Source of the DNA: an uncultured Chitinophagales bacterium
GTDB lineage: Bacteria > Bacteroidota > Bacteroidia > Chitinophagales > JADIYW01
Assembly: GCA_964653095.1 (NCBI GenBank)
Contig: CAZZEH010000001.1
Coordinates: 59,833 to 123,832, forward strand
DNA length: 64,000 nt
Reading direction: 5' to 3'
Below the pieces are notes generated by a model, which was not told where the DNA came from, ran no database searches, and saw only the letters and a program-made list of their open reading frames with translations. A program made the translations under genes and the position numbers. Each line of letters begins with the position of its first letter. Within the stretch, counting starts at the first letter, position 1. Positions 1 through 64,000 of this stretch are shown in pieces.

Positions 1-350
1 TCAGCAAGGAGAATATAATTTGGGTAAACGAACTGAACACCGCGCAGAAACAAGATTTGGCACGAGTACTGAAAAAAGTAAGCGGCATGTTTGACACTCT
101 GTTTGAAACAGAATTTCCATATATGATGTGTGTCCATCAGGGAGCAGTCAATAGCACGGAATACGCTTCACAAAAAGACTTTTTTCGATTTCACATAGAG
201 TATTATACTCCGTGGAGAGCAAAAGATGTTGTTAAATATTACGCTTCGAGTGAAAGCGGTGCCTGGGCAGCCACCAATACAGTAGAAGTCGAACAGAGTG
301 CGGTAGAATTGAGAGCAGCATTGAAAAAATATACGGATAAGTATGACTGA
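1..350 (+). CDS. galT: galactose-1-phosphate uridylyltransferase, C-terminal part (5' end lies outside the window)
   Basis: The frame is open from base 3. The C-terminal pattern FRFHIEYYTPWR...VEQSAVELRAAL resembles the GalT C-terminus. It overlaps galK by 8 nt (ATGACTGA), the usual gal operon arrangement. Confidence 0.7.
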   Translation, partial: SKENIIWVNELNTAQKQDLARVLKKVSGMFDTLFETEFPYMMCVHQGAVNSTEYASQKDFFRFHIEYYTPWRAKDVVKYYASSESGAWAATNTVEVEQSAVELRAALKKYTDKYD

Positions 351-1494
351 TTTTGAATCTTTAGCTCCTTTTTTTCAAAGAGTATATGGCATTTCGGACT
401 CTTATGAAGCCTATTTCTCTCCGGGAAGAGTCAATCTGATGGGAGAACACATTGATTACAATGGCGGAAATGTCCTGCCTTTTGCTATTAATCTGGGAAT
501 AACTGCCCTGTTTGTTCCGGATAATGGAGGGGTGCTGAAAATTTACAGTGTCGATTTTGACGAGTTGTTGGAAGTGGATTTGACCACGCTGCAATCGGGT
601 CAAACCATAGCCGGGTGGGAAAAATATGTCACGGCTTCACTGCGACAGGCTGCTCAAAGAGGCTTGTTGCTTCGGGCAGGAAAAATAATCATGCAAAGCA
701 GTCTGCCGATTGGTTCGGGACTTTCTTCTTCGGCTGCATTAGAATGTTTGATACTGTTTATGACAGCTCCGGATTACTATGACCGCCACCGTTTAAATCT
801 GGCGTTGGATGCTCAAAAAGCAGAAATTGCAGGTACCGGAGTACAATGCGGGATTATGGATCAGTACGCAATAGCTTTCGGCAAAAAAGACTTTGCCGTC
901 TGTATCAACACTCAAAATCTTACACATGAATATGTTCCGTTAGATTTTAAAAATTATCGCTTAGTGGTGATGAATACCAACGAACCGAGAAGTCTGAGCG
1001 AGTCCCGATACAATGAGAGAAGAGAAGAATGTGCCCGGGCACTTGAGATAGTACAAAAGCACGATCCGGCACCGAACCTTGCACAAAGTCACGAAATTTC
1101 TATTGCCCATATTGAGGATGATTCTCTTTACTTTAGGGCAAAACACGTGATTACCGAACAGCAGAGAGTACTGGCAGCCTATGATGCTCTCAGATTGGGA
1201 GAAATAGGTTATCTCGGAGATTTGATGTGGATGTCCCATACTTCTTTAGATGAAGATTTCGAAGTGGCAGGCGATGCGCTGAACTGCTTGGTTTTTTACG
1301 CACATAAGTTTAAGCAATGTATAGGAGCAAGAATGACAGGTGCAGGTTTTGGCGGTTGCGCAATAGCCTTGGTTGAAAAAGATTCTGTAGAAAGATTTTG
1401 CACTTATGTAGGATTAAAATATGCACATCATCAGGGCAGAAAGGCAGATTTTTATTTGGTGGAATCTTCTGATAGCGTTAATAGAATACGATAA
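343..1494 (+). CDS. galK: galactokinase
   Basis: It carries the galactokinase signature GRVNLMGEHIDYNGG, the GHMP kinase motif PIGSGLSSSAA, and the C-terminal GAGFGGC motif. Confidence 0.95.
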   Translation: MTDFESLAPFFQRVYGISDSYEAYFSPGRVNLMGEHIDYNGGNVLPFAINLGITALFVPDNGGVLKIYSVDFDELLEVDLTTLQSGQTIAGWEKYVTASLRQAAQRGLLLRAGKIIMQSSLPIGSGLSSSAALECLILFMTAPDYYDRHRLNLALDAQKAEIAGTGVQCGIMDQYAIAFGKKDFAVCINTQNLTHEYVPLDFKNYRLVVMNTNEPRSLSESRYNERREECARALEIVQKHDPAPNLAQSHEISIAHIEDDSLYFRAKHVITEQQRVLAAYDALRLGEIGYLGDLMWMSHTSLDEDFEVAGDALNCLVFYAHKFKQCIGARMTGAGFGGCAIALVEKDSVERFCTYVGLKYAHHQGRKADFYLVESSDSVNRIR

Positions 1495-1748
1495 ATAAGT
1501 TGTTGTTCGTGTATTCAGTTAGAGTTTTTGCAGTTGCTTTTCGTTACTCTGTCCGAGCCTTTTAAGAATGAAGATGAATTGAAAGCCATTTGGAGCTGAC
1601 CGAATACAAGACTTCATTTTAGTTACGAATTATTTATAAAGAGAAAAAATGTGTCTCGTACAATTATCGGAATCGTGGCAAGATAACCACACGAATAAAG
1701 CACCTGTTTTATTCAAAAAAATGTAACTTACAGGTTGCTAAAACCTAT

Positions 1749-2645
1749 ATGAAAAAATTATTCTTTATTTTCTGCTTAGTTCCGTTACTTCTTTCCTGTA
1801 AAAAGGATAATGTTATTGAAGACAAAAACATTGTCGAAGAATGTACAGAGCGAAAAGAAAAAGTATTGCTTATCGGAATAGACGGTTGTCGTACTGACGC
1901 TTTTCTGCAGATAGAACATGCTGCATTCGATTCTCTTATGGAGCAGGCTTATGTCAATTTCAATGTTGATAGAGGACCTCATACCTGGAGCGGTCCCGGT
2001 TGGGCATCTATACTGCGGGGCGTATGGCCTTCTAAACACAAACTCACAAGCAATTTTATTGTCGGACATGATTTTGGCAAGTGGCACGATATGTTTTATT
2101 ATCTGAAGCAGTATAATCCCTATTTGTATTTGGCGGCAGTGAGTAACTGGAGCGATTTCCTGAAGCTTATTACCAAAAAAGATTTTTCAAAACCTGTACA
2201 TAGTGACTTCAGGGTAACTGAAACAGCTCAGGAGTTATTAGCTGAAGAATGTGCGCCGGATGTACTGTTGTTGCATTATGATGACGTGGATTACGCCGGA
2301 CATACCACCGGGTTTTCACCTAATAACAGTCTTTATATGGAAGCTCTCCGACAGACCGGAGACTATGTAGGAGAACTGATGCAAACTATCACTGCCCGTG
2401 AAAAAAAGTATGACGAAAAATGGATGGTGATTTTAGCCACCGATCACGGCGGCAGTGGGAGAATGCATGAGTTTTTGGACAATAAAAGCTCTGTTCGCTA
2501 TGTGTTTACTGTGGTCAGAGTTCCTGGAATGAATCGCATAGAATTACCGGAAGTGGAAAATGTAGATTTGATGCCGACGATGATGAAATTTTTATCCGTT
2601 CCGGTAAGAGAAGCATGGTCACTTGACGGTAAAGCTATCTATTGA
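1749..2645 (+). CDS. alkaline-phosphatase-superfamily nucleotide pyrophosphatase/phosphodiesterase-like lipoprotein
   Basis: There is a signal peptide with a lipobox (LLLSC). Metal and catalytic motifs are GIDGCRTD, DDVDYAGHTTG and TDHGG. Confidence 0.7.
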   Translation: MKKLFFIFCLVPLLLSCKKDNVIEDKNIVEECTERKEKVLLIGIDGCRTDAFLQIEHAAFDSLMEQAYVNFNVDRGPHTWSGPGWASILRGVWPSKHKLTSNFIVGHDFGKWHDMFYYLKQYNPYLYLAAVSNWSDFLKLITKKDFSKPVHSDFRVTETAQELLAEECAPDVLLLHYDDVDYAGHTTGFSPNNSLYMEALRQTGDYVGELMQTITAREKKYDEKWMVILATDHGGSGRMHEFLDNKSSVRYVFTVVRVPGMNRIELPEVENVDLMPTMMKFLSVPVREAWSLDGKAIY

Positions 2646-2679
2646 GTTTTACATCCGACATAATAGATATTCAATGATA

Positions 2680-3170
2680 CCCCTTAGGTTTGTTATAGAT
2701 ATCCTGAAGGGATTAAATGTGTATAGAAAATTGTTGTGGTTTGGTTGGTGCGACCCTGACGGGGTCGTATGTTCCTCTTCACGGTTCGGTTATAAATATT
2801 TGACCCTTTCCGGGTCGTTTCGCTATTTGTCTTTCATTAGGTTATAGACATTTAATCTCTTTGGTGCCAGTTTATTTTACAATCCCGAAGGGATTGAATG
2901 TGTATGGAAAATGTTGTGGTTGATTGATGCGACCCTGACGGGGACGTATGTTTTTATCCAAGTTGTCGATTATAGATGTCTTTCATTAGGTTATAGACAT
3001 TTAATCTCTTTGGTGTCGGGTTATTTTACAAATCCTGAAAGGATTAAATGTGTATAGAAAATTGTTATGGTTAGTTGGTGCGACCCCGTTGGGGTCATAT
3101 GTTCCTCTCCACGTTGTCGGTTATAGACGTTTGACCCATTCCGGGTCATTTCATTATTTGTCTTTTATTC
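2680..3170. repeat. tandem array of three copies of a ~150-181 bp unit carrying GC-rich hairpins (REP/BIME-like or structured-RNA-like)
   Basis: Units start at 2701, 2882 and 3032. Recurrent hairpins are ATCCyGAArGGAT, CGACCC-N-GGGTCG and GACCC-wTTCC-GGGTC, with conserved GGTTATAGAC boxes. The array sits between convergent 3' ends. Confidence 0.85.
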
Positions 3171-3190
3171 TGCGATTTAACTTTATACTC

Positions 3191-5008
3191 TCACCCTTCA
3201 AATGCCTGTGAAGCAACCATACTCTGATAAAGTTTGTGGGAGTGCATCAGCTCCTCATGAGTGCCTGTTCCTGTAATTGCGCCTTTTTCCAAAACAATGA
3301 TTTTGTCGTAATCATAAATAGTGGAAAGTCTGTGAGCAATTGTCAGGATAGTTTTGTCTGCACTGATTTTTTTAATGAAATCCTGTACAAATTTATCTGA
3401 AATGCCGTCCAAAGAAGAAGTAGCTTCATCTAAGAAAAGCAGAGGAGCATTCTTCAGATAGGCTCGGGCGAGCGTGAGCCTTTGCTGTTGACCTATACTG
3501 AGAGACTGACCTCTTTCACCTATAAATGTTTGTAGTGTAAGGGGAAGTTTTATCACAAAATCCAATGCGTCTGCCTGTTCCAGAGCTTCGAGCATTTCGT
3601 CTGTCGTGGCTTCGGGGCGGGCATACCGGAGATTGTCTTCTACGGTACCGAAAAACAGGATAGGATCCTGAGTCACGATAGCATATAGATTTCTATAATC
3701 ATTTATCCGGATATTGTTCAGGTCATGCCCGTCTATCTGTACCATACCTTCCGGGATATCATAAATTCTGGACAGGATATGAAGCAGGGTAGTTTTGCCG
3801 CCTCCCGAAGGTCCTACAAATGCTACTTTTTCTCCTTTGCGTACGGTAAAACTGATATTTTTCAAGACTTCTTTGTCTTTAAACGAGAAAGTCAGATTTT
3901 TTACTTCCAGCTTATCTCCAAAACTCTTTAAGGAGAGATGTCCTGCTTTGTTGTCGTAGAAAGTTTCTTCTTTGAGCAGTTCGTGTATTCTCGAGAGTGA
4001 AGCGGTTCCTTTCTGGATAAAATACCAGGCATTGGAAAAAGCTTTGGCAGGAGAAATAATTTGCGAGAAAACGACGATATAGGTGATAAACACTTCGGGT
4101 GACAGCGTGCTGCTCCCCTTTAAAATAGCGTTGCCGCCAATCAGAAGAATGATGGCCACCACTGTGATACCGAGCATTTCGGACAAAGGGGAAGCCAGTT
4201 CTTTTCGTTTGAGCATTTCTGCATGGAGCCGACGATATTCCCGATTGACCGGGCGAAATTTTCCCAACAGAATATTGACTGAACTGAAAGACTGGATAAT
4301 TCTGATGCCGTGGATTACTTCGTCCACCATCATTTGCAGTACGGACAACTGGTATTGTGCCTGAAAGGAATCTTTTTTTAGCTGCTTGCCGATTTTTCCT
4401 ATCACAAAAGCAGAGACCGGAAGCAGCAGCACAACCCACAAAGTCAGATAAGGACTCATAAGAATCAGGCTGACAAGCGTGACCAATATCGTAACCGGCT
4501 CTTTGATACCCGTTTCGATAAAACTGATTATTCCGTATTCTACTTCCTGTACATCATTGCCAAAGTTTGTAAAAATTTCTCCCCGCCTTTTTTTCTTATA
4601 AAACTCAAAATCCAAAGAAAGCAGTTTGTGATAAATATTTGAACGTAAATCCCGCATCACTCCCGTACGCACCGGAATCAAAAAATATGCGGCTAAGTAT
4701 CGCGTACCATTTTTTAAAATAAACACCAATATCAAGCTAAGACATAAAACTATCAGCGCTTTTTGCTGACCGTGTACCGCCAAAACATCTACCCATCGGG
4801 CATAAAGACTGTTTACAAAAGGAATTTGAGGGAGATTACTGCTGTTAATAAGCTGGTCTTCGGGATAAAAGAGTACCTGAAGAAAAGGAATCATCAGCAG
4901 CAGAGAGAAAACAGAAAGCAAGGCAGACAGGATATTAAATATCACATTCCAACCCACAAAGCGTAGATATTTGCGGATAAGGTTCCAAAGAAGTTTGACG
5001 CTTTCCAT
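3191..5008 (-). CDS. ABC transporter, fused permease/ATPase (MsbA/lipid exporter-like)
   Basis: An N-terminal 6-TM domain is followed by Walker A GPSGGGKTT, the signature LSIGQQQR, and Walker B LLFLDEATSSLD. Confidence 0.9.
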   Translation of the reverse strand: MESVKLLWNLIRKYLRFVGWNVIFNILSALLSVFSLLLMIPFLQVLFYPEDQLINSSNLPQIPFVNSLYARWVDVLAVHGQQKALIVLCLSLILVFILKNGTRYLAAYFLIPVRTGVMRDLRSNIYHKLLSLDFEFYKKKRRGEIFTNFGNDVQEVEYGIISFIETGIKEPVTILVTLVSLILMSPYLTLWVVLLLPVSAFVIGKIGKQLKKDSFQAQYQLSVLQMMVDEVIHGIRIIQSFSSVNILLGKFRPVNREYRRLHAEMLKRKELASPLSEMLGITVVAIILLIGGNAILKGSSTLSPEVFITYIVVFSQIISPAKAFSNAWYFIQKGTASLSRIHELLKEETFYDNKAGHLSLKSFGDKLEVKNLTFSFKDKEVLKNISFTVRKGEKVAFVGPSGGGKTTLLHILSRIYDIPEGMVQIDGHDLNNIRINDYRNLYAIVTQDPILFFGTVEDNLRYARPEATTDEMLEALEQADALDFVIKLPLTLQTFIGERGQSLSIGQQQRLTLARAYLKNAPLLFLDEATSSLDGISDKFVQDFIKKISADKTILTIAHRLSTIYDYDKIIVLEKGAITGTGTHEELMHSHKLYQSMVASQAFEG

Positions 5009-5064
5009 CCTCCCAACAAATATATCTATACTTTTATTACTTTTACACGTATTAATATCAAGGT

Positions 5065-5493
5065 ATGGAGTCTATCAGACAGCAGCAGATTGGAAAAATT
5101 ATAAAAGTGGCTTTGAGTGAAATTTTTCAGAGAGAGGTCGAAGAAATTTTGGGCGGTGCTTTTGTAACCGTATTAGATGTAAAAATAACTCCCGACTTAC
5201 AGATTGCCCGCGCGTATCTCAGCGTGTATAATGTGCCGAGTCCGGATGATATTATTGGTATTATAGACCATAATAACAAAGCTATTCGAAGGCTCTTGGG
5301 AAACAGGATAAGGAATAAAGTCAGAAAGATTCCGGAACTGGAGTTTTTCAGAGACAATACTATGGATGAAGTAGTAAAAATTGAAAAGATTTTTAAAGAA
5401 ATTAGAAAGAAGGACGATGAAGTAGAAGAGCTGAGGAAAAACAGCGACTTTGTAGATACTAATCCTTATAAGGAAGATTTAGAAGATTTATAA
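5065..5493 (+). CDS. rbfA: ribosome-binding factor A
   Basis: The RbfA pattern is present: R..QIGK.I...L..I...... VTVLDVKITPDLQIARAYLSV. Confidence 0.9.
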   Translation: MESIRQQQIGKIIKVALSEIFQREVEEILGGAFVTVLDVKITPDLQIARAYLSVYNVPSPDDIIGIIDHNNKAIRRLLGNRIRNKVRKIPELEFFRDNTMDEVVKIEKIFKEIRKKDDEVEELRKNSDFVDTNPYKEDLEDL

Positions 5494-5503
5494 CTTCAAA
5501 GGC

Positions 5504-6742
5504 ATGAAGCACCCTGCCTTTTCCATTGCAAAAAGATATCTGTTTTCGCGTAAATCAACTCGGGTAATCAATGTTATTTCCATGATTACTGCCTTTGCAA
5601 TGGCGGTGGGAGCAGGTGCGCTGATTATTGTGATGTCCACGTTTAACGGATTTGAAGATTTAGTCAAAAGTCTGTACAAAGTGTTCTATACGGATTTGGT
5701 TATCCTTCCGGCAGAGGGAAAGTTTTTCGAGATGGGGGGGTATATGCAGGAAATTTTGGATAATACAACCGGAGTGGCCGAATATTCCAAAGTGTTGGAG
5801 GAAAATGTACTGGCTCAGTATTCTGATCGTCAGACCGTAGTAACCATGAAAGGTGTGGATGAGAAATATTATCGGGTGGCAGAGGAATTGGAAGGTTATA
5901 TGTACAGTGGAGGTACGGAACTTGAATATAATGAAGTGCCGGCTGCCGTGGTGGGCGCCGGAGTGGCTCTTACACTCGGAGTAAATACCGCAGTTCCCAA
6001 TACATTTATTACTTTGTATATGCCCCGTTCCGACAAAAGCGCTTTGAACGATATTGCGAATGCTTTCCGCTCCGAAAATGTCTATGCTGGCGGAATATTT
6101 ACCGTGCAGCAGGATTTTGACTATAAATATATCATTACATCCATAGAGTTTGCACAAAATCTCATGCAGTCGGGTGCTATACTCTCAGCAGTTGAAATTA
6201 AATTAGACGGAAAAGCAGATACTAAAAAAATCAGGGCAACACTTCAGGAGACTTTGGGAGATTCTTTTCTGATAAAAACCCGTTACGAACAGAATGAAAC
6301 ACTGTACAAAGTGATGCGCACTGAAAAATGGGCGGTCTTTGCCATACTGAGTTTTATTGTATTGATTGCAGCGTTTAATATTATCGGCTCGCTGTCGATG
6401 TTAGTCATTGAAAAAAAACAAGATATTGCCACCTTGCGGGCATTGGGGGCGGATAAAAAATTAATTCGAAATATTTTTCTGATTGAAGGTATGCTGATTT
6501 CTCTGTTGGGAGCATTCACAGGTTTAGTTATTGGTACAGCGATTTGTTGGATTCAGATACGTTTTGGGTTGGTAAAAATGCCCGGAGTATCATTCATGAT
6601 GGACGCTTATCCGGTCAAGCTTATGGCAAAAGATTTTGTATTGATTATTTCAATTATCGTTTCCATCAGTCTGTGGATGGCGTGGCTTCCGGCACACCGG
6701 GCAGTAAAGAGTATGACAAATATCAGTCCCGGAGGTTTTTAG
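5504..6742 (+). CDS. FtsX-like ABC permease (LolC/LolE-type lipoprotein release permease)
   Basis: The N-terminus is KRYLFSRK. There is one TM, a large periplasmic loop, and three C-terminal TM segments with the FtsX motif AFNIIGSLSMLVIEKKQDIATLRALGA. Confidence 0.85.
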   Translation: MKHPAFSIAKRYLFSRKSTRVINVISMITAFAMAVGAGALIIVMSTFNGFEDLVKSLYKVFYTDLVILPAEGKFFEMGGYMQEILDNTTGVAEYSKVLEENVLAQYSDRQTVVTMKGVDEKYYRVAEELEGYMYSGGTELEYNEVPAAVVGAGVALTLGVNTAVPNTFITLYMPRSDKSALNDIANAFRSENVYAGGIFTVQQDFDYKYIITSIEFAQNLMQSGAILSAVEIKLDGKADTKKIRATLQETLGDSFLIKTRYEQNETLYKVMRTEKWAVFAILSFIVLIAAFNIIGSLSMLVIEKKQDIATLRALGADKKLIRNIFLIEGMLISLLGAFTGLVIGTAICWIQIRFGLVKMPGVSFMMDAYPVKLMAKDFVLIISIIVSISLWMAWLPAHRAVKSMTNISPGGF

Positions 6743-6746
6743 CGGA

Positions 6747-7703
6747 TTATATCTCTTCCGGATTGTTGGTGTGATTGGTCTTTCCCCCTTTCAGACTTAA
6801 AAAGAGTACTCCTGCCAAAACCATTATTGTACCCACTCCCTGAATAAAGGAAAAAGGTTCGTGCAAAATAAAATAGGACATGGCAATGGTCGCAACCGGA
6901 CCAAAGGTAGAAAGGATAGCTGTATTGGAAGAACCTATCAGCAGGATGCCTTTGGTGAGTGCCAGAGTAGGAATAATGGTGGCGATTACGGCCATACACA
7001 ATCCGTAAAAATAGACCTGCCATTCAAAACCTCTGAATACCGGTCCGTAAACAGTCAGGTAATGCAGTAAAACGGCAGTTATACCTGCAAGCATGGTGAC
7101 ACCATTGAATAAAATCGTGCCGACCTGTCTGATGAGATTGTCGCTAAATACCAAAAAGAGTGCATAAAAGAGAGCACTCAGGGTAATAAAGAAAGCACCT
7201 AAAAGCAGATAACTGTCCGCAGTCCCAAAATCCTGGCTGAGGAAAGCTGTGATGATGCCCAAATACGCCACAGATACGGATATAATTTGCACCTTGGTGA
7301 CCTTTCTCTTAAAAATTACCGCACCGAGTATCAGTACAAAAGTGGGATACACAAACACAATGAGTCGCTCCAAATTGGCCTGCACATACTGAAGACCGAC
7401 AAAGTCAAAAAGACTGGCGAGATAAAACCCCGACAGACCCGTTAAAATTACTTTTATCCAAGTGGAAAAGTCAGAGTGAAGCCGTTTGTCTTTTCGGGAG
7501 AATATCAATATACCGATGTAATAAGGCAGAGCAAAGAGCATCCGAAACATCAGAGCCGTAGTGCCATCCGCACCGTGGAGAATACTGAGTTTGACAAAAA
7601 TAGATTTTGTACTCAGGCTTGCTGCTCCGAGCAGAACCAAAAAAACACCCTTGGCAAAATCATTCTGAGAATAATTATATCGCAATGCCTTAGGTGTCTG
7701 CAT
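6747..7703 (-). CDS. EamA/DMT-family transporter
   Basis: About 10 hydrophobic segments form two EamA-like halves. No soluble domain is present. Confidence 0.8.
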   Translation of the reverse strand: MQTPKALRYNYSQNDFAKGVFLVLLGAASLSTKSIFVKLSILHGADGTTALMFRMLFALPYYIGILIFSRKDKRLHSDFSTWIKVILTGLSGFYLASLFDFVGLQYVQANLERLIVFVYPTFVLILGAVIFKRKVTKVQIISVSVAYLGIITAFLSQDFGTADSYLLLGAFFITLSALFYALFLVFSDNLIRQVGTILFNGVTMLAGITAVLLHYLTVYGPVFRGFEWQVYFYGLCMAVIATIIPTLALTKGILLIGSSNTAILSTFGPVATIAMSYFILHEPFSFIQGVGTIMVLAGVLFLSLKGGKTNHTNNPEEI

Positions 7704-7841
7704 AACGCAAATGTATCACTAAAAAGGAAGCAGACGATTGCATTTACACAAACATAACCGGGAAAAGAAAGAAATGATTTGACAAAACGGAGATTGTCAA
7801 AAATAGATGGATAAAAAATTCGATTTTTGATTTCTTAAAAA

Positions 7842-7849
7842 TATTTTTG
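7842..7849 (+). promoter_or_regulatory. candidate Bacteroidota -7 promoter box (TATTTTTG)
   Basis: This is an exact match to TAnnTTTG. It lies 7 nt upstream of the GTG at 7857. Confidence 0.4.
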
Positions 7850-7856
7850 CTTTTAA

Positions 7857-8690
7857 GTGGCAGCTGTAGATAAAATATTGGACTCGGGAGTCATTGCACT
7901 GATTTGGAAAAAGATTTTTCAAAGCATGAGTGACGGAAAGCTGTACCAGTTGGTAACACTCAAACCCATAGATGTGTATCAGGACGTCATGTCATACGAG
8001 CTGGAGGGGGCACACATGGATATTGATATCACTGCTCATTTAGAAAATGTATTTCAAAAGCCTTTAAAGCGGGCAATAGACTTTATATCTAACGATTTCA
8101 GGCAGGGCAAGTATAATTTTCTCACATACAAAATCAATGTGGACGTAGATGTCCGAATGGATTATCCCAATATGAGCAGGTATCTGAATAATCAGTATGC
8201 CGGTCAGCAATACTGGATTCTGGATGACCGCATAGGGTTGTATTTTAAAGAGTTCAGGCTTAGTATGAAGAACAATCAGCTGCACGTGGAAATACCCATA
8301 AAGTTAGAAGCAAAATATAAAAAGCTGGACTATAATGGCGAAGCGGAATTATTTGCGAGAGGTAATATACGCTACAATCCCTTTTCCAAAAAAATCAGGA
8401 TTACGGATATCAGCTATGTGGCTACTTCGGATAAGTGGATTTTGAGGATGGTCAATCTGATATACTATAAAGATATCGTAGAAGCTCTTGAAGGTTTTTT
8501 ACAGTTTGACATTCAGGATGAGTTGGATGACGGACTCAAAATGCTGAGAGAAGAAGTCGAAGAGTATAACGAAGAACTCTCGCTAATATCCGGAGAAGCC
8601 GCAGACTTGAATCTGGAGTGGATTCAGCTCAGGCCGGAAGGAGCAGTGGCAAAATTTAATATTCACGGAAATGTGAAATTGCTACGGTGA
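7857..8690 (+). CDS. hypothetical protein (start uncertain: GTG 7857 or ATG 7926), possibly N-terminally truncated
   Basis: The ORF is long and has coding-like composition. An in-frame TAA immediately precedes the GTG. I see no signal peptide and no recognisable motif. Confidence 0.5.
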   Translation: MAAVDKILDSGVIALIWKKIFQSMSDGKLYQLVTLKPIDVYQDVMSYELEGAHMDIDITAHLENVFQKPLKRAIDFISNDFRQGKYNFLTYKINVDVDVRMDYPNMSRYLNNQYAGQQYWILDDRIGLYFKEFRLSMKNNQLHVEIPIKLEAKYKKLDYNGEAELFARGNIRYNPFSKKIRITDISYVATSDKWILRMVNLIYYKDIVEALEGFLQFDIQDELDDGLKMLREEVEEYNEELSLISGEAADLNLEWIQLRPEGAVAKFNIHGNVKLLR

Positions 8691-9173
8691 TATCTCACGG
8701 AGCATTTCTTTCGTATAAAGCTTCATGGCATCTTCCATGACTATCCGAAATCCGTTTTCAATCAGTTCTTCTGTCGCATTTTCCTGTAATACACCCCAAT
8801 ACATGGTCTTGATTTTCCTGTAAAGTTCGGGACTTAATTCCAACGTTTCAGCTTTGTCCTGATAATCATCCAAAATCAGTTTAAATAATCTGGTGGATAT
8901 AGAAAGGAACGGTTCCAAATTTTTACTTGCCCGGTACAAAGCATCCAAAAATAGAACCATTTTAATTTTTGGTACAGGATGATAAGTCAGTTTTTCAGTA
9001 TGTGTGTGTTGGTTTAAATTTAAAAGAGAAACAAACACTCCGTCCTGATAAATTCCGAGGTCAAGGGTTGGGAATTCGATATAAAGCCGGACATCTGCCC
9101 GATACAGCCGGAAGTAAAAATACTTTTCTGTAAAAGCTGAAAGATGAGGGATATCCGTTCTGATTTTCGTCAT
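8682..9173 (-). CDS. hypothetical 163-aa soluble protein
   Basis: The ORF lies 3 nt downstream of the 9177..9740 ORF on the same strand. No motif is recognised. Confidence 0.5.
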   Translation of the reverse strand: MTKIRTDIPHLSAFTEKYFYFRLYRADVRLYIEFPTLDLGIYQDGVFVSLLNLNQHTHTEKLTYHPVPKIKMVLFLDALYRASKNLEPFLSISTRLFKLILDDYQDKAETLELSPELYRKIKTMYWGVLQENATEELIENGFRIVMEDAMKLYTKEMLREISP

Positions 9174-9176
9174 AAT

Positions 9177-9740
9177 TTATATTTGATGAATTGGATTAAA
9201 TTTCTCTATAGGAATTAGATTGCTTTGAGCAATTTTCAATAAAATCCATTCCGCCTCTTCCTGTGAAACACCTCTGCAAAATATAACCTGTTTATCCGGA
9301 TAATCCATTTGCAGAATATTTCTTTGTTTTTCTTTCCATTCGCCATCCTGATGAACCTTATAAATCTCTCTTCCGATACGGATATTTGAAACATCATGAA
9401 CGAGGTAATAATTTCTCCTGTTGTAAAATATAACCGGTTTCTCAATCAGAATCTGCTCGGGGTTAATTAAGATTTTTTCCCTTCCGAAAAACATAAAACT
9501 GAGTATGGTATATCCCACCAGTCCGGCGGACGACCAGAAAAAAATAATCAAAAGAGTCATAATATTCCACCAAAAACCGGATTCCGGGCGATAGAGATTA
9601 TCAATAATCAGCCAAAGGAATATCACCCACGGAATAGCGGACAAAAAAATCCACATCATCAGTTTCCGATTTTTTTTTACCGGCACCAGTATGGTCAGCT
9701 GACGTTTTTGCATGTGGATGTTGATTCGACCGGCTTTCAT
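9177..9740 (-). CDS. hypothetical membrane protein with two N-terminal TM helices and a bacterial-PH-like C-terminal domain
   Basis: The TM segments are LMMWIFLSAIPWVIFLWLII and WNIMTLLIIFFWSSAGLVGYTILSFMFF. They are followed by a beta-rich soluble part (ILINPEQILIEKPV...VSNIRIG), an architecture typical of bPH/DUF304-like proteins. Confidence 0.55.
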   Translation of the reverse strand: MKAGRINIHMQKRQLTILVPVKKNRKLMMWIFLSAIPWVIFLWLIIDNLYRPESGFWWNIMTLLIIFFWSSAGLVGYTILSFMFFGREKILINPEQILIEKPVIFYNRRNYYLVHDVSNIRIGREIYKVHQDGEWKEKQRNILQMDYPDKQVIFCRGVSQEEAEWILLKIAQSNLIPIEKFNPIHQI

Positions 9741-9918
9741 TCAATAAAAATGATAAAAGAATCACTAAAGTTAAAGATTTCAGCAAAAACATTCCCCGAT
9801 ATATGTTGAACAGGATGAAATCCGGTTACTCAACGGATGATTAGCTTACCGAAGCACAGATTTTATCTATTGATACTCAGATATTACTTTTCTCCTGTTC
9901 TGAATATTCGTGTCTCAT

Positions 9919-10923
9919 TTACGCAGTGAGGTAGTTCCTTTTTGTGTTATACATAAGCAAATATCCTCTCTTGTTTGCATTGCTTAAAAAAGAATGGCTA
10001 ACTAATATTTCCACAAATGGTTGCCTTTCCATAAATGGGCTTATTAGTTTTTCAAACCTGTTTTCCGCAATTCCTATACGCTTTGCAAATTCTGAAAAAT
10101 CGTTTTTCGCCGGATGCCCGCTTTTTTTGTATTGTACACTCTTAAAATCGTCTGAAAACAGTCCTTTGTTTAATGCAAAATCGGTATCGCCCACATGCAG
10201 TTTCGTATTTACCAAATCGTAGGCAGGACTAAGTAGATAATCACCTCTTGAAGATTCCAATAATGAAAAGTTCTTCAAGTGAGCATCACCATTTGAAAAC
10301 ATATAATTGAACACGACTAATGAAAAATACTTTTCTATTTCTACTCGCCATGCGGGAACATATTTTTGTATTAATCGCCCCGCTTCTTCATAGCTGTATT
10401 CATATTTAAAATTAGTCCCGGCATTATCTTTTGTTTTACCTGCTAACGTTGCAAAATCTTCTACGCCCAATTTACTTCCATCTTCTTTTACATCAAATCG
10501 TTTGGTGATGTATGCCGGAGAACCATTCTTAAAAAAAATCATAGCATTTTCAGCTGTTTTCAGACCGTACACCTGTTTGGCTACCTGCATAGTCAAATGT
10601 TCATTAGCAGGGACTTGATCAACTTTTTTTAAATCCCGCGGTATTGGTTTGAGTATGTATGTCCCCTGTTCTCCTTCTTTCGTTAATCTCAATATGTTTT
10701 TATCCAATAGAAAACTTAATTTTTCCTGCACCCCTGATATGGATATACGTTTGCGATTTTCCATAAACTGCTCTGCAACCTGTTCGTTATGTTGGGGTTG
10801 CTCATAAGGTAAAAGATGATTGACTTTCTTTCCATTAAACAAATTTCGCAAGCAGCTCGGGCTGTAAATAGTAAAACCTTCTGCTAAGGTTCCCGGACAG
10901 TATTTTAATTCATCTAAGTTCAT
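9919..10923 (-). CDS. hipT: HipA-family Ser/Thr kinase toxin lacking the N-terminal subdomain (HipT-like)
   Basis: The Gly-rich loop is RISISGVQEKLS. The catalytic motif is SNGDAHLKNFSLL and the Mg-binding motif is LSPAYDLVNT. At 334 aa it matches HipT size. Confidence 0.9.
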   Translation of the reverse strand: MNLDELKYCPGTLAEGFTIYSPSCLRNLFNGKKVNHLLPYEQPQHNEQVAEQFMENRKRISISGVQEKLSFLLDKNILRLTKEGEQGTYILKPIPRDLKKVDQVPANEHLTMQVAKQVYGLKTAENAMIFFKNGSPAYITKRFDVKEDGSKLGVEDFATLAGKTKDNAGTNFKYEYSYEEAGRLIQKYVPAWRVEIEKYFSLVVFNYMFSNGDAHLKNFSLLESSRGDYLLSPAYDLVNTKLHVGDTDFALNKGLFSDDFKSVQYKKSGHPAKNDFSEFAKRIGIAENRFEKLISPFMERQPFVEILVSHSFLSNANKRGYLLMYNTKRNYLTA

Positions 10924-11248
10924 TTGCCTTTATTGGTTTTACAGTTATTGCTCCAATTGTATCATATTGGGCTGTTGCTGCAAGTAATCCGAAATGATCA
11001 TCTTCATCTATTCTCAATTGTGTACTTTGTAATTTCCGGTTTACTCCCTCACTTAACAGGTTGAAAAAAAACGGGAATAAAAATTCGCTGTTATATTCTT
11101 TTTGTGTTTTTGGAAATGTCAAACTGATAGCTGCTTTACTTGTGTCGTTATAGTAGTTGTCGTCATACCTGAAAACATAATGGTTACGACTTTTTTCGGT
11201 AAGTACTCCTGCCAAAACTCCGTTGCGGTATATTTCTATGGTTCTCAT
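10910..11248 (-). CDS. hipS: HipA N-terminal-subdomain protein (HipS-like)
   Basis: The pattern MRTIEIYRNGVLAGVLTE...FPFFFNLLSEG is typical of the HipA N-terminal (couple_hipA) domain. It overlaps the kinase gene by 14 nt. Confidence 0.85.
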   Translation of the reverse strand: MRTIEIYRNGVLAGVLTEKSRNHYVFRYDDNYYNDTSKAAISLTFPKTQKEYNSEFLFPFFFNLLSEGVNRKLQSTQLRIDEDDHFGLLAATAQYDTIGAITVKPIKANELR

Positions 11249-11347
11249 AAGTGAAAAGTGATTAGTGAAAAATAAACTTTCATGGCTTTTCAGTTTTTAA
11301 TATTCCAATTTTCAGTTTCGCTTGTTTCCTTTAACACGATACTCATT

Positions 11348-11557
11348 TTATTTTATACTTTTCACTTTCAACGTGAGCTCTAAGCCCAGCACTTCAGCTA
11401 ATTTGTTCAATACATCTAACGAAGGATTAGCCTGTCCCCGCTCAAGTTTATACAATGTATTGGTACTGATTTTTGCCAATTCTGCTAAGTGGGGTTGCGT
11501 TATGTTTAACTCTTTTCGTCTGCTCTTTATAGTTTCCCCTATATTCTTAACTGACAT
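11348..11557 (-). CDS. hipB: XRE-family HTH transcriptional regulator (HipB-like)
   Basis: The sequence IGETIKSRRKELNITQPHLAELAKISTNTLYKLERGQANPSLDVLNKLAEVLG is a canonical Cro/C1 HTH. It is the first gene of the three-gene operon. Confidence 0.9.
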   Translation of the reverse strand: MSVKNIGETIKSRRKELNITQPHLAELAKISTNTLYKLERGQANPSLDVLNKLAEVLGLELTLKVKSIK

Positions 11558-11608
11558 TTTATTGTGATTTATATGTCAAAGGTATGTTCTTTTTTCAAAT
11601 TATAAAAC

Positions 11609-11632
11609 AAAACCACATCATAATGTGATTTT
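11609..11632. promoter_or_regulatory. candidate HipB operator: imperfect palindrome AAAACCACAT-CATA-ATGTGATTTT
   Basis: The core CACAT-N4-ATGTG lies at 11614-11627. It is 57-75 nt upstream of the hipB-like ATG at 11557. Confidence 0.4.
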
Positions 11633-11965
11633 AGACGTTAAGGTGGCTGTGGTATTAGTACCAAAGTTCGGGACTTGACGTGGTCGGGATTTTTACTGAT
11701 AATCCAGATAGCTTCCGATAACTATCGGAACGGAATTAATCGAAGTTGTCTTCTGCCGCTTTTGTCAAACTGCATATTGTGCCGGTCATACTTCTTTTAG
11801 ATTCTACTGCCGGAGTTGGGAAAGAGATACCCTTTTGCAATTTTTAGTTACGGCATTGGTCGTGCGAAACGAAGTTCACGAACTCCAAAGACAAAATATA
11901 ATTGCTTGGGTAATTGCAAACCCGCCTGTCGGACGGGCATGTGTGTATGGCTTTAAGCGTTGACA

Positions 11966-14900
11966 TTACTTCGTTATTACTCTGTTCTTTTTAAAATTCT
12001 CTGCTTGTTCAAAAATATCTTGATATACTTCGTCTCTTTCAACCGGGGGATAACCGTGTTCATCCAAGAGTATTATCAGTCCGACTTTTAGGGCAGATTT
12101 TATATCTTCTCTTTTGCTCCAATCAGGATATTTTGCTTGTGAGTCCACCAAGTCTTTAACTGCTTGAGCTAATACAATAAGTTTGTCTTCGGGGTAATGA
12201 AAATCATATTTTACACATAAATCTTTAAGAATATCGTAAAAGGCTTTTTCTTCAAAGTCGATTCCTAATTCATCTCCTGCTGTAAATTCCTTTTGGACTT
12301 CCCAAATCAAATTGGTCAGATGTTCCGCCATTTCCTCATAAACTTCACTTCGTAAAACATCATCTTCTTTTCGCTCGTTGTAGCGTTCTACCAGAGTTTG
12401 CATTTTTTTAGTAAAGTCAATTCCTTTTACTTTATTGACTTTCTTCATTTCGCCAATGGCTTTGGCTAAAAGTTGCTGAAGCAATTTAATCTTGGTATGC
12501 GGCAACTTGATTTTATCAATCTTAGCCAAATAATCTTCGGAAAAAAGATCTTGTTCACTTTGCTTTTCATCTCCCAGTACAAAAATTTCTTGTACTCCAT
12601 CGCTTTCCAAAGCATTTTTTATCATTTCACGTACTTTTGCATTCATTTGTGCCGTGTCGGGTGCATTTCCTTTGGTCAGTTTGAAAACAATGGAACGAAC
12701 CGCTAGATAGAAATGAGTATAATCTCTCTCTCTTTGTGTTAATTGCTCACTTCCTGCACAAATATCATAAGCGGCTTTCAGGCGTTTTACCAAGCCCATA
12801 AATCTGATTTCCAATTCTTTGGTTAACTGAACATATTCGGCAGCCATATTCAAGGTGTTCAATTGTTCTAAAGCCGTACCGTTAAAGTATTTTGAACTAT
12901 CAAATTTGTGAAATATTTTAGCCAAAAGATCTAAGTGATTTCTAACCACAATAAGCGATTCCTGAATGTCTTCAAAGTTTTCTCTTTCACCTTTGTTGTA
13001 TTTGGCGAGAGCCATATTCATAGCCTTTTTGATGCCAATGTAATCAACAACTAAGCCTTTATTTTTACCTTTAAATTTCCGATTAACTCTGGAAATGGTC
13101 TGAATTAAATTGTGTTGCTGAATAGGTTTGTCAATGTAAATGGAGTCCAGAAATGGTACATCAAAACCGGTTAACCACATATCCACAACAATAGCAATTT
13201 TGAAGTTGGATTTTTCATTTTTAAACTGCCTGTCCAATTCCTTGCGGTATTCTTTTGTGCCGAGCAGGTCATACATCTCTTTTGGGTCGTCTTTTCCTCT
13301 GGTCATAATCAATTTGATTTTTCCCATTGGTTTTATTTCCCGCTTTTCTTTATCCGTAAGGACTACTCCTTCTTCTGCAATTTGTATTTCAGCCCATTCG
13401 GGTCTCAATGCAATGACGTTTTTATAAAACTCGTAGCCAATATCGCGACTACTACAAACAAACATTGCTTTTCCTTTTACCGTCGCTCCTTCGTTTACTC
13501 TGTTTTCATAGTGCTGCACAAAGTCCTCTGCTAATTTCTGTAAACGATCCGGATCACCCAAAATGGCGTTCATCGTAGCAGTTGCTTTTTTACTTTCTTC
13601 TATTTGGTATTCATTGGCACCTTCTTCGGCTGCTTCTTCGTAGTATTTTTCTATTTTCTCTAATTCGCTGTTGTGCAAAGCAACTTTGGCAGCTCTGCCT
13701 TCATACACTATTCGAACCGTGATTTCATCTCTTACAGATTCCGTCATCGTGTAGGCATCAACTACATCTCCAAAAACGTCTAAAGTTGCATCTATAGGTG
13801 TTCCGGTGAATCCTACAAATGTGGCGTTGGGCAAAGAGTCGTGAAGATATTTCGCAAAACCATAAGTTTTTTTCACTCCATCAGATGTTACTCTGATTTT
13901 TTGATCCAAATTGGTTTGGCTTCTGTGTGCTTCATCTGAAATACATATTACATTGGTGCGGTCGGTCAGCAGTTCCGTATCTTCTGTGAATTTATGAATG
14001 GTGGTTAAAAACACACCTCCACTTTGTCTGCCTTGGAGTTTGGCTCTTAGATCAGCCCTGCTTTCAACGCTTTCGACCATATTGTCGCCGATAAACTGTT
14101 TAGCGTTAGTAAATTGTCCCGAAAGCTGGTCATCTAAGTCGGTTCGATCAGTAATTAATACAATAGTTGGACTTTCGAAATGCTTGCTTTTCATCAACAA
14201 TCGGGTAAGGTAGAGCATTGTAAAACTCTTTCCACTTCCTGTGGCTCCAAAGTAAGTCCCACCTTTTCCATCTCCGTTTGGTCTTTCTGCTATTTTAATA
14301 TTATCGAACAACCTGCGAGCGGCGTAATATTGCGGATAGCGACAAACTATTTTCTCATCTTTTTTGGAAGTGTCAGGAATATATATAAAGTTTTGAATAA
14401 TATCACGCAAACGGTTTTTGTGCAACATTCCCTGAATCAAAGTGAACATACTGTCTATACCATCCACACCTTTTGCTAAACCTGCAATTCTTCGCCAGGC
14501 ATAATAAAACTCATAAGGGGCAAAAAATGAACCTGCTTTGTTGTTTACGCCATCGCTAATGACACAGAAAGCATTGTACTTAAACAATTCGGGAATATCC
14601 CGTTTATAACGTGTGGTTAATTGAACATAGGCATTGTGAATAGTAGTATTTTCCTGAATAGCGGTTTTAAATTCAAATACTACCAATGGCAAACCATTGA
14701 TGTATAAAATACCGTCCGGAATTCGCCTTTCTGTTCCTACAATTTCTAATTGGTTGACGAACTTGTAAATATTGGTGTCTTCCGGGTATTGCACAGCAGG
14801 TTCGGCTACGATAATGTCTAAGTTTGTACTTGGTCGCTGACGGTCTATGCCTGTATAATCAATGAGTGAAATATGAATATCTTTTTGGCTTCTGTCTTCC

Positions 14901-15184
14901 CGTTTTAGGATAAAACCATCTGCCAGCCACCGCATTGTTTTTTTATTGCTTTCGTAAAGGTCTGCCGAAGAAAGCGTTTTAAGTTGCAGAATAATGGTTT
15001 GCGCTTCGATTTCGGTGAGTTTATCGTTTTGATAGCGATTGAGCAAATAGGCTCTTAAGTCTTCTTCAATCAGTACCTCGCTTTCATTGGAACGCACCAA
15101 ATTACTGCCCACAAAATGCGAATAGCCTTCATTTTCTATAAGCTCTATAAACGCTTGCTCTAATTTTGCTTCAGTGAATTTCAT
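11966..15184 (-). CDS. hsdR: type I restriction enzyme R subunit
   Basis: It has helicase motif I GATGSGKSFTM and motif II ISDEAHRSQ, plus an N-terminal HsdR nuclease region. It is 1072 aa and lies in an operon with hsdM and hsdS. Confidence 0.95.
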   Translation of the reverse strand: MKFTEAKLEQAFIELIENEGYSHFVGSNLVRSNESEVLIEEDLRAYLLNRYQNDKLTEIEAQTIILQLKTLSSADLYESNKKTMRWLADGFILKREDRSQKDIHISLIDYTGIDRQRPSTNLDIIVAEPAVQYPEDTNIYKFVNQLEIVGTERRIPDGILYINGLPLVVFEFKTAIQENTTIHNAYVQLTTRYKRDIPELFKYNAFCVISDGVNNKAGSFFAPYEFYYAWRRIAGLAKGVDGIDSMFTLIQGMLHKNRLRDIIQNFIYIPDTSKKDEKIVCRYPQYYAARRLFDNIKIAERPNGDGKGGTYFGATGSGKSFTMLYLTRLLMKSKHFESPTIVLITDRTDLDDQLSGQFTNAKQFIGDNMVESVESRADLRAKLQGRQSGGVFLTTIHKFTEDTELLTDRTNVICISDEAHRSQTNLDQKIRVTSDGVKKTYGFAKYLHDSLPNATFVGFTGTPIDATLDVFGDVVDAYTMTESVRDEITVRIVYEGRAAKVALHNSELEKIEKYYEEAAEEGANEYQIEESKKATATMNAILGDPDRLQKLAEDFVQHYENRVNEGATVKGKAMFVCSSRDIGYEFYKNVIALRPEWAEIQIAEEGVVLTDKEKREIKPMGKIKLIMTRGKDDPKEMYDLLGTKEYRKELDRQFKNEKSNFKIAIVVDMWLTGFDVPFLDSIYIDKPIQQHNLIQTISRVNRKFKGKNKGLVVDYIGIKKAMNMALAKYNKGERENFEDIQESLIVVRNHLDLLAKIFHKFDSSKYFNGTALEQLNTLNMAAEYVQLTKELEIRFMGLVKRLKAAYDICAGSEQLTQRERDYTHFYLAVRSIVFKLTKGNAPDTAQMNAKVREMIKNALESDGVQEIFVLGDEKQSEQDLFSEDYLAKIDKIKLPHTKIKLLQQLLAKAIGEMKKVNKVKGIDFTKKMQTLVERYNERKEDDVLRSEVYEEMAEHLTNLIWEVQKEFTAGDELGIDFEEKAFYDILKDLCVKYDFHYPEDKLIVLAQAVKDLVDSQAKYPDWSKREDIKSALKVGLIILLDEHGYPPVERDEVYQDIFEQAENFKKNRVITK

Positions 15185-16221
15185 TTATCAGTTTCTTTGG
15201 GTGGAAGTTCCTTTTTGATTATTCTATCAAAATCACTTTCAAATAACCTGTCCTGTATAATTCTGTATTTTTCAAACTCACTTTCTGCGTGAATTCTGGC
15301 AATTTCGGCAGTTACTTTGCCTGCATTTTGTAATATTTCCCTATCGGTAGCTGCTATAAATTTATTCAATCGAGTTTCCCAATCTTCCATTGTCATAGGA
15401 ATTTCCCTCGTAGCCATATCTTCCGCTATATCCAAATAGGCGGAAACCAAACGCTGTAATTGTTGCATTTCGTTTTCCGATAAATAGTTTTTAGCTACAC
15501 TAACATCAAATTTTTGGATTTTACCTTTTGGAGCATCTTTCCAAGTGGTCAATCCCATATTTTCTTTTTGGTGGTCGGCTCGATTTATGATTACTTCCGC
15601 TGCTGTTTGCCCGTGAATTGCCCAATGTAATTTATTCTGCACCACAGCAAAAAAGCGTTTGGTTGCCTGAGCAGTTACATCATAATCAATGGACGTAGCA
15701 TAAATGTCCGTTATCTTTTGATAGAATTTTCGTTCACTTAAACGGATTTCCCGAATGCGTTGGAGTTGTTCTTCAAAATACTTTTTACCGAGAATAGTAC
15801 CATCGTTTTTAAGACGTTCATCGTCCATTGCAAAACCTTTAATGGTAAATTCCTGTACGATTTGCGTTGCCCATTTACGGAATAATACGGCACGTTCGGA
15901 ATTTACTTTGTAGCCCACAGCAATAATAGCCGAAAGATTATAGTGTTTGGTATTGTAGTTTTTGCCGTCTTGAGCAGTTATTCGAAATTTTCGAATAACT
16001 GAATTTTCTTCCAATTCACTATCAGAGAATATTTTTTTTAGATGATAATTAATAGTGTGCGTTTCTACATCGTAGAGTGTTCCCATCATTTTTTGAGTAA
16101 GCCAAATATTTTCATCCGCATAGATAACTTCCACTCCGCTTTCACCTGTAGCTGCAATAAATGTTAAGTATTCAGCTGTAGAAGAACGCACCAATGATTT
16201 TTTATCTTTATTTTTTTTCAT
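15181..16221 (-). CDS. rhuM: RhuM-family protein
   Basis: The N-terminal pattern is GVEVIYADENIWLTQKMMGTLYDV...INYHLKNIF-like, with NLSAIIAVGYKVNSERAVLFRKWAT. Its stop overlaps the hsdR start (ATGA). Confidence 0.85.
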   Translation of the reverse strand: MKKNKDKKSLVRSSTAEYLTFIAATGESGVEVIYADENIWLTQKMMGTLYDVETHTINYHLKKIFSDSELEENSVIRKFRITAQDGKNYNTKHYNLSAIIAVGYKVNSERAVLFRKWATQIVQEFTIKGFAMDDERLKNDGTILGKKYFEEQLQRIREIRLSERKFYQKITDIYATSIDYDVTAQATKRFFAVVQNKLHWAIHGQTAAEVIINRADHQKENMGLTTWKDAPKGKIQKFDVSVAKNYLSENEMQQLQRLVSAYLDIAEDMATREIPMTMEDWETRLNKFIAATDREILQNAGKVTAEIARIHAESEFEKYRIIQDRLFESDFDRIIKKELPPKETDK

Positions 16222-16241
16222 ATTATTGGCTATTTTTTCTA

Positions 16242-16355
16242 TTAAAGAAATAAAGTGGATGTTTTCTTTTGTGAAAACCCTAATTAATTTTCTACGCAGA
16301 CATCTATTATGATGTTGTCGTTTGGATTTTGGTATATGAGAATATTGTTGTTCAT
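16242..16355 (-). pseudogene. decayed fragment of a RhuM/Fic-type N-terminal domain
   Basis: The minus strand reads MNNNILIYQNPNDNIIIDVCVEN*LGFSQKKTSTLFL*. This parallels EVIYADENIWLTQKMMGTLY of the intact rhuM but contains an in-frame stop and ends after ~37 codons. Confidence 0.4.
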
Positions 16356-16366
16356 ATTGTCTGGAA

Positions 16367-16795
16367 CTATGATTTAGATTGATTATTTGATGGACTTTGA
16401 TTTCTTTTGGGTTTCATTACTCTTTTGAATTGAAGGGAAGTGTTGCCAAAATTGATGAGCAAGCCTATTTCCATATTATACGCCTCCAAATAATTAATAG
16501 CTTGAGCTAAATGCACATCTTCCAGTTCTTTGACAGCCTTAATTTCCAACATAATTTTATTTTCAATAAAAAAATCAACTCTCCTTTTACCTATATCATA
16601 TCCTTTGTATTGTAAAGGCATTTCTTGTTCTCTAACGTGGACGATACCCTGCATGTTTAATTCTATGGATAATGCTCTTTGGTACACTACTTCCTGAAAT
16701 CCATTTCCCAAATATCTGTGTACTTCCATTGCACAGCCAATAATCTTGCCTGTTAATTCTGAATATTTGTATTGTTCATTAATCATAGTATTCAT
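16367..16795 (-). CDS. GxxExxY-family protein (PD-(D/E)XK-like)
   Basis: It contains the GFQEVVY (GxxExxY) motif, D..ENKIMLEIK (D-E-x-K), and the pattern HLAQAINYLEAYNMEIGLLINFG. Confidence 0.85.
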   Translation of the reverse strand: MNTMINEQYKYSELTGKIIGCAMEVHRYLGNGFQEVVYQRALSIELNMQGIVHVREQEMPLQYKGYDIGKRRVDFFIENKIMLEIKAVKELEDVHLAQAINYLEAYNMEIGLLINFGNTSLQFKRVMKPKRNQSPSNNQSKS

Positions 16796-16810
16796 TCAAT
16801 CATTTTAAAA

Positions 16811-17938
16811 TCATAGTTCAAGACTATTCTCCACAACCCCTCTCATCAACACCGGGCAAAGCGGTTTTACCATTTCTTTTAATTGCTCATTAATGCGTTT
16901 TCTACTTTCTAAAGCATGGTATAGAGTTACAATAGCTTCTTGTTTTCCTATGCTTGGAATGGGAATTTTTATTTCTGTAAATCTTTCCCAATCTAAACTT
17001 GCTCTCACACTACTATCGCTGTAAAACCATCCCTTTCGATTAAACTCTGGACGATAAAACCACAGCATTAAAAATTCAGGAATAATAATTTTTTCATCTA
17101 ATACTTTAAATACGTGATAAGCTGGTGATATAATAGCAGGTTCTTCAAATGAATATAGAACAACTCTTACTGTTTCATCTCTGCCAACTTGCATTGCTGA
17201 ATATGCAAATTCACCTTTCTGAATAATTTTGTATTTCACTAAGTTTTCTGCGGTAGTCTTTGCTTTTGAAGGCATAAAAACTTTCTCTACATTAATTCCA
17301 AGTAGATTTGTTATTTCATTGTTTATATTCCTATTATCAACCAATTCGACTAAATTGCCAATTGAATCTATGTTTTCATCTTTGACAGTGTCCATATAAG
17401 TATCGCATATCAACTGCAAGTCCTCCAAGCTACTTTCATACACTTTTTGGTTGTTGAGCAAACCTTGATAAATAGCTACATATTTACGTTGTTCGGAAAT
17501 ATCGGGAATTGGGATTTCAATATCGCAAAAACGCTCCCATTCCAAACTTGCTCTTACACTGCTATCGCTAATAAACCAACCATATCTATCCGACTCTGGA
17601 CGTTGAAACCACATCATCATATATTCTGGAATTAGCTCGTTTTCATCTTTACTTTCAATAACCAAATAGGCAGGCGAAATAATTGCAGGCTCATCACCTG
17701 TATATAGAGCAAGACGAATGGTTTCATCTCTACCTACTTGCATTGCTGAATAAGCAAACTGACCTTTTTTAATAATTTTATATTTAGACAAGTCTGTACC
17801 CGAAACATTGGCAACGGAAGGCATAAAGTTTTTGGTAATATTGATGCCCAAAAGATTTGTAACAGCCAAATCAATATTTCTGTTATCTACCAATTGTATG
17901 TAGTCGCCTAAACGTTTATATGTTTTATTTTCAGTCAT
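16811..17938 (-). CDS. hsdS: type I restriction enzyme S (specificity) subunit
   Basis: Two TRD plus conserved-helix halves are present. The internal duplication has an ungapped 183-aa offset. The gene lies between hsdM and hsdR. Confidence 0.9.
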   Translation of the reverse strand: MTENKTYKRLGDYIQLVDNRNIDLAVTNLLGINITKNFMPSVANVSGTDLSKYKIIKKGQFAYSAMQVGRDETIRLALYTGDEPAIISPAYLVIESKDENELIPEYMMMWFQRPESDRYGWFISDSSVRASLEWERFCDIEIPIPDISEQRKYVAIYQGLLNNQKVYESSLEDLQLICDTYMDTVKDENIDSIGNLVELVDNRNINNEITNLLGINVEKVFMPSKAKTTAENLVKYKIIQKGEFAYSAMQVGRDETVRVVLYSFEEPAIISPAYHVFKVLDEKIIIPEFLMLWFYRPEFNRKGWFYSDSSVRASLDWERFTEIKIPIPSIGKQEAIVTLYHALESRKRINEQLKEMVKPLCPVLMRGVVENSLEL

Positions 17939-19139
17939 TCTTAATGCTTAATTGTTGCTCTATTTCTTCAATGGTAGGCAATGAAGATTTTAAATTTTCA
18001 GGTACTATTTGTGTAAGTTCAAATTCGCTCACACCCATTGGTTTATTAATATCTCGCAAAGCAAACTCTGCCTCTAAATTATTCTTTTCTCTACACATTA
18101 AAATACCAATGGTTGGTTTGTCGTTATCTTCTTTTAATAAGGAGTCAACAGCGGAAAGATAAAAATTTAATTTTCCTGCATATTCGGGAATGAAGCTGGT
18201 GTTTTTCAGTTCAATAACCACATAACATTTCAGCTTGATGTGATAAAACAATAAATCGATGTAATAATCTTTATTGGCAATTTCAAGATGATATTGTTGT
18301 CCAACAAAAGCAAAACCCTTTCCTAATTCCAAAAGGAATTTTTTGATATGGTTTACCAATTGATTTTCAATATCTCTTTCTCTGTAATTTTCAGAAAGCT
18401 GAAGAAAATCAAAAATATATGGGTCTTTGAGTGTTTGTTGTGCTAAATCGGAAAAAGGTTCCGGAAGAGTATTTGAGAAATTAGTTATTGCACCGCCTTT
18501 TCTTTGAAATAGATTTGATTTAATCTGTAAGGTCAAAGTATCTCTACTCCAATTGTTTTCTTTGGTTTTTTGAATATAAAAGAAGGCTTCATTTAAATCT
18601 TTGATTTTGGTTATTATTACAATAATATGTCCCCAAGGTATTTGAGCAATTACGCTTTCTAATATAGTTTGGTCAACAGCTTGTTGGCTTTTTGCAATAT
18701 CCTTGTTTTCAGCACCTTGCAATTGGTTCGCAACTTGTGAACCAATTGTGTTTTGCGTGTCTTCAAATAGGTTCACAGCCTGTGAACTAATTTCGTTTTG
18801 CGTGTCTTCCAATTGGTTAACAGCCTGTAAACTAATTTGAAATTCACCCTCAAGTTGGGAACTAAAAGCGAAGTATTCATAAAAAAGCCTACAGAATTTT
18901 AGGTTTGAAACCGAAAAACCTTTCATCTCCGGAAACTCATCTTTTAAGTCCTTTGAAACATTTTCTAAAACCTTATCTCCCCAATTACTTGTTTTGATTT
19001 TTTCAGAAAGCATTTTCCCCAAATCCCAATAAAAAAGAATGAGTTCTCTGTTTACAGCAACTGCCGCTTTTAATTGAGCCGAGCGAATTTTCTGCTTAAC
19101 TTCCCGAATCCATATTTTATAATTTTCATCAATTTGCAT
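17931..19139 (-). CDS. YhcG/DUF1016-family PD-(D/E)XK nuclease-domain protein
   Basis: The N-terminal DUF1016 helical pattern is WIREVKQKIRSAQLKAAVAVNRELILFYWDLGKML. The C-terminal part is FAFVGQQYHLEI...IDLLFYH..L.CYVVIELK. Confidence 0.85.
   Translation of the reverse strand: MQIDENYKIWIREVKQKIRSAQLKAAVAVNRELILFYWDLGKMLSEKIKTSNWGDKVLENVSKDLKDEFPEMKGFSVSNLKFCRLFYEYFAFSSQLEGEFQISLQAVNQLEDTQNEISSQAVNLFEDTQNTIGSQVANQLQGAENKDIAKSQQAVDQTILESVIAQIPWGHIIVIITKIKDLNEAFFYIQKTKENNWSRDTLTLQIKSNLFQRKGGAITNFSNTLPEPFSDLAQQTLKDPYIFDFLQLSENYRERDIENQLVNHIKKFLLELGKGFAFVGQQYHLEIANKDYYIDLLFYHIKLKCYVVIELKNTSFIPEYAGKLNFYLSAVDSLLKEDNDKPTIGILMCREKNNLEAEFALRDINKPMGVSEFELTQIVPENLKSSLPTIEEIEQQLSIKND
18706..18840. repeat. 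3 x 45-bp in-frame tandem repeat inside the yhcG-like gene
   Basis: Units 18751-18795 and 18796-18840 are near-identical and 18706-18750 is degenerate. They encode SQAVNQLEDTQNEIS / SQAVNLFEDTQNTIG / SQVANQLQGAENKDI. Confidence 0.8.
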
Positions 19140-19151
19140 AGCTTGTCGTTT

Positions 19152-20756
19152 TTAAAGTTCGTACCCCAAAGTTTTAAAAGCGTTAATCAATTGCTCCTGT
19201 GATTCTTTTTCTTTTTTCAACAGGGCTTTGAAATCTTGTTGAATCCGCTTCATTTCGGTGTCGAAATCAATACCACTGTCTTTGTCCACAAATTCAATGT
19301 ATTTACTGGGTACTAAGGAGAAATCATTGGCTACTACATCGACAAAGTTGGCAGATTTGCAAAACTCCGGCACGTTTTTATAGGATGAAGTTGGAGCTTC
19401 ATCCAGCCCAGGGGTCTGCCAGTTATGGTAATTTGCAGCAATTTTTTGAATGTCTTCTTCAGTTAGTTCCACATACTTCTTTTCATATTCGCTTCCCCAA
19501 CGTCTTAAATCCATAAACAAGATTTCTCCCGTACGGTCTCTGTAGTTTTTGGGTTTCTCCTTTGTATCATCGGTGCGTGCTTTTTTGTTTTTGTTCAAAA
19601 TCCAAAGCGTCACACTGATATCGGTGGTATAAAAAGTATTTCGTGGAATAATGATGATGGCTTCTACCAGGTCGTTTTCAATTAATTTCCTACGGATTTT
19701 ATATTCATCGCCACCACCTGACAAAGCGCCATTGGCAAGAATGAAACCTGCAACGCCATTTTCAGAAAGCTTGCTCACCATATTCAAAATCCAGCCATAG
19801 TTGGCGTTGCTTTTGGGTGGCACTTCGTAGCCCATCCAACGCGGGTCGTCCAACAATTCATTCTCTCCCCGCCAATCCTTCAGGTTAAAGGGTGGGTTTG
19901 CCATAATATAATCTGCTTTCAGGTCTTTGTGTTGGTCGTTGGAGAATGTATCTGCGTGTCTATCACCAAGATTAGCAGAAATGCCCCGAATAGCAAGGTT
20001 CATTTTTGCCAATTTGTAGGTAGTAGGTGTATTTTCCTGTCCGTAAATAGAAACTTCCTTTTTGTTTCCTTGATGACTTTCTATAAATTTGATGGACTGC
20101 ACAAACATTCCGCCTGTACCGCAACAAGGGTCATAAATAATGCCTTTGTAAGGTTCAATCATTTCTGCAATCAGGTTGACAATGGTTTTAGGTGTATAAA
20201 ACTCGCCTTTGCCTTTTCCGCTGCTTTCTTTCAGCGCAAATTGACCCAAGAAATATTCATACACGCGGCCAATAACATCTTGCCCTTTGTCTTTGAGGGT
20301 ATCAATTTCGTTGATGGTGTCAAGTAATGAAGCCAATTTGGTTTTATCAAATGCCAAACGGGAAAAATAATTGTCTGGCAAAGCTCCTTTCAATGCAGGG
20401 TTGTTTTTCTCAATGGTGTTGAGTGCTGTATCAATTTTAAGTGAAATATCGTTTTGTTTGGCATTTTTGATAATGTAGCTCCATCGAGAAATTTCTTCCA
20501 AATAGAATACATTTTTCATTGTGTAGAAATCCCTCATTTCTACATATTTCTCTTTGCCTTCGACCAAAAGTTCATCTCTTCTTTGCTCAAATTTATCTCC
20601 TGCAAATTTTAAGAAGATTAAACCGAGAACCACGTGTTTGTACTCAGAAGGTTCTACTGAACCTCTCAATTTATCGCACGATTGCCATAAAGTTTCTTCA
20701 ATTGATTTTTCTTTCTTGCCCTGAGCTTGTCGTACGAGTACTTTCTGTTTGGCCAT
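19152..20756 (-). CDS. hsdM: type I restriction enzyme M subunit (N6-adenine DNA methyltransferase)
   Basis: It has the HsdM N-terminal domain, the AdoMet motif IYDPCCGTGGM, and the catalytic NPPF (IMANPPFN). Confidence 0.95.
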   Translation of the reverse strand: MAKQKVLVRQAQGKKEKSIEETLWQSCDKLRGSVEPSEYKHVVLGLIFLKFAGDKFEQRRDELLVEGKEKYVEMRDFYTMKNVFYLEEISRWSYIIKNAKQNDISLKIDTALNTIEKNNPALKGALPDNYFSRLAFDKTKLASLLDTINEIDTLKDKGQDVIGRVYEYFLGQFALKESSGKGKGEFYTPKTIVNLIAEMIEPYKGIIYDPCCGTGGMFVQSIKFIESHQGNKKEVSIYGQENTPTTYKLAKMNLAIRGISANLGDRHADTFSNDQHKDLKADYIMANPPFNLKDWRGENELLDDPRWMGYEVPPKSNANYGWILNMVSKLSENGVAGFILANGALSGGGDEYKIRRKLIENDLVEAIIIIPRNTFYTTDISVTLWILNKNKKARTDDTKEKPKNYRDRTGEILFMDLRRWGSEYEKKYVELTEEDIQKIAANYHNWQTPGLDEAPTSSYKNVPEFCKSANFVDVVANDFSLVPSKYIEFVDKDSGIDFDTEMKRIQQDFKALLKKEKESQEQLINAFKTLGYEL

Positions 20757-20806
20757 ATATATTCCTTTTATATTGTTCTCTTATTTGTGTTATGCACGCA
20801 GACAGA

Positions 20807-20814
20807 CAAATTTA
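20807..20814 (-). promoter_or_regulatory. candidate -7 promoter box (TAAATTTG) for the hsdM operon
   Basis: This is an exact TAnnTTTG match on the minus strand, 50 nt upstream of the hsdM ATG. A TTG lies ~22 nt further upstream. Confidence 0.45.
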
Positions 20815-21140
20815 ACCTATTTTGCCCGAGTGTTGACAAGAAACAGCTCTTTTGGTTTTTCAGCTTAAGCTTTCGAGTTGGCAAAAACCAAATGTGCTGC
20901 TTTAGCGGTTGGCTCTTCAGTATGCCGCGCAACTCGTTCACATACGCAACTAAAATACATTTTATTTCGCATATATGTATCATTTTGGTTGTCTATACGC
21001 AGCCTTAATTGCACCCAATTTTAAAGGTCGTCAAACGGACTCTTGATATTTTGAATACTTTTCATAGTTACGTGCGTATAATTAGTTGTGCGACTACTGT
21101 AACTGTATTCTACCGAAGATTTAAAGAAATTCCAATACAC

Positions 21141-22316
21141 TTATTGCGGAATCCTATTTACAGAAGAAGATGAAGAGAGAAAGGCATTTGAAAAAATCCA
21201 TCCTTTCAGACTGTCTGCAAGTTCTCTCTGAGCGGCTTCATTCAAATGATACGTATCATGTGGAGAGATATTTTTCTTCTCCGTTTTGAGCCGAAATAGC
21301 TTGGATGAATATCCCGACAAAATTTTTACCAGTCTGAAATCATATTTAGTTTTGCTCAATTTTATAAAGCGTTTCAAATTTTTGTCATACATCCATTGTC
21401 CATCCTCTATGTCTGAATAAAATTGATTTTCTGAAACAAACACATTAAAACTTGCCTGATGATTCACGCACACACTTTGTATGGAGTCCAAAAGTGCCCG
21501 AGTCAGCCGAATACCGTATTCTAACCTTTTGGTCATAGTATCAGAATACAAAATCAGGTGCGTTTTTTCTTCTTTCAATTTTTCACTGATTCCCACCCAA
21601 GGAGTAGTTTTTTTGCTCAGCGAAGTATCCGCTCCGATCTCCGCTCTCGGAGGAAGAAAATTTTTACTCCAGACATCATCTAATTTTTGAGCTTTTCTAT
21701 GCTGTATGGCCCGCTCAAATAAAGCGGCTATTTTAAGTTCTCTTGTCTGCCGAAATTCAATATCAGACAGTTCCAAAACAAGCTTATCCTGCCGGAGTAT
21801 AAAAGTCGGTTTGGGAGTTCCGTTCCAGGGCCAATGAGTGGGAAACATATTGTTCCAGATGTCATTTTCGGGAGTAAACCACAAGAAAACATGGTCCATC
21901 TCATGTTTTTCAAGGACCTTTTGGAACCAAATCAACTGCTGATCCTGCCCGTATCCTCCGGTTCCCACAGTAAATATCCGATAAGTCGTCGAATCCGAAT
22001 TAAAATTTAGTACTCTTTGCAACAAATTTTCCATTTGAAGACTGTCTGCCAAATCCAGTGATTCGACCTGTGAATCTCCAAGAAGTAAAATCCACTTTTC
22101 GCTCTTCGGTTTAATATCCGGAATTGGTTTCCCTTTAAATCCATACTGATTGACCTCATTTGCATCGGGATTATTGGAGAGATAAGTCCACCCTGTCGGG
22201 ATTACTTCCAACTCTTTCGGGAAGTTTATCTTTCTGAAAAAAAACTCAGAAAGTATAAGCATGATTACTAAGGCAATCAGAAACAAAGCGATATTTCCTT
22301 TTACTGCTTTTCTCAT
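21141..22316 (-). CDS. membrane-anchored SGNH/GDSL-type hydrolase-like protein
   Basis: There is one N-terminal TM. Block I is LLLGDSQVE, block III-like is ENDIWN, and block V is HDTYHLN (DxxH). The ATG at 22316 is preferred over the TTG at 22331. Confidence 0.6.
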   Translation of the reverse strand: MRKAVKGNIALFLIALVIMLILSEFFFRKINFPKELEVIPTGWTYLSNNPDANEVNQYGFKGKPIPDIKPKSEKWILLLGDSQVESLDLADSLQMENLLQRVLNFNSDSTTYRIFTVGTGGYGQDQQLIWFQKVLEKHEMDHVFLWFTPENDIWNNMFPTHWPWNGTPKPTFILRQDKLVLELSDIEFRQTRELKIAALFERAIQHRKAQKLDDVWSKNFLPPRAEIGADTSLSKKTTPWVGISEKLKEEKTHLILYSDTMTKRLEYGIRLTRALLDSIQSVCVNHQASFNVFVSENQFYSDIEDGQWMYDKNLKRFIKLSKTKYDFRLVKILSGYSSKLFRLKTEKKNISPHDTYHLNEAAQRELADSLKGWIFSNAFLSSSSSVNRIPQ

Positions 22317-22429
22317 TTTTATGAGAACCAAGTTAGAAATTTATTACTTTCATATCTAATGAAAAAATGGAAGTTCGATTCAATGAACTGCCCAATATGA
22401 AATTTTAATATTTTGCAGTAACTTAAGAC

Positions 22430-24145
22430 ATGCTGTCTGAAAACGAGAACAATAAGATTCGCCAAGACATTATTCGATTTTTAAATGAATTGGACAGGAG
22501 TTCGTATGCGGACTTATATCAGAAAACAATCTATCCACACTCTGAAAAATTTGAAAGCAATATTGATATTTTAATTGCATTCACTCCAAAATTCATTCAA
22601 AGCTTAGCCTGGCTTTCAGACAATCCGACATCTTTTGCAGAAGGCTCAAAGTTGTTTTTAGACGGCATCAAAAACTCCCGGGCTTATAAGGATATTCTTT
22701 TCGCAATCTGGTCAAATCACCCCGACAAAACAGTTAAATTTATTACTGATTTGGATGAAGTCAGGCTAAACAGATTCATTAGAAAAATGGAATTTAAAGA
22801 CTCTTTCTATTATGAAATTGGGCCTCCAAACGACCGCAACCCAATTTATTTCCTGTATGACCGGGACACTCCATCGGCAAAAAGAGAAACATACGACAAC
22901 ATTCTTGATTTAGACGCAACTTACAATGGAGATACCGAATTCTATTCGAGAGATTATCTCAGCTGGCCGGGATTATTTCACATTTATTTTCCCGACAGAA
23001 AGATTATTTTAACTTCCGACAAGACAAAAATTCCCGATAAATATATTTACATTCTAACTTTCAACTACTTCAAATCATTTATTGAGCAACAGCAATTAAG
23101 AAACAGTCATTCTCTGCCTATTGATGAAAATATTTTAAAAGATGCTCAAATTGGTAAAGCTCTTATTTTATGGAATGACAGCCACGAATATTCAAATATT
23201 TATAAGAATAAAAAATGGTGGAACAAGGCTTTAAGCCAAAAAAAGATTGCACAAAATAGTGTTGTATTTACAGGAGATTTTACCGGGTACAGAAAAATAA
23301 ATGCTCCAAACAGATTATTTCCTTTTAGCATATTTCAAAAATCGAATCAAATTAAAACCAAGCTGTATGCAATCAGATATTTTGAAGAAGCACTAAAATC
23401 AATTATTCTTTACCATTATCCTAATTACTCTTTTAACAAAAGGTACGAAGCTCTCCATTCTGTGCAAAACGGCATCAAACACTTCCTTTGTCTGAATAAT
23501 ATTATAAAAGATTACAGAGTCACCTTAAGCTATCTCTTTTACAAAAATAATTTTCTTGAAACTTCTTATATCAGTCAGAAGGCTTTTAACGGTACAAAGG
23601 ATTTTCAGTTTAATCACAACTCACATTTATCAATGAAATCATTAATTGATTCTGAGCTATTTGAAAAATTCAGAGCAAGTCTTCCATGGGTTGTGGATAC
23701 AAAAGAGCAGGAGTCCGGATGGTGGAATACAATACCTATAAAAAATATCAGCCGGTCTTTTGTTTGGGTGAATACAGAAACAGAGTTTGGAAGCTATACC
23801 CCCAAAGAAAAATCTTTTATCACAGAAAAAACTTATAAACCTATAGCGTTTTTCATGCCTTTTATTATGGTGGGACCTCCACTGACTCTGCAAACCCTGA
23901 GAGAAGAAGGTTATCAGACTTTCTCAAAATGGTGGGATGAATCTTATGACAAAGAGGTTAATTCTTTAAAAAGAATGAAAAAAATTGAAGCATTACTCAT
24001 TGAAATCTCAAAATGGAGCAGAAAGAAATTACTTTCTGTTACCTTAGCGATGAAAGATGTGTTGGAACACAATCACAGGCATTTATTAAACGTAAAAAGA
24101 AGTTTGCCTTCTTTGCAGGCAGTCTTGGATTTATACCACAAATGA
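22430..24145 (+). CDS. hypothetical 571-aa protein (orphan; C-terminus with a weak glycosyltransferase-like FITEK...MVGPP motif)
   Basis: It is a long uninterrupted ORF. Its stop overlaps the ATG of the radical-SAM gene (ATGA at 24142-24145). No confident family call is possible. Confidence 0.6.
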   Translation: MLSENENNKIRQDIIRFLNELDRSSYADLYQKTIYPHSEKFESNIDILIAFTPKFIQSLAWLSDNPTSFAEGSKLFLDGIKNSRAYKDILFAIWSNHPDKTVKFITDLDEVRLNRFIRKMEFKDSFYYEIGPPNDRNPIYFLYDRDTPSAKRETYDNILDLDATYNGDTEFYSRDYLSWPGLFHIYFPDRKIILTSDKTKIPDKYIYILTFNYFKSFIEQQQLRNSHSLPIDENILKDAQIGKALILWNDSHEYSNIYKNKKWWNKALSQKKIAQNSVVFTGDFTGYRKINAPNRLFPFSIFQKSNQIKTKLYAIRYFEEALKSIILYHYPNYSFNKRYEALHSVQNGIKHFLCLNNIIKDYRVTLSYLFYKNNFLETSYISQKAFNGTKDFQFNHNSHLSMKSLIDSELFEKFRASLPWVVDTKEQESGWWNTIPIKNISRSFVWVNTETEFGSYTPKEKSFITEKTYKPIAFFMPFIMVGPPLTLQTLREEGYQTFSKWWDESYDKEVNSLKRMKKIEALLIEISKWSRKKLLSVTLAMKDVLEHNHRHLLNVKRSLPSLQAVLDLYHK

Positions 24146-25530
24146 AATTTTCGAAAGTCATAAAACAAACCATTCTTCCTTCAGGAGATTTCCAGAAAGC
24201 AGTACAGGGATATAATTTGAAAAGAAGTCCTCTGACTTGGAATACCTTTTGTCAGGCGCCTTTTACCAATATGTACATTGCACACCACGGCTATGTGCGG
24301 GCATGCTGCTACATTGCCGTACACGTATTGGGCGTTTGGCCGCATAAGAGTCTGATGGAAATTTGGAATGGTCCGAAAGCTGAAGAACTCAGAGAAGCAC
24401 TGAGTAACTATGATTTGTCAAAAGGATGCGGTACTTGTCATCAACAGCTTATGGCACGAAATTATGACGGTCTGAAGGCATCACAATTCAATTATCACAA
24501 AAGGAATAATAACGGCTTTCCTACCTGTATAGAATTTGAGTTAGACAATAAATGTAATCTCGGATGCACGATGTGCGATGAAAACTTCTCTTCGGTGATT
24601 GCACACAATAAAGGATTAAAAGCCTATAAAACACCCTATAATGAAGACTTTTTAGAGCAATTAAAACCTTTTATTCCTCATCTGCACGAAACTAAATTTT
24701 ACGGTGGTGAGCCATTCATGATAAAAATTTATTACGACATCTGGGATTTAATTTACAAGTTGAATCCTCAGTGCAGTATTAATATCCAGACGAATGGTAC
24801 AATTATGAATAAGAGAGTGAAAGAGCTTCTTGAAAGACCAAATATCAACTTTAACGTGTCTATTGACAGCCTGCAGGAAAAAAACTACGAAAGCATTCGC
24901 GTAGGTGCAACTTATTCGGAAACAATGAGTAATCTGGAGCGCTTCATTGATTATTCCAGAAAACACAAAACGTTTATGGGAATTTCATCTTGTATGATGC
25001 AAAATACCGCACATGAAGCCCCGGATTTTATTCGTTTTTGCAATGAACGGGATATTCAAATATACTTTCATACGGTCATACAACCCGAAGATGCCTGTAT
25101 CAAAAATATGGATAAAAAAGATATTGAAAATCTTTTAAAACATCTGAAATCTCAGGATTTTCAGGCTAAAACACCATTGCACAGAAAAAACATCAACCAT
25201 TATCGGGATTTTATTAAACAGGTAGAATATTGGTTAGAACATAAAGATGCAAATGAAACAGTCATGACACGCAATCCGGTTCAGGATTGGGATGATTTTT
25301 TTGATCGGATAGAAAGAGCTTCCATTGCTATCTTTGGGGAGGAGCCCGGTTTAAAAAAATCAGAGCATTTTAAATCAAATATTGAAAAAATGTATGCACT
25401 GGGAATTATCAAAGATAAAAAGGATATTTTCAGGCACGTACAACACGACGATTTAAGCAGTTCAGTACATAAAATTGTAGATTTATCCTTCGAACAGTTG
25501 GTACAGGCGTATCAAAACGAACACTTGTAA
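24142..25530 (+). CDS. radical SAM enzyme with an N-terminal twitch (half-SPASM) domain
   Basis: The radical SAM motif CNLGCTMC (CxxxCxxC) lies at 24553-24576. Upstream are CQAPFTNMYIAHHGYVRAC (C-x12-G-x4-C) and CGTC (CxxC). The ATG at 24142 is chosen over the upstream in-frame start at 24013. Confidence 0.85.
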   Translation: MKFSKVIKQTILPSGDFQKAVQGYNLKRSPLTWNTFCQAPFTNMYIAHHGYVRACCYIAVHVLGVWPHKSLMEIWNGPKAEELREALSNYDLSKGCGTCHQQLMARNYDGLKASQFNYHKRNNNGFPTCIEFELDNKCNLGCTMCDENFSSVIAHNKGLKAYKTPYNEDFLEQLKPFIPHLHETKFYGGEPFMIKIYYDIWDLIYKLNPQCSINIQTNGTIMNKRVKELLERPNINFNVSIDSLQEKNYESIRVGATYSETMSNLERFIDYSRKHKTFMGISSCMMQNTAHEAPDFIRFCNERDIQIYFHTVIQPEDACIKNMDKKDIENLLKHLKSQDFQAKTPLHRKNINHYRDFIKQVEYWLEHKDANETVMTRNPVQDWDDFFDRIERASIAIFGEEPGLKKSEHFKSNIEKMYALGIIKDKKDIFRHVQHDDLSSSVHKIVDLSFEQLVQAYQNEHL

Positions 25531-25572
25531 AGTACCGAAAAAAAAGCTGTAAAAGCGAGGCACGTACAGCAC

Positions 25573-25986
25573 TTATCTAATCGTCCCAATAAAACGGCGG
25601 CAATCATAAACCGGAAGTTCTGAAAAGTAAAAATCTTCGACATCTTCGGTGATAACAGCCTGACAACCGTACTGCAATGCGGAATAATACTCCAAACCAT
25701 CTTCAAAATCTAACACTTTTGGATTGGAAGCAGCCAAAGAAACCGTTTCCCTGTTAGTCTCTATGATGCTCAAATGCTCAGAAAGAATCACCATCTTCTC
25801 TTTGGCCCGTTTTGTCCCGCATTTCTTTTCAGCAAAATAGACAGCAATTGCCAGACAAATCGGTGAAGTACATACCTCATATCCATACCGCTCTGTCAAA
25901 CTTAAAATTCTTGATGAATAGGTAAACAAAGGATACTCCCTGTTAAGAACAGAGACAATGACATTGGCATCCAGGAAAATTTTCAA
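25573..25986 (-). CDS. PIN-domain toxin (VapC-like)
   Basis: The N-terminus is MKIFLDANVIV. Conserved acidic residues include ITEDVEDF. It is 137 aa and starts 2 nt after the antitoxin gene. Confidence 0.85.
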   Translation of the reverse strand: MKIFLDANVIVSVLNREYPLFTYSSRILSLTERYGYEVCTSPICLAIAVYFAEKKCGTKRAKEKMVILSEHLSIIETNRETVSLAASNPKVLDFEDGLEYYSALQYGCQAVITEDVEDFYFSELPVYDCRRFIGTIR

Positions 25987-25988
25987 AA

Positions 25989-26243
25989 CTATTTCTTGGA
26001 ATCAAAAAAATCAGATTTCATTTTTTTACGTGAGGGCGTACGCCTGTACTCTATTCGCTCTTCTGCCACCATATTCACCCAGTCGGCTATCGGCAAATCA
26101 TCAATCAGACGGGCATTTCCGGAAGTCAGCTTTTCATATATTAACTCCGTCAGCCGAGACAAACTCATCCCTCTGTCCGCCGCATAGTCTTTAGCCTTTT
26201 CGATGACCTCTTTATTAAAGGAAAGTGTGATTTTGGCATCCAT
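25989..26243 (-). CDS. ribbon-helix-helix-type antitoxin (VapB-like)
   Basis: The N-terminus MDAKITLSFNKEVIEKAKDYAADRGMSLSRLTELIYEKL follows a beta-strand plus two-helix RHH pattern. It lies directly upstream of the PIN gene. Confidence 0.75.
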   Translation of the reverse strand: MDAKITLSFNKEVIEKAKDYAADRGMSLSRLTELIYEKLTSGNARLIDDLPIADWVNMVAEERIEYRRTPSRKKMKSDFFDSKK

Positions 26244-26246
26244 AAT

Positions 26247-26281
26247 TATATTTTATACGACAAAGTTATATATTTTATACG
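26247..26281 (-). promoter_or_regulatory. toxin-antitoxin promoter/operator: two perfect 13-bp direct repeats flanking a -7 box
   Basis: TATATTTTATACG occurs at 26247-26259 and 26269-26281, a 22-bp period. The minus-strand box TAACTTTG (26261-26268) lies between them, 17 nt from the antitoxin ATG. Confidence 0.55.
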
Positions 26282-26363
26282 TACAATGCAGGTTTATCTT
26301 ATTTCTAAGCTGTGTTTTGCGTTTTTTATCTAAAACATTTCCATGATTTCCTAACTTCATGAC

Positions 26364-27347
26364 ATGAAGAGTATTTTGATTACCGGGATTACCGGGTTGA
26401 TAGGCAAACATCTGATGTACAGACTTTTGGAAGAAGGCGGATTTAAAATCAAAGGACAGTACTTTTCTCCCCGAAATACAGATGAATACACCTCCGCAGG
26501 TGTGGAAATGGTGCAGGCAGATATTTGTCAGCCCGGGCAAATTTCAGGACTGACCGCAGATTGCGAAATTGTGGTACACAGTGCGGCGAGAGTCATTGAC
26601 TTTGGTTCCAAAGAAGACTTTTATCTGTCCATTTATGATGCGACCGAATGGGTTTTGAGCGACGCCCTCCAACACGGAGTCAGGCATTTTATTTATCTCA
26701 GTTCTTTCGGACCGGCTACCTGTTTAGACAGATCGGAGAAACTGCCGGACGAAAGTGTACCATTGGTCAAAAGCGGAGTTTTCTATGATGATGCCAAAAT
26801 TGATGCAGAAGAATTAGTAAAGTCTTTTTGCACCAAACACAATATAATTTATACGATTATCAGACCTTCCGCTATTATCGGTCCGGACAGTATCTGGGTA
26901 CGCGAACCTCTCAAAAGAGCTCAAACTTTTCTTGGAGTTAAGCTGATTGAAAATGGTCGTTTCGATGCCTGTCTAACAGATGCTGATAATTTGGCGGACG
27001 GGATTTTTAAAACTATTACCAATCCGATTGCTCATAATCAGACCTATTTCTTCATGGATGATTATCAGATAAGCTGGAAAAAATATCTGACAGATTTACT
27101 GGCAATGAAAGGCTACCGCCCCAAAGGAAATATATCCAAAAAAACAGCCCTTCGACTGGCAAAAATTATGGGTAAAACCTTCCCTGTTTTTGGTGTCAAT
27201 CCTCCCATCTCTCCAAAATCTATTATGGCTACCGGATCAGACCGCCGAGTAGATTGCAGTAAAGCCAAAAAAGAACTGAATTGGAAAAGTCAAGTAACTT
27301 ATGAAGAAGCTATGCAAAAAATCAAAAACTCTTTGAATGGCAACTAA
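26364..27347 (+). CDS. NAD-dependent epimerase/dehydratase (extended SDR)
   Basis: The Rossmann motif is ILITGITGLIGKHL. The catalytic motif is YDDAK (YxxxK). Confidence 0.9.
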   Translation: MKSILITGITGLIGKHLMYRLLEEGGFKIKGQYFSPRNTDEYTSAGVEMVQADICQPGQISGLTADCEIVVHSAARVIDFGSKEDFYLSIYDATEWVLSDALQHGVRHFIYLSSFGPATCLDRSEKLPDESVPLVKSGVFYDDAKIDAEELVKSFCTKHNIIYTIIRPSAIIGPDSIWVREPLKRAQTFLGVKLIENGRFDACLTDADNLADGIFKTITNPIAHNQTYFFMDDYQISWKKYLTDLLAMKGYRPKGNISKKTALRLAKIMGKTFPVFGVNPPISPKSIMATGSDRRVDCSKAKKELNWKSQVTYEEAMQKIKNSLNGN

Positions 27348-27403
27348 ACGCTGCAGAGTTTATGTTTAAAATTTTTGCCTGAAAACTTTCTAAAGTATGC
27401 GCA

Positions 27404-27826
27404 CTACTGCAATATAGACCAGGTCTGCCAAGGAATTCTAGTCAGTATCAAAATCAGTCCTAAAACATAATAAATCGCAATAGACTTGGCAGCTGCTTCA
27501 TCAGAAACCTTTTTAGACTTAATATGACCTACAGTCACCAAAATTATAGCTAAAATGCCAATCAGAGGGTGTTCCAGCGCATATAAACGAGATACAGGAC
27601 TGCTCATTGCTTCTGCGGAAAGACTGGCAAATCCTTTTGCCGAAATGAAATACAGAACCAGCCCAACAGTAAACTGTGTATGAAGAAAAATCATTGTAAA
27701 CTTGGCAATTTTTCGTAGCTTATTGTCTGCTTTTTTATTGAGGATAGCCAAAACAACAGATAGTAATAAGCCAATAAGTATAGCTATTGCCAAAACAGAA
27801 TGTAAATGTCTTAACCCGGTTTCCAT
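27404..27826 (-). CDS. hypothetical 4-TM membrane protein with conserved-looking His residues
   Basis: Four hydrophobic segments are present. His residues occur in or near the TM segments (HLHS, FLHTQF, LEHP, VGHI). Confidence 0.55.
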   Translation of the reverse strand: METGLRHLHSVLAIAILIGLLLSVVLAILNKKADNKLRKIAKFTMIFLHTQFTVGLVLYFISAKGFASLSAEAMSSPVSRLYALEHPLIGILAIILVTVGHIKSKKVSDEAAAKSIAIYYVLGLILILTRIPWQTWSILQ

Positions 27827-27988
27827 ATAATATTGTTTTGGACGAAGATACTTTAAAAAATACTATTCCATGTCCGTTTTAATGAATTACAGCCTCTCCG
27901 AAGAGCGCGAATAAAGTATTTTTCCGCATTGATATGGAAAAAGGAGAATTTTAGCATCTTTATATACAGCACGTATGAATTTTATTTT

Positions 27989-30900
27989 ATGACAGCCCAC
28001 GCACAGTTTTTATTTGACGAAATACTTCAAACTCATCTCAGCGAAAAAACGCTTGCCGAAAAATATTCTGCAATGAGAAAAATTTTGGAAAGTGCACTGA
28101 GACTGATTACCTCCAAACAGGAGATTCAATTTCCCGATTTATACTCCAAACTCACCTATGTGACCGATTTGCTTAAGTTTTCGTCCCGGGAGCAGTTCGG
28201 AATACAGAATATGAGAAAAAATGCGCACCTTATTATTCTGAATAAATTCACACCCGACGAATATACCTACTATCGGGATTTGAGTGCATTAACCTACAGT
28301 GTTGCAAAAATCACAGAAGCTACTATACCGGTAAATCTGCTAACAATCGTGCAAAGCCCTCCCCTGCCGGAAAGCAAGCCAGCTTCAAAAAAGACCGAGT
28401 CCGAACATCTGAATCTGATACGTTTTTATGTTTTAAAAGTCAGTGAAGGAGAAATCCTGGGCAGAGCCGATCAGTATCCGGAAGACTATCTCAATGCAAT
28501 TTACGACCCCAAAAACTCTCCATTCAAAGAAAGTCTGAGTTATGTCAAACCGGGGCAGGTGATGCACCTGATTAACTGTCAAAAAGAAGGCAATAAAGTT
28601 ACACCTGAACTGTTCATACTCGAACCGGACTATCTTTTGGATATCAGCTCGGTAGCAGAATGTTTCAAATCATACGGTACTCATCCGTATAATTATTTTA
28701 TGAGCCGGATTACTTCCAAAGAAATTACTGTACCCATCCTGCTCGGTAATATCGCCAATCACTTCTTAGATATTTTTGTCAACCTGCCAAAAGACAGTAC
28801 TGCAAAGTTTAAAGACACCATGAAAGAAGTGTTTAAGCTTTTCCCGTTTGATATTTCCGTGAACACTGCTTTAGACGACAGAGCACATCTCCTTAGACTG
28901 TTTGACGACGCAGAACGGCAGTTTAATCATATTAAACATGTGGTACAGGAAGTGCTTCCTCAACAAAATATTCCGTTAGAACAGGCCGTTTTGGAGCCGA
29001 GTTTCTTCTGTCCGCAATTGGGTATTCAGGGGCGTTTGGACTTCCTTTCCATTCGTCCGGAAAACACTACGGTGATTGAACTTAAATCCGGCAAAGCTCC
29101 GTTTCCGGAAAGCAATACATCTTTGGTCGGTATCAATCACAGTGTTCAGCTTTTCTTATACCAAATTGTAATTCAAATGGTTTTGGGTATAAAATTCAAG
29201 CACATAAACAGCTATCTGCTGTATTCCAAATACAATGACCCAAAGTCCAACCTAAGAATGGTCAGACCCTATATGGAAAAAATTAAAGAAATTCTGGACC
29301 TGAGAAATCAGATTGTTTTCATCGAAAGAAGTGTTTCCGAAAATGAAGATTTATTTGAGAAAATCATCAGCGATATTTCTCCCAAAGTACTGATTAATGC
29401 AGGCGGCCAGAATGAGAAATTTATACAAAACTATATCATCCCGCAGATTGAGGCGTTCAAACAGCCTTTTGTCCATGCCGGTGAATTAGAAAAAGCATAC
29501 TTCTACAGTTTCTACAGCTTTGTCAGCAAGGAACTTTACATTACCAAAGCAGGAGTCAGTCACTATGACCAGGCATTGGGACACTCCGGCATTTGGCTCA
29601 ATGAAGCAGATGTTAAAATAGATGCCGGCGATATTCTCTGGGACCTGCAGATCACAGAAAATCTGTCTGATACGGAAAGGCCTGTTATTCGTCTGAGCAT
29701 CCCGGAATATAATGCTGATTTTCTTCCAAATTTCAGGCAGGGCGATATTGCTATCCTCTATCCCCGCAACCATGCCGGAGATAATGTAAGCAACAAACAA
29801 ATTTTTAGAGGAAGTATTATTGAAATCAATCATGAAGAAGTGGTTCTGCTTCTCAGATACCGTCAAAACAACACCCATTTTCTCCCCAATGACAGTCTGT
29901 ATGCTATCGAGCATGACTTTTTGGAGTCCTCGTACCGGGCAATGTTCATGGGACTGTACACTTTTTTGGAAGCCAACCAGGACAGAAAAGATTTGCTGCT
30001 CAACCAAAGAGTTTTAAGAATCTCCAATCAGGTACAGCTCAACAGACCCTGCGAAATACCGGAAATACAGCAGATAGTAGAAAAAGCAAAGAAAGCAGAA
30101 GATTATTTTCTGCTTATCGGACCGCCGGGTACCGGAAAAACCTCAATTGCTCTGAAATCTATGGTGGACGAATTTTATTCCGAACCACAAACAAATATTC
30201 TGCTGCTGGCATATACCAACCGGGCAGTAGATGAAATATGTGAATCTATTTCACAAATACAGCCTGAAATTGAATACATACGCATAGGGTCTGAATTTTC
30301 CACAGAGAAGAAATTTCAGCATCGTCTGCTGCAAAATGTGATCAAGCCATTCAGCAAACGGAATGAAGTAAAAAATACGCTTCAAAACTGCAGAGTGTAT
30401 GTCGGCACAGTGGCCTCTGTCTCAGGTAAATCTGCTCTTTTCAAACTTAAAAAATTTGATGTGGCCATCGTGGATGAAGCTTCTCAAATTTTGGAGCCCC
30501 AGATTATAGGAATTCTGACTGCAAAACACCCGGATAATGCGCACGCCATTAAGAAATTTATTTTAATTGGGGATCACAAGCAACTGCCTGCTATCGTAGT
30601 ACAAAGTCCGAAAGCAAGTATTGTGCGGCATCCAAAACTTTTGGATATCGGAATCACCGACAGAAGAATCTCTCTGTTTGAACGACTATACAGATACCAC
30701 GAAAAAGATAAACACTCCCCACATTGGTCCATGCTGAAAAAACAGGGGCGAATGCATGCTCAAATCGCTGAATTTTCCAATAAAGAATTTTATGGCGGAG
30801 AACTGCAGGTCGTACCGGTGACCCATCAGAGAAAATCATTGGAATGGAATATCACGGACAGTAAAGATTTTTTGCAAAAAATTGCGGCAACTGAGCGTTT

Positions 30901-31426
30901 AGTGTTTTTCGCCTCGAAAAAAACAGATTCAGATCAATCTTTCAAAGTAAACTCTTTCGAAGCTGAACTGATTGCAAAATTGCTGGAAAACATACATTAC
31001 CTATACCAAACCCACCAGACAGAGTTTAATCCCAAAACATCAGTCGGCATTATTACTCCGTACAGAAGTCAGATTGCCCTGATCAGAAAAAAAGTCCTTG
31101 AACTCAATTTACCCGAACTGAATGAGATTACCATAGATACGGTTGAAAGATATCAGGGTTCACAACGGGATATTATACTGTATTCTTTTTGTGTAAATCA
31201 TGAAAATCAACTTGAATTATTATCCAACACCTTTATCGAAAACGGCATTTCAATTGACCGGAAACTCAATGTCGCCTTAACGAGAGCCCGAAAACAACTT
31301 TTCATCACGGGCAATCCATATTTTTTGGAAAAAAATGTCATCTTTAGTAAAATGACCGAACATATTCGAAAATACGGTATTTATATTGAGAGTGAGAGAT
31401 TAAATAAATCCGGCACCCGTCTGTAA
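27989..31426 (+). CDS. RecB-like PD-(D/E)XK nuclease fused to a Upf1/Dna2-type SF1 helicase (Nhi-like)
   Basis: Nuclease motifs are GRLDF, IELK and QLFLY (QxxxY) at ~29020-29165. Helicase motifs are GPPGTGKTS, IVDEASQ, IGDHKQLPA, GRMH, YQGSQRDII and NVALTRAR. The ATG at 27989 is preferred over the TTG at 27929. Confidence 0.85.
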   Translation: MTAHAQFLFDEILQTHLSEKTLAEKYSAMRKILESALRLITSKQEIQFPDLYSKLTYVTDLLKFSSREQFGIQNMRKNAHLIILNKFTPDEYTYYRDLSALTYSVAKITEATIPVNLLTIVQSPPLPESKPASKKTESEHLNLIRFYVLKVSEGEILGRADQYPEDYLNAIYDPKNSPFKESLSYVKPGQVMHLINCQKEGNKVTPELFILEPDYLLDISSVAECFKSYGTHPYNYFMSRITSKEITVPILLGNIANHFLDIFVNLPKDSTAKFKDTMKEVFKLFPFDISVNTALDDRAHLLRLFDDAERQFNHIKHVVQEVLPQQNIPLEQAVLEPSFFCPQLGIQGRLDFLSIRPENTTVIELKSGKAPFPESNTSLVGINHSVQLFLYQIVIQMVLGIKFKHINSYLLYSKYNDPKSNLRMVRPYMEKIKEILDLRNQIVFIERSVSENEDLFEKIISDISPKVLINAGGQNEKFIQNYIIPQIEAFKQPFVHAGELEKAYFYSFYSFVSKELYITKAGVSHYDQALGHSGIWLNEADVKIDAGDILWDLQITENLSDTERPVIRLSIPEYNADFLPNFRQGDIAILYPRNHAGDNVSNKQIFRGSIIEINHEEVVLLLRYRQNNTHFLPNDSLYAIEHDFLESSYRAMFMGLYTFLEANQDRKDLLLNQRVLRISNQVQLNRPCEIPEIQQIVEKAKKAEDYFLLIGPPGTGKTSIALKSMVDEFYSEPQTNILLLAYTNRAVDEICESISQIQPEIEYIRIGSEFSTEKKFQHRLLQNVIKPFSKRNEVKNTLQNCRVYVGTVASVSGKSALFKLKKFDVAIVDEASQILEPQIIGILTAKHPDNAHAIKKFILIGDHKQLPAIVVQSPKASIVRHPKLLDIGITDRRISLFERLYRYHEKDKHSPHWSMLKKQGRMHAQIAEFSNKEFYGGELQVVPVTHQRKSLEWNITDSKDFLQKIAATERLVFFASKKTDSDQSFKVNSFEAELIAKLLENIHYLYQTHQTEFNPKTSVGIITPYRSQIALIRKKVLELNLPELNEITIDTVERYQGSQRDIILYSFCVNHENQLELLSNTFIENGISIDRKLNVALTRARKQLFITGNPYFLEKNVIFSKMTEHIRKYGIYIESERLNKSGTRL

Positions 31427-31517
31427 CAGCATAGAATGTATATAAAATTTACTACAATATCTTAACTCTAAGGATTTCATAATTCCTTCCAAAAGTCAGT
31501 TATTTGCATCGGTCTTT

Positions 31518-33161
31518 ATGAGTAAAAATTTTCAAAGAATAATCTGGTTCCCGGTGCTGTTTGCAATCATTCTTGCAAGCGGTATCTATCTCGGATACAA
31601 TATCCACAAAAATCGAATATTCATTTTTCACAAAAACATCTCGGACACCAGCTCAAACCCCGTGACGGAAACCCTAAATCTCATTAATGCCTATTATGTA
31701 GAAGACCCGGAATTGGAGGAGCATTATGACGATGTCGTTGAGAAACTCATTGATGCGCTTGACCCTCACTCCCACCTGATTACACATAGTGAACTTAAAG
31801 GCGTGAATGAAGAAATGACGGGTTCCTTTGAAGGAATAGGCATTGAATTTTTTGTAGTGAACGATACGATTCAGGTCATTACTCCCATTCCCGGCGGTCC
31901 ATCCGAACAATTAGGGATTTTGACCGGAGATCAAATCATCAAGGTGAACGACTCGACTGTGGCCGGAGTGGGCATTTCGAACGATGAGGTTATCAAAAAG
32001 CTGAAAGGACCTAAAGGAACAGAGGTCAAAGTCAGTATTTTCAGAAGAGGTCATAACGACCTGATTGACTTTCAGATTACCCGGGACAAAATTCCGTTAT
32101 ACAGTGTGGATGCAGGTTTTAAAATTGACAGTAAAACCGGCTATATCAAAATCGGAAGATTCAGTAGTCAGACATACAGAGAATTTTACGGCAAACTGAA
32201 AAAACTTAAAGGTCAGTACATCTCTCAGCTGATTATTGACCTCAGACAAAATCCGGGCGGCTATCTCGATGAAGCAGTCAAAATCATCAGTGAACTGCTC
32301 GGAAATAAAGAAGAGATTGTATATATAGAAGGCCGAACGGTAGAAAAACAATCTTATTATGCAGAAAGATCGGGCAGTTTTCTAGACGGAAAAATTGCAG
32401 TTCTGATAGATGAAGGTTCTGCGTCGGCAAGTGAAATTTTGGCCGGAGCTATTCAGGATTGGGACAGAGGTGTAATTATAGGAAGACGCTCGTTTGGCAA
32501 AGGACTGGTTCAGCAGCAATACCCTCTGAGTAACGGCTCCGCAATTCGCCTGACCATTGCCAAATATTACACTCCGAGCGGTCGTTCCATTCAAAGGCCG
32601 TATGAGAAAGGACACGGAGAAAAGTATAATCAGGAATTCATGGAACGATACAGCAACGGTGAACTATATCACAGCGACAGCAACAATATTTCAGGACAGG
32701 ATACTTCCAATATTTTTTATACTAAAAATCTCAACCGTCCGGTGTTTGGCGGAGGAGGAATTGTGCCGGATTATCATATTGCTCTGGACACTTCATACAT
32801 TAATCTTTTCAGTCTTCAGGTCATCTCTGGAGGTTGGATTCAGGAGTTCATTTATGATTATTTCAATAAAAACGTCTCTTTCTTCAACCGCTTTGAAAAC
32901 TTTGAAGACTTTAACCGGGATTATCAGATATCCGACAGGCTCTACAATAGCTTTTTAACTTTTTGCAGAGTCACAAAAAAATCCAAATATTTCAGTCTGC
33001 ATGATTCAGATACTGAAAAAGAGCTGAGATACCGACTTAAAGCGGCATTGGCAAGGCAGGCATTTAATACAGAGGGCTTTCTTTTTGTCACCATGAAACA
33101 GGACGCTGCTGTACAAAAAGCTCTTGAAGTGTTCAGGGAAGACCAATATCCGTTTAAATAA
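31518..33161 (+). CDS. ctp: S41-family carboxy-terminal processing peptidase
   Basis: It has an N-terminal TM and a PDZ domain (GILTGDQIIKVND). Catalytic motifs are GSASASEI and GRRSFGKG. Confidence 0.9.
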   Translation: MSKNFQRIIWFPVLFAIILASGIYLGYNIHKNRIFIFHKNISDTSSNPVTETLNLINAYYVEDPELEEHYDDVVEKLIDALDPHSHLITHSELKGVNEEMTGSFEGIGIEFFVVNDTIQVITPIPGGPSEQLGILTGDQIIKVNDSTVAGVGISNDEVIKKLKGPKGTEVKVSIFRRGHNDLIDFQITRDKIPLYSVDAGFKIDSKTGYIKIGRFSSQTYREFYGKLKKLKGQYISQLIIDLRQNPGGYLDEAVKIISELLGNKEEIVYIEGRTVEKQSYYAERSGSFLDGKIAVLIDEGSASASEILAGAIQDWDRGVIIGRRSFGKGLVQQQYPLSNGSAIRLTIAKYYTPSGRSIQRPYEKGHGEKYNQEFMERYSNGELYHSDSNNISGQDTSNIFYTKNLNRPVFGGGGIVPDYHIALDTSYINLFSLQVISGGWIQEFIYDYFNKNVSFFNRFENFEDFNRDYQISDRLYNSFLTFCRVTKKSKYFSLHDSDTEKELRYRLKAALARQAFNTEGFLFVTMKQDAAVQKALEVFREDQYPFK

Positions 33162-33317
33162 CAGGATTTACTTCTAAAAATTACCTCCCCGAATACTGCC
33201 TGTGATTTAATTTATTTATACAGGTTACAAATTAGAATCAAACCCCTTTTTTTACCTTCAAAACATCTTCCCGGACTTTCTTTTCCATATATTACAATAT
33301 AATACAAATGGAAAGCT

Positions 33318-34895
33318 ATGGAAACAGCACAGCAATCACATTACGACTATGTTATTATTGGCAGTGGGTTTGGAGGTTCAGTATCTGCTTTGAGGCTGTC
33401 CGAGAAAGGATATAAAGTTTTGGTCATTGAAAAAGGTAAATGGTTTGAACCGAAGGATTTTCCGGAATCAAACTGGCATATAAAAAAATGGCTATGGGTT
33501 CCTGCTCTGAAATTCAGAGGATTATTTAAAATAACCTTCTTTCGGCATGTAGGTGTACTTTCGGGTGTAGGTGTAGGCGGCGGTTCCTTAGTGTATGCCA
33601 ATACACTTCCGGTACCCAAAAAAGATTTTTTTGAGACAGGTACATGGGCAGGGCTGGCAGATTGGGAAAATGAACTGGACCCATTCTATAAAACTGCCGA
33701 AAAAATGCTTGGTGCCGAAAAAAATCCGTACGTCAGTAACAGCGACAAAGTCATGAAAGAACTGGCCAGACAGATTGGGAAAGAAGATCAGTACAGCGAA
33801 ACCAATGTGGCAGTTTATTTTGGAGAAGAAGGTGTCACGGTAGATGACCCGTATTTTGGCGGGGAAGGTCCTACCCGTACCGGCTGTATCCATTGCGGAG
33901 CCTGTATGCTGGGATGCAAGCACAATGCCAAAAATACGCTTGACAAAAACTATCTCTGGCTGGCGCAAAAAAGAGGTACTGAAATTTTGGCAAATTCTTT
34001 GGTTACAGATGTCATTCCGCAAAGTGAACACGGAGAAAAAGGCTATGAGATTGTATATAAAAAATCGGCGACTCTCTTTTCAAAAAAGAAAAAAGTTCGG
34101 GCTGACCATGTGGTCTTTTCGGGTGGTGTACTGGGCACAGTGGACTTGCTGCTAAAGCTCAAAGACAAATCTCTTCCTCACCTTTCCAAACGAGTGGGTT
34201 ATGGTATTCGGACTAATTCTGAGAGCCTTATCGGAGTCACTTCATTTGACAAAGACAAGTCATATTCTGACGGAGTGGCAATCGGCTCCATTATTCATAC
34301 AGATGAAAACAGTCATCTGGAACCGGTTAAATATCCCGACGGCAACGGGGCGTGGAGACCCTTAATGGCGCCTATGGTTCCGGGGAAAAGCTTTTTTACG
34401 AGAATGTTTAATGCGGTAAAAGATGTAGTCTCCAATCCAATAAAAAATCTAAAAGTGTACACGGTGGATGACTGGTCGAAAAGAACGATTATTTTACTTT
34501 TCATGCAGACTTTGGACAGCACATTGAAATTTGCGAAATCTCCTTTTGGAATGAGCAGCAAATTGGATGTGGGTCAAGCTCCGTCTTCTGACATTCCGGA
34601 AGCCAGAGATTTGGCAAGAAAAGTAGAAACAATTATTAACGGCAGGGCTATGGTACTGAGTACCGAAACTATCTTTGGGCTTTCTACAACTGCTCATATT
34701 CTCGGAGGAGCCTGTATGGGAGATTCGGCTGAAACCGGAGTTATTGACAAAGACAATAAAGTTTTTGGGTATGAAAAAATGTATATATGCGATGGTTCTG
34801 CAATTTCTGCCAATCCGGGAGTAAATCCTTCCCTCAGTATTACGGCAATATCCGAAAGAGCAATGAGTAAAATACCTGCAAAAAATAAATCTTAA
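33318..34895 (+). CDS. GMC-family FAD oxidoreductase (cholesterol-oxidase-like)
   Basis: The FAD motif is YDYVIIGSGFGGSVSALRLSEKGYKVLVIEKG. The C-terminal GMC region is AHILGGACMG...NPSL. Confidence 0.85.
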   Translation: METAQQSHYDYVIIGSGFGGSVSALRLSEKGYKVLVIEKGKWFEPKDFPESNWHIKKWLWVPALKFRGLFKITFFRHVGVLSGVGVGGGSLVYANTLPVPKKDFFETGTWAGLADWENELDPFYKTAEKMLGAEKNPYVSNSDKVMKELARQIGKEDQYSETNVAVYFGEEGVTVDDPYFGGEGPTRTGCIHCGACMLGCKHNAKNTLDKNYLWLAQKRGTEILANSLVTDVIPQSEHGEKGYEIVYKKSATLFSKKKKVRADHVVFSGGVLGTVDLLLKLKDKSLPHLSKRVGYGIRTNSESLIGVTSFDKDKSYSDGVAIGSIIHTDENSHLEPVKYPDGNGAWRPLMAPMVPGKSFFTRMFNAVKDVVSNPIKNLKVYTVDDWSKRTIILLFMQTLDSTLKFAKSPFGMSSKLDVGQAPSSDIPEARDLARKVETIINGRAMVLSTETIFGLSTTAHILGGACMGDSAETGVIDKDNKVFGYEKMYICDGSAISANPGVNPSLSITAISERAMSKIPAKNKS

Positions 34896-34919
34896 CTTTA
34901 ATAAATACTATACAATATT

Positions 34920-36380
34920 ATGACGGCTGAAAAAAGAAATTTTGATGTAATCATCATGGGAGCCGGGCTGTCGGGAATTGGCACAGCCTGCCATTTGAGA
35001 AGAGAATGCAAAGACAAGTCTTTTGTCGTTTTGGAAAACCGTGAAAACATGGGTGGCACCTGGGATTTATTCCGTTATCCCGGCATTCGTTCGGATTCCG
35101 ACATGTTTACTTTGGGCTACAGCTTCAAACCGTGGATCCATCCCGAAGCAATTGCAGACGGGGATTTAATTTTGAACTATATTAATGAAGCGGCAGATGA
35201 GTATGATGTCCGAGAAAACATCCGTTTCAACACAAAAATAAACTCTGCACACTGGGACAGTGAAAAGGAAAACTGGACGATAAAGTGTACCGACAATATT
35301 TCCGGCAATGAAGTAACTTATACCGGACGGTATATCATCTCCTGCATGGGCTATTATAACTACGAACACGGACACCGTCCGCACTTTGAAGGCGAAGAGG
35401 ATTTTAAAGGCACCATTATCCACCCGCAATTTTGGCCGGAAGATTTTGACTATACCGATAAAGAAGTGGTCATTATCGGCAGTGGTGCTACGGCAGTTAC
35501 GCTGTTGCCTGCCATGACCGACAAAGCCAAACATGTCACCATGTTGCAGCGTTCGCCTACGTATATCGCCACTTTGCCCAACAGAAGTATCCTGCCCAAA
35601 GCAGTTTCCAAGAACTTTCCGGTCAAAGTGCAGTATGACATGAATCGTGCGGCACAAATAAGTTTTCAGATTTTATCCTACAATTTATGCAGAGCACAAC
35701 CTAAATTGATGAGGGCTTATTTTAAACAAATGACTAAGATGCAACTCCCTAAAGGTTATAACGTGGAGAAACATTTCACTCCAAAATACGACCCGTGGGA
35801 CGAGCGGGTCTGTGCCGTACCGGACGGAGATTTATTTAAAGCTATCAGAAAAGGAAATGCCAGTATCGTCACCGATCACATTGACAGATTCACGGAAGAT
35901 GGTATTTCGCTTAAATCCGGTCATAAACTAAAAGCAGATGTGATTATTACTGCAACAGGTCTGAATCTCCAAATGCTCGGAGGCATCAAAGCCTTCATAG
36001 ACGGCAAAGAAATTAAAGCATCCGACGGTATTATATACAAAGGCATGATGATAAAAGATGTGCCAAATTTTGCTTTTATACTCGGCTACACAAATTCATC
36101 CTGGTCTCTTAAAGCAGACTTGGTCGGCACGTATTTCTGCAAATTGATTAATGAGACAGAAAAAAGAAAGAAGAAAGTATTTGTGGTGCAGTCAGACGAA
36201 GATATAGAAAAAGAACCGGCTCTGAATTTTCGCGCAGGTTATGTGCAGCGGGCTATAAAAGCGGGTATTCTGCCGAGTCAGGGAACTAAATATCCGTGGA
36301 AGCTGAAACAGAATTATCTGATTGATGCGATAAACTTTAAAGCACAAAAAGTAGAAGACGGATTTTTGCAGTTTCAGTAA
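34920..36380 (+). CDS. flavin-containing (Baeyer-Villiger-type) monooxygenase
   Basis: Binding motifs are GAGLSG (FAD) and GSGATA (NADPH). The BVMO fingerprint FKGTIIHPQFWP (FxGxxxHxxxWP) lies at 35402-35437. Confidence 0.85.
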   Translation: MTAEKRNFDVIIMGAGLSGIGTACHLRRECKDKSFVVLENRENMGGTWDLFRYPGIRSDSDMFTLGYSFKPWIHPEAIADGDLILNYINEAADEYDVRENIRFNTKINSAHWDSEKENWTIKCTDNISGNEVTYTGRYIISCMGYYNYEHGHRPHFEGEEDFKGTIIHPQFWPEDFDYTDKEVVIIGSGATAVTLLPAMTDKAKHVTMLQRSPTYIATLPNRSILPKAVSKNFPVKVQYDMNRAAQISFQILSYNLCRAQPKLMRAYFKQMTKMQLPKGYNVEKHFTPKYDPWDERVCAVPDGDLFKAIRKGNASIVTDHIDRFTEDGISLKSGHKLKADVIITATGLNLQMLGGIKAFIDGKEIKASDGIIYKGMMIKDVPNFAFILGYTNSSWSLKADLVGTYFCKLINETEKRKKKVFVVQSDEDIEKEPALNFRAGYVQRAIKAGILPSQGTKYPWKLKQNYLIDAINFKAQKVEDGFLQFQ

Positions 36381-36404
36381 AATCTTAGTATCTGAATATA
36401 CAGG

Positions 36405-36448
36405 CAAAAGGTATCTTGTCCTTATGGTTAAGATACCTTTTGTTTTTA
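36405..36448 (+). terminator. rho-independent terminator
   Basis: A perfect 13-bp stem pairs CAAAAGGTATCTT (36405-36417) with AAGATACCTTTTG (36430-36442). The loop is 12 nt and TTTTT follows. Confidence 0.85.
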
Positions 36449-36519
36449 CCGCTTAAAAAATTTGAATTTAATGGTCAAAATTTGAAGTACTTTACCCACT
36501 CTCTTGTAAAGAGTCAAAC

Positions 36520-36915
36520 TTATTTTTTCAGTACCAACTCCCGAATCAATTCATCCTTTTCCTTGAGCTGTAGTTTGAGATATTCTATCAATTCAATGAA
36601 AGCCTTAAATTCTAAATTGTGAAACTGACCATTTGCAACTAATCCTCCGTTTGTAATTTGGGCTGAGGTATTAAATATATATTTTTCATCAAAGCTAATC
36701 AATTCTGTTAGGCTAATACCGAAAATATCGGCTATCTGATGCGTACGCTCTATACTCACATCCACCTCATTACGTTCTATGCGCCCATATCCAGGCACAA
36801 ACATATTGAGTCGCTGTGCCATATAACTTTGAGAGCAATTTTTTAGTTCCCTCAGTTGTCGTATCTTTCTCTCTACTCTAAAGTCTTCTATATGATTTTT
36901 AATAGCACAATTGAC
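36520..36915 (-). CDS. XRE-family HTH protein with coiled-coil C-terminus; no canonical start codon for the full HTH (non-canonical start or pseudogene)
   Basis: The frame is open from 36915. The first ATG (36822) falls inside the HTH (ERKIRQLRELKNCSQSYMAQRLNM...). No ATG, GTG or TTG occurs in codons 36915-36823. Confidence 0.55.
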   Translation of the reverse strand, partial: VNCAIKNHIEDFRVERKIRQLRELKNCSQSYMAQRLNMFVPGYGRIERNEVDVSIERTHQIADIFGISLTELISFDEKYIFNTSAQITNGGLVANGQFHNLEFKAFIELIEYLKLQLKEKDELIRELVLKK

Positions 36916-37095
36916 TTACTTACACTAAATGTATAAAATTACTACTTAAAAGTAAAAAACACTACATAAGAATCTAAAACTTACAGACAATTAATAGTAA
37001 TTTCAATTTGTTAAATAGGGCAAATAACTATTAAGAAAATATAACTTCTCATATTTTGTGCATAAAATTAACTATCAGAATAAAACAAAGAACTT

Positions 37096-37689
37096 ATGAA
37101 AGCAAAATGGTTATTTTTTATTGTGTCAGCAGCATTGTTGTTTCAATCTTGTGATAATAAAACTCTCAGCAGAGGTGAAGCAAAAAAGCTGATTATGGAA
37201 CATTGGGATTATCCTAGAGTTGAAATAAAAGATCTTCAGGCTCTTGGTTATTCTATAAGAGATACGAGAATCCTTTTGGTTGAAAAGGATTTAATAGTTC
37301 ACACATGGGGCTATGACAGTTGGGCAGGTTGGGTGGATAATGATGCATATACTGAAAAAGCGCTTCCATTTGTTTATGACATAGTAAAAGATAAATATAT
37401 TTGGGGTGATATTTTCAAATCACGTGTAATAACGCATTGTACTGATTTTCATGAAATCACTGGAATTGTGATGGAATCAGAGACAAAAGCAAAAGTTCAA
37501 TATACATACAAAATGAAAGGGGTCACTCCTTTTGGAGAAGCATTTGGGTTTACCAATGATTCTATTATAGAAAGTCGCGTTTATATGACTCTGTACGATG
37601 ATGGCTGGAGAGTAAGTGAAGACAAGCCCGAAAACATCAAACCAGAAACCTATCCGTTTTTCACAAAAAATGGCGATTATATACCATAA
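37096..37689 (+). CDS. hypothetical lipoprotein
   Basis: There is a signal peptide with a lipobox (ALLFQSC). No other motif is recognised. Confidence 0.6.
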   Translation: MKAKWLFFIVSAALLFQSCDNKTLSRGEAKKLIMEHWDYPRVEIKDLQALGYSIRDTRILLVEKDLIVHTWGYDSWAGWVDNDAYTEKALPFVYDIVKDKYIWGDIFKSRVITHCTDFHEITGIVMESETKAKVQYTYKMKGVTPFGEAFGFTNDSIIESRVYMTLYDDGWRVSEDKPENIKPETYPFFTKNGDYIP

Positions 37690-37702
37690 ATAAAATCAGA
37701 AT

Positions 37703-38818
37703 ATGAAAAAGATATTTCTCACAATATGGGCATCCTGTCTGTTTTTGGTAATGGCTTTCGCACAGGAGGAATTGACTGGTTTCGAATCCAACGGCAAAGT
37801 TGGGTTCAAAGACCAGTCCGGGAGAGTCGTGATTCCTGCGAAGTATGAGAGAGGGATAGCTTCTGAGGGGGTTGTAAGTCTTATGCTGAATGGCAAATGG
37901 GGGGTTGTTGACACAAAAGGGAATACTGTTATTCCATTTAAGTATGATTTTATAGATGGCTTCAAAGAAGGATTGGCACGTGTCGAATTAAATGGAAAAT
38001 ATGGATTTATTGATACAAGAGGGAGTACTGTTATTCCATTGAGATACGACAATGCTTACGGTTTTAAAGGGGACTTAGCGAAAGTTGAATTAGATGGGAA
38101 ATGGGGTGCTATTGACATAAATGGTAAAGAGATTATTCCATTGAAATACGACGAGATTCAGCGAGAAGGGTTTAAAAATCAAGTAGCAGTTTTCATAAAC
38201 GACCGAATGGGAATCATTAACAGGCAAGGAAAAGAAATTATCCCTGCTATTTATGATGATGCTCTATGGTTTACTGACAATCTTATCGTATTGGGCATAG
38301 GAAGTGCAACTATACGAGATAGTAGAGGGTCTTTTTGGAAAATTGGTGGACGCTACGCGCTATTTGATATAGAAACAGGAAAGCAATTAACAGAATTGAA
38401 ATATTCTGATATTATACCCAATGACGGTGGTTCTAATTCGATGGAAGAGAAGGATAAGTACTTCAGGGTTGTCATTGCTGATGAATTTGAAATCGCAGAC
38501 TGTTGTGAAAAAGAAATGGAGAAAGAAGCATCTAAACGTTTCGACTTAAATACCACAAAAGGAGGTGTCGGTTTAATAGACTCACAAGGCAAGGAAATAA
38601 TTCCACCTATTTATGATTATGTAGATAATGTATTTTACGAAGATTTAATTAGAGTAATCCCTTCGGACAGCACGGTAGTCGTTTTTTATAACAGAAAAAC
38701 CGAAAAAGAAGTCAAATACAATTTGATTGAGTTTTTGGGAGATGAAGACATATTCAAAGTGGAACTGAATGGCAGGAAGTTCTTCATAGACAAGATGGGA
38801 AAAGAGATATCGCGCTAA
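37703..38818 (+). CDS. WG-repeat (KWG-type) protein, secreted
   Basis: It has a signal peptide and at least 6 repeats of GK(W/Y)G(F/V/A)(I/V)D..G..(V/I)IP..Y(D/E). Confidence 0.85.
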   Translation: MKKIFLTIWASCLFLVMAFAQEELTGFESNGKVGFKDQSGRVVIPAKYERGIASEGVVSLMLNGKWGVVDTKGNTVIPFKYDFIDGFKEGLARVELNGKYGFIDTRGSTVIPLRYDNAYGFKGDLAKVELDGKWGAIDINGKEIIPLKYDEIQREGFKNQVAVFINDRMGIINRQGKEIIPAIYDDALWFTDNLIVLGIGSATIRDSRGSFWKIGGRYALFDIETGKQLTELKYSDIIPNDGGSNSMEEKDKYFRVVIADEFEIADCCEKEMEKEASKRFDLNTTKGGVGLIDSQGKEIIPPIYDYVDNVFYEDLIRVIPSDSTVVVFYNRKTEKEVKYNLIEFLGDEDIFKVELNGRKFFIDKMGKEISR

Positions 38819-38959
38819 GCTGAGACTCATTACGAGAAATGGCTGAGAATTTTTGTTTTCACCGCCTGATAAAATTGCATGTCGGAAATTCTTAGTGTGA
38901 GATTTATGCCGTGTGGTTTTTTAGCTTATTTCGTACCTTAGCAGCTTAAACAGTCAGTT

Positions 38960-39922
38960 ATGCCCGGTCAGAATTTCCTTTCTGCAGATGATATAAAAGA
39001 TACGGAAGCGTTAGCAAAAGAAGTCTTGGAAGTAAAACAAAATCCCTTCGGGTGGAAAGCTCTTGGGGAAAATAAGACTCTGGTACTGATTTTTCTCAAC
39101 AGTAGCCTCAGAACGAGGCTGAGTACCCAAAAAGCTGCCCAAAATCTGGGAATGAATACAATAGTACTCAACCTGGGTCAGGACAGTTGGAACATGGAAT
39201 TTGAAGAGGGTACTGTCATGAATGGCAATACCGCAGAACATATCAAAGAAGGTGCAGCCGTTATCAGCGAGTATGCGGATATGATTGCACTGAGAAGTTT
39301 CCCCACTCTGAAAGACCGAGATGCCGATTATCGGGAATTTGTCCTGAATCAGTTCCTGAAAAATGTAAAAGTACCGGTAATCAATATGGAGTCTGCGACC
39401 GTACACCCGTTGCAGTCACTGACTGACTTGGCCACTATACGGGAATTTTACCCAAACAAAAGGCCTAAAGTTGTACTTACCTGGGCGCCGCATATTCGGG
39501 CATTGCCGCAGTGTGTACCAAACAGTTTCGCACAATGGATGAATCGAGCTGATGTAGATTTTGTAATCACTAATCCGGAAGGGTATGATTTGGCACAGGA
39601 ATTTAGGGGGAATGCACCGATAATCAGAAATCAGACAGAAGCTTTTGCAGATGCCGATATCATTTATGCTAAAAACTGGTCCTCGTACGAACAATATGGT
39701 CAAATCTTAGAAAAAGGCTCGGACTGGATGATTACGGAAGAGAAAATGGCGGTCACCAATCAGGCAAAATTTATGCATTGTCTTCCCGTGAGAAGGAATG
39801 TAGTGGTTAGTGACGGCGTATTGGACAGTGAAAACTCAGTTGTCATTCAGCAGGCGGGCAACCGGGAATGGGCTGCGCAGGCAGTGATTAAAAGAATTTT
39901 AGAGCAAAGACTTCACCTGTAA
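38960..39922 (+). CDS. argF': N-acetyl/N-succinyl-ornithine carbamoyltransferase (ArgF'-type)
   Basis: It has SLRTRLS in place of the STRTR of classical OTCase, the HCLPVRRN motif, and 320 aa. This is typical of the Bacteroidota argF' lineage. Confidence 0.85.
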   Translation: MPGQNFLSADDIKDTEALAKEVLEVKQNPFGWKALGENKTLVLIFLNSSLRTRLSTQKAAQNLGMNTIVLNLGQDSWNMEFEEGTVMNGNTAEHIKEGAAVISEYADMIALRSFPTLKDRDADYREFVLNQFLKNVKVPVINMESATVHPLQSLTDLATIREFYPNKRPKVVLTWAPHIRALPQCVPNSFAQWMNRADVDFVITNPEGYDLAQEFRGNAPIIRNQTEAFADADIIYAKNWSSYEQYGQILEKGSDWMITEEKMAVTNQAKFMHCLPVRRNVVVSDGVLDSENSVVIQQAGNREWAAQAVIKRILEQRLHL

Positions 39923-40002
39923 ATCTGTTTCCAAAATCTCCTTTAGCTTATTAATCCGAAGGTGTATTTCTGTATCGCTTAGTATATGAAGAGTGTTTTG
40001 CT

Positions 40003-41184
40003 CTAAAAAGCCTCGTTCAGTACAAAGTAAATTCCATATGTTTTTTGCCAAAAACCAACATCTAATCTCGCTGAAATATTTTTGTCCTTAAACGGTCTGA
40101 AACGTACACCTCCACCAATAGAATAGCTATAATCTTTTACCTTAAAGTAGTCCATAAATTCAGAACCACTGATACCACTGCCAAAAAATCCTGAAAGGAC
40201 AAATCGGTTCAAAGGTACCCGCAATTCACCCTGAAGATTAAAAAGGAATTTATCTCTTCCCGAACCCATGGTATAGCCCCGCAACACATACTTTCCACCG
40301 AGAGCAGGCATCATATAAAACGGCACATCACCAAAGCTCATTTCAGACAAAATCTGCGAAGCCAACACCACTTTTCTTTTTATATTAATAAAAGAGCGGT
40401 ATTCAGCTCTCAGTGATGCAAATTGATATTTACTTCCTAAAAAACTCGGATATCCCGTAAGCTCGGCATCAAAAAAATGTCCTTTGAAAGGGAAATAGAA
40501 GTCGTCGCGGTTATCAAAAGAAGCTTTAAGACCAAGGCCATGAGCAAATCCACCTTTGGAACCTGCATAATCTGTGGTGTCCATTTTTCTTCCGGCCTCT
40601 GCTTTCAGGCTGCCTATAAAATCCATGTCATAAAGCACTCCCACAAGAAATTGGTCTTTAAATCTTCGCTGGTAAGAAATCTCCGCCGTAAATCTGTTTA
40701 CAAGAACTAATTCCTTATTGCCTTTGTCCAAAGATAATCTGTTCCCTACTCCGTAAAAAGGGAGCTTCTCCTTTTTATAATTAATCTCATAAAGTAATTG
40801 ATGTCTGTTCCCGTTAAAATAAAACGCTCCTTCCAACTCGGCAATAATCTGATTGTCAATTGAATACATAAACCAAGGCACGGTATAAGAAGGGGCACTG
40901 GTACTGTCTCGGTTTTGACTCCAGCTGATGATACCTGCCACTCCAAACATCAGATTGGTTTCGGGTGTATAATACGCAATTGGAAACGCCAGCCCGGTTA
41001 CCGGACGAGTCTGATTGAATGCTCTGTAAAAAATAGATTTTTTTTCAGGCAGAGAGTCATTCCCGGATATGGTATCTGTATAATTTGCAGCCAAATCAAG
41101 GTCGTCTGTTGCCAAACTTTCCTGAGCACACACCGGCTTAAGAAAAGTAAAAAGGATAAAAAGAGCAGAAAGTTTTAGTTTCAA
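40003..41184 (-). CDS. outer-membrane beta-barrel protein (Omp85/surface-antigen-like, no POTRA seen)
   Basis: It has a signal peptide (FLKPVCAQ), alternating beta-strand patterning, and a C-terminal aromatic residue (LNEAF). Confidence 0.7.
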   Translation of the reverse strand: MKLKLSALFILFTFLKPVCAQESLATDDLDLAANYTDTISGNDSLPEKKSIFYRAFNQTRPVTGLAFPIAYYTPETNLMFGVAGIISWSQNRDSTSAPSYTVPWFMYSIDNQIIAELEGAFYFNGNRHQLLYEINYKKEKLPFYGVGNRLSLDKGNKELVLVNRFTAEISYQRRFKDQFLVGVLYDMDFIGSLKAEAGRKMDTTDYAGSKGGFAHGLGLKASFDNRDDFYFPFKGHFFDAELTGYPSFLGSKYQFASLRAEYRSFINIKRKVVLASQILSEMSFGDVPFYMMPALGGKYVLRGYTMGSGRDKFLFNLQGELRVPLNRFVLSGFFGSGISGSEFMDYFKVKDYSYSIGGGVRFRPFKDKNISARLDVGFWQKTYGIYFVLNEAF

Positions 41185-41194
41185 AACAGAATAT

Positions 41195-41782
41195 TTAAAA
41201 GGTGTCTGAAGATTCTTTCAATATAGATTGTAAAATGTTTTTAGCCCGATGAATCTGTACTTTCACCGTGCCTAAAGGTATATTTAATTCCTGAGATATT
41301 TCCTCATAACTGTATTCCTCAAAAAATCTCAGACGTATCACTTTTTCCATATCCTCATTCAAATGCTGAATGACCTGCCGGGCAATTTGTGCACGCTGAG
41401 TTTTAATCATATTTTCTTCCGGTCCCGGATGCGAGGTTTGTTCTTTGGTGTTTAGCAATATTTCTCCTTTCTGTACTTCATCTCCCAATGCGATGCTCAC
41501 CGTATCAATCGTTTTTTTTCTGAGAAAATCTATCGAAGAATTGGAAGCTATCTTAAACAGCCAGGTTGAAAATCTGTGTGTAGGCACATATTTATCAAGA
41601 TTTGCAAAAGCTTTGGTGAAAGTGATTAAAGTCAAATCTTCCGCATCTTCCGGGTTTTTGACAATTTTGAGAATTAAATAATACACGGATTTCTCGTAGC
41701 GATTCATCAATTCGGTGAATGCAGGCTGATTGTTTTTCAATGCCTGTTCGATTAATTCAATGTCCGACTTCCTCCCTCCCAT
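41195..41782 (-). CDS. ECF-type RNA polymerase sigma-70 family factor
   Basis: Region 2 is DAEDLTLITFTKAF...FSTWLFKIASN. Region 4 is EEISQELNIPLGTVKVQIHRAK. The ATG at 41782 overlaps the GT2 stop (TGATG). Confidence 0.9.
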   Translation of the reverse strand: MGGRKSDIELIEQALKNNQPAFTELMNRYEKSVYYLILKIVKNPEDAEDLTLITFTKAFANLDKYVPTHRFSTWLFKIASNSSIDFLRKKTIDTVSIALGDEVQKGEILLNTKEQTSHPGPEENMIKTQRAQIARQVIQHLNEDMEKVIRLRFFEEYSYEEISQELNIPLGTVKVQIHRAKNILQSILKESSDTF

Positions 41783-42882
41783 CACCACCGATTTTTAGAA
41801 CTGAATTTTGATACAAATCCCTGAATCAGCACTGTAACCGTATAAATAAAATCAAAGGGAACTGCCTTGAATGCCCTAAAAGATAAATGATATTTTTTTG
41901 TGAAAATCCCCAATGCAATTATTAAGATAGAAAAATATACCAGATAAAGCATAAGTGCCTCAAAAGTCATTTTTTTATACAGTATTAAATAAAATGCCAA
42001 AACATAGATTACTGCCTTGGTCAGCAAAAATGTACCCAACAGAAACTGGTGTGAAGGCCGATAAGAAGCTCCTGTTGTATAATGCCTTGTTTTTTGTTTC
42101 CACCATTCACAGAAAGTTTTTGGAGGCATACTGACCATTTGCGAATATTGAGAAAGTCTCACAGATACCTGAGTATGCGTCGCCGCCTGCTGTACGAATA
42201 AATCGTCATCACCGGAAGCAGTATCTATATGGTTTTCAAACCCTCCTGCCCGCTCGTACAGAGACCGGGTATAAGCTATATTTCTTCCCACTCCCATATA
42301 AGAATTGCCCCAAAGTGCGTATCCGACATACTGAAGCATGGTGGTCACCGTTTCATATTGTACAATATGACTGAGGAATGTCCCGGTGTTTTCATAAGGA
42401 GAAACGCCCAATACCAGTTCATTTTTTTCAGAAAATCCACTCATTATTTTATTTAACCATCTATTATTTTGGGGATAACAATCGGCGTCTGTCAAAACTA
42501 AATAAGGATTCTTGGCAGATTCTATTCCGAGTTGTAAAGCAGCTTTTTTGCCAACTGTACTTTTTTTCGCAGGAAGTATATTTACAATTTGCAGGTTTGT
42601 GTACTTCTTTTTAAAATCCTCCAACACATTCAAAGTATTGTCTTCGGACGCATCATTTACCACCACTACTTCAAAATAAGGATAGTCCTGCTCCAAAATT
42701 TTTGGCAGATTTCGAAGGAGATTTAAAGCCTCATTTCTGGCGCAAATGATTACAGAAGCTTCTTTATTATGATTATTACCTACTTTTGCATATTCTTGAA
42801 AAGCGAGAATTTTATACAGCAGAAAACCGTAATACAGTATCTGTATCCCGACAGCAATACACAAAAGGCTTTCCGCTACCAC
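41782..42882 (-). CDS. family 2 glycosyltransferase, membrane-associated
   Basis: GT-A motifs are VIICARNE, VVVVNDASEDNT and TDADC. C-terminal TM helices are present. Confidence 0.85.
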   Translation of the reverse strand: MVAESLLCIAVGIQILYYGFLLYKILAFQEYAKVGNNHNKEASVIICARNEALNLLRNLPKILEQDYPYFEVVVVNDASEDNTLNVLEDFKKKYTNLQIVNILPAKKSTVGKKAALQLGIESAKNPYLVLTDADCYPQNNRWLNKIMSGFSEKNELVLGVSPYENTGTFLSHIVQYETVTTMLQYVGYALWGNSYMGVGRNIAYTRSLYERAGGFENHIDTASGDDDLFVQQAATHTQVSVRLSQYSQMVSMPPKTFCEWWKQKTRHYTTGASYRPSHQFLLGTFLLTKAVIYVLAFYLILYKKMTFEALMLYLVYFSILIIALGIFTKKYHLSFRAFKAVPFDFIYTVTVLIQGFVSKFSSKNRW

Positions 42883-42928
42883 AATCTTAAAATATCCTGC
42901 ACCAATATAGAAAAAGATACAGAGTCAG

Positions 42929-44059
42929 ATGCAATTTAAACTACAAAACCCGGATAAAAAAAGTAATGCCCGGGCAGGTGTGATTACTACTGATCACGGA
43001 ACGATTGAAACTCCGGTTTTTATGCCTGTGGGTACCGTAGGCTCTGTCAAAGCCGTACATTTTTCCGAATTGGAAGAACAGGTAGGTGCTCAAATCATTC
43101 TGGGCAATACTTATCACTTGTATTTAAGACCGGGAACCGATATCCTGTATAAAGCAGGAGGACTGCATCAATTTAATTCATGGAATAAACCCATACTGAC
43201 AGACAGCGGTGGTTATCAGGTTTTTTCTTTAAGTCACAGAAGAAAAATCAAAGAAGAAGGTGCCACTTTCAAATCTCATATTGACGGCAGTAAACATCTG
43301 TTTACACCGGAAAATGTGATGGAGATTCAACGAATAATCGGCGGGGATTTTATTATGGCTTTTGATGAATGCGCTCCTTACCCGTGCGATTACCGTTATG
43401 CGAGAGAATCGATGGAAATGACACACCGCTGGTTAGATCGCTGTATTGCCAAATTTGACAGCACAGAACTTCTTTACGGACATGAACAGACACTAATACC
43501 TATCGTACAGGGAAGTACTTACTCAGATTTGAGAAAACAATCTGCCGAATTTATAGCTTCAAGGAATCGTCCGGCAAATGCCATTGGAGGGCTGTCAGTA
43601 GGCGAACCTCACGAAGTGATGTACGAAATGGCGGATATTGTTTGCTCTGTTTTGCCGAAAGATAAACCCCGCTATATGATGGGTGTAGGTACGCCTGCCA
43701 ATATTCTTGAATGTATAGCACTCGGCATAGACATGTTTGACTGTGTGATGCCTACACGAAATGCAAGAAACGGGCAGCTGTTTACTTCAGAAGGAATTAT
43801 CAATATAAAAAATGCAAAGTGGAAAGACGACTTTAGTCCTATTGATATAAACTGCCCTGCTCCCACGAGCCAAAGACATACCAAAGCGTATCTGAGACAC
43901 CTTTTTGTCAGCAAAGAACTTTTGGCATATCAGATTGCAAGCCTTCACAATTTGGCTTTTTATATTTGGCTGGTACAATCTGCAAGAGAGCATATTCTTG
44001 CAGGAGATTTTACCGAATGGAAAGATAAAATACTGAAAAAACTGACCATTAGATTATAA
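42929..44059 (+). CDS. tgt: queuine tRNA-ribosyltransferase (tRNA-guanine transglycosylase)
   Basis: Motifs are TPVFMPVGT, LTDSGGYQV and GGLSVGE. Confidence 0.95.
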   Translation: MQFKLQNPDKKSNARAGVITTDHGTIETPVFMPVGTVGSVKAVHFSELEEQVGAQIILGNTYHLYLRPGTDILYKAGGLHQFNSWNKPILTDSGGYQVFSLSHRRKIKEEGATFKSHIDGSKHLFTPENVMEIQRIIGGDFIMAFDECAPYPCDYRYARESMEMTHRWLDRCIAKFDSTELLYGHEQTLIPIVQGSTYSDLRKQSAEFIASRNRPANAIGGLSVGEPHEVMYEMADIVCSVLPKDKPRYMMGVGTPANILECIALGIDMFDCVMPTRNARNGQLFTSEGIINIKNAKWKDDFSPIDINCPAPTSQRHTKAYLRHLFVSKELLAYQIASLHNLAFYIWLVQSAREHILAGDFTEWKDKILKKLTIRL

Positions 44060-45139
44060 ATGAAACTGATTGATCAATATATCATACGAAAATATCTGGG
44101 AACGTTCAGTTTTATGCTATTCCTTTTAATAGGAATTGCCATCGTGATTGACATTACCGAAAAAATTGATGAGTTTATTGAATCAGGTTTGAGTACCCGC
44201 GAAATTATTACTCAGTACTACATTCATTTTGTCCCTTGGATTGGCATGATGCTGGCGCCCATTTTTGTCTTTATATCGGTCATTTACTTCACTTCAAAAC
44301 TTACTGAAAACTCGGAGATTATCGCTATGCTGGCAGGAAGAGTCAGTTTTTACAGACTGCTGGCGCCTTATCTTTTTACATCCGTACTGTTAGCAGGTCT
44401 GTTCTATATGGCAAACCATTACTGGCTACCGGACTCAAATAAAAAGTTCTTTGCGTTTACTGACCAATATACTTCCAACTCTGTCGAACGGTCTAAGGAT
44501 AATGTACACTTTCAGTTTAAAAAGGACACCTTGGTTTATACCCAATCCTGGGACGATGAGACCAAAACCGGATATAAATTTACTCTGGAAGTTTTTAACG
44601 GGAGAAAAATGCTGTACAAACTCTCTGCTGATAAAGTAATCTGGAATTGGAAAGGCGAGAAATGGACAGTCGAAAACTATACCGAGCGAAAAGTGATAAG
44701 CGACTTTGAAGATGAAATCCGAGAAGGCTCCTCCTCCGATTTCGACTGGAGTTTTAAACCGACTGATTTTTTGGTTCAGCTGAATGTGAAAGAGTCCATG
44801 ACTACACCCGAACTTGAAAGATTTATTGTGGAACAATATGAAAAAGGTGCCGAAAATCTCCAATTTTACCGAACCGAAAAATATAGACGTACAGCCGTAC
44901 CTGCCAGCACTATTATTCTGACTGTAATTGCCTTTGCCATGACTTCCAAAAAAAGAAGGAACGGAATGGGTATTTATATTGCTTCCGGCTTGGCACTAAG
45001 TGGTATTTATGTAATCACACAACAATTTTCGACCGTATTTTCGACCAAAGGAAACTTAGAACCTGTCTGGGGTGCCTGGATTCCCAATATTATCTTTTCT
45101 TTTGTGGCCGTTTATCTGATTCGGAAAGCTCCAAAATAA
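44060..45139 (+). CDS. LptF/LptG-family LPS export permease
   Basis: The N-terminus LIDQYIIRKYLGTF matches YjgP/YjgQ. It has 6 TM segments and a periplasmic beta-jellyroll insert. Confidence 0.85.
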   Translation: MKLIDQYIIRKYLGTFSFMLFLLIGIAIVIDITEKIDEFIESGLSTREIITQYYIHFVPWIGMMLAPIFVFISVIYFTSKLTENSEIIAMLAGRVSFYRLLAPYLFTSVLLAGLFYMANHYWLPDSNKKFFAFTDQYTSNSVERSKDNVHFQFKKDTLVYTQSWDDETKTGYKFTLEVFNGRKMLYKLSADKVIWNWKGEKWTVENYTERKVISDFEDEIREGSSSDFDWSFKPTDFLVQLNVKESMTTPELERFIVEQYEKGAENLQFYRTEKYRRTAVPASTIILTVIAFAMTSKKRRNGMGIYIASGLALSGIYVITQQFSTVFSTKGNLEPVWGAWIPNIIFSFVAVYLIRKAPK

Positions 45140-45163
45140 AGGCAAGAAGAACTCCTACCCCAT

Positions 45164-45892
45164 TCAAACATCCAATGGATACACCTGAATCACTCCATCC
45201 TGAAGAAACGGCACCACCGGATGAATATCCATCCGACAGCAATATTCCAAATCCTTTTCCAAGCCAAAACCTAATAATCTCTGATAATGAGTAGCCGATT
45301 GTAAAAATTCCCGGAGAGAATTAAAGTTTTGAGATTGTTTGTAAAGCATCTCAGCCAAAATAGAATTGTCATCCAACACATCAAATTTCGAATGTAAGTA
45401 ATGTACAACCGCACCTGCAAAAAGAGTATCTTCCAGATTGACCAAATCCTGCCAACCGCTGCAGGCCAACACTACATCCCGCCCGGACAAAATTAAATAA
45501 TCGCATATTGCCTGTAGGTTTAAAAAGGAGCCTATCAGTATCTGACTTGCTTCACCAACCATCTGCATCAGTCTGGTTCCGTTTGTGGTAGTCAGTGCAA
45601 CAGTTTTATTTTTCACCACGTCCGATGTAAATTCTACCGGAGAATTACCCCTCTCCAGTCCGGGAATCACTTTTCCACCCCGTTCTCCCGCCGTAATGGT
45701 ATTCTCATTGCTTCCCAGCTCTTTACATTTATCCACACTGCCCACAGGAATGACCGAAATTGCACCGTTACCGAGTATGGCACAAATTGTAGAAGTTGCC
45801 CTAAAAACGTCAATGACTACGACTGTCTTGCCGTTTAATTTATAATTAGGAAGCAATGCGGGAGACAAACAGGTTTCAATTTTGGGTTTCAT
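45164..45892 (-). CDS. comB: 2-phosphosulfolactate phosphatase family protein
   Basis: It shows the VVVIDVFRATSTI pattern typical of ComB. It is 242 aa. Confidence 0.8.
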   Translation of the reverse strand: MKPKIETCLSPALLPNYKLNGKTVVVIDVFRATSTICAILGNGAISVIPVGSVDKCKELGSNENTITAGERGGKVIPGLERGNSPVEFTSDVVKNKTVALTTTNGTRLMQMVGEASQILIGSFLNLQAICDYLILSGRDVVLACSGWQDLVNLEDTLFAGAVVHYLHSKFDVLDDNSILAEMLYKQSQNFNSLREFLQSATHYQRLLGFGLEKDLEYCCRMDIHPVVPFLQDGVIQVYPLDV

Positions 45893-46086
45893 TGTACAGG
45901 CAAAATTAAGGCAATTAAGTCAAATACTTTGTGATACAGTCTTACCGTTTTGTCAAACTCAGTACAAAAATAAATAAGTTAGTGTCGCACATGAGGAAGT
46001 TTGTAAAACAATTTTATCAGTTCTCAGTTTTGATTTAAGCAACTTTAATACTTAATTCTGTTCGTTTTCAGGATATTTGCAGAATA

Positions 46087-47286
46087 ATGAATTCCCGTAA
46101 AAGAGTGGTCGTCGGTCTTTCCGGTGGTGTAGATTCCAGCGTGAGTGCATATTTGATGCAGCAGCAGGGTTATGAAGTGATTGGACTGTTTATGCGTAAC
46201 TGGAGTGATGAATCTGTCACCATAGATAACGAATGCCCCTGGATTGACGACAGCAACGATGCACTGATTGTGGCCGAACAATTGGGCATTCCTTTTCAGG
46301 TCATTGATTTGAGTAAAGAATATAAGACACGAATTGTAGATTATATGTTTGCCGAATACGAAGCCGGGCGTACTCCCAATCCTGACGTGCTTTGTAACAG
46401 AGAGATAAAATTTGACATTTTCCTAAAAACAGCATTGGATTTGGGAGCAGACTTTGTCGCCACAGGTCATTACTGCAGAAAAGAAACAATCCAATCGGGA
46501 GAAGATGTCAGATACAGATTATTGGCAGGTGCCGACAAAAATAAAGATCAAAGTTATTTCCTGTGCCAACTTACGCAAGGCCAGCTGAAATATGCTTTAT
46601 TTCCAATCGGTCATCTTCAAAAAAGTGAGGTCAGAGCCATTGCATTGAAAGCAGGATTGGCTACTGCCGAAAAAAAGGATTCACAGGGGCTTTGTTTTAT
46701 CGGTAAAGTTCGGTTACCTGATTTTTTACAGCAACAACTCACTCCCAAAGAAGGAGAAGTAGTGGAAATACCTTCGGATATGAAGCTGTACAAAAGTCAT
46801 GAATATCAATACAACAAACTCGATTTAGAAACTGTCTCTGATCTGGCACAGCATATCACGTACAAGAAAGAAATGGGGAAAGTGATTGGCACGCACAAAG
46901 GTGCACACTTCTATACCATTGGTCAGCGTAAAGGTCTCGGTATCGGTGGTTATGACGAACCTATTTTAGTCATAGGATTAAATACTTCGGACAATATTAT
47001 CTATGTGGGCAAAGGAGAAAAGCACCCCGGGCTCAATCGACCTGCATTGTTTATACATCAATCCGAAACTCATTGGGTCAGGCCTGACCTGAAATTAACC
47101 ATTGGAGAGAAACGAGAATTCCTGGTGCGTATTCGTTACAGACAGCCTTTGGAAAAAGCTTGTTTGTACCAGACTGACGAAGGGTTGTATATCGTTTTTG
47201 AAAATCTGCAAAGAGGTATTGCACCCGGGCAGTTTGCCGCATGGTACGATGGGGAAGAGCTTATAGGTTCAGGAGTAATATCCTAA
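46087..47286 (+). CDS. mnmA: tRNA 2-thiouridine(34) synthase
   Basis: The PP-loop is [15 protein letters not shown]. Other motifs are [13 protein letters not shown] and DQSYFL. Confidence 0.95.
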
Positions 47287-47342
47287 AAGTTTTTATAACT
47301 TCTTAAAAGCATTTATCTTGCTGCAAATTTTCAGCGAAATAC

Positions 47343-48755
47343 ATGTACAGAGCCGTACCCACAGGTGTTAAAAAATATATCCTTGGCGATGCCATAACCG
47401 CATATTTAGGCTGGCTCACGTTTTTTATTATAAGAAAAACTCAGGTCGAACATCAGATTTTTGATTTCTCTGCTTATATCAGCGATTTTAACTTTTTTAT
47501 TGGCGGAATTATTGTCAGCTTATATTGGCTATACATATATGCCTTAAGCAATACCTACAAAAGTTTATACACCAAATCCAGACTTGCAGAAATTTTAAGA
47601 ACGTTTATCCAGTCTTTTATTGGCTGTTTGTTTCTAAGTATTGTAGTCGTGCTGGACGATTTAGTGGGTTCATATAGAGATTACTACTACCTAATGCTTG
47701 TGATGATCTCAGTACATTTTGTTCCGACACTTTTTGTTCGTTTATTATTCCTGTTTCGTGCCAAATCACATTTAAAATCCGGTAAAATCAGCTTCCCTAC
47801 CCTTATTATTGGAAGCCATAGGGATTTAAAAAAAATATATCAGGATGTCAGCCGGCTTCATCCACTTCAGGGTATTGATGTTCGGGAGATTCTCACTAAT
47901 ATAAAAGAGATTGCCAACATCTCTGTACCCATTCAAAACTATCATCTGTCAAACCTGAAAGATTTACTCAAAAATACTTCATACACGCATGCGGTACTGG
48001 CACTGTCAAAAGAAGAGCGCAATCATATTTCTACCTACATCAGCATTTTGGACTCATTGGGCATTCGAATAAAAATCATCCCGGAACTCAGTGAATCTCT
48101 GACCTCAAAAGCTAAAATAGATAATCCTTTGGGCACTGCGCTCATTGATATCAATACAGAAGTTATGACACCCTTTCAAAAATTAATTAAAAAAACTTTT
48201 GATTTGAGTGTCTCCGCAACTGCTCTTATTGTTCTCTCTCCTGCCCTGCTTGGAATAGCCCTGTTAATTAAAAGAAATTCCCCCGGTCCCGCTCTCTACA
48301 AACAGGAAAGAATTGGACAATACGGAAAGTCTTTTACTATTTATAAATTTAGGTCCATGCACGTAGGTGCCGAATCAAACGGCCCTCAGTTATCTAAGGA
48401 AGGAGACGACAGGACGACCTCCATTGGCCATATACTCCGCAAATTCCGAATAGATGAACTGCCTCAATTTTATAACGTGCTCAACGGCAGTATGTCATTA
48501 ATTGGCCCAAGACCGGAAAGAAAATACTTTGCCGAACAAATTATAGAGAGAGTCCCCGAGTACAAATACATCTATAAAATGAAGCCCGGAATTACATCTT
48601 GGGGCATGGTGCGATTTGGTTATGCATCCAATGTAGATGAAATGGTCGAAAGAATGGAATATGACCTGTTATATGTCAATAACTTCTCACTTTTAATGGA
48701 CTTCAGAATTTTTATCTATACCATTATTACCGTGATAAGGGGAAAAGGGCTTTAA
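47343..48755 (+). CDS. polyprenyl-phosphate glycosyl-1-phosphate transferase (WbaP/EPS sugar transferase family)
   Basis: An N-terminal multi-TM region is followed by a C-terminal Bac_transf domain (KRTFDL...YKQERIG..GK.F..YKFRSM...DELPQ..NVL.G.MSLIGPRP). Confidence 0.85.
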   Translation: MYRAVPTGVKKYILGDAITAYLGWLTFFIIRKTQVEHQIFDFSAYISDFNFFIGGIIVSLYWLYIYALSNTYKSLYTKSRLAEILRTFIQSFIGCLFLSIVVVLDDLVGSYRDYYYLMLVMISVHFVPTLFVRLLFLFRAKSHLKSGKISFPTLIIGSHRDLKKIYQDVSRLHPLQGIDVREILTNIKEIANISVPIQNYHLSNLKDLLKNTSYTHAVLALSKEERNHISTYISILDSLGIRIKIIPELSESLTSKAKIDNPLGTALIDINTEVMTPFQKLIKKTFDLSVSATALIVLSPALLGIALLIKRNSPGPALYKQERIGQYGKSFTIYKFRSMHVGAESNGPQLSKEGDDRTTSIGHILRKFRIDELPQFYNVLNGSMSLIGPRPERKYFAEQIIERVPEYKYIYKMKPGITSWGMVRFGYASNVDEMVERMEYDLLYVNNFSLLMDFRIFIYTIITVIRGKGL

Positions 48756-48836
48756 GGCTTGTATTTATCATATAAATGTCATGTTTGTAATTTCCCGTAC
48801 TCTATAAAATCAGAATGGCTTTAATTTGCACGAATT

Positions 48837-50654
48837 ATGTCAGCTACTTCATCAAACACTGAAGAAAGTTCTTCGAAAAAGCGTATATCCAAAGAATCTG
48901 TAAGGTCATTTCTTGAACTTATGCGCTATATGCGTTCATACAGAGGCCTATTTGCATTGGGTTCTTTTATGCTGCTCATGTCCACCCTGACCTTTTTACT
49001 TTTTCCGTTTATCTTATCTATGATGGCTGATGTCGCACAGGGGAAACCCTTTGTCATTAATCAATTCGGACTGAGTTTTACTTTTAATCACAGAAACCAG
49101 CTGGCGATTCTTCTGTTGCTGATTATTTCACTTCAGGCCTTTTTCTCTTTTACCAGAGTCTATCTGTTTGCACTTGTAAACGAGCGTGTGCTTGCAGACA
49201 TCCGCTCTGATTTATTTTCAAAATTCATTTCGCTTCCCATACCCTATTTCGAACAAAACAGAACCGGAGATTTAATCAGCAGACTATCCACTGATATCAG
49301 CAACTTGCAGGAGCTTATTTCTCTTAACCTCGCAGAGTTTGCACGGCAGTTTATCAGTCTGATTGGCGGAACCATTATCATAGCAATTATTTCTCCCGAA
49401 CTGACCGGAACCATTATTATTTTAGTGCCGACCATTGTAATTCTCGCGGTTTACCTGAGTAAATTCATCAAAAAAATTACGAAAAAAGTACTTGCCGCCA
49501 CATCTGACTCCATTACTATTGCAGAAGAATCTTTTCAGAATATTCATACAGTTAAAGCCTATACAAACGAATGGTATGAAGCAGGGAAATACCGAAAATC
49601 GGTTGAAGTTATTCGCCGCCTGGCAACAAAGGCCGGAGTGTATAAAGGCGGATTCATTTCCTTTGTACTCTTTGCGTTTATCGGAGCATTGGTTTTTGTA
49701 CTCTGGAGAGCCACAGGATTAGTCGAAGACGGCACAATCAGTATCGGCTCACTATTGGCTTATGTGGCCTATACAATATTTATTGGCGGTTCTGTTGCCG
49801 GCATGGGTGATATGTGGGGGAAAATCGTTTCGTCAATGGGTGCTGCAGACCGTATCATGGAAGTATTGGCAATGAAATCCGAGACTCTAATGAAAAAAGT
49901 GCGGCATGAATACACCAAAGGCGATATCGAATACAGAAATGTAAAATTTTCATACCCGTCCAGACCGGACATATCCATTTTTAAAAGCTTAAATTTTAAA
50001 ATTCCTTCCGGTCAGACCATTGCATTAGTAGGCCCTTCCGGAGCAGGAAAATCTACTATTATTCAGTTATTGCTTCAATATTATAAAATTCAGGGCGGAC
50101 AGATTTTAATTGACGGGCAGGACTCCCAAAAAATGGATATTCAGGAAGTGCGCAGTAAAATTGCAATTGTGCCGCAGGAAGTTATTTTGTTCGGCGGTAC
50201 TATACGGGAAAATATTGCTTACGGTCAGTTAGATGCCTCTGAAGAAGCTATTACGGAAGCAGCAAGACAGGCAAATTGTCTGGAATTCATCGAACAGTTC
50301 CCGGAAGGTCTGGACACTATCGTCGGCGAAAGAGGTATAAAATTGTCCGGCGGACAGAGACAGCGAATTGCTATTGCAAGAGCTATCTTAAAAAATCCGG
50401 CTATCCTGCTTTTGGACGAAGCCACCAGTGCATTGGACTCCGAATCGGAAAAACTCGTGCAGGATGCTTTGGAAAAATTGATGAAAGGCAGAACTTCCAT
50501 CGTAATTGCCCACCGCCTTTCCACTATTCGAAATGCAGATAAAATTTTAGTGGTGCAGGATGGAGAGATAATAGAATCGGGAAATCATGAAGAACTGTCC
50601 GTGAAAGAAGACGGCGTATATCTCAATCTGCTCCGATTACAGTATCAGGTCTAA
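48837..50654 (+). CDS. ABC transporter, fused permease/ATPase (MsbA-like)
   Basis: A 6-TM domain is followed by Walker A GPSGAGKST, the signature LSGGQRQR, and Walker B LLLDEATSALD. Confidence 0.9.
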   Translation: MSATSSNTEESSSKKRISKESVRSFLELMRYMRSYRGLFALGSFMLLMSTLTFLLFPFILSMMADVAQGKPFVINQFGLSFTFNHRNQLAILLLLIISLQAFFSFTRVYLFALVNERVLADIRSDLFSKFISLPIPYFEQNRTGDLISRLSTDISNLQELISLNLAEFARQFISLIGGTIIIAIISPELTGTIIILVPTIVILAVYLSKFIKKITKKVLAATSDSITIAEESFQNIHTVKAYTNEWYEAGKYRKSVEVIRRLATKAGVYKGGFISFVLFAFIGALVFVLWRATGLVEDGTISIGSLLAYVAYTIFIGGSVAGMGDMWGKIVSSMGAADRIMEVLAMKSETLMKKVRHEYTKGDIEYRNVKFSYPSRPDISIFKSLNFKIPSGQTIALVGPSGAGKSTIIQLLLQYYKIQGGQILIDGQDSQKMDIQEVRSKIAIVPQEVILFGGTIRENIAYGQLDASEEAITEAARQANCLEFIEQFPEGLDTIVGERGIKLSGGQRQRIAIARAILKNPAILLLDEATSALDSESEKLVQDALEKLMKGRTSIVIAHRLSTIRNADKILVVQDGEIIESGNHEELSVKEDGVYLNLLRLQYQV

Positions 50655-50659
50655 GCGGT

Positions 50660-51373
50660 CTAAATTTTCTTTTTAGGATTCAGAGGTCGAAGTTCCAGCT
50701 CGTTAATCAGCAGATTATCAGGAGTTTCTAAAATATGTACTAAAGTAGCAGCGATATCTTTGGGCTGAAGCATATTAGAATGAGCTTTTATTCCGGAACT
50801 GCTGAAAAAATCTGTTTCAATTGAGCCGGGATTGATATTTGTCACCTTAATACCAAAGTGCCGGAGTTCCATATACAAGGCCTGACTGAAACCATACACT
50901 CCAAATTTGGAAGTACAGTATGCGGTACCGTCCTTACGCCCGACTTTCCCCAATATGGAGCCGATATTTATGATGTGAGAACTGTCCGATTTCTTTTTCA
51001 TCAGAGCAGAAACTTTGGATGTAATAAAAAAAAGCGCGTTGAGATTTATATTCATCATTTCTAACCAATCCGAAGACTCCGTTTCGTCAATCGGATGGAA
51101 AGAACCTACTCCCGCATTATTAATCAAAATATCCGGAATATAGTTCTCCGAAAATGTACTCTCTACCCATGCCGACACCGCTTGTTCTGCTGTCAGATCA
51201 AGTTGAACCGGATGAAAACTATCACCCAATTCTTTCGAAAGCTTTTGAAGAAGGTCTGCATTCCTGCCAATTCCATATACTGTACACCCTTTACGAATCA
51301 GTCTTTTTGCCGTTGCAGCTCCCAGGCCTCTGCTTGCTCCGGTTACAATCGCAACTTTATTTTTGAGCTTCAT
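50660..51373 (-). CDS. short-chain dehydrogenase/reductase
   Basis: Motifs are TGASRGLG, NNAG and YCTSK (YxxxK). Confidence 0.9.
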   Translation of the reverse strand: MKLKNKVAIVTGASRGLGAATAKRLIRKGCTVYGIGRNADLLQKLSKELGDSFHPVQLDLTAEQAVSAWVESTFSENYIPDILINNAGVGSFHPIDETESSDWLEMMNINLNALFFITSKVSALMKKKSDSSHIINIGSILGKVGRKDGTAYCTSKFGVYGFSQALYMELRHFGIKVTNINPGSIETDFFSSSGIKAHSNMLQPKDIAATLVHILETPDNLLINELELRPLNPKKKI

Positions 51374-51388
51374 ATCTGATGCCCATTG

Positions 51389-51724
51389 TTATTCATCTAT
51401 CATTGCTTCCAGAGCAATCGTCCCATGCGCGTATGCAGCTCCGGCTCTCATTTCGGCAGCTACCCATATCGCTTCCATGATTTCTTCTTTACTGGCTCCT
51501 TTTCGTTGAGCCTGAGGCACGTGAGCCTGAATACAATACGGACACTGAGTCACATGAGCTACCGCCACTGCTATCAGTTGTTTAGTCTTTTCATCTAATA
51601 CACCTTCTTTAAAAACAGCTCTGCTGAAATTTCGCCAGGCTTCAATCTGTTTAGGTGCCAATTCGGCTTTCTTCTTCGCACTCTCTGCCGTTCCTTTCGG
51701 ATAAAGTTCTTTGTTGTTACTCAT
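51389..51724 (-). CDS. carboxymuconolactone decarboxylase (AhpD-like) family protein
   Basis: The CPYC (CxxC) motif sits in the AhpD-like context VAHVTQCPYCIQAH. It is 111 aa. Confidence 0.85.
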   Translation of the reverse strand: MSNNKELYPKGTAESAKKKAELAPKQIEAWRNFSRAVFKEGVLDEKTKQLIAVAVAHVTQCPYCIQAHVPQAQRKGASKEEIMEAIWVAAEMRAGAAYAHGTIALEAMIDE

Positions 51725-51834
51725 AATTCAAAAATTTATAAAAAAAGCTTTCTATAATTATGATTTACCACAGAAAGCCTCTACAATAATTATTTAGCCA
51801 ATACTGATATTACTCGCTCGCAATACCTGAAAAG

Positions 51835-52611
51835 CTATACCTTTTCTGCTATAATTGCATAAGAAGTCAAATGCTCTTCATACTTGTTAAAAGTCTTTCT
51901 CATGGTGAAAATTTTCTTTCTCTCCTTGGGATGAGTCAATACATTAAATCCAATTTTTAATGTCCTGACTAAGCCTTCATCGGATAAAATTCTTTTCACT
52001 TTCAATAAAGCCATCGGACTTTCTTCTACTTTTTTTATTTTGAAACCTTCTTTCTCCAATAAAGCACACCATTCACTCTTGGCCAGCGGGCGGGCATTCA
52101 CCTTAATTGTTTTGGATAATCCGCGCTGAATCTCTTTTTTAATTTCGGGGTCAATATGATCGGGCATTAATCCCATTTCATGAATACCATATACACCGCC
52201 CGGTTTTAAAATTCGGTACGCTTCTCTGATTATTTCTGATTTCCTGTGATCTGCCTGCATAGTCAGCATGGCTTCACCAATCACTTTATTTACAGATGCA
52301 TCTTCCAGACCGGTATCAGAAGCACTTGTATTGACTATTTCGTACCCGTTTTGGTTAATCTTGGCTTTGAGTCTGGCAGCCGCTTCCTTGTTTAATTCAA
52401 TCCCGGTATATTTCCTGGGCTTTTTACTGATTAATAGCGAAGCTGTTATTCCCATTCCCGGAGCAAATTCCACTACTGAGTCCTCATCTTCAATCTCTAA
52501 TCCGTTTACAAGCCGCTGGGTCAGTTCCCATCCTCCCGGGCGCAAAATGCGTTTACCCATTTTAGCAAGCACCCAGTGGCCCTGCTCCGTATCAATTTTG
52601 TCGTGTGCCAT
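51835..52611 (-). CDS. class I SAM-dependent methyltransferase
   Basis: Motif I is VVEFAPGMG. The post-I acidic residue is GIELN. The LKPGG motif is also present. Confidence 0.8.
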   Translation of the reverse strand: MAHDKIDTEQGHWVLAKMGKRILRPGGWELTQRLVNGLEIEDEDSVVEFAPGMGITASLLISKKPRKYTGIELNKEAAARLKAKINQNGYEIVNTSASDTGLEDASVNKVIGEAMLTMQADHRKSEIIREAYRILKPGGVYGIHEMGLMPDHIDPEIKKEIQRGLSKTIKVNARPLAKSEWCALLEKEGFKIKKVEESPMALLKVKRILSDEGLVRTLKIGFNVLTHPKERKKIFTMRKTFNKYEEHLTSYAIIAEKV

Positions 52612-52779
52612 ATAACTGCATCTTAATTTAGAACGAGACTAAATTACATATAATTCTCATTACCACATTTAACTTTGTGTTATATTTTAAAATTACAGTT
52701 ATTTACAAATGAATTTTAATGTGTTTTAAAAAGTGCAGCATAATATTATCTTTAGTGGCTTTTACAAAAAAACTTAGAA

Positions 52780-53556
52780 ATGCGCAGATATCTTTTTTAC
52801 ATCTTACTCCTTATTATCAGTTTCAGTTTTACATCCTGTCTTGATATTTTAGAGAAAATACATTTCAATAAAGACGGTTCCGGCGAATACTCTATCACTG
52901 TATCTTTAGGTGAAAAGTTAAAAGAAAAAATAGAAGACGGTGCAGAATCTGCCAAAGAAAATACACCTTCAGAGTTGCCGGACAAAGAGGATTTGGAAGA
53001 GGACGAACAAAGGAAGAATCTTAAGAGAACCGTAGAGAATCTTAAAAAGCTTGAAGGAATTCACGAAGTAGAAATCATCGAATCTTTATTCGACTTCGGC
53101 TATAAATATAAGTTTGAAAACATAGAGGCTCTGAATGCTGCATTAGAAGCCACAGCAGGCGATTATGTACCTGTTAAACCCGACAATTACTTTTTGGATA
53201 AAAAGAAAAAACATCCGATTGCCCCCAAGGCTACTTACATTGAGGAGAATCAAAACACGATTATTCGCCATCAAAATGCCGAGATTGCGAAAGTTTTTGC
53301 ACTAAACAGAAAAAAAGGTTCTAATGCCGGCATGATGGGCGGGCTGGACATCGCTTATATTCTTCAGGATTTAACTTTTAAAACGGTTTATGAATTTGAA
53401 GGAAACGTAAAAAGTGTTTCCAATGAATCTGCCGTAACCGACAAAAATTCGGCAACCATTTTATGTATGCCCTTTGCTTATACTCCCAAAGACCTCAATC
53501 AGCTTAGGCTGCAGGAAGCTGCTTGTGAGCAGTCTATTCAGATTGAAGTAAAATAG
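52780..53556 (+). CDS. hypothetical lipoprotein
   Basis: There is a signal peptide with a lipobox (SFTSC). No other motif is recognised. Confidence 0.55.
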   Translation: MRRYLFYILLLIISFSFTSCLDILEKIHFNKDGSGEYSITVSLGEKLKEKIEDGAESAKENTPSELPDKEDLEEDEQRKNLKRTVENLKKLEGIHEVEIIESLFDFGYKYKFENIEALNAALEATAGDYVPVKPDNYFLDKKKKHPIAPKATYIEENQNTIIRHQNAEIAKVFALNRKKGSNAGMMGGLDIAYILQDLTFKTVYEFEGNVKSVSNESAVTDKNSATILCMPFAYTPKDLNQLRLQEAACEQSIQIEVK

Positions 53557-53615
53557 GCCGGGCAAAAGGCGAAAAGCAATTTTTTTATATTTCGCCACAG
53601 ACAAGTTTTGATATT

Positions 53616-55301
53616 ATGCTCCGCTTAAGGTATATAATTACAGTTGTTGTTGCCCTGATACTCTTCGCAGTTATACTATTCCGCTTAGAAGTTTTTCCAA
53701 TTTCTTTAAAGCCGGATACTGATTTGGAAGCCATCAAAAAACGAGGATATCTTACATTAGTCACTGTCTCCAACCCCACCGGATATTTTATGTACAAAAA
53801 CACCCCTATGGGCTTTGAGTACGATTTAATTCACGCATTTGCTTCTGATTTGGGTATAGAGCTGAAAGTTTTAGAATTGAATCATCCAGAAGACATGTAC
53901 CAAAAATTGCTGACAGGCGAGGCAGACATCATGGCATATCACATTCCGGTTTCAAATCTGCCTATGAAGTTTGCGATATTTTCTGATCCGTACTTACAGA
54001 CAGAATTAGTATTAATACAAAGAAGCAGAGATAAAAAGTCACCTCACTACATTGATAAAATTTCGGATCTCGCCGGAAAAACAATTACTGTTTCAGAAAA
54101 ATCCCCGTTTGTACGTACGCTTACAGATATTCAGTTTGAACTCAACGGCTCTTTGAAAATTCAAACTATTGATACCTCTCAGACTTCGGAAGATTTGATA
54201 CGAATGGTAGCCGATTCAGAAATTGACTACACAGTGGCAAGCAGGGAAATTGCTCTGATTAATAAAGACTACTACAACAATATTGATATTTCCGCTACCC
54301 TGACACCTCCTCAGGATATCGCATTTACCATTCACAGAAAGCATAGAAAACTTGCGTATGCTCTTAATAAATTTATTAGCGCATCCAGAAAAAATCAGTA
54401 TTTATACTCGTTATATGAAAAATATTTCCAGACAGACAGAATTCTTGTTCAAACCAAGTCCAAATCAGATTCCGCCATACCATCTGACTCAAAAGGGATA
54501 TCTATTTTTGACGGTTTAATTCAGCGATATGCTGAAAAAACTCAATGGGACTGGCGTTTGATTGCGGCTATGATTAAACAGGAATCAGGATTCAATCCGA
54601 CTGCCCGTTCGTGGGCCGGAGCGATGGGATTGATGCAGCTCATGCCAGGCACCGCTAAAAAATTCGGACTGCACACTTATTCAGAAATTTATCACCCGGA
54701 ACTTAATATTCAAACCGGTACAAAATATATCGTCTGGTTAGAAGACTTCTGGAAAGATATACAGGACGACATCGAACGGAAAAAGTTTATTCTTGCATCC
54801 TACAACGCCGGGCAGGGTCACATAAGAGATGCTCAGAGGCTCGCGAGGAAATACGGGTACAATCCACAAAAGTGGGACGGTCATGTAGAGTATTTCATTT
54901 TGAACAAATCCAAGCCGGTATTCTACATGGATCCGGTCAGCAAACACGGGTATTGCAGAGGTTCTGAAACATTTAACTATGTCCGGTCTATTATTAAAAT
55001 CTACAGCGGATACAAAAATAAATATCCTGCCGGTCATACTGCTTCATACGATTTTTCTTTGGACTTTGCTCCGGTTTATGAATTTGGTTTTGGAACGACT
55101 GAACAGGGAACGGGTTTAGTAAAGAAACCGCTTTTCCAGAAAAATGAAATTTTCAGAGGCAGAAACCTGATTGAAAGTGACAGCGGGCAAAATTATAACC
55201 ATCTTAAACCCAAAAATCCCGAAAGAATACAATTAAGAAAGAATGCTCCGCCTTCTAATCAGCTCTTCAAAAAGAACGAACTGTTTAAAAAGAATTCCTG
55301 A
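53616..55301 (+). CDS. MltF-like lytic transglycosylase (solute-binding-like domain plus SLT domain)
   Basis: It has an N-terminal TM and an SBP_bac_3-like region. The SLT catalytic motif is IKQESGFNP...GAMGLMQLMPGTA. Confidence 0.85.
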   Translation: MLRLRYIITVVVALILFAVILFRLEVFPISLKPDTDLEAIKKRGYLTLVTVSNPTGYFMYKNTPMGFEYDLIHAFASDLGIELKVLELNHPEDMYQKLLTGEADIMAYHIPVSNLPMKFAIFSDPYLQTELVLIQRSRDKKSPHYIDKISDLAGKTITVSEKSPFVRTLTDIQFELNGSLKIQTIDTSQTSEDLIRMVADSEIDYTVASREIALINKDYYNNIDISATLTPPQDIAFTIHRKHRKLAYALNKFISASRKNQYLYSLYEKYFQTDRILVQTKSKSDSAIPSDSKGISIFDGLIQRYAEKTQWDWRLIAAMIKQESGFNPTARSWAGAMGLMQLMPGTAKKFGLHTYSEIYHPELNIQTGTKYIVWLEDFWKDIQDDIERKKFILASYNAGQGHIRDAQRLARKYGYNPQKWDGHVEYFILNKSKPVFYMDPVSKHGYCRGSETFNYVRSIIKIYSGYKNKYPAGHTASYDFSLDFAPVYEFGFGTTEQGTGLVKKPLFQKNEIFRGRNLIESDSGQNYNHLKPKNPERIQLRKNAPPSNQLFKKNELFKKNS

Positions 55302-55305
55302 CAAA

Positions 55306-55340
55306 CTAAAAAGCGACTGCTTTTTCAAACAGTCGCCTTT
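55306..55340. terminator. bidirectional hairpin terminator between the mltF-like gene and sodA
   Basis: A 7-bp stem pairs GCGACTG (55313-55319) with CAGTCGC (55330-55336). The T5 run is on the minus strand (complement of 55308-55312) and CTTTAT follows on the plus strand. Confidence 0.65.
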
Positions 55341-55360
55341 ATAATCAGATTAAACTTCTC

Positions 55361-55963
55361 CTATTTAGCCGCAGCAAATCTACGGGCTACTTCATCCCAG
55401 TTTACGATATTCCAGAATGCAGAGATATAATCCGGTCTTCTGTTTTGGTAGTTAAGATAGTAGGCATGCTCCCATACATCCAATCCCAAAATCGGAGTTC
55501 CGGAACAACCCACATTCGGCATAAGAGGATTATCCTGATTGGGAGTAGAACATACTTCAAGCTTACCGTCTTTTACTGCAAGCCAGGCCCAGCCTGAACC
55601 AAATCTGGTAGCAGCAGCTTTGGAAAATGCATCTTTGAAAGATTCAAAAGAGCCAAATGCAGCATTAATCGCGTCCGCAAGTTCACCGGAAGGAGTACCG
55701 CCGCCATTAGGAGACAATACGGTCCAAAATAAGGAGTGATTATAATGTCCGCCGCCATTGTTGCGTACCGCAGGAGTGTCAAAACCTTTTTGTAAGATTT
55801 CTTCTATGCTCAAACCTTCTAAGTCAGTTCCCTGAATAGCTGCATTTAAGTTATTTACATATCCATTGTGGTGCTTACCGTGATGGATTTCCATTGTTTT
55901 GGTGTCAAAGTGAGGTTCTAACGCATCAGGTGCGTAAGGTAAATCAGGTAATTGAAATGCCAT
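55361..55963 (-). CDS. sodA: Fe/Mn superoxide dismutase (Mn-type signature)
   Basis: Motifs are [22 protein letters not shown] and DVWEHAYY. Confidence 0.95.
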
Positions 55964-56013
55964 TTTGTTATAAATTTTAAATGATTAAATAATTTTGCTA
56001 ATTCTCTAACAGT

Positions 56014-57246
56014 CTATGCTACTTTTAGTTTAGCAGAATCTGATTTTTTTATTCTTTCTTCCGCATAGCTTTTAGTCAGTACAAACTCTTTCACATCATC
56101 CTGCGAAGGGATTTCAAACATTGCTTCGTTGACTATTATCTCAAAAATCGAACGCAGCCCTCTGGCTCCCAATTTATTTTCTACGGCCTGCTCTACGATA
56201 TAATCCAAAGCGTCTTCCTCTACAATGAGTTGTACGCCTTCCATTTCAAAGAGCTTGGCATACTGTTTTATCAATGCATTTTTAGGCTGAGTCAGAATAT
56301 TTCTCAACGCCTTTTTATCCAAAGGCTCCAGATAGGACAGTATAGGAAGTCTTCCCAAAAGCTCCGGTATCAGTCCGAAGGATTTCATATCCGCATGGTT
56401 TACATACCGCAAAAGGTTATCCTCGTCGATACGAACCGCATCATTTGATTTAAAACCTATAGCCTGCCGTTGCATTCTATTCCCGATAATCCGTTCTATC
56501 CCGTCAAAAGCACCGCCACATATAAACAAAATATTTTTGGTATCCACTTTGACCATTTTTTGATCCGGATGCTTACGACCGCCCTGAGGAGGCACAAGTA
56601 CTTCGGTGCCTTCTAACATCTTGAGCAGAGACTGCTGCACACCTTCTCCCGACACATCTCTGGTGAGTGACGGATTATCACTCTTGCGGGAAATCTTATC
56701 GATCTCATCAATATACACTATACCTCTCTCCGCTGCCTGCACATCGTAGTTACAAACCTGCAGCAATCGGGTCAGAATGCTCTCCACATCCTCTCCCACA
56801 TATCCTGCTTCTGTAAAAACTGTCGCATCTACTATTGAAAAAGGTACATTTAAAAGTTTGGCAATTGTTTTGGCTATAAGGGTTTTTCCCGTGCCTGTTC
56901 TGCCGACAAGAATAATATTTGACTTCTCAATTTCAATCTCATCTTCCTCTTTACGGTGGCTCAACCGTTTATAATGATTATAGACCGCAACAGAAATAAC
57001 TTTTTTGGCCTCGTGCTGACCTATCACATAATCATCCAAAAAAGCTTTTATATCCTTGGGTTTCAGTTTATTCTGCTGAAAAGAAAAACTTTTCTGATGC
57101 TGATGCTCCAATTCTTCTTTCACTATTTCCTGAGCCTGAGCGACACAACTTTCACAGATTTGAGCGTCTATTCCTGAAATGAGTAGCACCACTTCATTCC
57201 TAGATTTCCCGCAGAAAGAACATGTCCGTGTATCTTTTTTTGCCAT
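56014..57246 (-). CDS. clpX: ATP-dependent Clp protease ATP-binding subunit ClpX
   Basis: It has the N-terminal zinc finger CSFCGK...CESC, Walker A GRTGTGKT, and Walker [10 protein letters not shown]. Confidence 0.95.
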
Positions 57247-57330
57247 AATACAGTAAAATTACATTATAAATAGCCTGCTGCAACTATTACAAATACAGCA
57301 GACAGATATAGAATGTTCAAAAAAAAACGA

Positions 57331-58020
57331 TTATTCCGAATCCTTTTTTGGATTTTTTGTAAGTACTTCATCAATCATTCCGTACTCCTTCGCTTCGTCA
57401 GAGGTCATCCAGTAATCTCTGTCCGAGTCTTTTTCTATTCTATCGAAATCCTGGCCAGAATGCGTGGAAATAATCTCGTACAACTCTTTTTTGAGTTTGA
57501 GCATTTCTTTCAAAGTAATCTCCATATCGGATGCCTGTCCTTGTGCTCCGCCCAAAGGCTGGTGTATCATGACCCGACTGTGTTTTAACGCCGAACGCTT
57601 TCCTTTTTCACCTGCACACAAAAGTACAGCTCCCATGGACGCGGCCATCCCGGTACATATTGTAGCTACATCCGGTCTGATATACTGCATCGTATCATAA
57701 ATTCCCAGTCCGGCATATACTCCTCCACCGGGACTGTTTACGTATATCTGCACATCTCTTGTCGCATCCGTCGAGTCCAGAAAAAGCAATTGAGCCGTAA
57801 TCACATTGGCCACGTAATCATCTATTGCCGTGCCCAAAAAAATAATCCTGTCCATCATCAGTCTGGAAAATACATCCAGCGCAGCCACATTCATTGGTCG
57901 CTCCTCGATAATGTTAGGGGTCAGATTAGTGACAGAATGATTCAAATACTGATCAACTCCCCATGAAGAGAGTCCTCTGTCCTTGACCGCAAATTTTTTA
58001 AATTCTTTCCCGAAATTCAT
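57331..58020 (-). CDS. clpP: ATP-dependent Clp protease proteolytic subunit
   Basis: Motifs are GMAASMG (catalytic Ser), IHQPLGG (His) and RDYWM (Asp). Confidence 0.95.
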   Translation of the reverse strand: MNFGKEFKKFAVKDRGLSSWGVDQYLNHSVTNLTPNIIEERPMNVAALDVFSRLMMDRIIFLGTAIDDYVANVITAQLLFLDSTDATRDVQIYVNSPGGGVYAGLGIYDTMQYIRPDVATICTGMAASMGAVLLCAGEKGKRSALKHSRVMIHQPLGGAQGQASDMEITLKEMLKLKKELYEIISTHSGQDFDRIEKDSDRDYWMTSDEAKEYGMIDEVLTKNPKKDSE

Positions 58021-58029
58021 AGTTATTGT

Positions 58030-59382
58030 TTATGCTTTAAAAAAATCTTCAAAACTAACAGCTTCTTCTTCTATTGTGATTTGCTGTTTGATAAAGCTAA
58101 ACAATTTTTGCTCCATTACTGCATCAAAAGTTTGTTTCATATGGTCTTCTTTTTGAAGCATGTTCATATTTAGTGAATCCAAATCTTCCTCTGTAAAAGT
58201 GTCCGGAGAAAACTGCTGAAATTGTGCACGCAGTGTTTGCTTGGAATATTCACTGATATCTTCAAACTCTGCTTTAATTTCTCCGTCCTTGGTCAACTTG
58301 TTTACAATCAGCGACCATTTCAGATTTTTGGCAAATTCCGGATATTCTTTTTCAATTTCCTCATCACTAATCGGTTTCTCATTGGAAGCTTTAATCCATT
58401 TTCTCAAAAATTCATCCGGCAATTCTATTGGAGTTTCCTCTATTAAAAGAGTATAAATTTTTTCATTCAGCTTGCCGTTCTCACTTTGAGAGACATAATT
58501 GGATAAATCTTTGCGAAGCTTTTCTTTGGCTTCCTCTTCTGATTCTACATTACCCGGTCCAAATACTTTGTCAAAAAATTCCTGATTTAACTCTGCCCGC
58601 TCTCTTCTTGAAATTTTTTCAATAGTCAGTTCAAAAGCTTTTCCCATATCTTCAGGCTCATGCTCCAAATTGAGTATATATTTCACAATTTGCTCACGCT
58701 CTCTGTCAATTGAGTTAAAAAGATTTTTGGCAACTATCGTAGTACCGATTTTGCCTTTCATCAATTGCCCTTTCAGGGTTTTATTGCTGACAGTTTCCAG
58801 ATTTATTGTTCCGCTTGACTCTACTCCTTCTTCTTTTGGCTGCTCCTCATGATCAAGCTCAACAAATTTTACCTGCAAAAGGTCTTTTTCTTCTATTCCT
58901 TCTTCCGGGAAACTCATATTCCCATAGCTGTCCTGAATTCTATTCAATTCATTTTGAAGCAGTTCATCATCAATAATTACTTTCGGAGCTTTGACAACAG
59001 TTTTGGCATTGAGAACAGGGATTTCAAATTTTGGACTGAGTCCTAATTCAAATACAAACTCATAATCTTTTAAGTTTTGAATATCAAAATCCACCTCTGT
59101 CGTCACCGGAATAGGTCTTCCCAAAATCTCCAGCTCATTTTCTTTAATGTATTCGTTGATAGAATCATTGACCAATTTATTCAGTTCATCCACCAGTACA
59201 CTTGTACCATACATTTTTTTGATAAGACTTTCAGGCACTTTCCCCGCTCTAAAGCCTTTCATGGAAACAGTCTTTTTTAACTTGTTTAAAGCCTGCTTGA
59301 CCTTTGGAGAATAATCTTCTGTGGTCAGGCTTACATTTAGAGTTGCATTTAGCGCATCAATGTCATTTTGGGTAATGTTCAC
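58030..59382 (-). CDS. tig: trigger factor
   Basis: The N-terminal ribosome-binding motif is GFRAGKVP. It is 450 aa, acidic, and lies upstream of clpP and clpX. It has a GTG start. Confidence 0.9.
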   Translation of the reverse strand: MNITQNDIDALNATLNVSLTTEDYSPKVKQALNKLKKTVSMKGFRAGKVPESLIKKMYGTSVLVDELNKLVNDSINEYIKENELEILGRPIPVTTEVDFDIQNLKDYEFVFELGLSPKFEIPVLNAKTVVKAPKVIIDDELLQNELNRIQDSYGNMSFPEEGIEEKDLLQVKFVELDHEEQPKEEGVESSGTINLETVSNKTLKGQLMKGKIGTTIVAKNLFNSIDREREQIVKYILNLEHEPEDMGKAFELTIEKISRRERAELNQEFFDKVFGPGNVESEEEAKEKLRKDLSNYVSQSENGKLNEKIYTLLIEETPIELPDEFLRKWIKASNEKPISDEEIEKEYPEFAKNLKWSLIVNKLTKDGEIKAEFEDISEYSKQTLRAQFQQFSPDTFTEEDLDSLNMNMLQKEDHMKQTFDAVMEQKLFSFIKQQITIEEEAVSFEDFFKA

Positions 59383-59400
59383 TATTATGAGTTTTTACAT

Positions 59401-59436
59401 AAAAAAATAAGACTCCTCCTATAATTTGGAGGAGTC
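59401..59436 (-). terminator. rho-independent terminator downstream of tRNA-Leu
   Basis: The minus strand reads GACTCCTCC-AAATTATA-GGAGGAGTC, a perfect 9-bp stem. TTATTTTTTT follows. Confidence 0.8.
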
Positions 59437-59443
59437 TGTCATG

Positions 59444-59525
59444 TGCGGATGAAGGGAATCGAACCCCCACGCCTCGCGGCACTAGATCCTAAGTCTAGCG
59501 TGTCTACCAGTTCCACCACATCCGC
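59444..59525 (-). tRNA. tRNA-Leu (anticodon UAG)
   Basis: The hand-folded cloverleaf has a 7-bp acceptor stem GCGGATG/CATCCGC and an anticodon stem CTAGA/TCTAG with loop CTTAGGA. It has a long variable arm (TGCCGCGAGGCGT), the T-loop TTCGATT, and discriminator A. CCA is not encoded. Confidence 0.9.
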
Positions 59526-59542
59526 TTTTCTAAAAAGCGTTG

Positions 59543-59550
59543 CAAAAATA
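59543..59550 (-). promoter_or_regulatory. candidate -7 promoter box (TATTTTTG) for tRNA-Leu
   Basis: This is an exact TAnnTTTG match on the minus strand, 17 nt upstream of the mature tRNA 5' end. A TTG lies ~20 nt further upstream. Confidence 0.5.
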
Positions 59551-59801
59551 ATCATTCGATTCTATTCTCACAACAAAAAATCAAGAATATGGAAAATATT
59601 CTCACTTATTTATAAAGTATAACCATCCTTTAAGCATTTCATAATAAAAAATGATCAGGCTAACGTATTTTATAAAATTCAAGCCTGCCAAAATACGATG
59701 TCATCTTTCATTATGCATGAGTTTATCCTAAAAGTCAGTTTTAGTCCGTAAATGCTCATTTTTCTTTTGTTTAAAATGTATTTTTGAACAAAACATTTAA
59801 A

Positions 59802-61139
59802 ATGCAACATGAACTGACCGCCATTTCACCTATTGACGGGCGATATGCTTCAAAGACCAGACAGCTTACACCTTATTATTCAGAATTTGCCCTGATTCAA
59901 TACAGAATTCGCATTGAGATAGAATATTTTATAGCATTAAGCGGTCAGGTTCCCCAAGTTCCGCCCTTTAACGAAAATGAGCAAAATTTACTGCGTTCAC
60001 TATACTTAGACTTCAATGAAGAAGATGCACTGAGAGTAAAAGAAATAGAACGCACGACCAATCACGACGTGAAAGCAGTCGAATATTTTATAAAAGAGAA
60101 AATTACGAATCCGGTTTTACATCAATGCATGGAATTTATCCACTTCGGACTGACCTCGCAGGATATCAACAATACGGCCATACCGTTACTGATGAAGGAA
60201 TGTAACTTTGACGTATATCTGCCGGAACTGCATCTCGCAATAAATATGATTAGAGATTTGACGTTAGAGTTTTCTGAGGTCACGATGCTTGCCCGCACGC
60301 ACGGCCAGCCCGCTTCACCAACAAAATTGGGTAAAGAGCTGCACGTTTTCGTCGAGCGTTTAGAACATCAGATTGTATATTTTGCCTCGATACCATATGC
60401 TGCAAAGTTTGGAGGAGCTACAGGAAATTTTAATGCACACCATGTCGCTTATCCAAAAATCGACTGGAAAAATTTTGCCAATACATTTGTCAATAAAACA
60501 TTGGGACTGCAGCGCTCATTGACAACAACCCAAATCGAGCATTACGACCATTTGGCGGCACTGCTGCATAATTACATTCGAATCAATACAATATTAACAG
60601 ACTTGTGCCGAGATATCTGGACTTATATTTCTTTAGGCTATTTCAAGCAAAAAATTATCAAAGGAGAAGTCGGGTCATCTGCTATGCCGCATAAGGTCAA
60701 CCCAATAGATTTTGAAAATGCCGAAGGAAATCTCGGAATTGCAAACGCTCTTTTCAGCCATCTTGCCGAAAAACTTCCGGTGTCGAGACTACAGAGAGAC
60801 CTGACGGACTCTACTGTATTGAGAAATCTCGGAGTTCCTATCGGCCACAGCCTGATTGCTTTCAAATCTATCTGCAAAGGTCTGGGGAAGCTGTCTCTCA
60901 ACAAACACATCATAGAAGAAGATTTAGAAAACAATTGGATAGTCGTCTCGGAAGGTATTCAAACTGTTCTCAGAAGAGAAGGATTTGAAAAACCTTATGA
61001 AGCTTTGAAAGAACTGACGAGGACAAATGAATTTGTCTCACAGAAAAAAATTCACGAGTTTATCGACTCTTTAAATGTACACGATAATATAAAAGCCGAA
61101 TTAAAATTAATTACGCCAAATAATTATACCGGGATATAA
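59802..61139 (+). CDS. purB: adenylosuccinate lyase
   Basis: The N-terminus is LTAISPIDGRY. The fumarate-lyase signature is GSSAMPHKVNP. The ATG at 59802 is preferred over the TTG at 59784. Confidence 0.95.
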   Translation: MQHELTAISPIDGRYASKTRQLTPYYSEFALIQYRIRIEIEYFIALSGQVPQVPPFNENEQNLLRSLYLDFNEEDALRVKEIERTTNHDVKAVEYFIKEKITNPVLHQCMEFIHFGLTSQDINNTAIPLLMKECNFDVYLPELHLAINMIRDLTLEFSEVTMLARTHGQPASPTKLGKELHVFVERLEHQIVYFASIPYAAKFGGATGNFNAHHVAYPKIDWKNFANTFVNKTLGLQRSLTTTQIEHYDHLAALLHNYIRINTILTDLCRDIWTYISLGYFKQKIIKGEVGSSAMPHKVNPIDFENAEGNLGIANALFSHLAEKLPVSRLQRDLTDSTVLRNLGVPIGHSLIAFKSICKGLGKLSLNKHIIEEDLENNWIVVSEGIQTVLRREGFEKPYEALKELTRTNEFVSQKKIHEFIDSLNVHDNIKAELKLITPNNYTGI

Positions 61140-61318
61140 TGGGTAGATTAGTTGAAAACATCGACTATTATATAAACGAAAAAGGGCTGTACGTTTTTAC
61201 AGAAAAATACCTTTTACAAAGAGGATACTGCTGTAAAAACGGATGTAAGCACTGTCCCTACGGATATAAGTCAGAAACAAAGAGCAAAGGAAGTCAAGAG
61301 GAAAAAGATTTCAGATAA
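61139..61318 (+). CDS. small Cys-rich protein (59 aa, DUF5522-like), absent from the ORF track
   Basis: It translates to MGRLVENIDYYINEKGLYVFTEKYLLQRGYCCKNGCKHCPYGYKSETKSKGSQEEKDFR. Its ATG overlaps the purB stop (TAATG). The CCxxGCxxCPY motif is present. Confidence 0.7.
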   Translation: MGRLVENIDYYINEKGLYVFTEKYLLQRGYCCKNGCKHCPYGYKSETKSKGSQEEKDFR

Positions 61319-61348
61319 CCCTGTATTTTAAAGAGAAATTGGTCAAAC

Positions 61349-62713
61349 ATGGATTTAAACCACATATACTCCAGCAAAAGGTCTGAGGAATATTCGCCTC
61401 AAACAGGTGCTGCTGCAAGAAGTGAATTCCAGCGCGACTTTGACAGAATTATTTTCTCCTCCGCCTTCAGAAGGCTGCAAAACAAGACTCAGGTCTTTCC
61501 GCTCCCGGGCAGTGTTTTTGTACACAATCGGCTTACACATTCTTTGGAAGTAGCTTCTGTCGGAAGAACATTGGGATCTTCCGTAGGAGAATATATCGCT
61601 CAGAAATATGCTTCTAAATTAAGTAACGAGAGTAAAGAGTTTTATAAATACAGTCTGTATGATGTAATTTCTTCGGCTTGTCTTTGTCACGACATTGGCA
61701 ATCCGGCATTTGGACATTCAGGAGAAGATGCTATTGCAAGTTTTTTCAAAAAAAATTCGGACACACTAAAACCACTTTTCAACGATAAAGAATGGGCAGA
61801 CTTCATCAACTTTGAAGGAAATGCCAATGCCATCCGTATTTTGACCCAAAATCAACCGGGAAAATCCAAAGGCGGACTTCTGCTTACGTTTGCGACCCTG
61901 GCATCTATTGCAAAATATCCGTGTGAGTCTATTGCGAAAGACAAAAAAATAATCCATCGTAAAAAATTTGGGTTCTTTCAGGCAGAAAAAAACAACTTTA
62001 TCAAAATTGCAAAAAGCACTCACATGTGCAAAGTGTCTGAGGAGCCTGTAATCTATCAGCGCCACCCTTTTGTCTGGTTAGTGGAAGCAGCAGACGATAT
62101 TTGTTACAATATTATGGACTTGGAGGATGCCCACAGGCTCGGTATCATTGACCATAAAAGCTGTTTAGAGGTATTTCAGAATCTTCTTGCCTCTATCGCT
62201 GCAAACGAAAAAGATAAAATTCACGAACGAATTTCGGGTATTTCCAACAAAAACGATAAAATTGCTTACCTGAGAGCCAAAGCCATCCAGCATCTGACTC
62301 AGAAAACAATCGAAACTTTTATTGACTATCAGGAAGATATTCTTAATTGCAGGCACAATAAATCCCTGCTTGATATCGTACAGGAATCCAATCCCACCAT
62401 AAAATTTATTGAAGAATACTCTATCGAAAACATTTATAATCACCGCTCCGTTTTGGAAATTGAAAATGTGGGCTATCATGTCATGTACGAGCTGCTTTCA
62501 CATTTTGTACTGCCGATACTTTCACACAAATCAGAGCGCGACCATATCGAAGAAAGAGCAATCAGGCTGATTCCTTCTCAATTTTTGTATGAAGATGAAA
62601 ATGTATATTTCAGAGTATTGGGAATACTGGACTTTATCTCCGGCATGACAGACAATTTTGCGACAGAACTCTACAAAAAAATTAAAGGTATCAAGATTGG
62701 AATGACAATCTAA
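61349..62713 (+). CDS. dgt: dGTP triphosphohydrolase-like HD-domain protein
   Basis: Motifs are FQRDFDRIIFSSAFRRL..KTQVF, NRLTHSLEV and CLCHDIGNPAFGH. Confidence 0.9.
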   Translation: MDLNHIYSSKRSEEYSPQTGAAARSEFQRDFDRIIFSSAFRRLQNKTQVFPLPGSVFVHNRLTHSLEVASVGRTLGSSVGEYIAQKYASKLSNESKEFYKYSLYDVISSACLCHDIGNPAFGHSGEDAIASFFKKNSDTLKPLFNDKEWADFINFEGNANAIRILTQNQPGKSKGGLLLTFATLASIAKYPCESIAKDKKIIHRKKFGFFQAEKNNFIKIAKSTHMCKVSEEPVIYQRHPFVWLVEAADDICYNIMDLEDAHRLGIIDHKSCLEVFQNLLASIAANEKDKIHERISGISNKNDKIAYLRAKAIQHLTQKTIETFIDYQEDILNCRHNKSLLDIVQESNPTIKFIEEYSIENIYNHRSVLEIENVGYHVMYELLSHFVLPILSHKSERDHIEERAIRLIPSQFLYEDENVYFRVLGILDFISGMTDNFATELYKKIKGIKIGMTI

Positions 62714-62760
62714 CCAGGAATACACTTTTGCGCAATTAACCTTGTCCAATATTTTAAACT

Positions 62761-63909
62761 CTAACTGGTTTTCAGTTTTTCTTTACTTTCCTTTACAATC
62801 TTGTGGTAAAAATTTTCATACACCGGTAAAATATTTGCCAAGTCAAATTTCTTTGCATGTTCTAACGCCTGAGACTTAAACTTTTTAAGAAGTTCTTCAT
62901 TAGTGAGCAGTTTCAAAGCATTTTGCACTAATCCCTCAATATCGCCTACCCGCACTGTAAAGCCGGTTACACCGTCGATATTTACTTCAGGAATACCTCC
63001 CGCATCAGAAGACACAACCGGTACTTCACATGCCATTGCTTCAAGAGCTGCAAGGCCAAAACTTTCACTTTCCGAAGGCATTATAAAAAGGTCGGACACA
63101 GACAGCACCTCTTCCACCGCTTCCTGTTTGCCCAGGAATCTGACATCTTCACTATGTGGACAGGTTCGAGCAAGATTTTCTGCCATCACCCTTTCCGGTC
63201 CGTCCCCTATCATCAGCAGTTTGGAAGGGACTCGTTCTGCCACTCTGCAAAACATCAAAATCACATCCTGTACCCTTTTTACCTCTCTAAAATTGGACAC
63301 ATGGACCAGTATTTTTTCTCCGTTGGGAGCGATTGCTTTTTTGAAATGATCTTTATTGACTTTATTAAATCGGGTAAAATCCACAAAATTGGGAATCACC
63401 TCAATGTCTTTTTCTACATTAAAATGGTCAAAAGTATCTTTCTTTAAACTTTCTGAAACTGCTGTCAAACCATCACTCTGATTCATGGAAAAAGTGACCA
63501 CAGGCTCATAAACCGGGTCTTTCCCTACCAAAGTAATATCCGTGCCATGCAGGGTAGTAACTACCGGAAGATGTATGCCGTGTGTATATAAAATCTGTTT
63601 GGCCATATAAGCAGAAGCCGCATGAGGTATGGCATAGTGTACGTGCAGCAAGTCCAAACGGTCATGCATAGCGACATCTACAATACGACTGGCGAGTGCA
63701 GTACTGTACGGCGCATATTCAAAGAGCGGATACTCTGCCGGACGGACTTCGTGATAAAAAATATTCTGATGATACGACTCAAGTCTTGCGGGTTGGCGAT
63801 AAGTAATAAAATGTACCTGATGACCTTTATGTGCAAGACCTTTGCCCAATTCTGTCGCAATGACGCCGCTTCCTCCAAAGGTAGGATAGCAGACAATACC
63901 AATATTCAT
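62761..63909 (-). CDS. bshA: N-acetyl-alpha-D-glucosaminyl L-malate synthase (bacillithiol biosynthesis GT4 glycosyltransferase)
   Basis: The N-terminus MNIGIVCYPTFGGSGVIATELGKGLAHKGHQVHFITY is characteristic of BshA. The C-terminal GT-B motif is PSESESFGLAALEAMACEVPVV. Confidence 0.85.
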   Translation of the reverse strand: MNIGIVCYPTFGGSGVIATELGKGLAHKGHQVHFITYRQPARLESYHQNIFYHEVRPAEYPLFEYAPYSTALASRIVDVAMHDRLDLLHVHYAIPHAASAYMAKQILYTHGIHLPVVTTLHGTDITLVGKDPVYEPVVTFSMNQSDGLTAVSESLKKDTFDHFNVEKDIEVIPNFVDFTRFNKVNKDHFKKAIAPNGEKILVHVSNFREVKRVQDVILMFCRVAERVPSKLLMIGDGPERVMAENLARTCPHSEDVRFLGKQEAVEEVLSVSDLFIMPSESESFGLAALEAMACEVPVVSSDAGGIPEVNIDGVTGFTVRVGDIEGLVQNALKLLTNEELLKKFKSQALEHAKKFDLANILPVYENFYHKIVKESKEKLKTS

Positions 63910-64000
63910 GTTGCAAAACTAAGGACTTCTGTTAAAAAAGAAGGTGTTGACTACGTTAATTGGTGTTACGATTAAAAATGACAGGGATGAACTTACCTTT

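Follow-up and report, generated by a model that had tools for sequence, protein, structure and literature searches.

What fills the gap between two convergent genes with three copies of a hairpin-rich repeat, and where did that repeat come from? The question is raised by positions 2646–3190 of the 64-kb stretch of DNA analyzed here (the window), a gap occupied by a tandem array. Upstream lies a gene for a type I phosphodiesterase/nucleotide pyrophosphatase-like protein (1749–2645, + strand; Pfam PF01663), and converging on it is a gene for an ABC exporter in which membrane and ATPase domains are fused (3191–5008, − strand; PF00664 and PF00005). For the upstream gene, the closest homologues reach just ~50% identity, sit in a different gene order and are followed by gaps of 67–92 nt, and therefore no locus-specific element is conserved at this position. 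The lineage of the organism is poorly sampled. Exact-protein look-up returned only Logan contigs of 1.2 kb and 3.4 kb from the same organism, and one of the two breaks off within the repeat.

The array spans 2660–3190 on the + strand and consists of three head-to-tail copies with periods of 181 and 150 nt, as delineated by Tandem Repeats Finder (score 352, period 151), a repeat search, a three-copy alignment and blastn. The repeat search recovered direct families D1–D4, each in three copies at spacings of 179–181 and 149–151 nt, and blastn aligned copy 1 with copy 3 over 139 nt at 86% identity (E 5e-39). Because these approaches and the hairpin coordinates agree, the array is real and far beyond chance. 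The copy number, the two periods and the coordinates of hairpins H1 (2701–2713, 2882–2894 and 3032–3044), H2 and H3 given by the initial annotation of this stretch all stand, as does its statement that the array fills the gap; the limits it gave do not, since the true span is 2660–3190, the lead-in is a degenerate linker and the end is flush with the stop codon of the exporter gene (3191–3193). From left to right, the array reads lead-in linker, unit 1, linker 1 (2817–2880, +), a truncated unit 2, linker 2 (2982–3030, +), unit 3 and a degenerate, linker-like tail (3158–3190, +; D3, 2786–2860 vs 3117–3191, 76%) that abuts the exporter stop codon. Linker 1, which carries inverted repeats I1 and I4, aligns with linker 2, delimited by the repeat search and the alignment, over 54–55 nt at 94–95% identity; some of the local duplication is thus more recent. 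The blastn search for additional copies suggested at the outset found none in the 64-kb window, nor did the covariance model described below. With a single locus in 64 kb, a high copy number looks unlikely in this genome.

Each complete unit is built from five parts: H1, a 5' arm, H2, a 3' arm and H3. In unit 1 (2698–2826, +) these lie at 2701–2713, 2715–2726, 2751–2767, 2790–2801 and 2802–2816, with 5/5 pairs formed in H1, 9/11 in the arm helix, 7/7 in H2 and 5/5 in H3. The parts of unit 3 (3029–3157, +) lie at 3031–3045, 3046–3057, 3081–3097, 3121–3132 and 3133–3147, and its pairing differs only in H2 (H1 5/5, arm 9/11, H2 6/7, H3 5/5). Unit 2 (2879–3027, +) retains H1 (2881–2895), the 5' arm (2896–2907), H2 (2930–2946) and the 3' arm (2970–2981). 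As previously noted, it has lost H3, with a 31-nt deletion in the three-copy alignment, and an A at 2944 breaks a pair of its H2, leaving an A.A mismatch in a hairpin that is otherwise present.

The two arms form a long-range helix, AAATGTGTATAG/TTATAGACGTTT, around H2, so that H1 and its arm are mirrored about H2 by the second arm and H3. In the repeat search, GATTAAATGTGTATA on the 3' side of H1 paired with TATAGAC(A/G)TTT (inverted repeats I1–I5) at alternating spacers of ~117/85 nt and 35 nt across the three tandem units; the layout of the relatives described below identifies the box directly before H3 (2790–2801 and 3121–3132) as the true arm partner. The linkers hold extra arm-like boxes. 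That of linker 1 (GGTTATAGACATTTAATC, 2840–2857) is complementary to the GATTAAATGTGTATA of the flanking units, and that of linker 2 lies at 2989–3006. The conserved "GGTTATAGAC boxes" of the initial annotation do exist, but they are either the 3' arm (3119–3128) or these linker copies (2840–2857 and 2989–3006). Likewise, its three hairpins are correct, but it had overlooked the helix formed by the 11–12-nt arms and the way H1 and H3 mirror each other. Its case for conserved stems with variable loops does not reach significance inside the window, where three copies are too thin a sample: of five varied positions in H2, two fall in the loop, one changes T.G to C-G and two break pairs.

A 20-nt seed taken from the best-conserved block (GATTRAATGTGTATRGAAAA) was scanned over genomes and metagenomes. 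The genome collection gave seven matches, of which only L004 was later relevant; those in L003, L005 and L008 were chance matches inside coding sequence (…RVRLNVYRKDGG…). Most seed matches overall were likewise due to chance or coding sequence, and two groups extended past the seed. The first (L028, L058, L062 and L065) represents one organism with a single unit. Its members L065, L058 and L028 are identical to the window over 25/25 nt, comprising the 3' half of H1 and the 5' arm, and share the layout, with unrelated spacers; the unit in L065 is a near-perfect palindrome of 130 nt. The second group (L004 and L064) carries AATCCCgtaGGGATT followed by GGGATTGAATGTGTATAGAAAA. In L064, this module matches the window at 17/18 nt and lies 58 nt upstream of a 164-aa open reading frame encoding a Y1 transposase (Y1_Tnp, IS200-like; PF01797, E 1e-25). 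Scans of viral contigs, run with the seed and also with a pattern for the arm pair, yielded unrelated matches only, and blastn of plasmids with the window array and the L077 units yielded none. Two strings, TTATAGACA and TGTGTATAG, differ by one mismatch from the DnaA box. A reading as DnaA boxes of an origin was dropped once the link to the Y1 gene had emerged, and because the flanking genes here converge rather than diverge.

A search with the Y1 protein gave at least 7,999 relatives at E ≤ 1e-20; the majority are ~157 aa long and 68–79% identical. Many of these carry the JGI name "REP element-mobilizing transposase RayT". We fetched seven further members with their flanks, giving, with L064, eight independent loci, mostly from Bacteroidota; all eight proteins are 68–79% identical relatives of one query, and one paralogue of 54% identity was added. 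A module or full units adjoin the Y1 gene at all eight loci, in the same five-part layout as in the window. At seven of them (L071, L074, L077, L079, L081, L083 and L084), full-length units begin 1–5 nt past the Y1 stop codon, whereas the L064 gene is accompanied by partial modules, with a full unit lying 2.4 kb from it. The units are amplified in tandem beside several of these genes. The gene in L077 (end 10468) is followed by 5.8 copies of a 151-nt repeat at 95% identity, that in L071 (end 10477) by 4.9 copies of 141–144 nt, and that in L079 (end 9079) by 2.3 copies of 257 nt, a unit that includes a copy of the last ~90 nt of the gene. Four full-length model matches follow the L074 gene (end 10495) at irregular spacing. 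Units lie at 5480 in L081 (gene end 5477), at 5475 in L083 (gene end 5474), where a second unit precedes the gene (4800–4931), and at 616 and 793 in L084 (gene end 613). Orphan units away from a Y1 gene occur at L074:17969, at L064:8831 and at two sites in L065, one of them L065:527. Three of the eight Y1 genes are placed inside type I restriction–modification (R-M) operons, between hsdM and hsdS. The 54%-identical paralogue, on a Bernardetia chromid, has the same module theme upstream of its gene, in a form too diverged for the model (E 0.3–0.8) and as the sole copy in the 40 kb examined. The 64-kb window itself encodes no Y1 gene detectable by tblastn.

To connect the window with these loci, we relied on a covariance model (R1) built from an alignment (A4) of 15 Y1-adjacent units from four genomes, with the window and L065 left out. 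In A4, 93.6% of cells pair, compared with 35–42% when partners are slid, and double changes occur at seven pairs. Searched over both strands of the window with filters off, R1 returned as its top three matches units 1, 3 and 2 on the + strand (37.5, 30 and 17.3 bits; E 1.9e-6, 7.8e-5 and 0.038). Units 1 and 3 matched over model positions 1–131, and the match of unit 2 extends through linker 2. Below E 0.2, R1 matched only the array units, counting their opposite strand, and the best match at any other window locus had E 0.4. Over 510 kb of fetched loci, the R1 matches were confined to arrays linked to Y1 genes, to the L065 group and to a small number of orphan units; ~45 unrelated loci (~350 kb) gave none at E < 0.1. 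When 30 units, each on its best strand, are aligned with guidance from the model, 94.3% of cells pair, compared with 37–50% when slid, and double changes fall at 18/28 pairs, counts that lean towards the modeled structure. Arm pairs covary between genomes (ATATTGGTAAC/GTTACCAATAT, ATATGGGTAG/CTACCCATAT and ATGTGTATAG/CTATACACAT). Judged by their R1 matches, the window units belong to the Y1-associated three-hairpin family. Strand preference in the window was clear (37.5 bits on + vs 9.4 on −, and 30 vs 13.6). An AATCC hairpin resembling H3 of the Y1 arrays had suggested that the − strand of the window corresponds to their gene-sense strand, an assignment rejected because R1 prefers the + strand.

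The family unit is ~130 nt long and comprises a G+C hairpin of 5–6 bp, an 11–12-nt arm ending in TAG-AAAA, the central H2, and a complementary arm with its hairpin. Folded as single-stranded DNA (ssDNA), intact relatives form H1, an arm helix around H2, and H3 (z −5.9 to −9.4, the latter for L065). The window units retain their hairpins (three in units 1 and 3), but the arm helix does not form in the minimum-energy fold (z −1.2 to −2.5). R1 scores are also far lower in the window (17–37 bits) than beside Y1 genes (100–126 bits), and the hairpins conserved there, GTGCC and GTCCC, have sequences other than those of the window hairpins. Given the unformed arm helix and the low scores, the window units appear to be decayed copies. 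Intact relatives, being near-perfect palindromes, score and fold strongly on either strand (L065: 41 bits on one strand, 36 on the other), which leaves unit orientation partly ambiguous.

The Y1 proteins carry the motifs DH[ILVT]H, WQ and YI.NQE.HH. The partner passes the NCBIfam model for IS200 (NF033573, 64.7 bits vs a cutoff of 55) and fails that for REP transposases (NF047646, 32.4 bits vs a cutoff of 80). By motifs, length and phylum, these proteins fit TnpA-Y1 subclass 1.2, for which the published motifs are DH[IV]H, WQ and Y---Q--HH (Quentin et al. 2018, PMC6006769). That survey describes the subclass as one that "does not share IS properties", with low copy number and without typical terminal structures, and its Table 1 enters REP as "no" (PMC6006769). 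However, its automated REP search accepted only palindromes with GT[AG]G 0–2 nt on their 5' side and with ≥7 bp in the basal stem, and manual inspection was reported only for classes 2.6 and 3 (PMC6006769); under these sequence and stem rules, the search would miss the units described here. Either the units escaped that search, or the association is narrower than our eight loci suggest. We found no paper in the open-access literature that later describes these units.

We consider it likely that the window array represents a decaying orphan cluster of a ~130-nt palindromic unit whose family is tied to subclass 1.2 Y1 transposases, mostly of Bacteroidota. Enzymes of the Y1/HUH class act on ssDNA hairpins (PMC6006769, PMC8266576). 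By analogy with the TnpA of IS200/IS605 and with TnpA-REP, the Y1 enzyme would bind the hairpins on ssDNA and would nick and rejoin near the arms, and this activity could seed, spread and amplify the units. Tandem copies may have arisen by repeated nick-primed copying or by unequal recombination. The cognate gene of the window array would then lie elsewhere in the genome or have been lost, and the copies left behind would have decayed, with the arm helix gone and H3 lost from one of them. That Y1 mobilizes the units is our extrapolation from the TnpA systems (PMC6006769, PMC8266576). In their present state, the window hairpins probably serve only as 3'-end stem-loops of the two convergent transcripts. 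Against this explanation we count a window that holds neither a Y1 gene nor another unit, the divergence of the window units, the failure to see a transposition event, an empty site or a cleavage site at any unit, the ambiguity of orientation, the "no REP" entry for subclass 1.2, and the lean of model-guided counts towards the model. The REP/BIME-like interpretation offered in the initial annotation thereby gains support from outside the window, through the Y1-adjacent units at 8/8 loci and R1, rather than from the within-window argument on which it had been based.

The array could instead be the scar of a former Y1 locus, that is, the 3'-flanking array of a resident gene (an IS200-like end) that never moved and whose gene was later deleted. 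Units that start within a few nucleotides of the Y1 stop codon, as at seven of the eight loci, resemble the right end of an IS, and the array copies in L079 hold fragments of the 3' end of the gene, from which it follows that arrays grow locally beside it. The window units are + oriented and begin ~50 nt past a + gene, which reproduces the gene-then-array geometry, and their decay suits a relic as well. However, tblastn at E ≤ 10 detected no Y1 coding remnant at 2600–3200. Only 15–50 nt separate the upstream stop codon from the array, so a deletion would have needed to be exact, and orphan units occur at several other sites without gene remnants. We regard a scar as unlikely, although it deserves to be taken seriously.

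A structured non-coding RNA or a cis-acting 3'-UTR element under selection for RNA folding, for example a regulator of Y1 or a terminator or stabilizer, would account for covariation in all four helices and for the placement of units in the 3'-UTR position of Y1 genes. As RNA, the + strand of the window array folds better than the − strand (z −5.0 vs −2.6), an advantage that comes from G-U pairs, and terminator-like sites number five compared with 0.9 expected in shuffles (H2 and H3 on +, H3 on −). On the other hand, intact palindromes fold equally well as RNA on both strands (L065, z −7.2 and −8.1) and score strongly on both, as expected for an inverted repeat acting at the DNA level. Tandem amplification at 95% identity and orphan dispersal suit a mobile or repeat element better, and the linked enzymes belong to a class whose substrates are ssDNA hairpins. 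Rfam, at gathering and permissive thresholds, gave no match for the window array, for L058, L064 and L065 or for the L077 array; a match to CRISPR-DR46 at E = 4 was noise. Small RNA genes with promoters of their own were rejected as well, as a sigma-70 scan of the array gave 0 sites compared with 3.4 expected and no Bacteroidetes-type TAnnTTTG motif was seen by eye. The small structured RNA family entertained in the initial annotation consequently lacks support, with Rfam silent and intact relatives palindromic on both strands, and we consider an RNA element improbable.

Still less probable is a classical MITE mobilized by a DDE transposase through terminal inverted repeats. A palindromic, intergenic unit of ~130 nt with inverted terminal modules would suit one, and "MITE remnant", as the units had also been labeled, holds loosely in the sense of a non-autonomous palindromic element. 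Beyond that sense, the observations speak against the label: no DDE transposase with such ends was found, the sole recurrent neighbor is the Y1/HUH gene, no flanking direct repeat or target-site duplication was seen at the single-copy L065 unit, and the units form head-to-tail arrays. In the window, unit ends are masked by the tandem context. Palindromic MITEs such as the ERIC and Correia elements resemble the units in being imperfect palindromes of ~100–150 bp that are intergenic and co-transcribed. No link between these elements and a Y1 gene is known, and tandem arrays are unusual for them, in both of which they differ from the units described here. Least credible is the reading that an intergenic terminator region, belonging to no repeat family, was simply duplicated in tandem on the spot. 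This reading could draw on the lack of a second copy in the 64-kb window and of matches in plasmids and viral contigs, and on 95%-identical linkers as a sign that recent local duplication did occur, but it is already contradicted by the 25/25-nt match and common architecture in another organism, by the independent model R1 (E 1.9e-6 and 7.8e-5) and by the same layout beside Y1 genes at eight loci.

An orphan cluster of Y1-linked units leads to a broader proposition, which we put forward tentatively as a realistic possibility: subclass 1.2, a widespread and highly conserved family of ~157-aa HUH proteins published as close kin of the IS200 transposases, may have a cognate DNA partner, a palindromic unit of ~130–150 nt with three hairpins and an arm helix that is amplified in tandem and seeds orphan arrays, such that gene and units together would constitute an undescribed REPtron-like system. 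The REP/BIME–RAYT pair is the textbook case of a domesticated transposase that keeps its own population of small repeats, and its characterization comes almost entirely from Proteobacteria. In the sole systematic survey of Y1 proteins, subclass 1.2 was listed without IS ends or REPs, leaving its function open. If the units described here are the substrate of subclass 1.2, the subclass gains a testable DNA target, with hairpins, arms and a covariance model for finding units, and re-annotation would become possible for the hundreds of "hypothetical ORFs" predicted across arrays of this kind. That Y1 genes recur inside type I R-M operons would then be a concrete lead on the role of the protein. 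For the window alone, the consequence is modest, in that the gap holds a decayed repeat array and neither a gene nor a riboswitch. The family behind it, however, may be a partner, as yet undescribed, of a transposase subclass that is both large and puzzling.

Among known systems, the REP/BIME elements of Proteobacteria and their REPtrons (TnpA-REP/RAYT; Ton-Hoang 2012, PMC3333891; Corneloup 2021, PMC8266576) share several features with the units. Both are short G+C hairpins in intergenic DNA, often between convergent genes, that are arranged as inverted pairs with linkers and reiterated in tandem, with copies beside one Y1/HUH gene and others elsewhere. BIMEs are defined by modules in alternating orientation, linkers and tandem reiteration (PMC8266576), and the window array shows this organization in its inverted modules, linkers and tandem copies. 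It departs from canonical REPs of the GTAG type in that neither GTAG nor GTGG stands at the foot of any hairpin (an ATAG lies 9 nt 3' of H1 in the window unit), and units of the family lack the GT[AG]G foot and have stems of 5–7 bp, compared with at least 7–20 bp in REPs. Canonical REPs are dispersed in high copy number, whereas the window has one locus in 64 kb and copy number appears low. The unit, moreover, has five parts over ~130 nt, among them a central third hairpin and two arms that form a helix at long range. The partner, with YI.NQE.HH, is of class 1 (Y---Q--HH) instead of class 2 (Y---NP), to which TnpA-REP (REPtron/RAYT) belongs.

REPINs (Bertels & Rainey 2011, PMC3116915) similarly consist of two inverted modules that together form one long hairpin as the replicating unit, linked to a Y1 gene. 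In contrast to REPINs, the spacer here is ~65 nt long and has a conserved hairpin of its own, each module combines a hairpin with an arm that is single-stranded, instead of being one palindrome, and the units form dense head-to-tail arrays directly past the stop codon of the gene. The ends of IS200/IS605 elements and the gene-less PATEs offer a further parallel: the partner passes the IS200 model, hairpins follow right after the tnpA stop codon, and no target duplication is evident. Unlike an IS200/IS605 element, the window locus has no Y1 coding sequence in or near the array, subclass 1.2 is without IS properties (PMC6006769), multiple copies in an array, instead of one subterminal hairpin, make up the flank, and 3/8 genes lie within type I R-M operons. 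With subclass 1.2 as published (PMC6006769), the Y1 partners agree in motifs, length (~148–165 aa) and phylum; where that survey enters REP as "no", all eight loci sampled here carry a conserved structured unit.

Small IS200-like (Y1/HUH) transposase genes of TnpA-Y1 subclass 1.2, together with their unit arrays, were enclosed in type I restriction-modification (R-M) operons in three of the eight distinct loci sampled (L071 7932-18835, L077 8083-18021, and L081 2929-10477). These operons shared the gene order hsdM, Y1, array, and hsdS, with hsdR farther along. In each of them Y1 begins at or next to the hsdM stop codon, the two genes overlapping by 1 nt, overlapping by 8 nt, and lying 2 nt apart, respectively; this spacing suggests co-expression rather than random insertion.

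In L079 (9080-9860), the 257-nt array unit includes diverged duplicates of the final ~90 nt of Y1, indicating that the array grew by joint duplication of gene end and unit. Public annotations overlay the repeat arrays with "hypothetical" ORFs of up to 247 aa (L071 10461-11204, L079 9134-9316, and L081 5643-6138); these calls had no Pfam match and are probably spurious. One genome (L074) encoded two divergent subclass-1.2-like Y1 genes 4 kb apart (5781-6242 and 10001-10495), and units detected with R1, the covariance model built from Y1-adjacent units, followed the latter gene only.

Upstream of rplC, 1.4 kb of non-coding DNA (L058 876-2301, equal to L065 1-1260, from the same organism) contained two R1 units and at least six copies of a second repeated motif, TTTTCAGCAGACCC / GGGTCTGCTGAAAA. 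A marine metagenome contig (L019 1-112) contained the 20-nt scan seed, GATTTAATGTGTATAGAAAA, three times in a 46-nt tandem repeat; the architecture of the units was absent there, and any relationship is unlikely. The sole Rfam gathering-level match in the window was a tRNA gene (59444-59525, minus strand, 58 bits).

Bernardetia sp. Wsw4-3y2 (NZ_CP147018.1, L086) encodes a 54% identical Y1 paralogue, annotated as tnpA IS200/IS605. Upstream of it (19796-19968), a hairpin and arm, a central palindrome, and a complementary arm (arm') and hairpin follow the same theme as the units; 40 kb of L086 held no second copy. Its sequences are different, with GTTGC hairpins and AATATTTGTAGAA arms.

Follow-up and report, generated by a model that had tools for sequence, protein, structure and literature searches.

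The 64,000-nucleotide window of genomic DNA from an uncultured Chitinophagales bacterium encodes a radical SAM protein of 462 aa (24142..25530, forward strand) that carries an auxiliary twitch domain ahead of its radical SAM core. The protein is a peripheral member of the named but uncharacterised family NF033640. The gene most likely specifies a glycan-tailoring radical enzyme, and we consider the chances somewhat better than even that its product belongs to the SPASM/twitch clade of radical SAM enzymes, has the auxiliary domain moved to the N-terminus and tailors a sugar of a surface glycan.

Identification of the gene and assignment to the N_Twi_rSAM family

The gene is contained in an ORF extending from 24013 to 25530 (+), of which the ATG at 24142 was taken as the start codon. 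This ATG overlaps the stop codon of the upstream gene in the sequence ATGA (24142-24145), the N-termini of the homologs align to it, and an independent gene call on a public contig yielded the identical 462-aa product. A start downstream of the N-terminal cysteines, which would have undone the original prediction of an inverted domain order, is thereby ruled out, and the true start is located upstream of these residues. The deduced protein contains, in this order, the motifs C37-x12-G50-x4-C55C56, C96-x2-C99 and C138-x3-C142-x2-C145. The codon of C37 occupies positions 24250-24252 and those of C55 and C56 positions 24304-24309, the stretch with G50 reading CQAPFTNMYIAHHGYVRAC(C). C96 (24427-24429) and C99 (24436-24438) belong to the sequence GCGTC 40 residues past C56, and CNLGCTMC, comprising C138, C142 and C145, is encoded by 24553-24576. 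The positions originally given for the cysteine motifs thus all agree with the ORF and the nucleotide sequence.

An alignment of 34 homologs with 30-73% identity revealed that C37, G50, C56, C96, C99, C138, C142 and C145 are invariant and that C55 is nearly so; all family-invariant residues are present in the full-length ORF of the window. The same motif order was detected in 145 of 158 full-length paralogs from 80 loci. In each of these 145 motif-bearing paralogs the twitch domain precedes the CxxxCxxC motif, and 136 of them contain the C-x12-G spacing.

By far the best NCBIfam match of the protein was NF033640 (N_Twi_rSAM, twitch domain-containing radical SAM protein), with an E value of 9.8e-48 and an end-to-end alignment of residues 34-375 with positions 2-371 of the 398-position profile, so that an N-terminal twitch domain followed by a radical SAM core was recovered over the whole model. 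The whole-protein score of 163.2 bits narrowly misses the curated cutoff of 170. The NCBI pipeline would therefore name the protein only 'radical SAM protein', and this is indeed the name carried by its close homologs. The N-terminal-twitch family mentioned in the original prediction does exist and describes the same architecture (E 1e-47); it was the expected match of the HMM search, though below the 170-bit cutoff, and no function has been assigned to it. All 34 aligned homologs match NF033640, the best of them with an E value of 6.6e-53. In comparison with the model, the window protein has the same domain order and belongs to a Bacteroidota clade at the model's edge. At a clustering level of 50% identity the family comprises about 1,455 representatives; more than 460 stretches in the species genomes of GTDB match it. 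It includes a PGAP-named member from the cultured Methylomagnum ishizawai that is 37% identical to the window protein. The architecture has thus already been named by NCBI, and no biochemical, structural or genetic characterisation was found in the literature searched, which covered N-terminal twitch or SPASM domains, the PGAP product name and radical SAM proteins in O-antigen or UbiA/AsnB contexts; a lead to 'radical SAM' literature from Xanthomonas turned out to be unrelated.

The N-terminal region is a BtrN-type twitch domain

With respect to sequence homology, residues ~34-106 (24241..24459, +) represent a BtrN-type twitch domain. The Pfam profile SPASM (PF13186) matched residues 37-100 over its full length (positions 1-67 of 67; E 3.2e-10) with 40.6 bits against a gathering threshold of 21.5, the matched region carrying the half-motif CX9-15GX4C...CX2C. 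A search of the PDB with a profile of the N-terminal domain yielded the twitch domain of BtrN (residues 163-239; E 1.8e-6) as best match; the single-sequence search had missed BtrN, and the profile of the N-terminal domain was needed to detect it. A profile of the full-length protein likewise placed BtrN at the top (E 9e-10). In the profile alignment C37, C55/56, C96 and C99 correspond to C169, C187, C232 and C235 of BtrN, with an ambiguity of one residue, since HMMER pairs C187 of BtrN with C55 and not with the invariant C56. The AF2 model of the protein (pLDDT 90, pTM 0.87) shows a beta-hairpin (43-46/51-53), a helix (78-88) and the CxxC motif after the helix, and the canonical twitch topology is likewise hairpin, helix, then CxxC (PMC6231123). 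The cysteines are placed as in BtrN, one before the beta-hairpin, one after strand beta2' and two after helix alpha2'.

The full seven-cysteine SPASM motif with CX2CX5CX3C and a final cysteine was not found, as the protein has no cysteine at positions +5 and +9 after C99, and the CX2CX5CX3C continuation is absent from all 145 paralogs. Therefore the domain is a twitch and not a SPASM domain. These data bear out the original view that an auxiliary domain with a SPASM-like opening, C-x12-G-x4-C...CxxC, but without CX5CX3C stands in front of the CxxxCxxC core: the opening is conserved in the homologs, and both HMMs and the AF2 model place the twitch domain at residues 34-106 and the core from residue ~126 onwards.

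Four cysteines arranged as two pairs can also bind zinc, and it had been noted from the outset that a zinc ribbon or a lack of conservation at these positions would speak against an auxiliary cluster. That the N-terminal cysteines bind zinc or form a structural site, leaving an enzyme with a single Fe-S cluster, is nevertheless extremely unlikely. The residues are invariant, and their spacing, C-x18-C...C-x2-C, is unlike the paired CxxC motifs of a zinc ribbon; the profile searches showed homology to the [4Fe-4S]-binding twitch domain of BtrN, with its ligands aligned, and not to a zinc ribbon. The score above the Pfam SPASM threshold and the predicted hairpin-helix topology, which fits the twitch fold, point in the same direction. 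The domain is thus predicted, by analogy with BtrN, to bind one auxiliary [4Fe-4S] cluster, which the four invariant cysteines would fully ligate.

The auxiliary cluster of BtrN is fully ligated, and such clusters have been proposed to oxidise a radical intermediate (PMC6231123). Given full ligation by cysteine, the cluster of the window protein would serve in electron shuttling rather than in substrate binding, as in BtrN and anSME. Moreover, strand beta1' of the twitch hairpin packs beside strand beta1 of the barrel (PMC6231123), and a twitch domain attached before beta1 could therefore still hold its cluster in the usual position. Judged by sequence, the family would show that a twitch domain works when attached in front of strand beta1.

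BtrN, the butirosin 2-deoxy-scyllo-inosamine dehydrogenase (PDB 4M7S/4M7T), is a carbohydrate-type radical SAM enzyme and represents the best PDB match of the window protein through the twitch domain, including the four cysteines that fully ligate its auxiliary [4Fe-4S] cluster; the similarity of the two cores is not significant on its own. The twitch domain of BtrN follows the barrel (residues 163-239 of ~250), whereas that of the window protein precedes it, and the window protein has an additional C-terminal helical domain of ~135 residues. The SPASM enzymes anSME, SuiB, CteB and PqqE share the first half-motif CX9-15GX4C...CX2C and, by Foldseek and HMM matches, the core with the window protein. 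The latter differs from them in the N-terminal position of the auxiliary domain, in having no RRE among its Pfam and NCBIfam matches, and in lacking CX5CX3C and the final cysteine, so that no second auxiliary cluster is predicted. To our knowledge, the auxiliary domain is located C-terminal to the barrel in all solved SPASM/twitch structures, an arrangement from which the window protein departs.

Radical SAM core and C-terminal extension

Residues ~126-320 (24517..25101, +) form a standard partial (beta/alpha)6 barrel with the SAM cluster site C138/C142/C145 and a GGE motif. The Pfam profile Radical_SAM (PF04055) matched residues 136-279 with an E value of 7e-16 and a score of 59.3 bits, the cutoff being 29.5. 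The SAM-binding motif GGEPF is encoded by positions 24703-24717, and G188, G189 and E190 are invariant in the 34 homologs. The AF2 model contains six barrel strands alternating with helices. The CxxxCxxC motif, the PF04055 match above threshold, the GGE motif and the partial barrel together place the protein in the radical SAM superfamily. Foldseek searches with the whole model aligned only the core, since an alignment that follows sequence order cannot accommodate a permuted domain, and returned the cores of BlsE, SkfB, anSME and viperin with E values from 1e-7 to 1e-6. The top match, BlsE (PDB 7VOB; E 1.7e-7), covers ~228 columns of the core at 18% identity and scores no better than peptide- or nucleotide-modifying enzymes, which justifies no transfer of function. 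Core similarity, whether by Foldseek or by HMM, does not separate sugar from peptide and nucleotide substrates. The substrate of BlsE is a glucuronic-acid nucleoside; as a separate observation, a UDP-sugar dehydrogenase gene adjoins orthologs of the window radical SAM gene.

The barrel is followed by a helical extension at residues ~325-462 (25114..25527, +), with AF2 helices at 325-458 in agreement with the ~130 helical residues noticed previously. The extension matched no Pfam entry and no known family. It varies among the homologs, with low conservation past residue ~370, N350 being conserved, and it may play a role in the recognition of a substrate or partner.

Many SPASM/twitch enzymes are peptide maturases, and secondary NCBIfam matches to WgkB, DynA, YhhB, GggB and PapB were obtained with E values of 1e-8 to 1e-11. 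The enzyme might accordingly mature a RiPP or another peptide, the substrate being a small unannotated precursor or a neighbouring protein; ORFs of less than 90 aa lay outside the neighbour survey, and clusters with B12-dependent radical SAM proteins, PhyH hydroxylases and methyltransferases bear a superficial resemblance to proteusin-type clusters. We regard a peptide substrate as very unlikely: the maturase matches all lie far below the cutoffs and concern the core only, Pfam and NCBIfam scans detected neither an RRE nor another peptide-binding domain in the protein, and its N-terminus is taken up by the twitch domain. Moreover, a GT-B-like fold is predicted for the coupled partner, and glycan enzymes together with a Wzm/Wzt exporter make up the conserved neighbourhood.

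The upstream partner and the SGNH-like neighbour

The gene directly upstream (22430..24145, +) encodes an orphan protein of 571 aa and is translationally coupled to the radical SAM gene through the ATGA overlap. The protein has an N-terminal helical domain and the invariant sequence E466-K-T-Y-K-P471, matched no entry of Pfam or NCBIfam, and has only 20 homologs. Foldseek matches of its AF2 model (pLDDT 84.6) were all GT-B enzymes (E 4e-4; TM 0.33-0.38), which weakly suggests a GT-B glycosyltransferase-like fold. The co-encoded protein had previously been pointed out as an orphan and as a place to look for the substrate. The orphan status stands; given the predicted GT-B-like fold, a role as pathway partner of the radical SAM enzyme is likelier than one as its substrate. 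Orthologs are located directly upstream of the radical SAM gene in loci L082, L084, L089 and L091, and locus L090 contains the partner family without a radical SAM gene. A distant relationship to the recurrent neighbour 'X400' was rejected (hhalign probability 0.2%).

The divergent gene at 21141..22331 (-) encodes a protein of 396 aa that is anchored in the membrane by its N-terminus and contains an SGNH/GDSL-like domain (LLLGDSQVES). Near 22407 there is merely an imperfect Bacteroidetes-type -7 promoter motif. Orthologs of the 396-aa protein occupy the same position in L082 (58% identity) and L084 (42%). A tblastn comparison of the window neighbours with the 80 family loci gave no match at E 1e-5, and hhalign was needed to link the 396-aa protein to a recurrent TM+GDSL neighbour family (probability 98.8%, E 4e-17), which itself shows weak matches to Pfam Lipase_GDSL_2. 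The SGNH-like family of this protein thus recurs beside N-twitch radical SAM genes, and the two window neighbours as such are conserved only in the closest orthologous loci.

Genetic composition of the N-twitch radical SAM loci

Relatives of the window gene are located in ABC-transporter-type glycan clusters with UbiA, AsnB-like, SGNH, PhyH and Wzm/Wzt genes. The survey of the 80 loci, which took ORFs of at least 90 aa and clustered their products at 70% coverage, yielded UbiA-like proteins in 29 loci, TM-SGNH proteins in 23, AsnB-like proteins in 20, methyltransferases in 17, PhyH in 16, GT32-like proteins in 15, Wzt in 13, Wzm in 12 and carbamoyltransferases in 11. Single linkage joins the UbiA-like, AsnB-like, X400 and GT32-like groups through fusion proteins. 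A Wzt_C domain was found in locus L085. The Methylomagnum ishizawai member is surrounded by GT39, GT2, GT4, polyprenyl synthase, asnB and UbiA genes, along with ABC transporter, methyltransferase and PhyH genes. N-twitch radical SAM genes often occur in tandem, with as many as ten copies in one array.

The frequent UbiA and polyprenyl genes would fit a lipid or lipid-linked substrate just as well as a sugar, and the enzyme might act on the lipid or polyprenyl part of a lipid-linked intermediate, such as a modified polyprenyl-phosphate carrier or a membrane lipid tail, instead of a sugar carbon. UbiA-like prenyltransferases are the commonest neighbours and are also encoded in L089 and L092, the Methylomagnum member has polyprenyl synthase and UbiA genes at its flanks, and genes for KS and ACP are found close to L086 and L087. 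Additionally, the sole match of the single-sequence PDB search was the core of the lipid-modifying GDGT-MAS/Tes (PDB 7TOL; E 0.008), in which an auxiliary [4Fe-4S] domain likewise precedes the core. This match is marginal and concerns the generic core, and the N-terminal cluster of GDGT-MAS is of a different type, its ligands C73/C77/C80 and a histidine residing in a fold unrelated to the twitch; the enzyme moreover contains a rubredoxin domain and, at its C-terminus, a further cluster domain. UbiA enzymes in such glycan clusters commonly produce polyprenyl-phosphate sugars. As the neighbours are mainly genes for glycosyltransferases, sugar dehydrogenases or epimerases, carbamoyltransferase and Wzm/Wzt with Wzt_C, action on the lipid appears unlikely.

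An SGNH(-)/UDPG-DH/GT-B-like/radical SAM block is conserved in L082, L084, L089 and L091, with UbiA, AsnB-like, methyltransferase, GT2 and carbamoyltransferase genes close to it. The unit of the window consists of only the SGNH-like, GT-B-like and radical SAM genes, without the UDP-sugar dehydrogenase of the orthologous loci, and is placed between a type I R-M system and a PIN-DUF6364 toxin-antitoxin pair, apart from any large glycan cluster; no further glycan-tailoring genes were found within ~20 kb. An SDR gene of the window (26364-27347) was considered as part of the unit and rejected, since it is unrelated to the SDR family that recurs beside the radical SAM genes. The reduced composition, together with the partner family lacking a radical SAM gene in L090, would fit a stranded remnant of a larger cluster, with an intact protein in a pathway that no longer works. 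Against this stand the full-length ORF with every family-invariant residue, the retained translational coupling and the similarly compact locus L082, and the missing genes may be located elsewhere in the genome. A defunct pathway is therefore decidedly unlikely.

Proposed function and implications

With a surface-glycan sugar as the favoured substrate, gene context suggests that the coupled GT-B-like protein and the SGNH-like protein with its membrane anchor would be the working partners of the radical SAM enzyme. In the orthologous loci, genes for a UDP-sugar dehydrogenase, a prenyltransferase of the UbiA type, an AsnB-like amidotransferase, a methyltransferase and a carbamoyltransferase are added to these. 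At the most speculative level, the 5'-deoxyadenosyl radical might take hydrogen from a sugar carbon, and the substrate radical might be oxidised via the auxiliary cluster, as happens in BtrN, to give a keto-sugar. A reductase encoded nearby, or a cysteine as hydrogen donor (for instance C55), might then turn the overall reaction into an epimerisation.

In a wider reading, which we regard as rather unlikely, the N-twitch radical SAM proteins would carry out the radical tailoring in a widespread and undescribed surface-glycan pathway, mostly of Bacteroidota, and each member of the paralog arrays (up to ten) would introduce a different oxygen-independent modification. Such a pathway would combine UbiA-type synthesis of lipid-linked sugars with an AsnB-like amidotransferase, SGNH proteins anchored in the membrane, dioxygenases of the PhyH type and export by Wzm/Wzt. 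If, for example, a sugar hydroxyl were oxidised in the manner of BtrN and an SDR reductase acted next, the result would be an epimerisation analogous to DprE1/DprE2. With the twitch domain at the N-terminus, the C-terminus would be available to a variable helical domain for substrate recognition, allowing the family to diversify.

The glycan clusters in which the family is embedded are themselves without description, and the tandem copies of its genes may reflect a combinatorial use of radical chemistry on sugars of the cell surface. If the role in glycan tailoring is true, these proteins would constitute a new class of oxygen-independent carbohydrate-modifying enzymes, to which the window gene alone adds one peripheral member along with a rare GT-B-like partner family.

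Translation start and cysteine motifs of the radical SAM gene

The radical SAM gene occupies a reading frame of 505 aa (24013-25530, forward strand), and translation starting at ATG 24142 yields a product of 462 aa. This start codon is part of an ATGA overlap with the stop codon of the upstream gene for a 571-aa partner protein (22430-24145, forward strand), to which the radical SAM gene is translationally coupled. Moreover, an independent public contig carries a called gene with the identical 462-aa product, and the N-termini of homologs (MKF, MKY, MNY) line up with the 24142 start. Accordingly, a true start downstream of the N-terminal cysteines is contradicted by all three observations. The deduced protein contains the motifs C37-x12-G50-x4-C55-C56 (24250-24309), G95-C96-G-T-C99 (24424-24438) and C138-N-L-G-C142-T-M-C145 (24553-24576), all on the forward strand and exactly where the original prediction of a twitch-like cysteine motif ahead of the CxxxCxxC core had placed them. 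The protein sequence has no cysteine at +5 or +9 after C99, and the CX5CX3C segment of SPASM is thus missing, as had been claimed. These data confirm the sequence observation of the original prediction, and its interpretation is supported.

The N-terminal block as a twitch domain

The Pfam SPASM profile (PF13186) matches residues 37-100 over all 67 profile positions (E 3.2e-10, above threshold), and Pfam Radical_SAM covers residues 136-279. An alignment of 34 homologs with 30-73% identity showed no variation at C37, P40, G50, C56, C96 and C99 and hardly any at C55, which disposes of a lack of conservation of the N-terminal cysteines; the core residues C138, C142, C145 and G188-G189-E190 are likewise invariant. 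When all PDB sequences were searched with a profile built from residues 28-124, the first match was BtrN (E 1.8e-6), a twitch enzyme that was aligned over residues 163-239, its C-terminal twitch domain. In this alignment C37, C96 and C99 pair with BtrN C169, C232 and C235, and BtrN C187 pairs with C55, one residue off the invariant C56. BtrN was again found first with the full-length profile, the match running through the twitch domain (E 9e-10). Set against the BtrN and SPASM profile matches, the assumption that the N-terminal cysteines form a zinc ribbon or another zinc site is highly improbable.

The AlphaFold2 model of the protein is confident (pLDDT 90, pTM 0.87) and places a beta-hairpin (43-46/51-53) between C37 and C55/56, followed by a helix (78-88) with C96/C99 right behind it. 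According to the SkfB paper (PMC6231123), a canonical twitch domain comprises one cysteine before the hairpin, one after beta2' and two after alpha2', and four cysteines from BtrN fully ligate one [4Fe-4S] cluster; the predicted hairpin-helix-cysteine layout is exactly the one given there. Of the 158 full-length paralogs found at 80 genomic loci, 145 have the twitch motif, and in every one of these it precedes CxxxCxxC. A CX2CX5CX3C continuation occurs in none of them, in agreement with a twitch rather than a SPASM domain, and 99 of the 145 carry the cysteine doublet that includes C55. As judged from its sequence, the protein contains two groups of cysteines, one arranged as is typical of a SAM cluster and the other as is typical of a BtrN-type twitch cluster. 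Since ligation by four cysteines leaves an auxiliary cluster fully ligated and thereby excludes substrate binding by that cluster (PMC6231123), the predicted auxiliary cluster would be entirely cysteine-ligated and not bind the substrate.

Strand beta1 lies at residues 129-132 of the model, and the distance between CxxC and CxxxCxxC is tightly conserved across the paralogs (median 38 residues). In canonical enzymes, strand beta1' of the twitch domain packs beside beta1 of the barrel (PMC6231123). A twitch domain fused directly upstream of beta1 could therefore reach the usual cluster position, which makes the N-terminal location plausible. Foldseek aligned only the radical SAM core (BlsE, SkfB, SuiB, anSME and viperin, approximately 228 columns). 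The helical stretch predicted to follow the barrel is present in the model (helices 325-458); it varies among the 34 homologs and has no family match in Pfam.

Relationship to known families

As anticipated for an N-terminal-twitch radical SAM protein, the NCBIfam model NF033640 (N_Twi_rSAM) came first, 30 orders of magnitude ahead of any other model (E 9.8e-48, residues 34-375), but the score of 163.2 bits falls about 7 bits short of the cutoff of 170 bits. Since all 34 aligned homologs match NF033640 (best E 6.6e-53) and the query misses the cutoff, this clade is located at the edge of the model. NF033640 is the closest catalogued entity, with the same architecture and an end-to-end alignment, differing in that the present protein scores below cutoff. 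BtrN is the closest characterised protein and shares the twitch domain, although in opposite domain order. The auxiliary cluster at the N-terminus of GDGT-MAS is of an unrelated type. Near homologs carry the bare database name 'radical SAM protein', and the searchable literature neither mentions a twitch or SPASM domain at the N-terminus nor contains a characterisation of this family. The gene is therefore a peripheral new member of a known but unstudied family. To those who work on radical SAM enzymes, the permuted domain order is a genuine oddity. The architecture is already named, as NF033640 catalogues it; this single gene adds little to the existing name, and no substrate can be assigned.

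Gene neighbourhood in the window

The 571-aa partner has no match in Pfam or NCBIfam and belongs to a very rare family: a search of 5.8 billion proteins yielded no more than 20 homologs. Its model (pLDDT 84.6) matched only GT-B glycosyltransferases in Foldseek (Tps1/OtsA, VldE, glycogen synthase, MurG), and these matches are weak (E 4e-4, TM 0.33-0.38); a GT-B-like fold is predicted. The N-terminal domain of the protein is helical and spans roughly 120 residues, and an E-K-T-Y-K-P motif close to the C-terminus is invariant. The product of a divergently transcribed gene is 396 aa long and has both an N-terminal anchor and a GDS block; hhalign places it (probability 98.8%, E 4e-17) in a family of membrane-anchored SGNH/GDSL proteins repeatedly encoded next to these radical SAM genes.

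The 3' flank consists of a PIN_3 toxin and DUF6364 antitoxin pair (25573-26243, reverse strand), wedged between the radical SAM gene and an SDR gene, a gene for a 140-aa membrane protein without family match and that of a 1165-aa Dna2-like protein (27929-31426, forward strand) with PD-(D/E)XK nuclease and AAA_11/AAA_12 helicase domains. In the locus L085, genes of the same two families (2298-2974) are paired at a distance of about 7 kb from the gene for the ortholog P0006. The upstream flank is a type I restriction-modification system (HsdR, HsdS, HsdM; 11966-20756, reverse strand), interleaved with a RhuM-family gene (15181-16221) and a YhcG/DUF1016 PD-(D/E)XK nuclease gene (17931-19139). Upstream of it, a toxin-like HipA_C-type kinase gene (9919-10923, reverse strand) further enriches the window in defence and toxin-antitoxin genes, the remaining genes being ordinary chromosomal ones.

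Orthologous loci and family-wide gene context

A block of genes for the SGNH-like protein (reverse strand), a UDP-sugar dehydrogenase, the GT-B-like protein (~570 aa) and the radical SAM protein is kept in the loci L082, L084, L089 and L091, with radical SAM orthologs of 41-73% identity. Alongside are genes for a CMAS-like methyltransferase, UbiA, an AsnB-like amidotransferase, GT2 and a carbamoyltransferase. The version in the window is devoid of the dehydrogenase and of these accompanying genes; that the radical SAM gene is a stranded remnant in its source genome is nevertheless considered unlikely. L082 contains a second partner paralog (545 aa) after the radical SAM gene, and in L090 the partner family occurs without it.

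The family is represented by more than 460 confirmed stretches in GTDB species genomes, mostly Bacteroidota MAGs, and by 1,455 representatives at 50% identity (profile search, E <=1e-30). Within 10 kb, and after re-clustering, the neighbours in 80 loci include UbiA-like proteins (29 loci), a ~400-aa family (25), TM-SGNH (23), AsnB-like proteins (20), methyltransferases (17), PhyH (16), GT32-like proteins (15), Wzt (13), Wzm (12), carbamoyltransferases (11), B12-rSAM (10) and SDR (10). The Wzt of L085 carries a Wzt_C domain. The ~400-aa family (beginning MTSDKFVFVVCGAREH; 12638-13825 in L012 and in 24 other loci) has no Pfam match and is unrelated to the 571-aa partner by hhalign. On plasmid pRS11DPr1 of the cultured Methylomagnum ishizawai RS11D-Pr, a protein with 37% identity (WP_221067113.1) is annotated by PGAP as 'twitch domain-containing radical SAM protein', surrounded by genes for GT39, GT2, two GT4, a polyprenyl synthase, asnB, UbiA, an ABC transporter, a methyltransferase, PhyH and a sulfotransferase.

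This gene context suggests that the substrate is a sugar (nucleotide-linked, polyprenyl-linked or polymeric) of an ABC-transporter-type glycan pathway. The association with UbiA, along with a weak similarity to GDGT-MAS, would also suit a lipid or polyprenyl substrate, which we regard as a minor though credible alternative; next to the glycan context, a role as RiPP maturase is quite improbable. The auxiliary cluster of BtrN and anSME is proposed to accept an electron from the substrate radical (PMC6231123). With a sugar as substrate, the enzyme might, speculatively, abstract a hydrogen and oxidise the sugar to a keto-sugar; net epimerisation would be possible if a reductase follows or a cysteine, C55 being the candidate, donates hydrogen.

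At least two radical SAM copies within 10 kb were found in 48 of 79 loci. The locus L086 on a 4.86-Mb metagenomic contig comprises ten paralogs in a row (5824-19838), interrupted by one ~409-aa protein without known family and flanked by genes for AsnB-like, GT2 and GT32-like proteins. Such tandem arrays, located in glycan clusters that are themselves undescribed, make a more intriguing lead than the permuted twitch domain. Paralog arrays likewise occur in L037, L047 and L075. Fused double-length forms are present among the representatives (P0141, 981 aa; P0142, 969 aa; P0145, 961 aa). In L087 (10001-21368), the gene for the family member P0026 and an adjoining PhyH gene are located directly upstream of an aryl-polyene/flexirubin-like cluster encoding an aromatic ammonia lyase, KS, ACP, an LpxL-like acyltransferase, an ApeP-like protein and a halogenase, a setting unlike that of the glycan clusters.

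Follow-up and report, generated by a model that had tools for sequence, protein, structure and literature searches.

Does a stand-alone gene that joins a RecB-type nuclease to an SF1B helicase, and that lies within a few kilobases of a defence island, serve to combat phages or to maintain the chromosome that carries it? The question is raised by a plus-strand gene at 27989-31426 (stop codon included) of the window, a 64,000-nucleotide stretch of DNA from an uncultured Chitinophagales bacterium. The assignment of this gene is based on its intact translation, its Pfam domains and its full-length homologues. Translation of the open reading frame gave no internal stop over 1145 codons. An ORF scan places the start of the longest frame at TTG 27929, and alignment shows that the homologues begin at the ATG. 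Sequence searches return homologues numbering in the thousands, with full-length examples at 42-63% identity, and the family is annotated merely as "AAA domain-containing protein". The original prediction described a stand-alone 1145-residue nuclease-helicase gene, and the reading frame, Pfam matches and motifs all agree with this. The upstream ORF (27404-27826) is indeed located on the minus strand, and the S41 protease gene downstream starts at 31518, after the 91-nt gap originally reported. A search for promoters and terminators around the gene, using a sigma-70 consensus that is not appropriate for Bacteroidota, yielded counts no higher than those of shuffled sequence. No structured-RNA association of the gene was found.

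An AF2 model of the full-length protein was obtained with a pLDDT of 81.3 and a pTM of 0.76; all domains described below are encoded on the plus strand. The model begins with a six-helix bundle (residues 1-121; 27989-28351) for which the domain model has a pLDDT of ~95. This bundle is specific to the family, is missing from one subclass of roughly 980-1020 residues, and did not match any solved structure at E<1e-3 using Foldseek; some relatives begin to align only from query residue ~176. In one relative of the long class, the bundle region shows a weak, sub-threshold DUF4145 match. The AF2 strands then define a five-stranded, OB-fold-like β-barrel (residues 139-211; 28403-28621), a putative ssDNA-binding module. 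Foldseek matches this barrel exclusively to OB folds (Stn1/Ten1, RPA, Teb1, RecO and IF1), at high probability and with E values of 0.02-0.08, none below 1e-3; the modelled barrel is thus consistent with the OB fold class, on weak statistics. The first ~340 residues had been described as lacking any recognised motif, and the N-terminal domain was proposed as a possible sensing part. In view of the Dna2-like layout of the AF2 model, this region instead corresponds to Dna2-like accessory domains (the helical bundle and OB-like fold) together with the N-terminal half of the nuclease, and we have replaced the sensor proposal accordingly.

The RecB-family PD-(D/E)XK nuclease domain spans residues 212-440 (28622-29308), with Pfam PDDEXK_1 matching residues 233-421 (28.5 bits, cutoff 22) and the family profile matching the RecB-type nuclease of AdnA (E 7.5e-5). 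Its motifs are GRLDF (residues 348-352; 29030-29044), IELK (residues 363-366; 29075-29086) and QLFLYQ (residues 387-392; 29147-29164). We compared 63 family members drawn from Bacteroidales, Saprospiraceae, Chitinophagales, Flavobacteriales, Cytophagales, Ignavibacteria and Cloacimonadota. All 63 conserve D214, E336, R349, D351 of GRLD, E364 and K366 of IELK, and the Q387xxxY391 motif. A helical stalk (residues 441-546; 29309-29626), defined by AF2 secondary structure and included in the Dna2 superposition, joins the nuclease to the second barrel and the motor. The second β-barrel (residues 549-642; 29633-29914), apparent in the AF2 model and through the family-profile match to Dna2, is equivalent to the Dna2/Upf1-type barrel and carries a conserved NFRxGD...NKQxFxG motif. 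The Upf1/Dna2-type SF1B helicase, comprising domains 1A and 2A (residues 690-1130; 30056-31378), is identified by Pfam AAA_11 (E 2e-27) and AAA_12 (E 1.2e-35) as well as by the PDB match to Dna2. Its motifs are GPPGTGKTS (711-719), IVDEASQ (827-833), IGDHKQLPA (860-868), GRMH (920-923), YQGSQRDII (1055-1063) and NVALTRAR (1094-1101). The Walker A residues K717 and T718, the DE pair 829-830, Q833, Q865, R921, Q1056 and R1099 are invariant in 63/63 members. Every nuclease and helicase motif originally quoted is present in the translation.

The absence of a four-Cys cluster was also correctly predicted. Across the 63 members, the nuclease domain conserves C225 (95%) and C341 (54%) only, and the nuclease domain of the window protein has no Cys following QxxxY. 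The 4-Cys Fe-S staple known from Dna2, Bad, AddB and Cas4 is absent from the family as a whole, as judged from these 63 members.

Dna2 is the best match to the window protein by sequence, profile and fold, and the fold match covers the whole length. The best PDB sequence match is Dna2 (E 3.5e-24), and the family profile aligns with Dna2 at E 1.6e-34, with positions 529-1132 corresponding to Dna2 454-1036, barrel included. In the Foldseek search, the top match of the AF2 model is mouse Dna2 (5EAN), with 1,126 aligned columns, TMq 0.63, TMt 0.68, E 9.8e-42 and ~19% identity. Superpositions with 5EAN, 5EAW and 5EAX extend over ~1,126-1,140 columns (TMq 0.60-0.63, TMt 0.65-0.68, E ~1e-41 to 5.5e-40), whereas all non-Dna2 matches are restricted to the helicase half, with a TMq of ~0.4 or less. 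The predicted overall packing, running from nuclease through stalk and β-barrel to helicase, thus follows that of the Dna2 crystal structure. The original prediction had mentioned Dna2-like repair enzymes as a secondary comparison, and of the comparisons made, this one fits best.

Full-length relatives occur across Bacteroidota, as well as in Ignavibacteria and Cloacimonadota, among the matches listed, and a search with the family-specific residues 1-680 yields ~615 clusters at 50% identity (E<=1e-30). In a tree of the family, clades largely track taxonomy; incongruences are the nearly identical Epilithonimonas and Emticicia proteins and one Prevotellaceae sequence placed within the long class. 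The relatives are located in ordinary or core chromosomal contexts with lineage-level synteny. The B. finegoldii orthologue, for example, comes after tatA-tatC, murF/alr and dxs, and a divergent DDAH/ADI pair upstream is common to 4/4 relatives in the clade of the window protein. No flanks are common to the window and related loci, and no conserved partner gene was found across 58 loci, with RecJ, SSB and Ogt occasionally among the nearest neighbours. The phage search gave no match, matches on IMG/VR contigs were confined to the helicase core among the matches listed, and those to BFVD structures were helicase-only. Three of 72,556 plasmid records matched, all of them non-mobilizable Bacteroidales replicons; one, from B. 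finegoldii, was inspected and is part of the core chromosome, and a second measures 1.77 Mb. The family has no true plasmid copies. The GC and GC3 of the gene are native, in contrast to the AT-richer adjoining island of restriction-modification (R-M) and toxin-antitoxin genes. According to the original prediction, universal conservation and synteny in the taxon would indicate a housekeeping repair enzyme. This is largely the pattern found, with a family that, among the matches listed, is FCB-wide (Fibrobacterota-Chlorobiota-Bacteroidota) and occupies core contexts with lineage-level synteny and no enrichment of defence neighbours.

These observations lead us to the view that the gene probably encodes a single-chain Dna2-type enzyme for DNA-end and flap processing, native to the chromosome of a Bacteroidota (Chitinophagales-like) organism. 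Given the Dna2-like build and the large chromosomal Bacteroidota family, its role is most likely genome maintenance rather than anti-phage activity. Three other explanations were weighed against this. That the frame is a decayed or inactive relic, or a chance ORF arising as an annotation artefact, has virtually no likelihood: we found no point in its support, and it was ruled out by the intact 1145-codon ORF, the thousands of homologues and the invariance of each catalytic residue, while the structure model is also confident. An anti-phage role had been the original proposal, in the form of an Nhi-like gene. Nhi (SERP2475), a protein of 606 residues, pairs an HsdR-like nuclease with a DUF2075/PF09848 helicase and may or may not carry a glyoxalase-like domain at its C-terminus; it is found in <1% of genomes, is horizontally spread and often plasmid-borne, and occurs near defence genes (10.1101/776245). 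The window gene resembles Nhi in standing alone and in encoding both domains on one polypeptide, the PD-(D/E)XK nuclease lying N-terminal to the SF1B-like helicase. It differs in its length of 1145 residues, in having a helical bundle, a stalk and two barrels (the first of them OB-like), and in being chromosomal, widespread and not associated with defence. PF09848 (SLFN-g3_helicase) scores 19.8 bits against a cutoff of 24, over profile positions 4-93 of 354, which comprise the P-loop part only. Membership of Nhi was rejected on this score, on size and on distribution.

A functional analogue of Nhi, i.e. a single-gene anti-phage nuclease-helicase that would detect replication intermediates of phages or free DNA ends and break down the phage DNA, is a broader form of the same proposal, and we regard it as unlikely. 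In its favour, Nhi demonstrates that nuclease-helicase fusions can serve as stand-alone defence genes (10.1101/776245), and a defence island is found within a few kilobases both in the window and at a related locus. The defence-type block on which the original prediction relied does exist upstream (~9.9-26.3 kb), and a PIN toxin-antitoxin pair and a Type I R-M system are located 1.7 kb and ~7 kb from the gene, respectively; in the relative (locus L088), a Dcm-Z1-AIPR island lies 0.85 kb downstream. However, an epimerase gene and a 140-residue ORF separate the block from the gene, and the immunity role drawn from this location is not supported. For a phylum-wide chromosomal family, adjacency to an R-M/toxin-antitoxin island is insufficient for a defence call. 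The helicase core also resembles those of Mokosh MkoA (E 1.1e-61, residues 786-1127 only) and PLuB_AAA (E 6.2e-63), although this homology is limited to the helicase core and barrel, and the N-terminal 680 residues of the window protein are unrelated. Mokosh was rejected on the partial MkoA match and the absence of its PLD nuclease, no PLD domain (as Mokosh partner or fusion) being found in the protein or its neighbours. The PLuB system (NF040671) was rejected because the score of 212.7 bits falls far short of its cutoff (999), and Cas4 (TIGR00372) at 24.1 against 65, with no Cys cluster and no CRISPR-like array anywhere in the 64-kb window. For a nuclease that processes DNA ends, the degradation of linear phage DNA could also be a by-product, as it is for RecBCD. 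Weighing against a defence role, PADLOC and NCBIfam defence models give no full-length match, only helicase-core matches (MkoA, MkoC, DpdJ, PLuB and ProA), and the 141 nearest neighbours at ~50 loci include no recurrent PADLOC family. The core-chromosome contexts with lineage-level synteny, the lack of phage or mobilizable-plasmid copies (for IMG/VR, among the matches listed), the largely taxonomic clades and the native composition, unlike that of the adjoining island, point the same way. An RNA-directed enzyme, in which a Upf1-like motor on RNA would act in RNA surveillance, processing or decay, also appears improbable. After Dna2, the nearest helicases are the RNA helicases Upf1, Ighmbp2, Senataxin/Sen1 and MkoA; numerous Upf1-like helicases act on RNA, and many relatives carry a C-terminal SAM-methyltransferase which, in the long class, shows weak matches to small-molecule and RNA class-I methyltransferases (Rsm22, HEN1, CmoA and TrmB). 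Against this, the only whole-length match, nuclease and barrel included, is to Dna2, a DNA enzyme; the nuclease is of the RecB/AdnA type that processes DNA ends; the neighbours are sometimes RecJ, SSB or Ogt, with no recurrent RNA-metabolism partner; and the window protein does not possess the methyltransferase domain. The methyltransferase fusion is left unexplained by the Dna2 model alone. A DNA (R-M-type) methyltransferase was considered for the long-class domain and rejected, its weak matches being to small-molecule and RNA methyltransferases only.

For the preferred Dna2-type enzyme, a mechanism can be modelled by analogy with Dna2 and Bad. A free 5' ssDNA tail would be held by the N-terminal OB-like domain and would thread past the RecB-type nuclease site (D351/E364/K366) to the SF1B motor (Walker A K717), which would move 5'->3' on the same strand, such that the nuclease would cut the ssDNA fed in. 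In the cell, 5' strands would be resected or trimmed at double-strand breaks, at long flaps, or at stalled and reversed forks, probably assisted by SSB and a 3'->5' helicase. DNA rather than RNA as the substrate, the translocation polarity, the requirement for a free end and the cellular pathway are all inferred.

A more tentative proposal, which we regard as possible, is that FCB bacteria including Bacteroidota possess a vertically inherited core nuclease-helicase of complete Dna2 architecture that has lost the Fe-S staple considered integral to such enzymes and is fused in many lineages to a SAM-methyltransferase. If true, Dna2-type 5'-strand processing would be an important and so far unstudied component of genome maintenance in bacteria, and the family would offer a tractable Fe-S-free Dna2 model as well as a bacterial candidate for the sister group of eukaryotic Dna2. 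In the literature searched, we found no description of a Bacteroidota Dna2-like family. A large, uncharacterised Fe-S-free bacterial family that reproduces the whole Dna2 architecture could reveal which Dna2 functions require the Fe-S cluster, and could shed light on DNA-end and flap processing in the gut-dominant Bacteroidota, a matter relevant to the metronidazole response and to further responses to DNA damage. The analysis also removes a false defence candidate.

The window protein can be placed among the known RecB-family nucleases as follows. AddAB, RecBCD, AdnAB and Cas4 share with it the nuclease fold and the motifs GxxD, ExK and QxxxY. In AddAB, RecBCD and AdnAB, the nuclease follows an SF1A UvrD-like motor, on its C-terminal side, within a multi-subunit enzyme, whereas here it is combined with an SF1B motor in a single chain lacking Fe-S; Cas4 is a small Fe-S protein encoded beside CRISPR arrays. 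The closest correspondence is with eukaryotic Dna2, which shares the module order of accessory domain (putatively OB-like in the window protein), RecB-family nuclease, stalk and β-barrel, and SF1B helicase. The published Dna2 structure starts with an OB domain. The nuclease Asp and the Walker A Lys are 366 residues apart in the window protein (D351 to K717) and ~377 residues apart in human DNA2 (D277/K654). Unlike Dna2, the window protein is bacterial (FCB group), has an extra six-helix bundle at its N-terminus and does not contain the 4-Cys Fe-S cluster; Dna2, in turn, lacks the C-terminal SAM-methyltransferase of many relatives.

Among bacterial proteins, Bad from Geobacillus stearothermophilus is likewise a single chain, in which a RecB-type nuclease at the N-terminus is joined to an SF1B helicase at the C-terminus (PMC7430649). 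Bad is a monomer with ssDNA endonuclease, 5'->3' translocase and helicase activities, and an ssDNA endonuclease that needs a free end, together with 5'->3' translocation, is known for both Bad and Dna2 (PMC7430649). The two differ, on a comparison made through the published description of Bad, in the Asp-Lys spacing (366 versus 665 residues, the latter from D150 to K815) and in Fe-S content: Bad, discovered via its iron-staple signature, contains Fe-S (PMC7430649), and the window family does not. The bacterial and archaeal examples are described as few in the Bad paper (PMC7430649), unlike the large, phylum-wide family reported here. Since the window family lacks the Fe-S cluster, which has an important structural role in Dna2, Bad and AddB, the nuclease tunnel may be built differently.

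The ORF at 27989-31426 on the plus strand reads through in translation without a stop codon, giving the stand-alone 1145-aa protein originally predicted, with an opposite-strand ORF upstream (27404-27826, minus strand; a 140-aa product with only weak matches, to membrane proteins) and an S41/PDZ protease gene downstream after a 91-nt gap. The longest possible ORF begins at a TTG at 27929; homologue alignments begin at the ATG, not at this TTG. Both GC (0.402) and GC3 (0.419) are like those of the window's core genes, and the gene has no associated CRISPR array or Rfam element. The nuclease and helicase motifs quoted in the original prediction were all located in the protein at the positions given there, and Pfam identifies the PD-(D/E)XK core (PDDEXK_1, aa 233-421; cutoff 22, score 28.5 bits) and the SF1B helicase (AAA_11, E 2e-27; AAA_12, E 1.2e-35).

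In sequence searches, mouse Dna2 is the closest protein of solved structure (E 3.5e-24, over the helicase region). A profile of the family matches Dna2 at E 1.6e-34, with profile positions 529-1132 aligned to Dna2 454-1036 and reaching upstream into the beta-barrel, and its nuclease region separately matches mycobacterial AdnA, in the RecB-type nuclease (E 7.5e-5). In a confident AlphaFold2 model of the whole protein (pLDDT 81.3, pTM 0.76), residues 1-121 form a six-helix bundle and residues 139-211 a five-stranded barrel, followed by the nuclease (212-440), a helical stalk (441-546), another barrel (549-642) and two RecA-like helicase domains (690-1130). When this predicted model was compared with the PDB using Foldseek, Dna2 (5EAN, 5EAW, 5EAX) was far ahead, with E about 1e-41 to 5.5e-40 and TM 0.60-0.68 over about 1,126-1,140 columns; the remaining matches (Ighmbp2, Upf1, Senataxin, Aquarius and nidovirus nsp13) cover the helicase half only, at TMq of about 0.4 or less. 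Residues 1-215 were also modelled separately (pLDDT 90.5). In this model the first barrel is similar to OB folds (Stn1/Ten1, RPA, Teb1, RecO, IF1), a consistent fold class at weak E of 0.02-0.08, and the helical bundle found no structural match. Because of these models and fold matches, the first ~340 residues, initially left unrecognised, can be assigned to the helical bundle, the OB-like domain and the nuclease's N-terminal half.

Full-length homologues are abundant (coverage 97-100%, identity 42-63%). A search of 50%-identity clusters with the family-specific part, residues 1-680, matched 1,202 representatives, of which 985 reach E<=1e-10 and 615 reach E<=1e-30, and nearly all of the best 150 of these 1,202 are 1,000-1,470 aa long. 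Scanning species-representative genomes revealed at least 54 loci with relatives spanning nuclease and helicase. Among the loci listed, Bacteroidota sources are Prevotella, Segatella, Bacteroides, Proteiniphilum, Dysgonomonas, Muribaculaceae, Saprospiraceae (including Saprospira grandis), Chitinophagales, Cytophagales and Flavobacterium, and the others are Ignavibacteria, Kapaibacterium and Cloacimonadota. In a neighbour-joining tree, sequences cluster mostly by family (Saprospiraceae; Prevotella; Dysgonomonadaceae; Bacteroides; the window with Chitinophagales MAGs), with some incongruences and with non-Bacteroidota FCB sequences at its base. Two members on contigs binned outside FCB, L027 ('Clostridia bacterium'; an unusually long copy of 1,698 aa) and L039 ('Hyphomicrobiales'), nest within Bacteroidota clades, probably reflecting mis-binning. 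The proteins P0021 (Epilithonimonas vandammei, Flavobacteriales) and P0053 (Emticicia sp. ODNR4P, Cytophagales) are nearly identical, so either the gene was transferred recently or an assembly is mislabelled or contaminated.

Three structural classes were distinguished. The window protein belongs to that of about 1,110-1,180 aa. A Bacteroidales subclass of about 980-1,020 aa (L006, L008, L010, L032, L040) is without the first ~175 residues, which comprise the helical bundle plus some of the OB-like barrel; this module is therefore dispensable in some lineages. The class of about 1,395-1,460 aa (P0016, P0021, P0053, P0057, P0067, P0052; L005:8001-12356) carries a C-terminal class-I SAM-methyltransferase domain of roughly 300 aa with a DFGCGP motif (Methyltransf_25, 30.7 bits in P0057), which looks to have been gained or lost more than once on the tree. 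Its weak similarity is restricted to small-molecule and RNA methyltransferases; no similarity to restriction-modification (R-M) DNA methyltransferases was found.

The defence-type block said to adjoin the gene does lie upstream, as an AT-rich island at 9919-26243, although it is separated from the target by the 140-aa ORF and a gene for an epimerase. Its contents include a HipA toxin split into two pieces (10910-11248 and 9919-10923; together 9919-11248) as well as a Type I R-M system of hsdR (11966-15184), hsdS (16811-17938) and hsdM (19152-20756), interrupted by RhuM (15181-16221), PDDEXK_3 (16367-16795) and YhcG/DUF1016 (17931-19139) genes; this R-M block is AT-richer than the target and core genes, with GC3 as low as 0.27. 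The YhcG/DUF1016 gene holds a 45-bp tandem repeat (18716-18838, 2.7 copies, 83% matches). Two ORFs without Pfam or PADLOC matches follow (396 aa, 21141-22331, minus strand; 571 aa, 22430-24145, plus strand), the second overlapped by about 130 nt by a radical-SAM/SPASM gene (24013-25530) whose sole PADLOC match, at E 4e-12, is to the radical-SAM core of pVip. The genes at 21141-25530 could form a peptide-maturation cassette or an unknown defence cassette, and a PIN/DUF6364 toxin-antitoxin pair (25573-26243) forms the right end. Elsewhere in the window, a 151-bp intergenic unit is tandemly duplicated at 2846-3136 (2.0 copies, 79% matches); it is flanked by a plus-strand gene ending at 2645 and by an ABC-transporter gene.

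Across 58 loci, no neighbour gene is kept above the genus or family level, and no PADLOC family occurs more than once among the 141 nearest neighbours. Ordinary families top the Pfam counts of these neighbours (ADI/DDAH, OMP beta-barrels, alanine racemase, DAG kinase, Mur ligase); there are two occurrences each of RecJ, SSB and Ogt among the 141. In B. finegoldii the gene comes after tatA-tatC, murF/alr, GSCFA, dxs and trkA. All four relatives of the window's clade share a divergent DDAH/ADI pair upstream and vary in their downstream flanks, as is typical of a stable chromosomal gene near which variable DNA inserts. The family-specific part matched none of 50,697 phage records. Out of 72,556 plasmid records it matched only 3, each a Bacteroidales replicon that is non-mobilizable; one measures 1.77 Mb, and a second, from B. 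finegoldii as described above, is plainly core chromosome. Viral contigs among the matches listed, and viral structure predictions, showed helicase-core similarity only. The distribution is chromosomal and is not that of a defence gene.

A role in immunity, as a gene like the staphylococcal antiphage nuclease-helicase Nhi, was the reading first favoured. Variable defence DNA lies near the family gene at 2 of about 60 loci, the window and one of the four clade relatives (L088, Chitinophagales), where an island of Dcm methylase, HATPase_c_3, Z1, DUF4420 and AIPR (L088:14380-23459) begins 0.85 kb downstream of the homologue. Nhi occurs in <1% of complete genomes and is horizontally spread, often plasmid-borne and usually near defence genes (10.1101/776245). 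The protein is not Nhi, and the Nhi-like reading was not borne out: PF09848 scores 19.8 bits against a cutoff of 24, over the P-loop part of the profile only, and PADLOC models gave no full-length match. PADLOC matches are to the helicase core (MkoA, E 1.1e-61, aa 786-1127; MkoC; DpdJ), with a weak match to Cas4; NCBIfam PLuB_AAA reaches 212.7 bits where its cutoff is 999, and the IGHMBP2-type helicase model also scores below its cutoff. Defence candidacy is not supported, and a defence role has a low probability.

In an alignment of 63 family members, nuclease residues D214, E336, R349, D351, E364, K366, Q387 and Y391 and helicase residues K717, T718, D829, E830, Q833, Q865, R921, Q1056 and R1099 are invariant (63/63), and strong purifying selection therefore acts on both activities. 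The reading as an inactive relic was rejected, and an RNA-directed role has a low probability, like that of defence. The evidence best supports a Dna2-type single-chain ssDNA nuclease/5'→3' translocase, and as regards substrate, polarity and pathway we infer that the enzyme would act on free 5' tails during repair or replication. Literature searches found no paper on this uncharacterised, phylum-wide, Dna2-like Bacteroidota family, whose homologues carry generic database names (e.g. "AAA domain-containing protein", "DEAD/DEAH box helicase").

Bacterial biochemical precedent for the proposed activities is provided by Bad, the Dna2-like enzyme of Geobacillus stearothermophilus, a monomeric ssDNA endonuclease, 5'→3' translocase and helicase (PMC7430649). 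The family lacks the iron staple, made by four cysteines, that Dna2, Bad, AddB and Cas4 have; as originally noted there is no four-Cys cluster, conserved nuclease-domain cysteines being only C225 (95%) and C341 (54%) in the 63 members. Compared with Dna2 and Bad, the family thus fails one defining feature, the Fe-S cluster; additional to both are a helical bundle at the N-terminus and, in many of its lineages, a methyltransferase. Nhi SERP2475, by contrast, is a 606-aa protein with an HsdR-like PD-(D/E)XK nuclease, a helicase of the DUF2075/PF09848 type and a glyoxalase-like C-terminus that is poorly conserved (10.1101/776245), against the 1145 aa of the protein described here.
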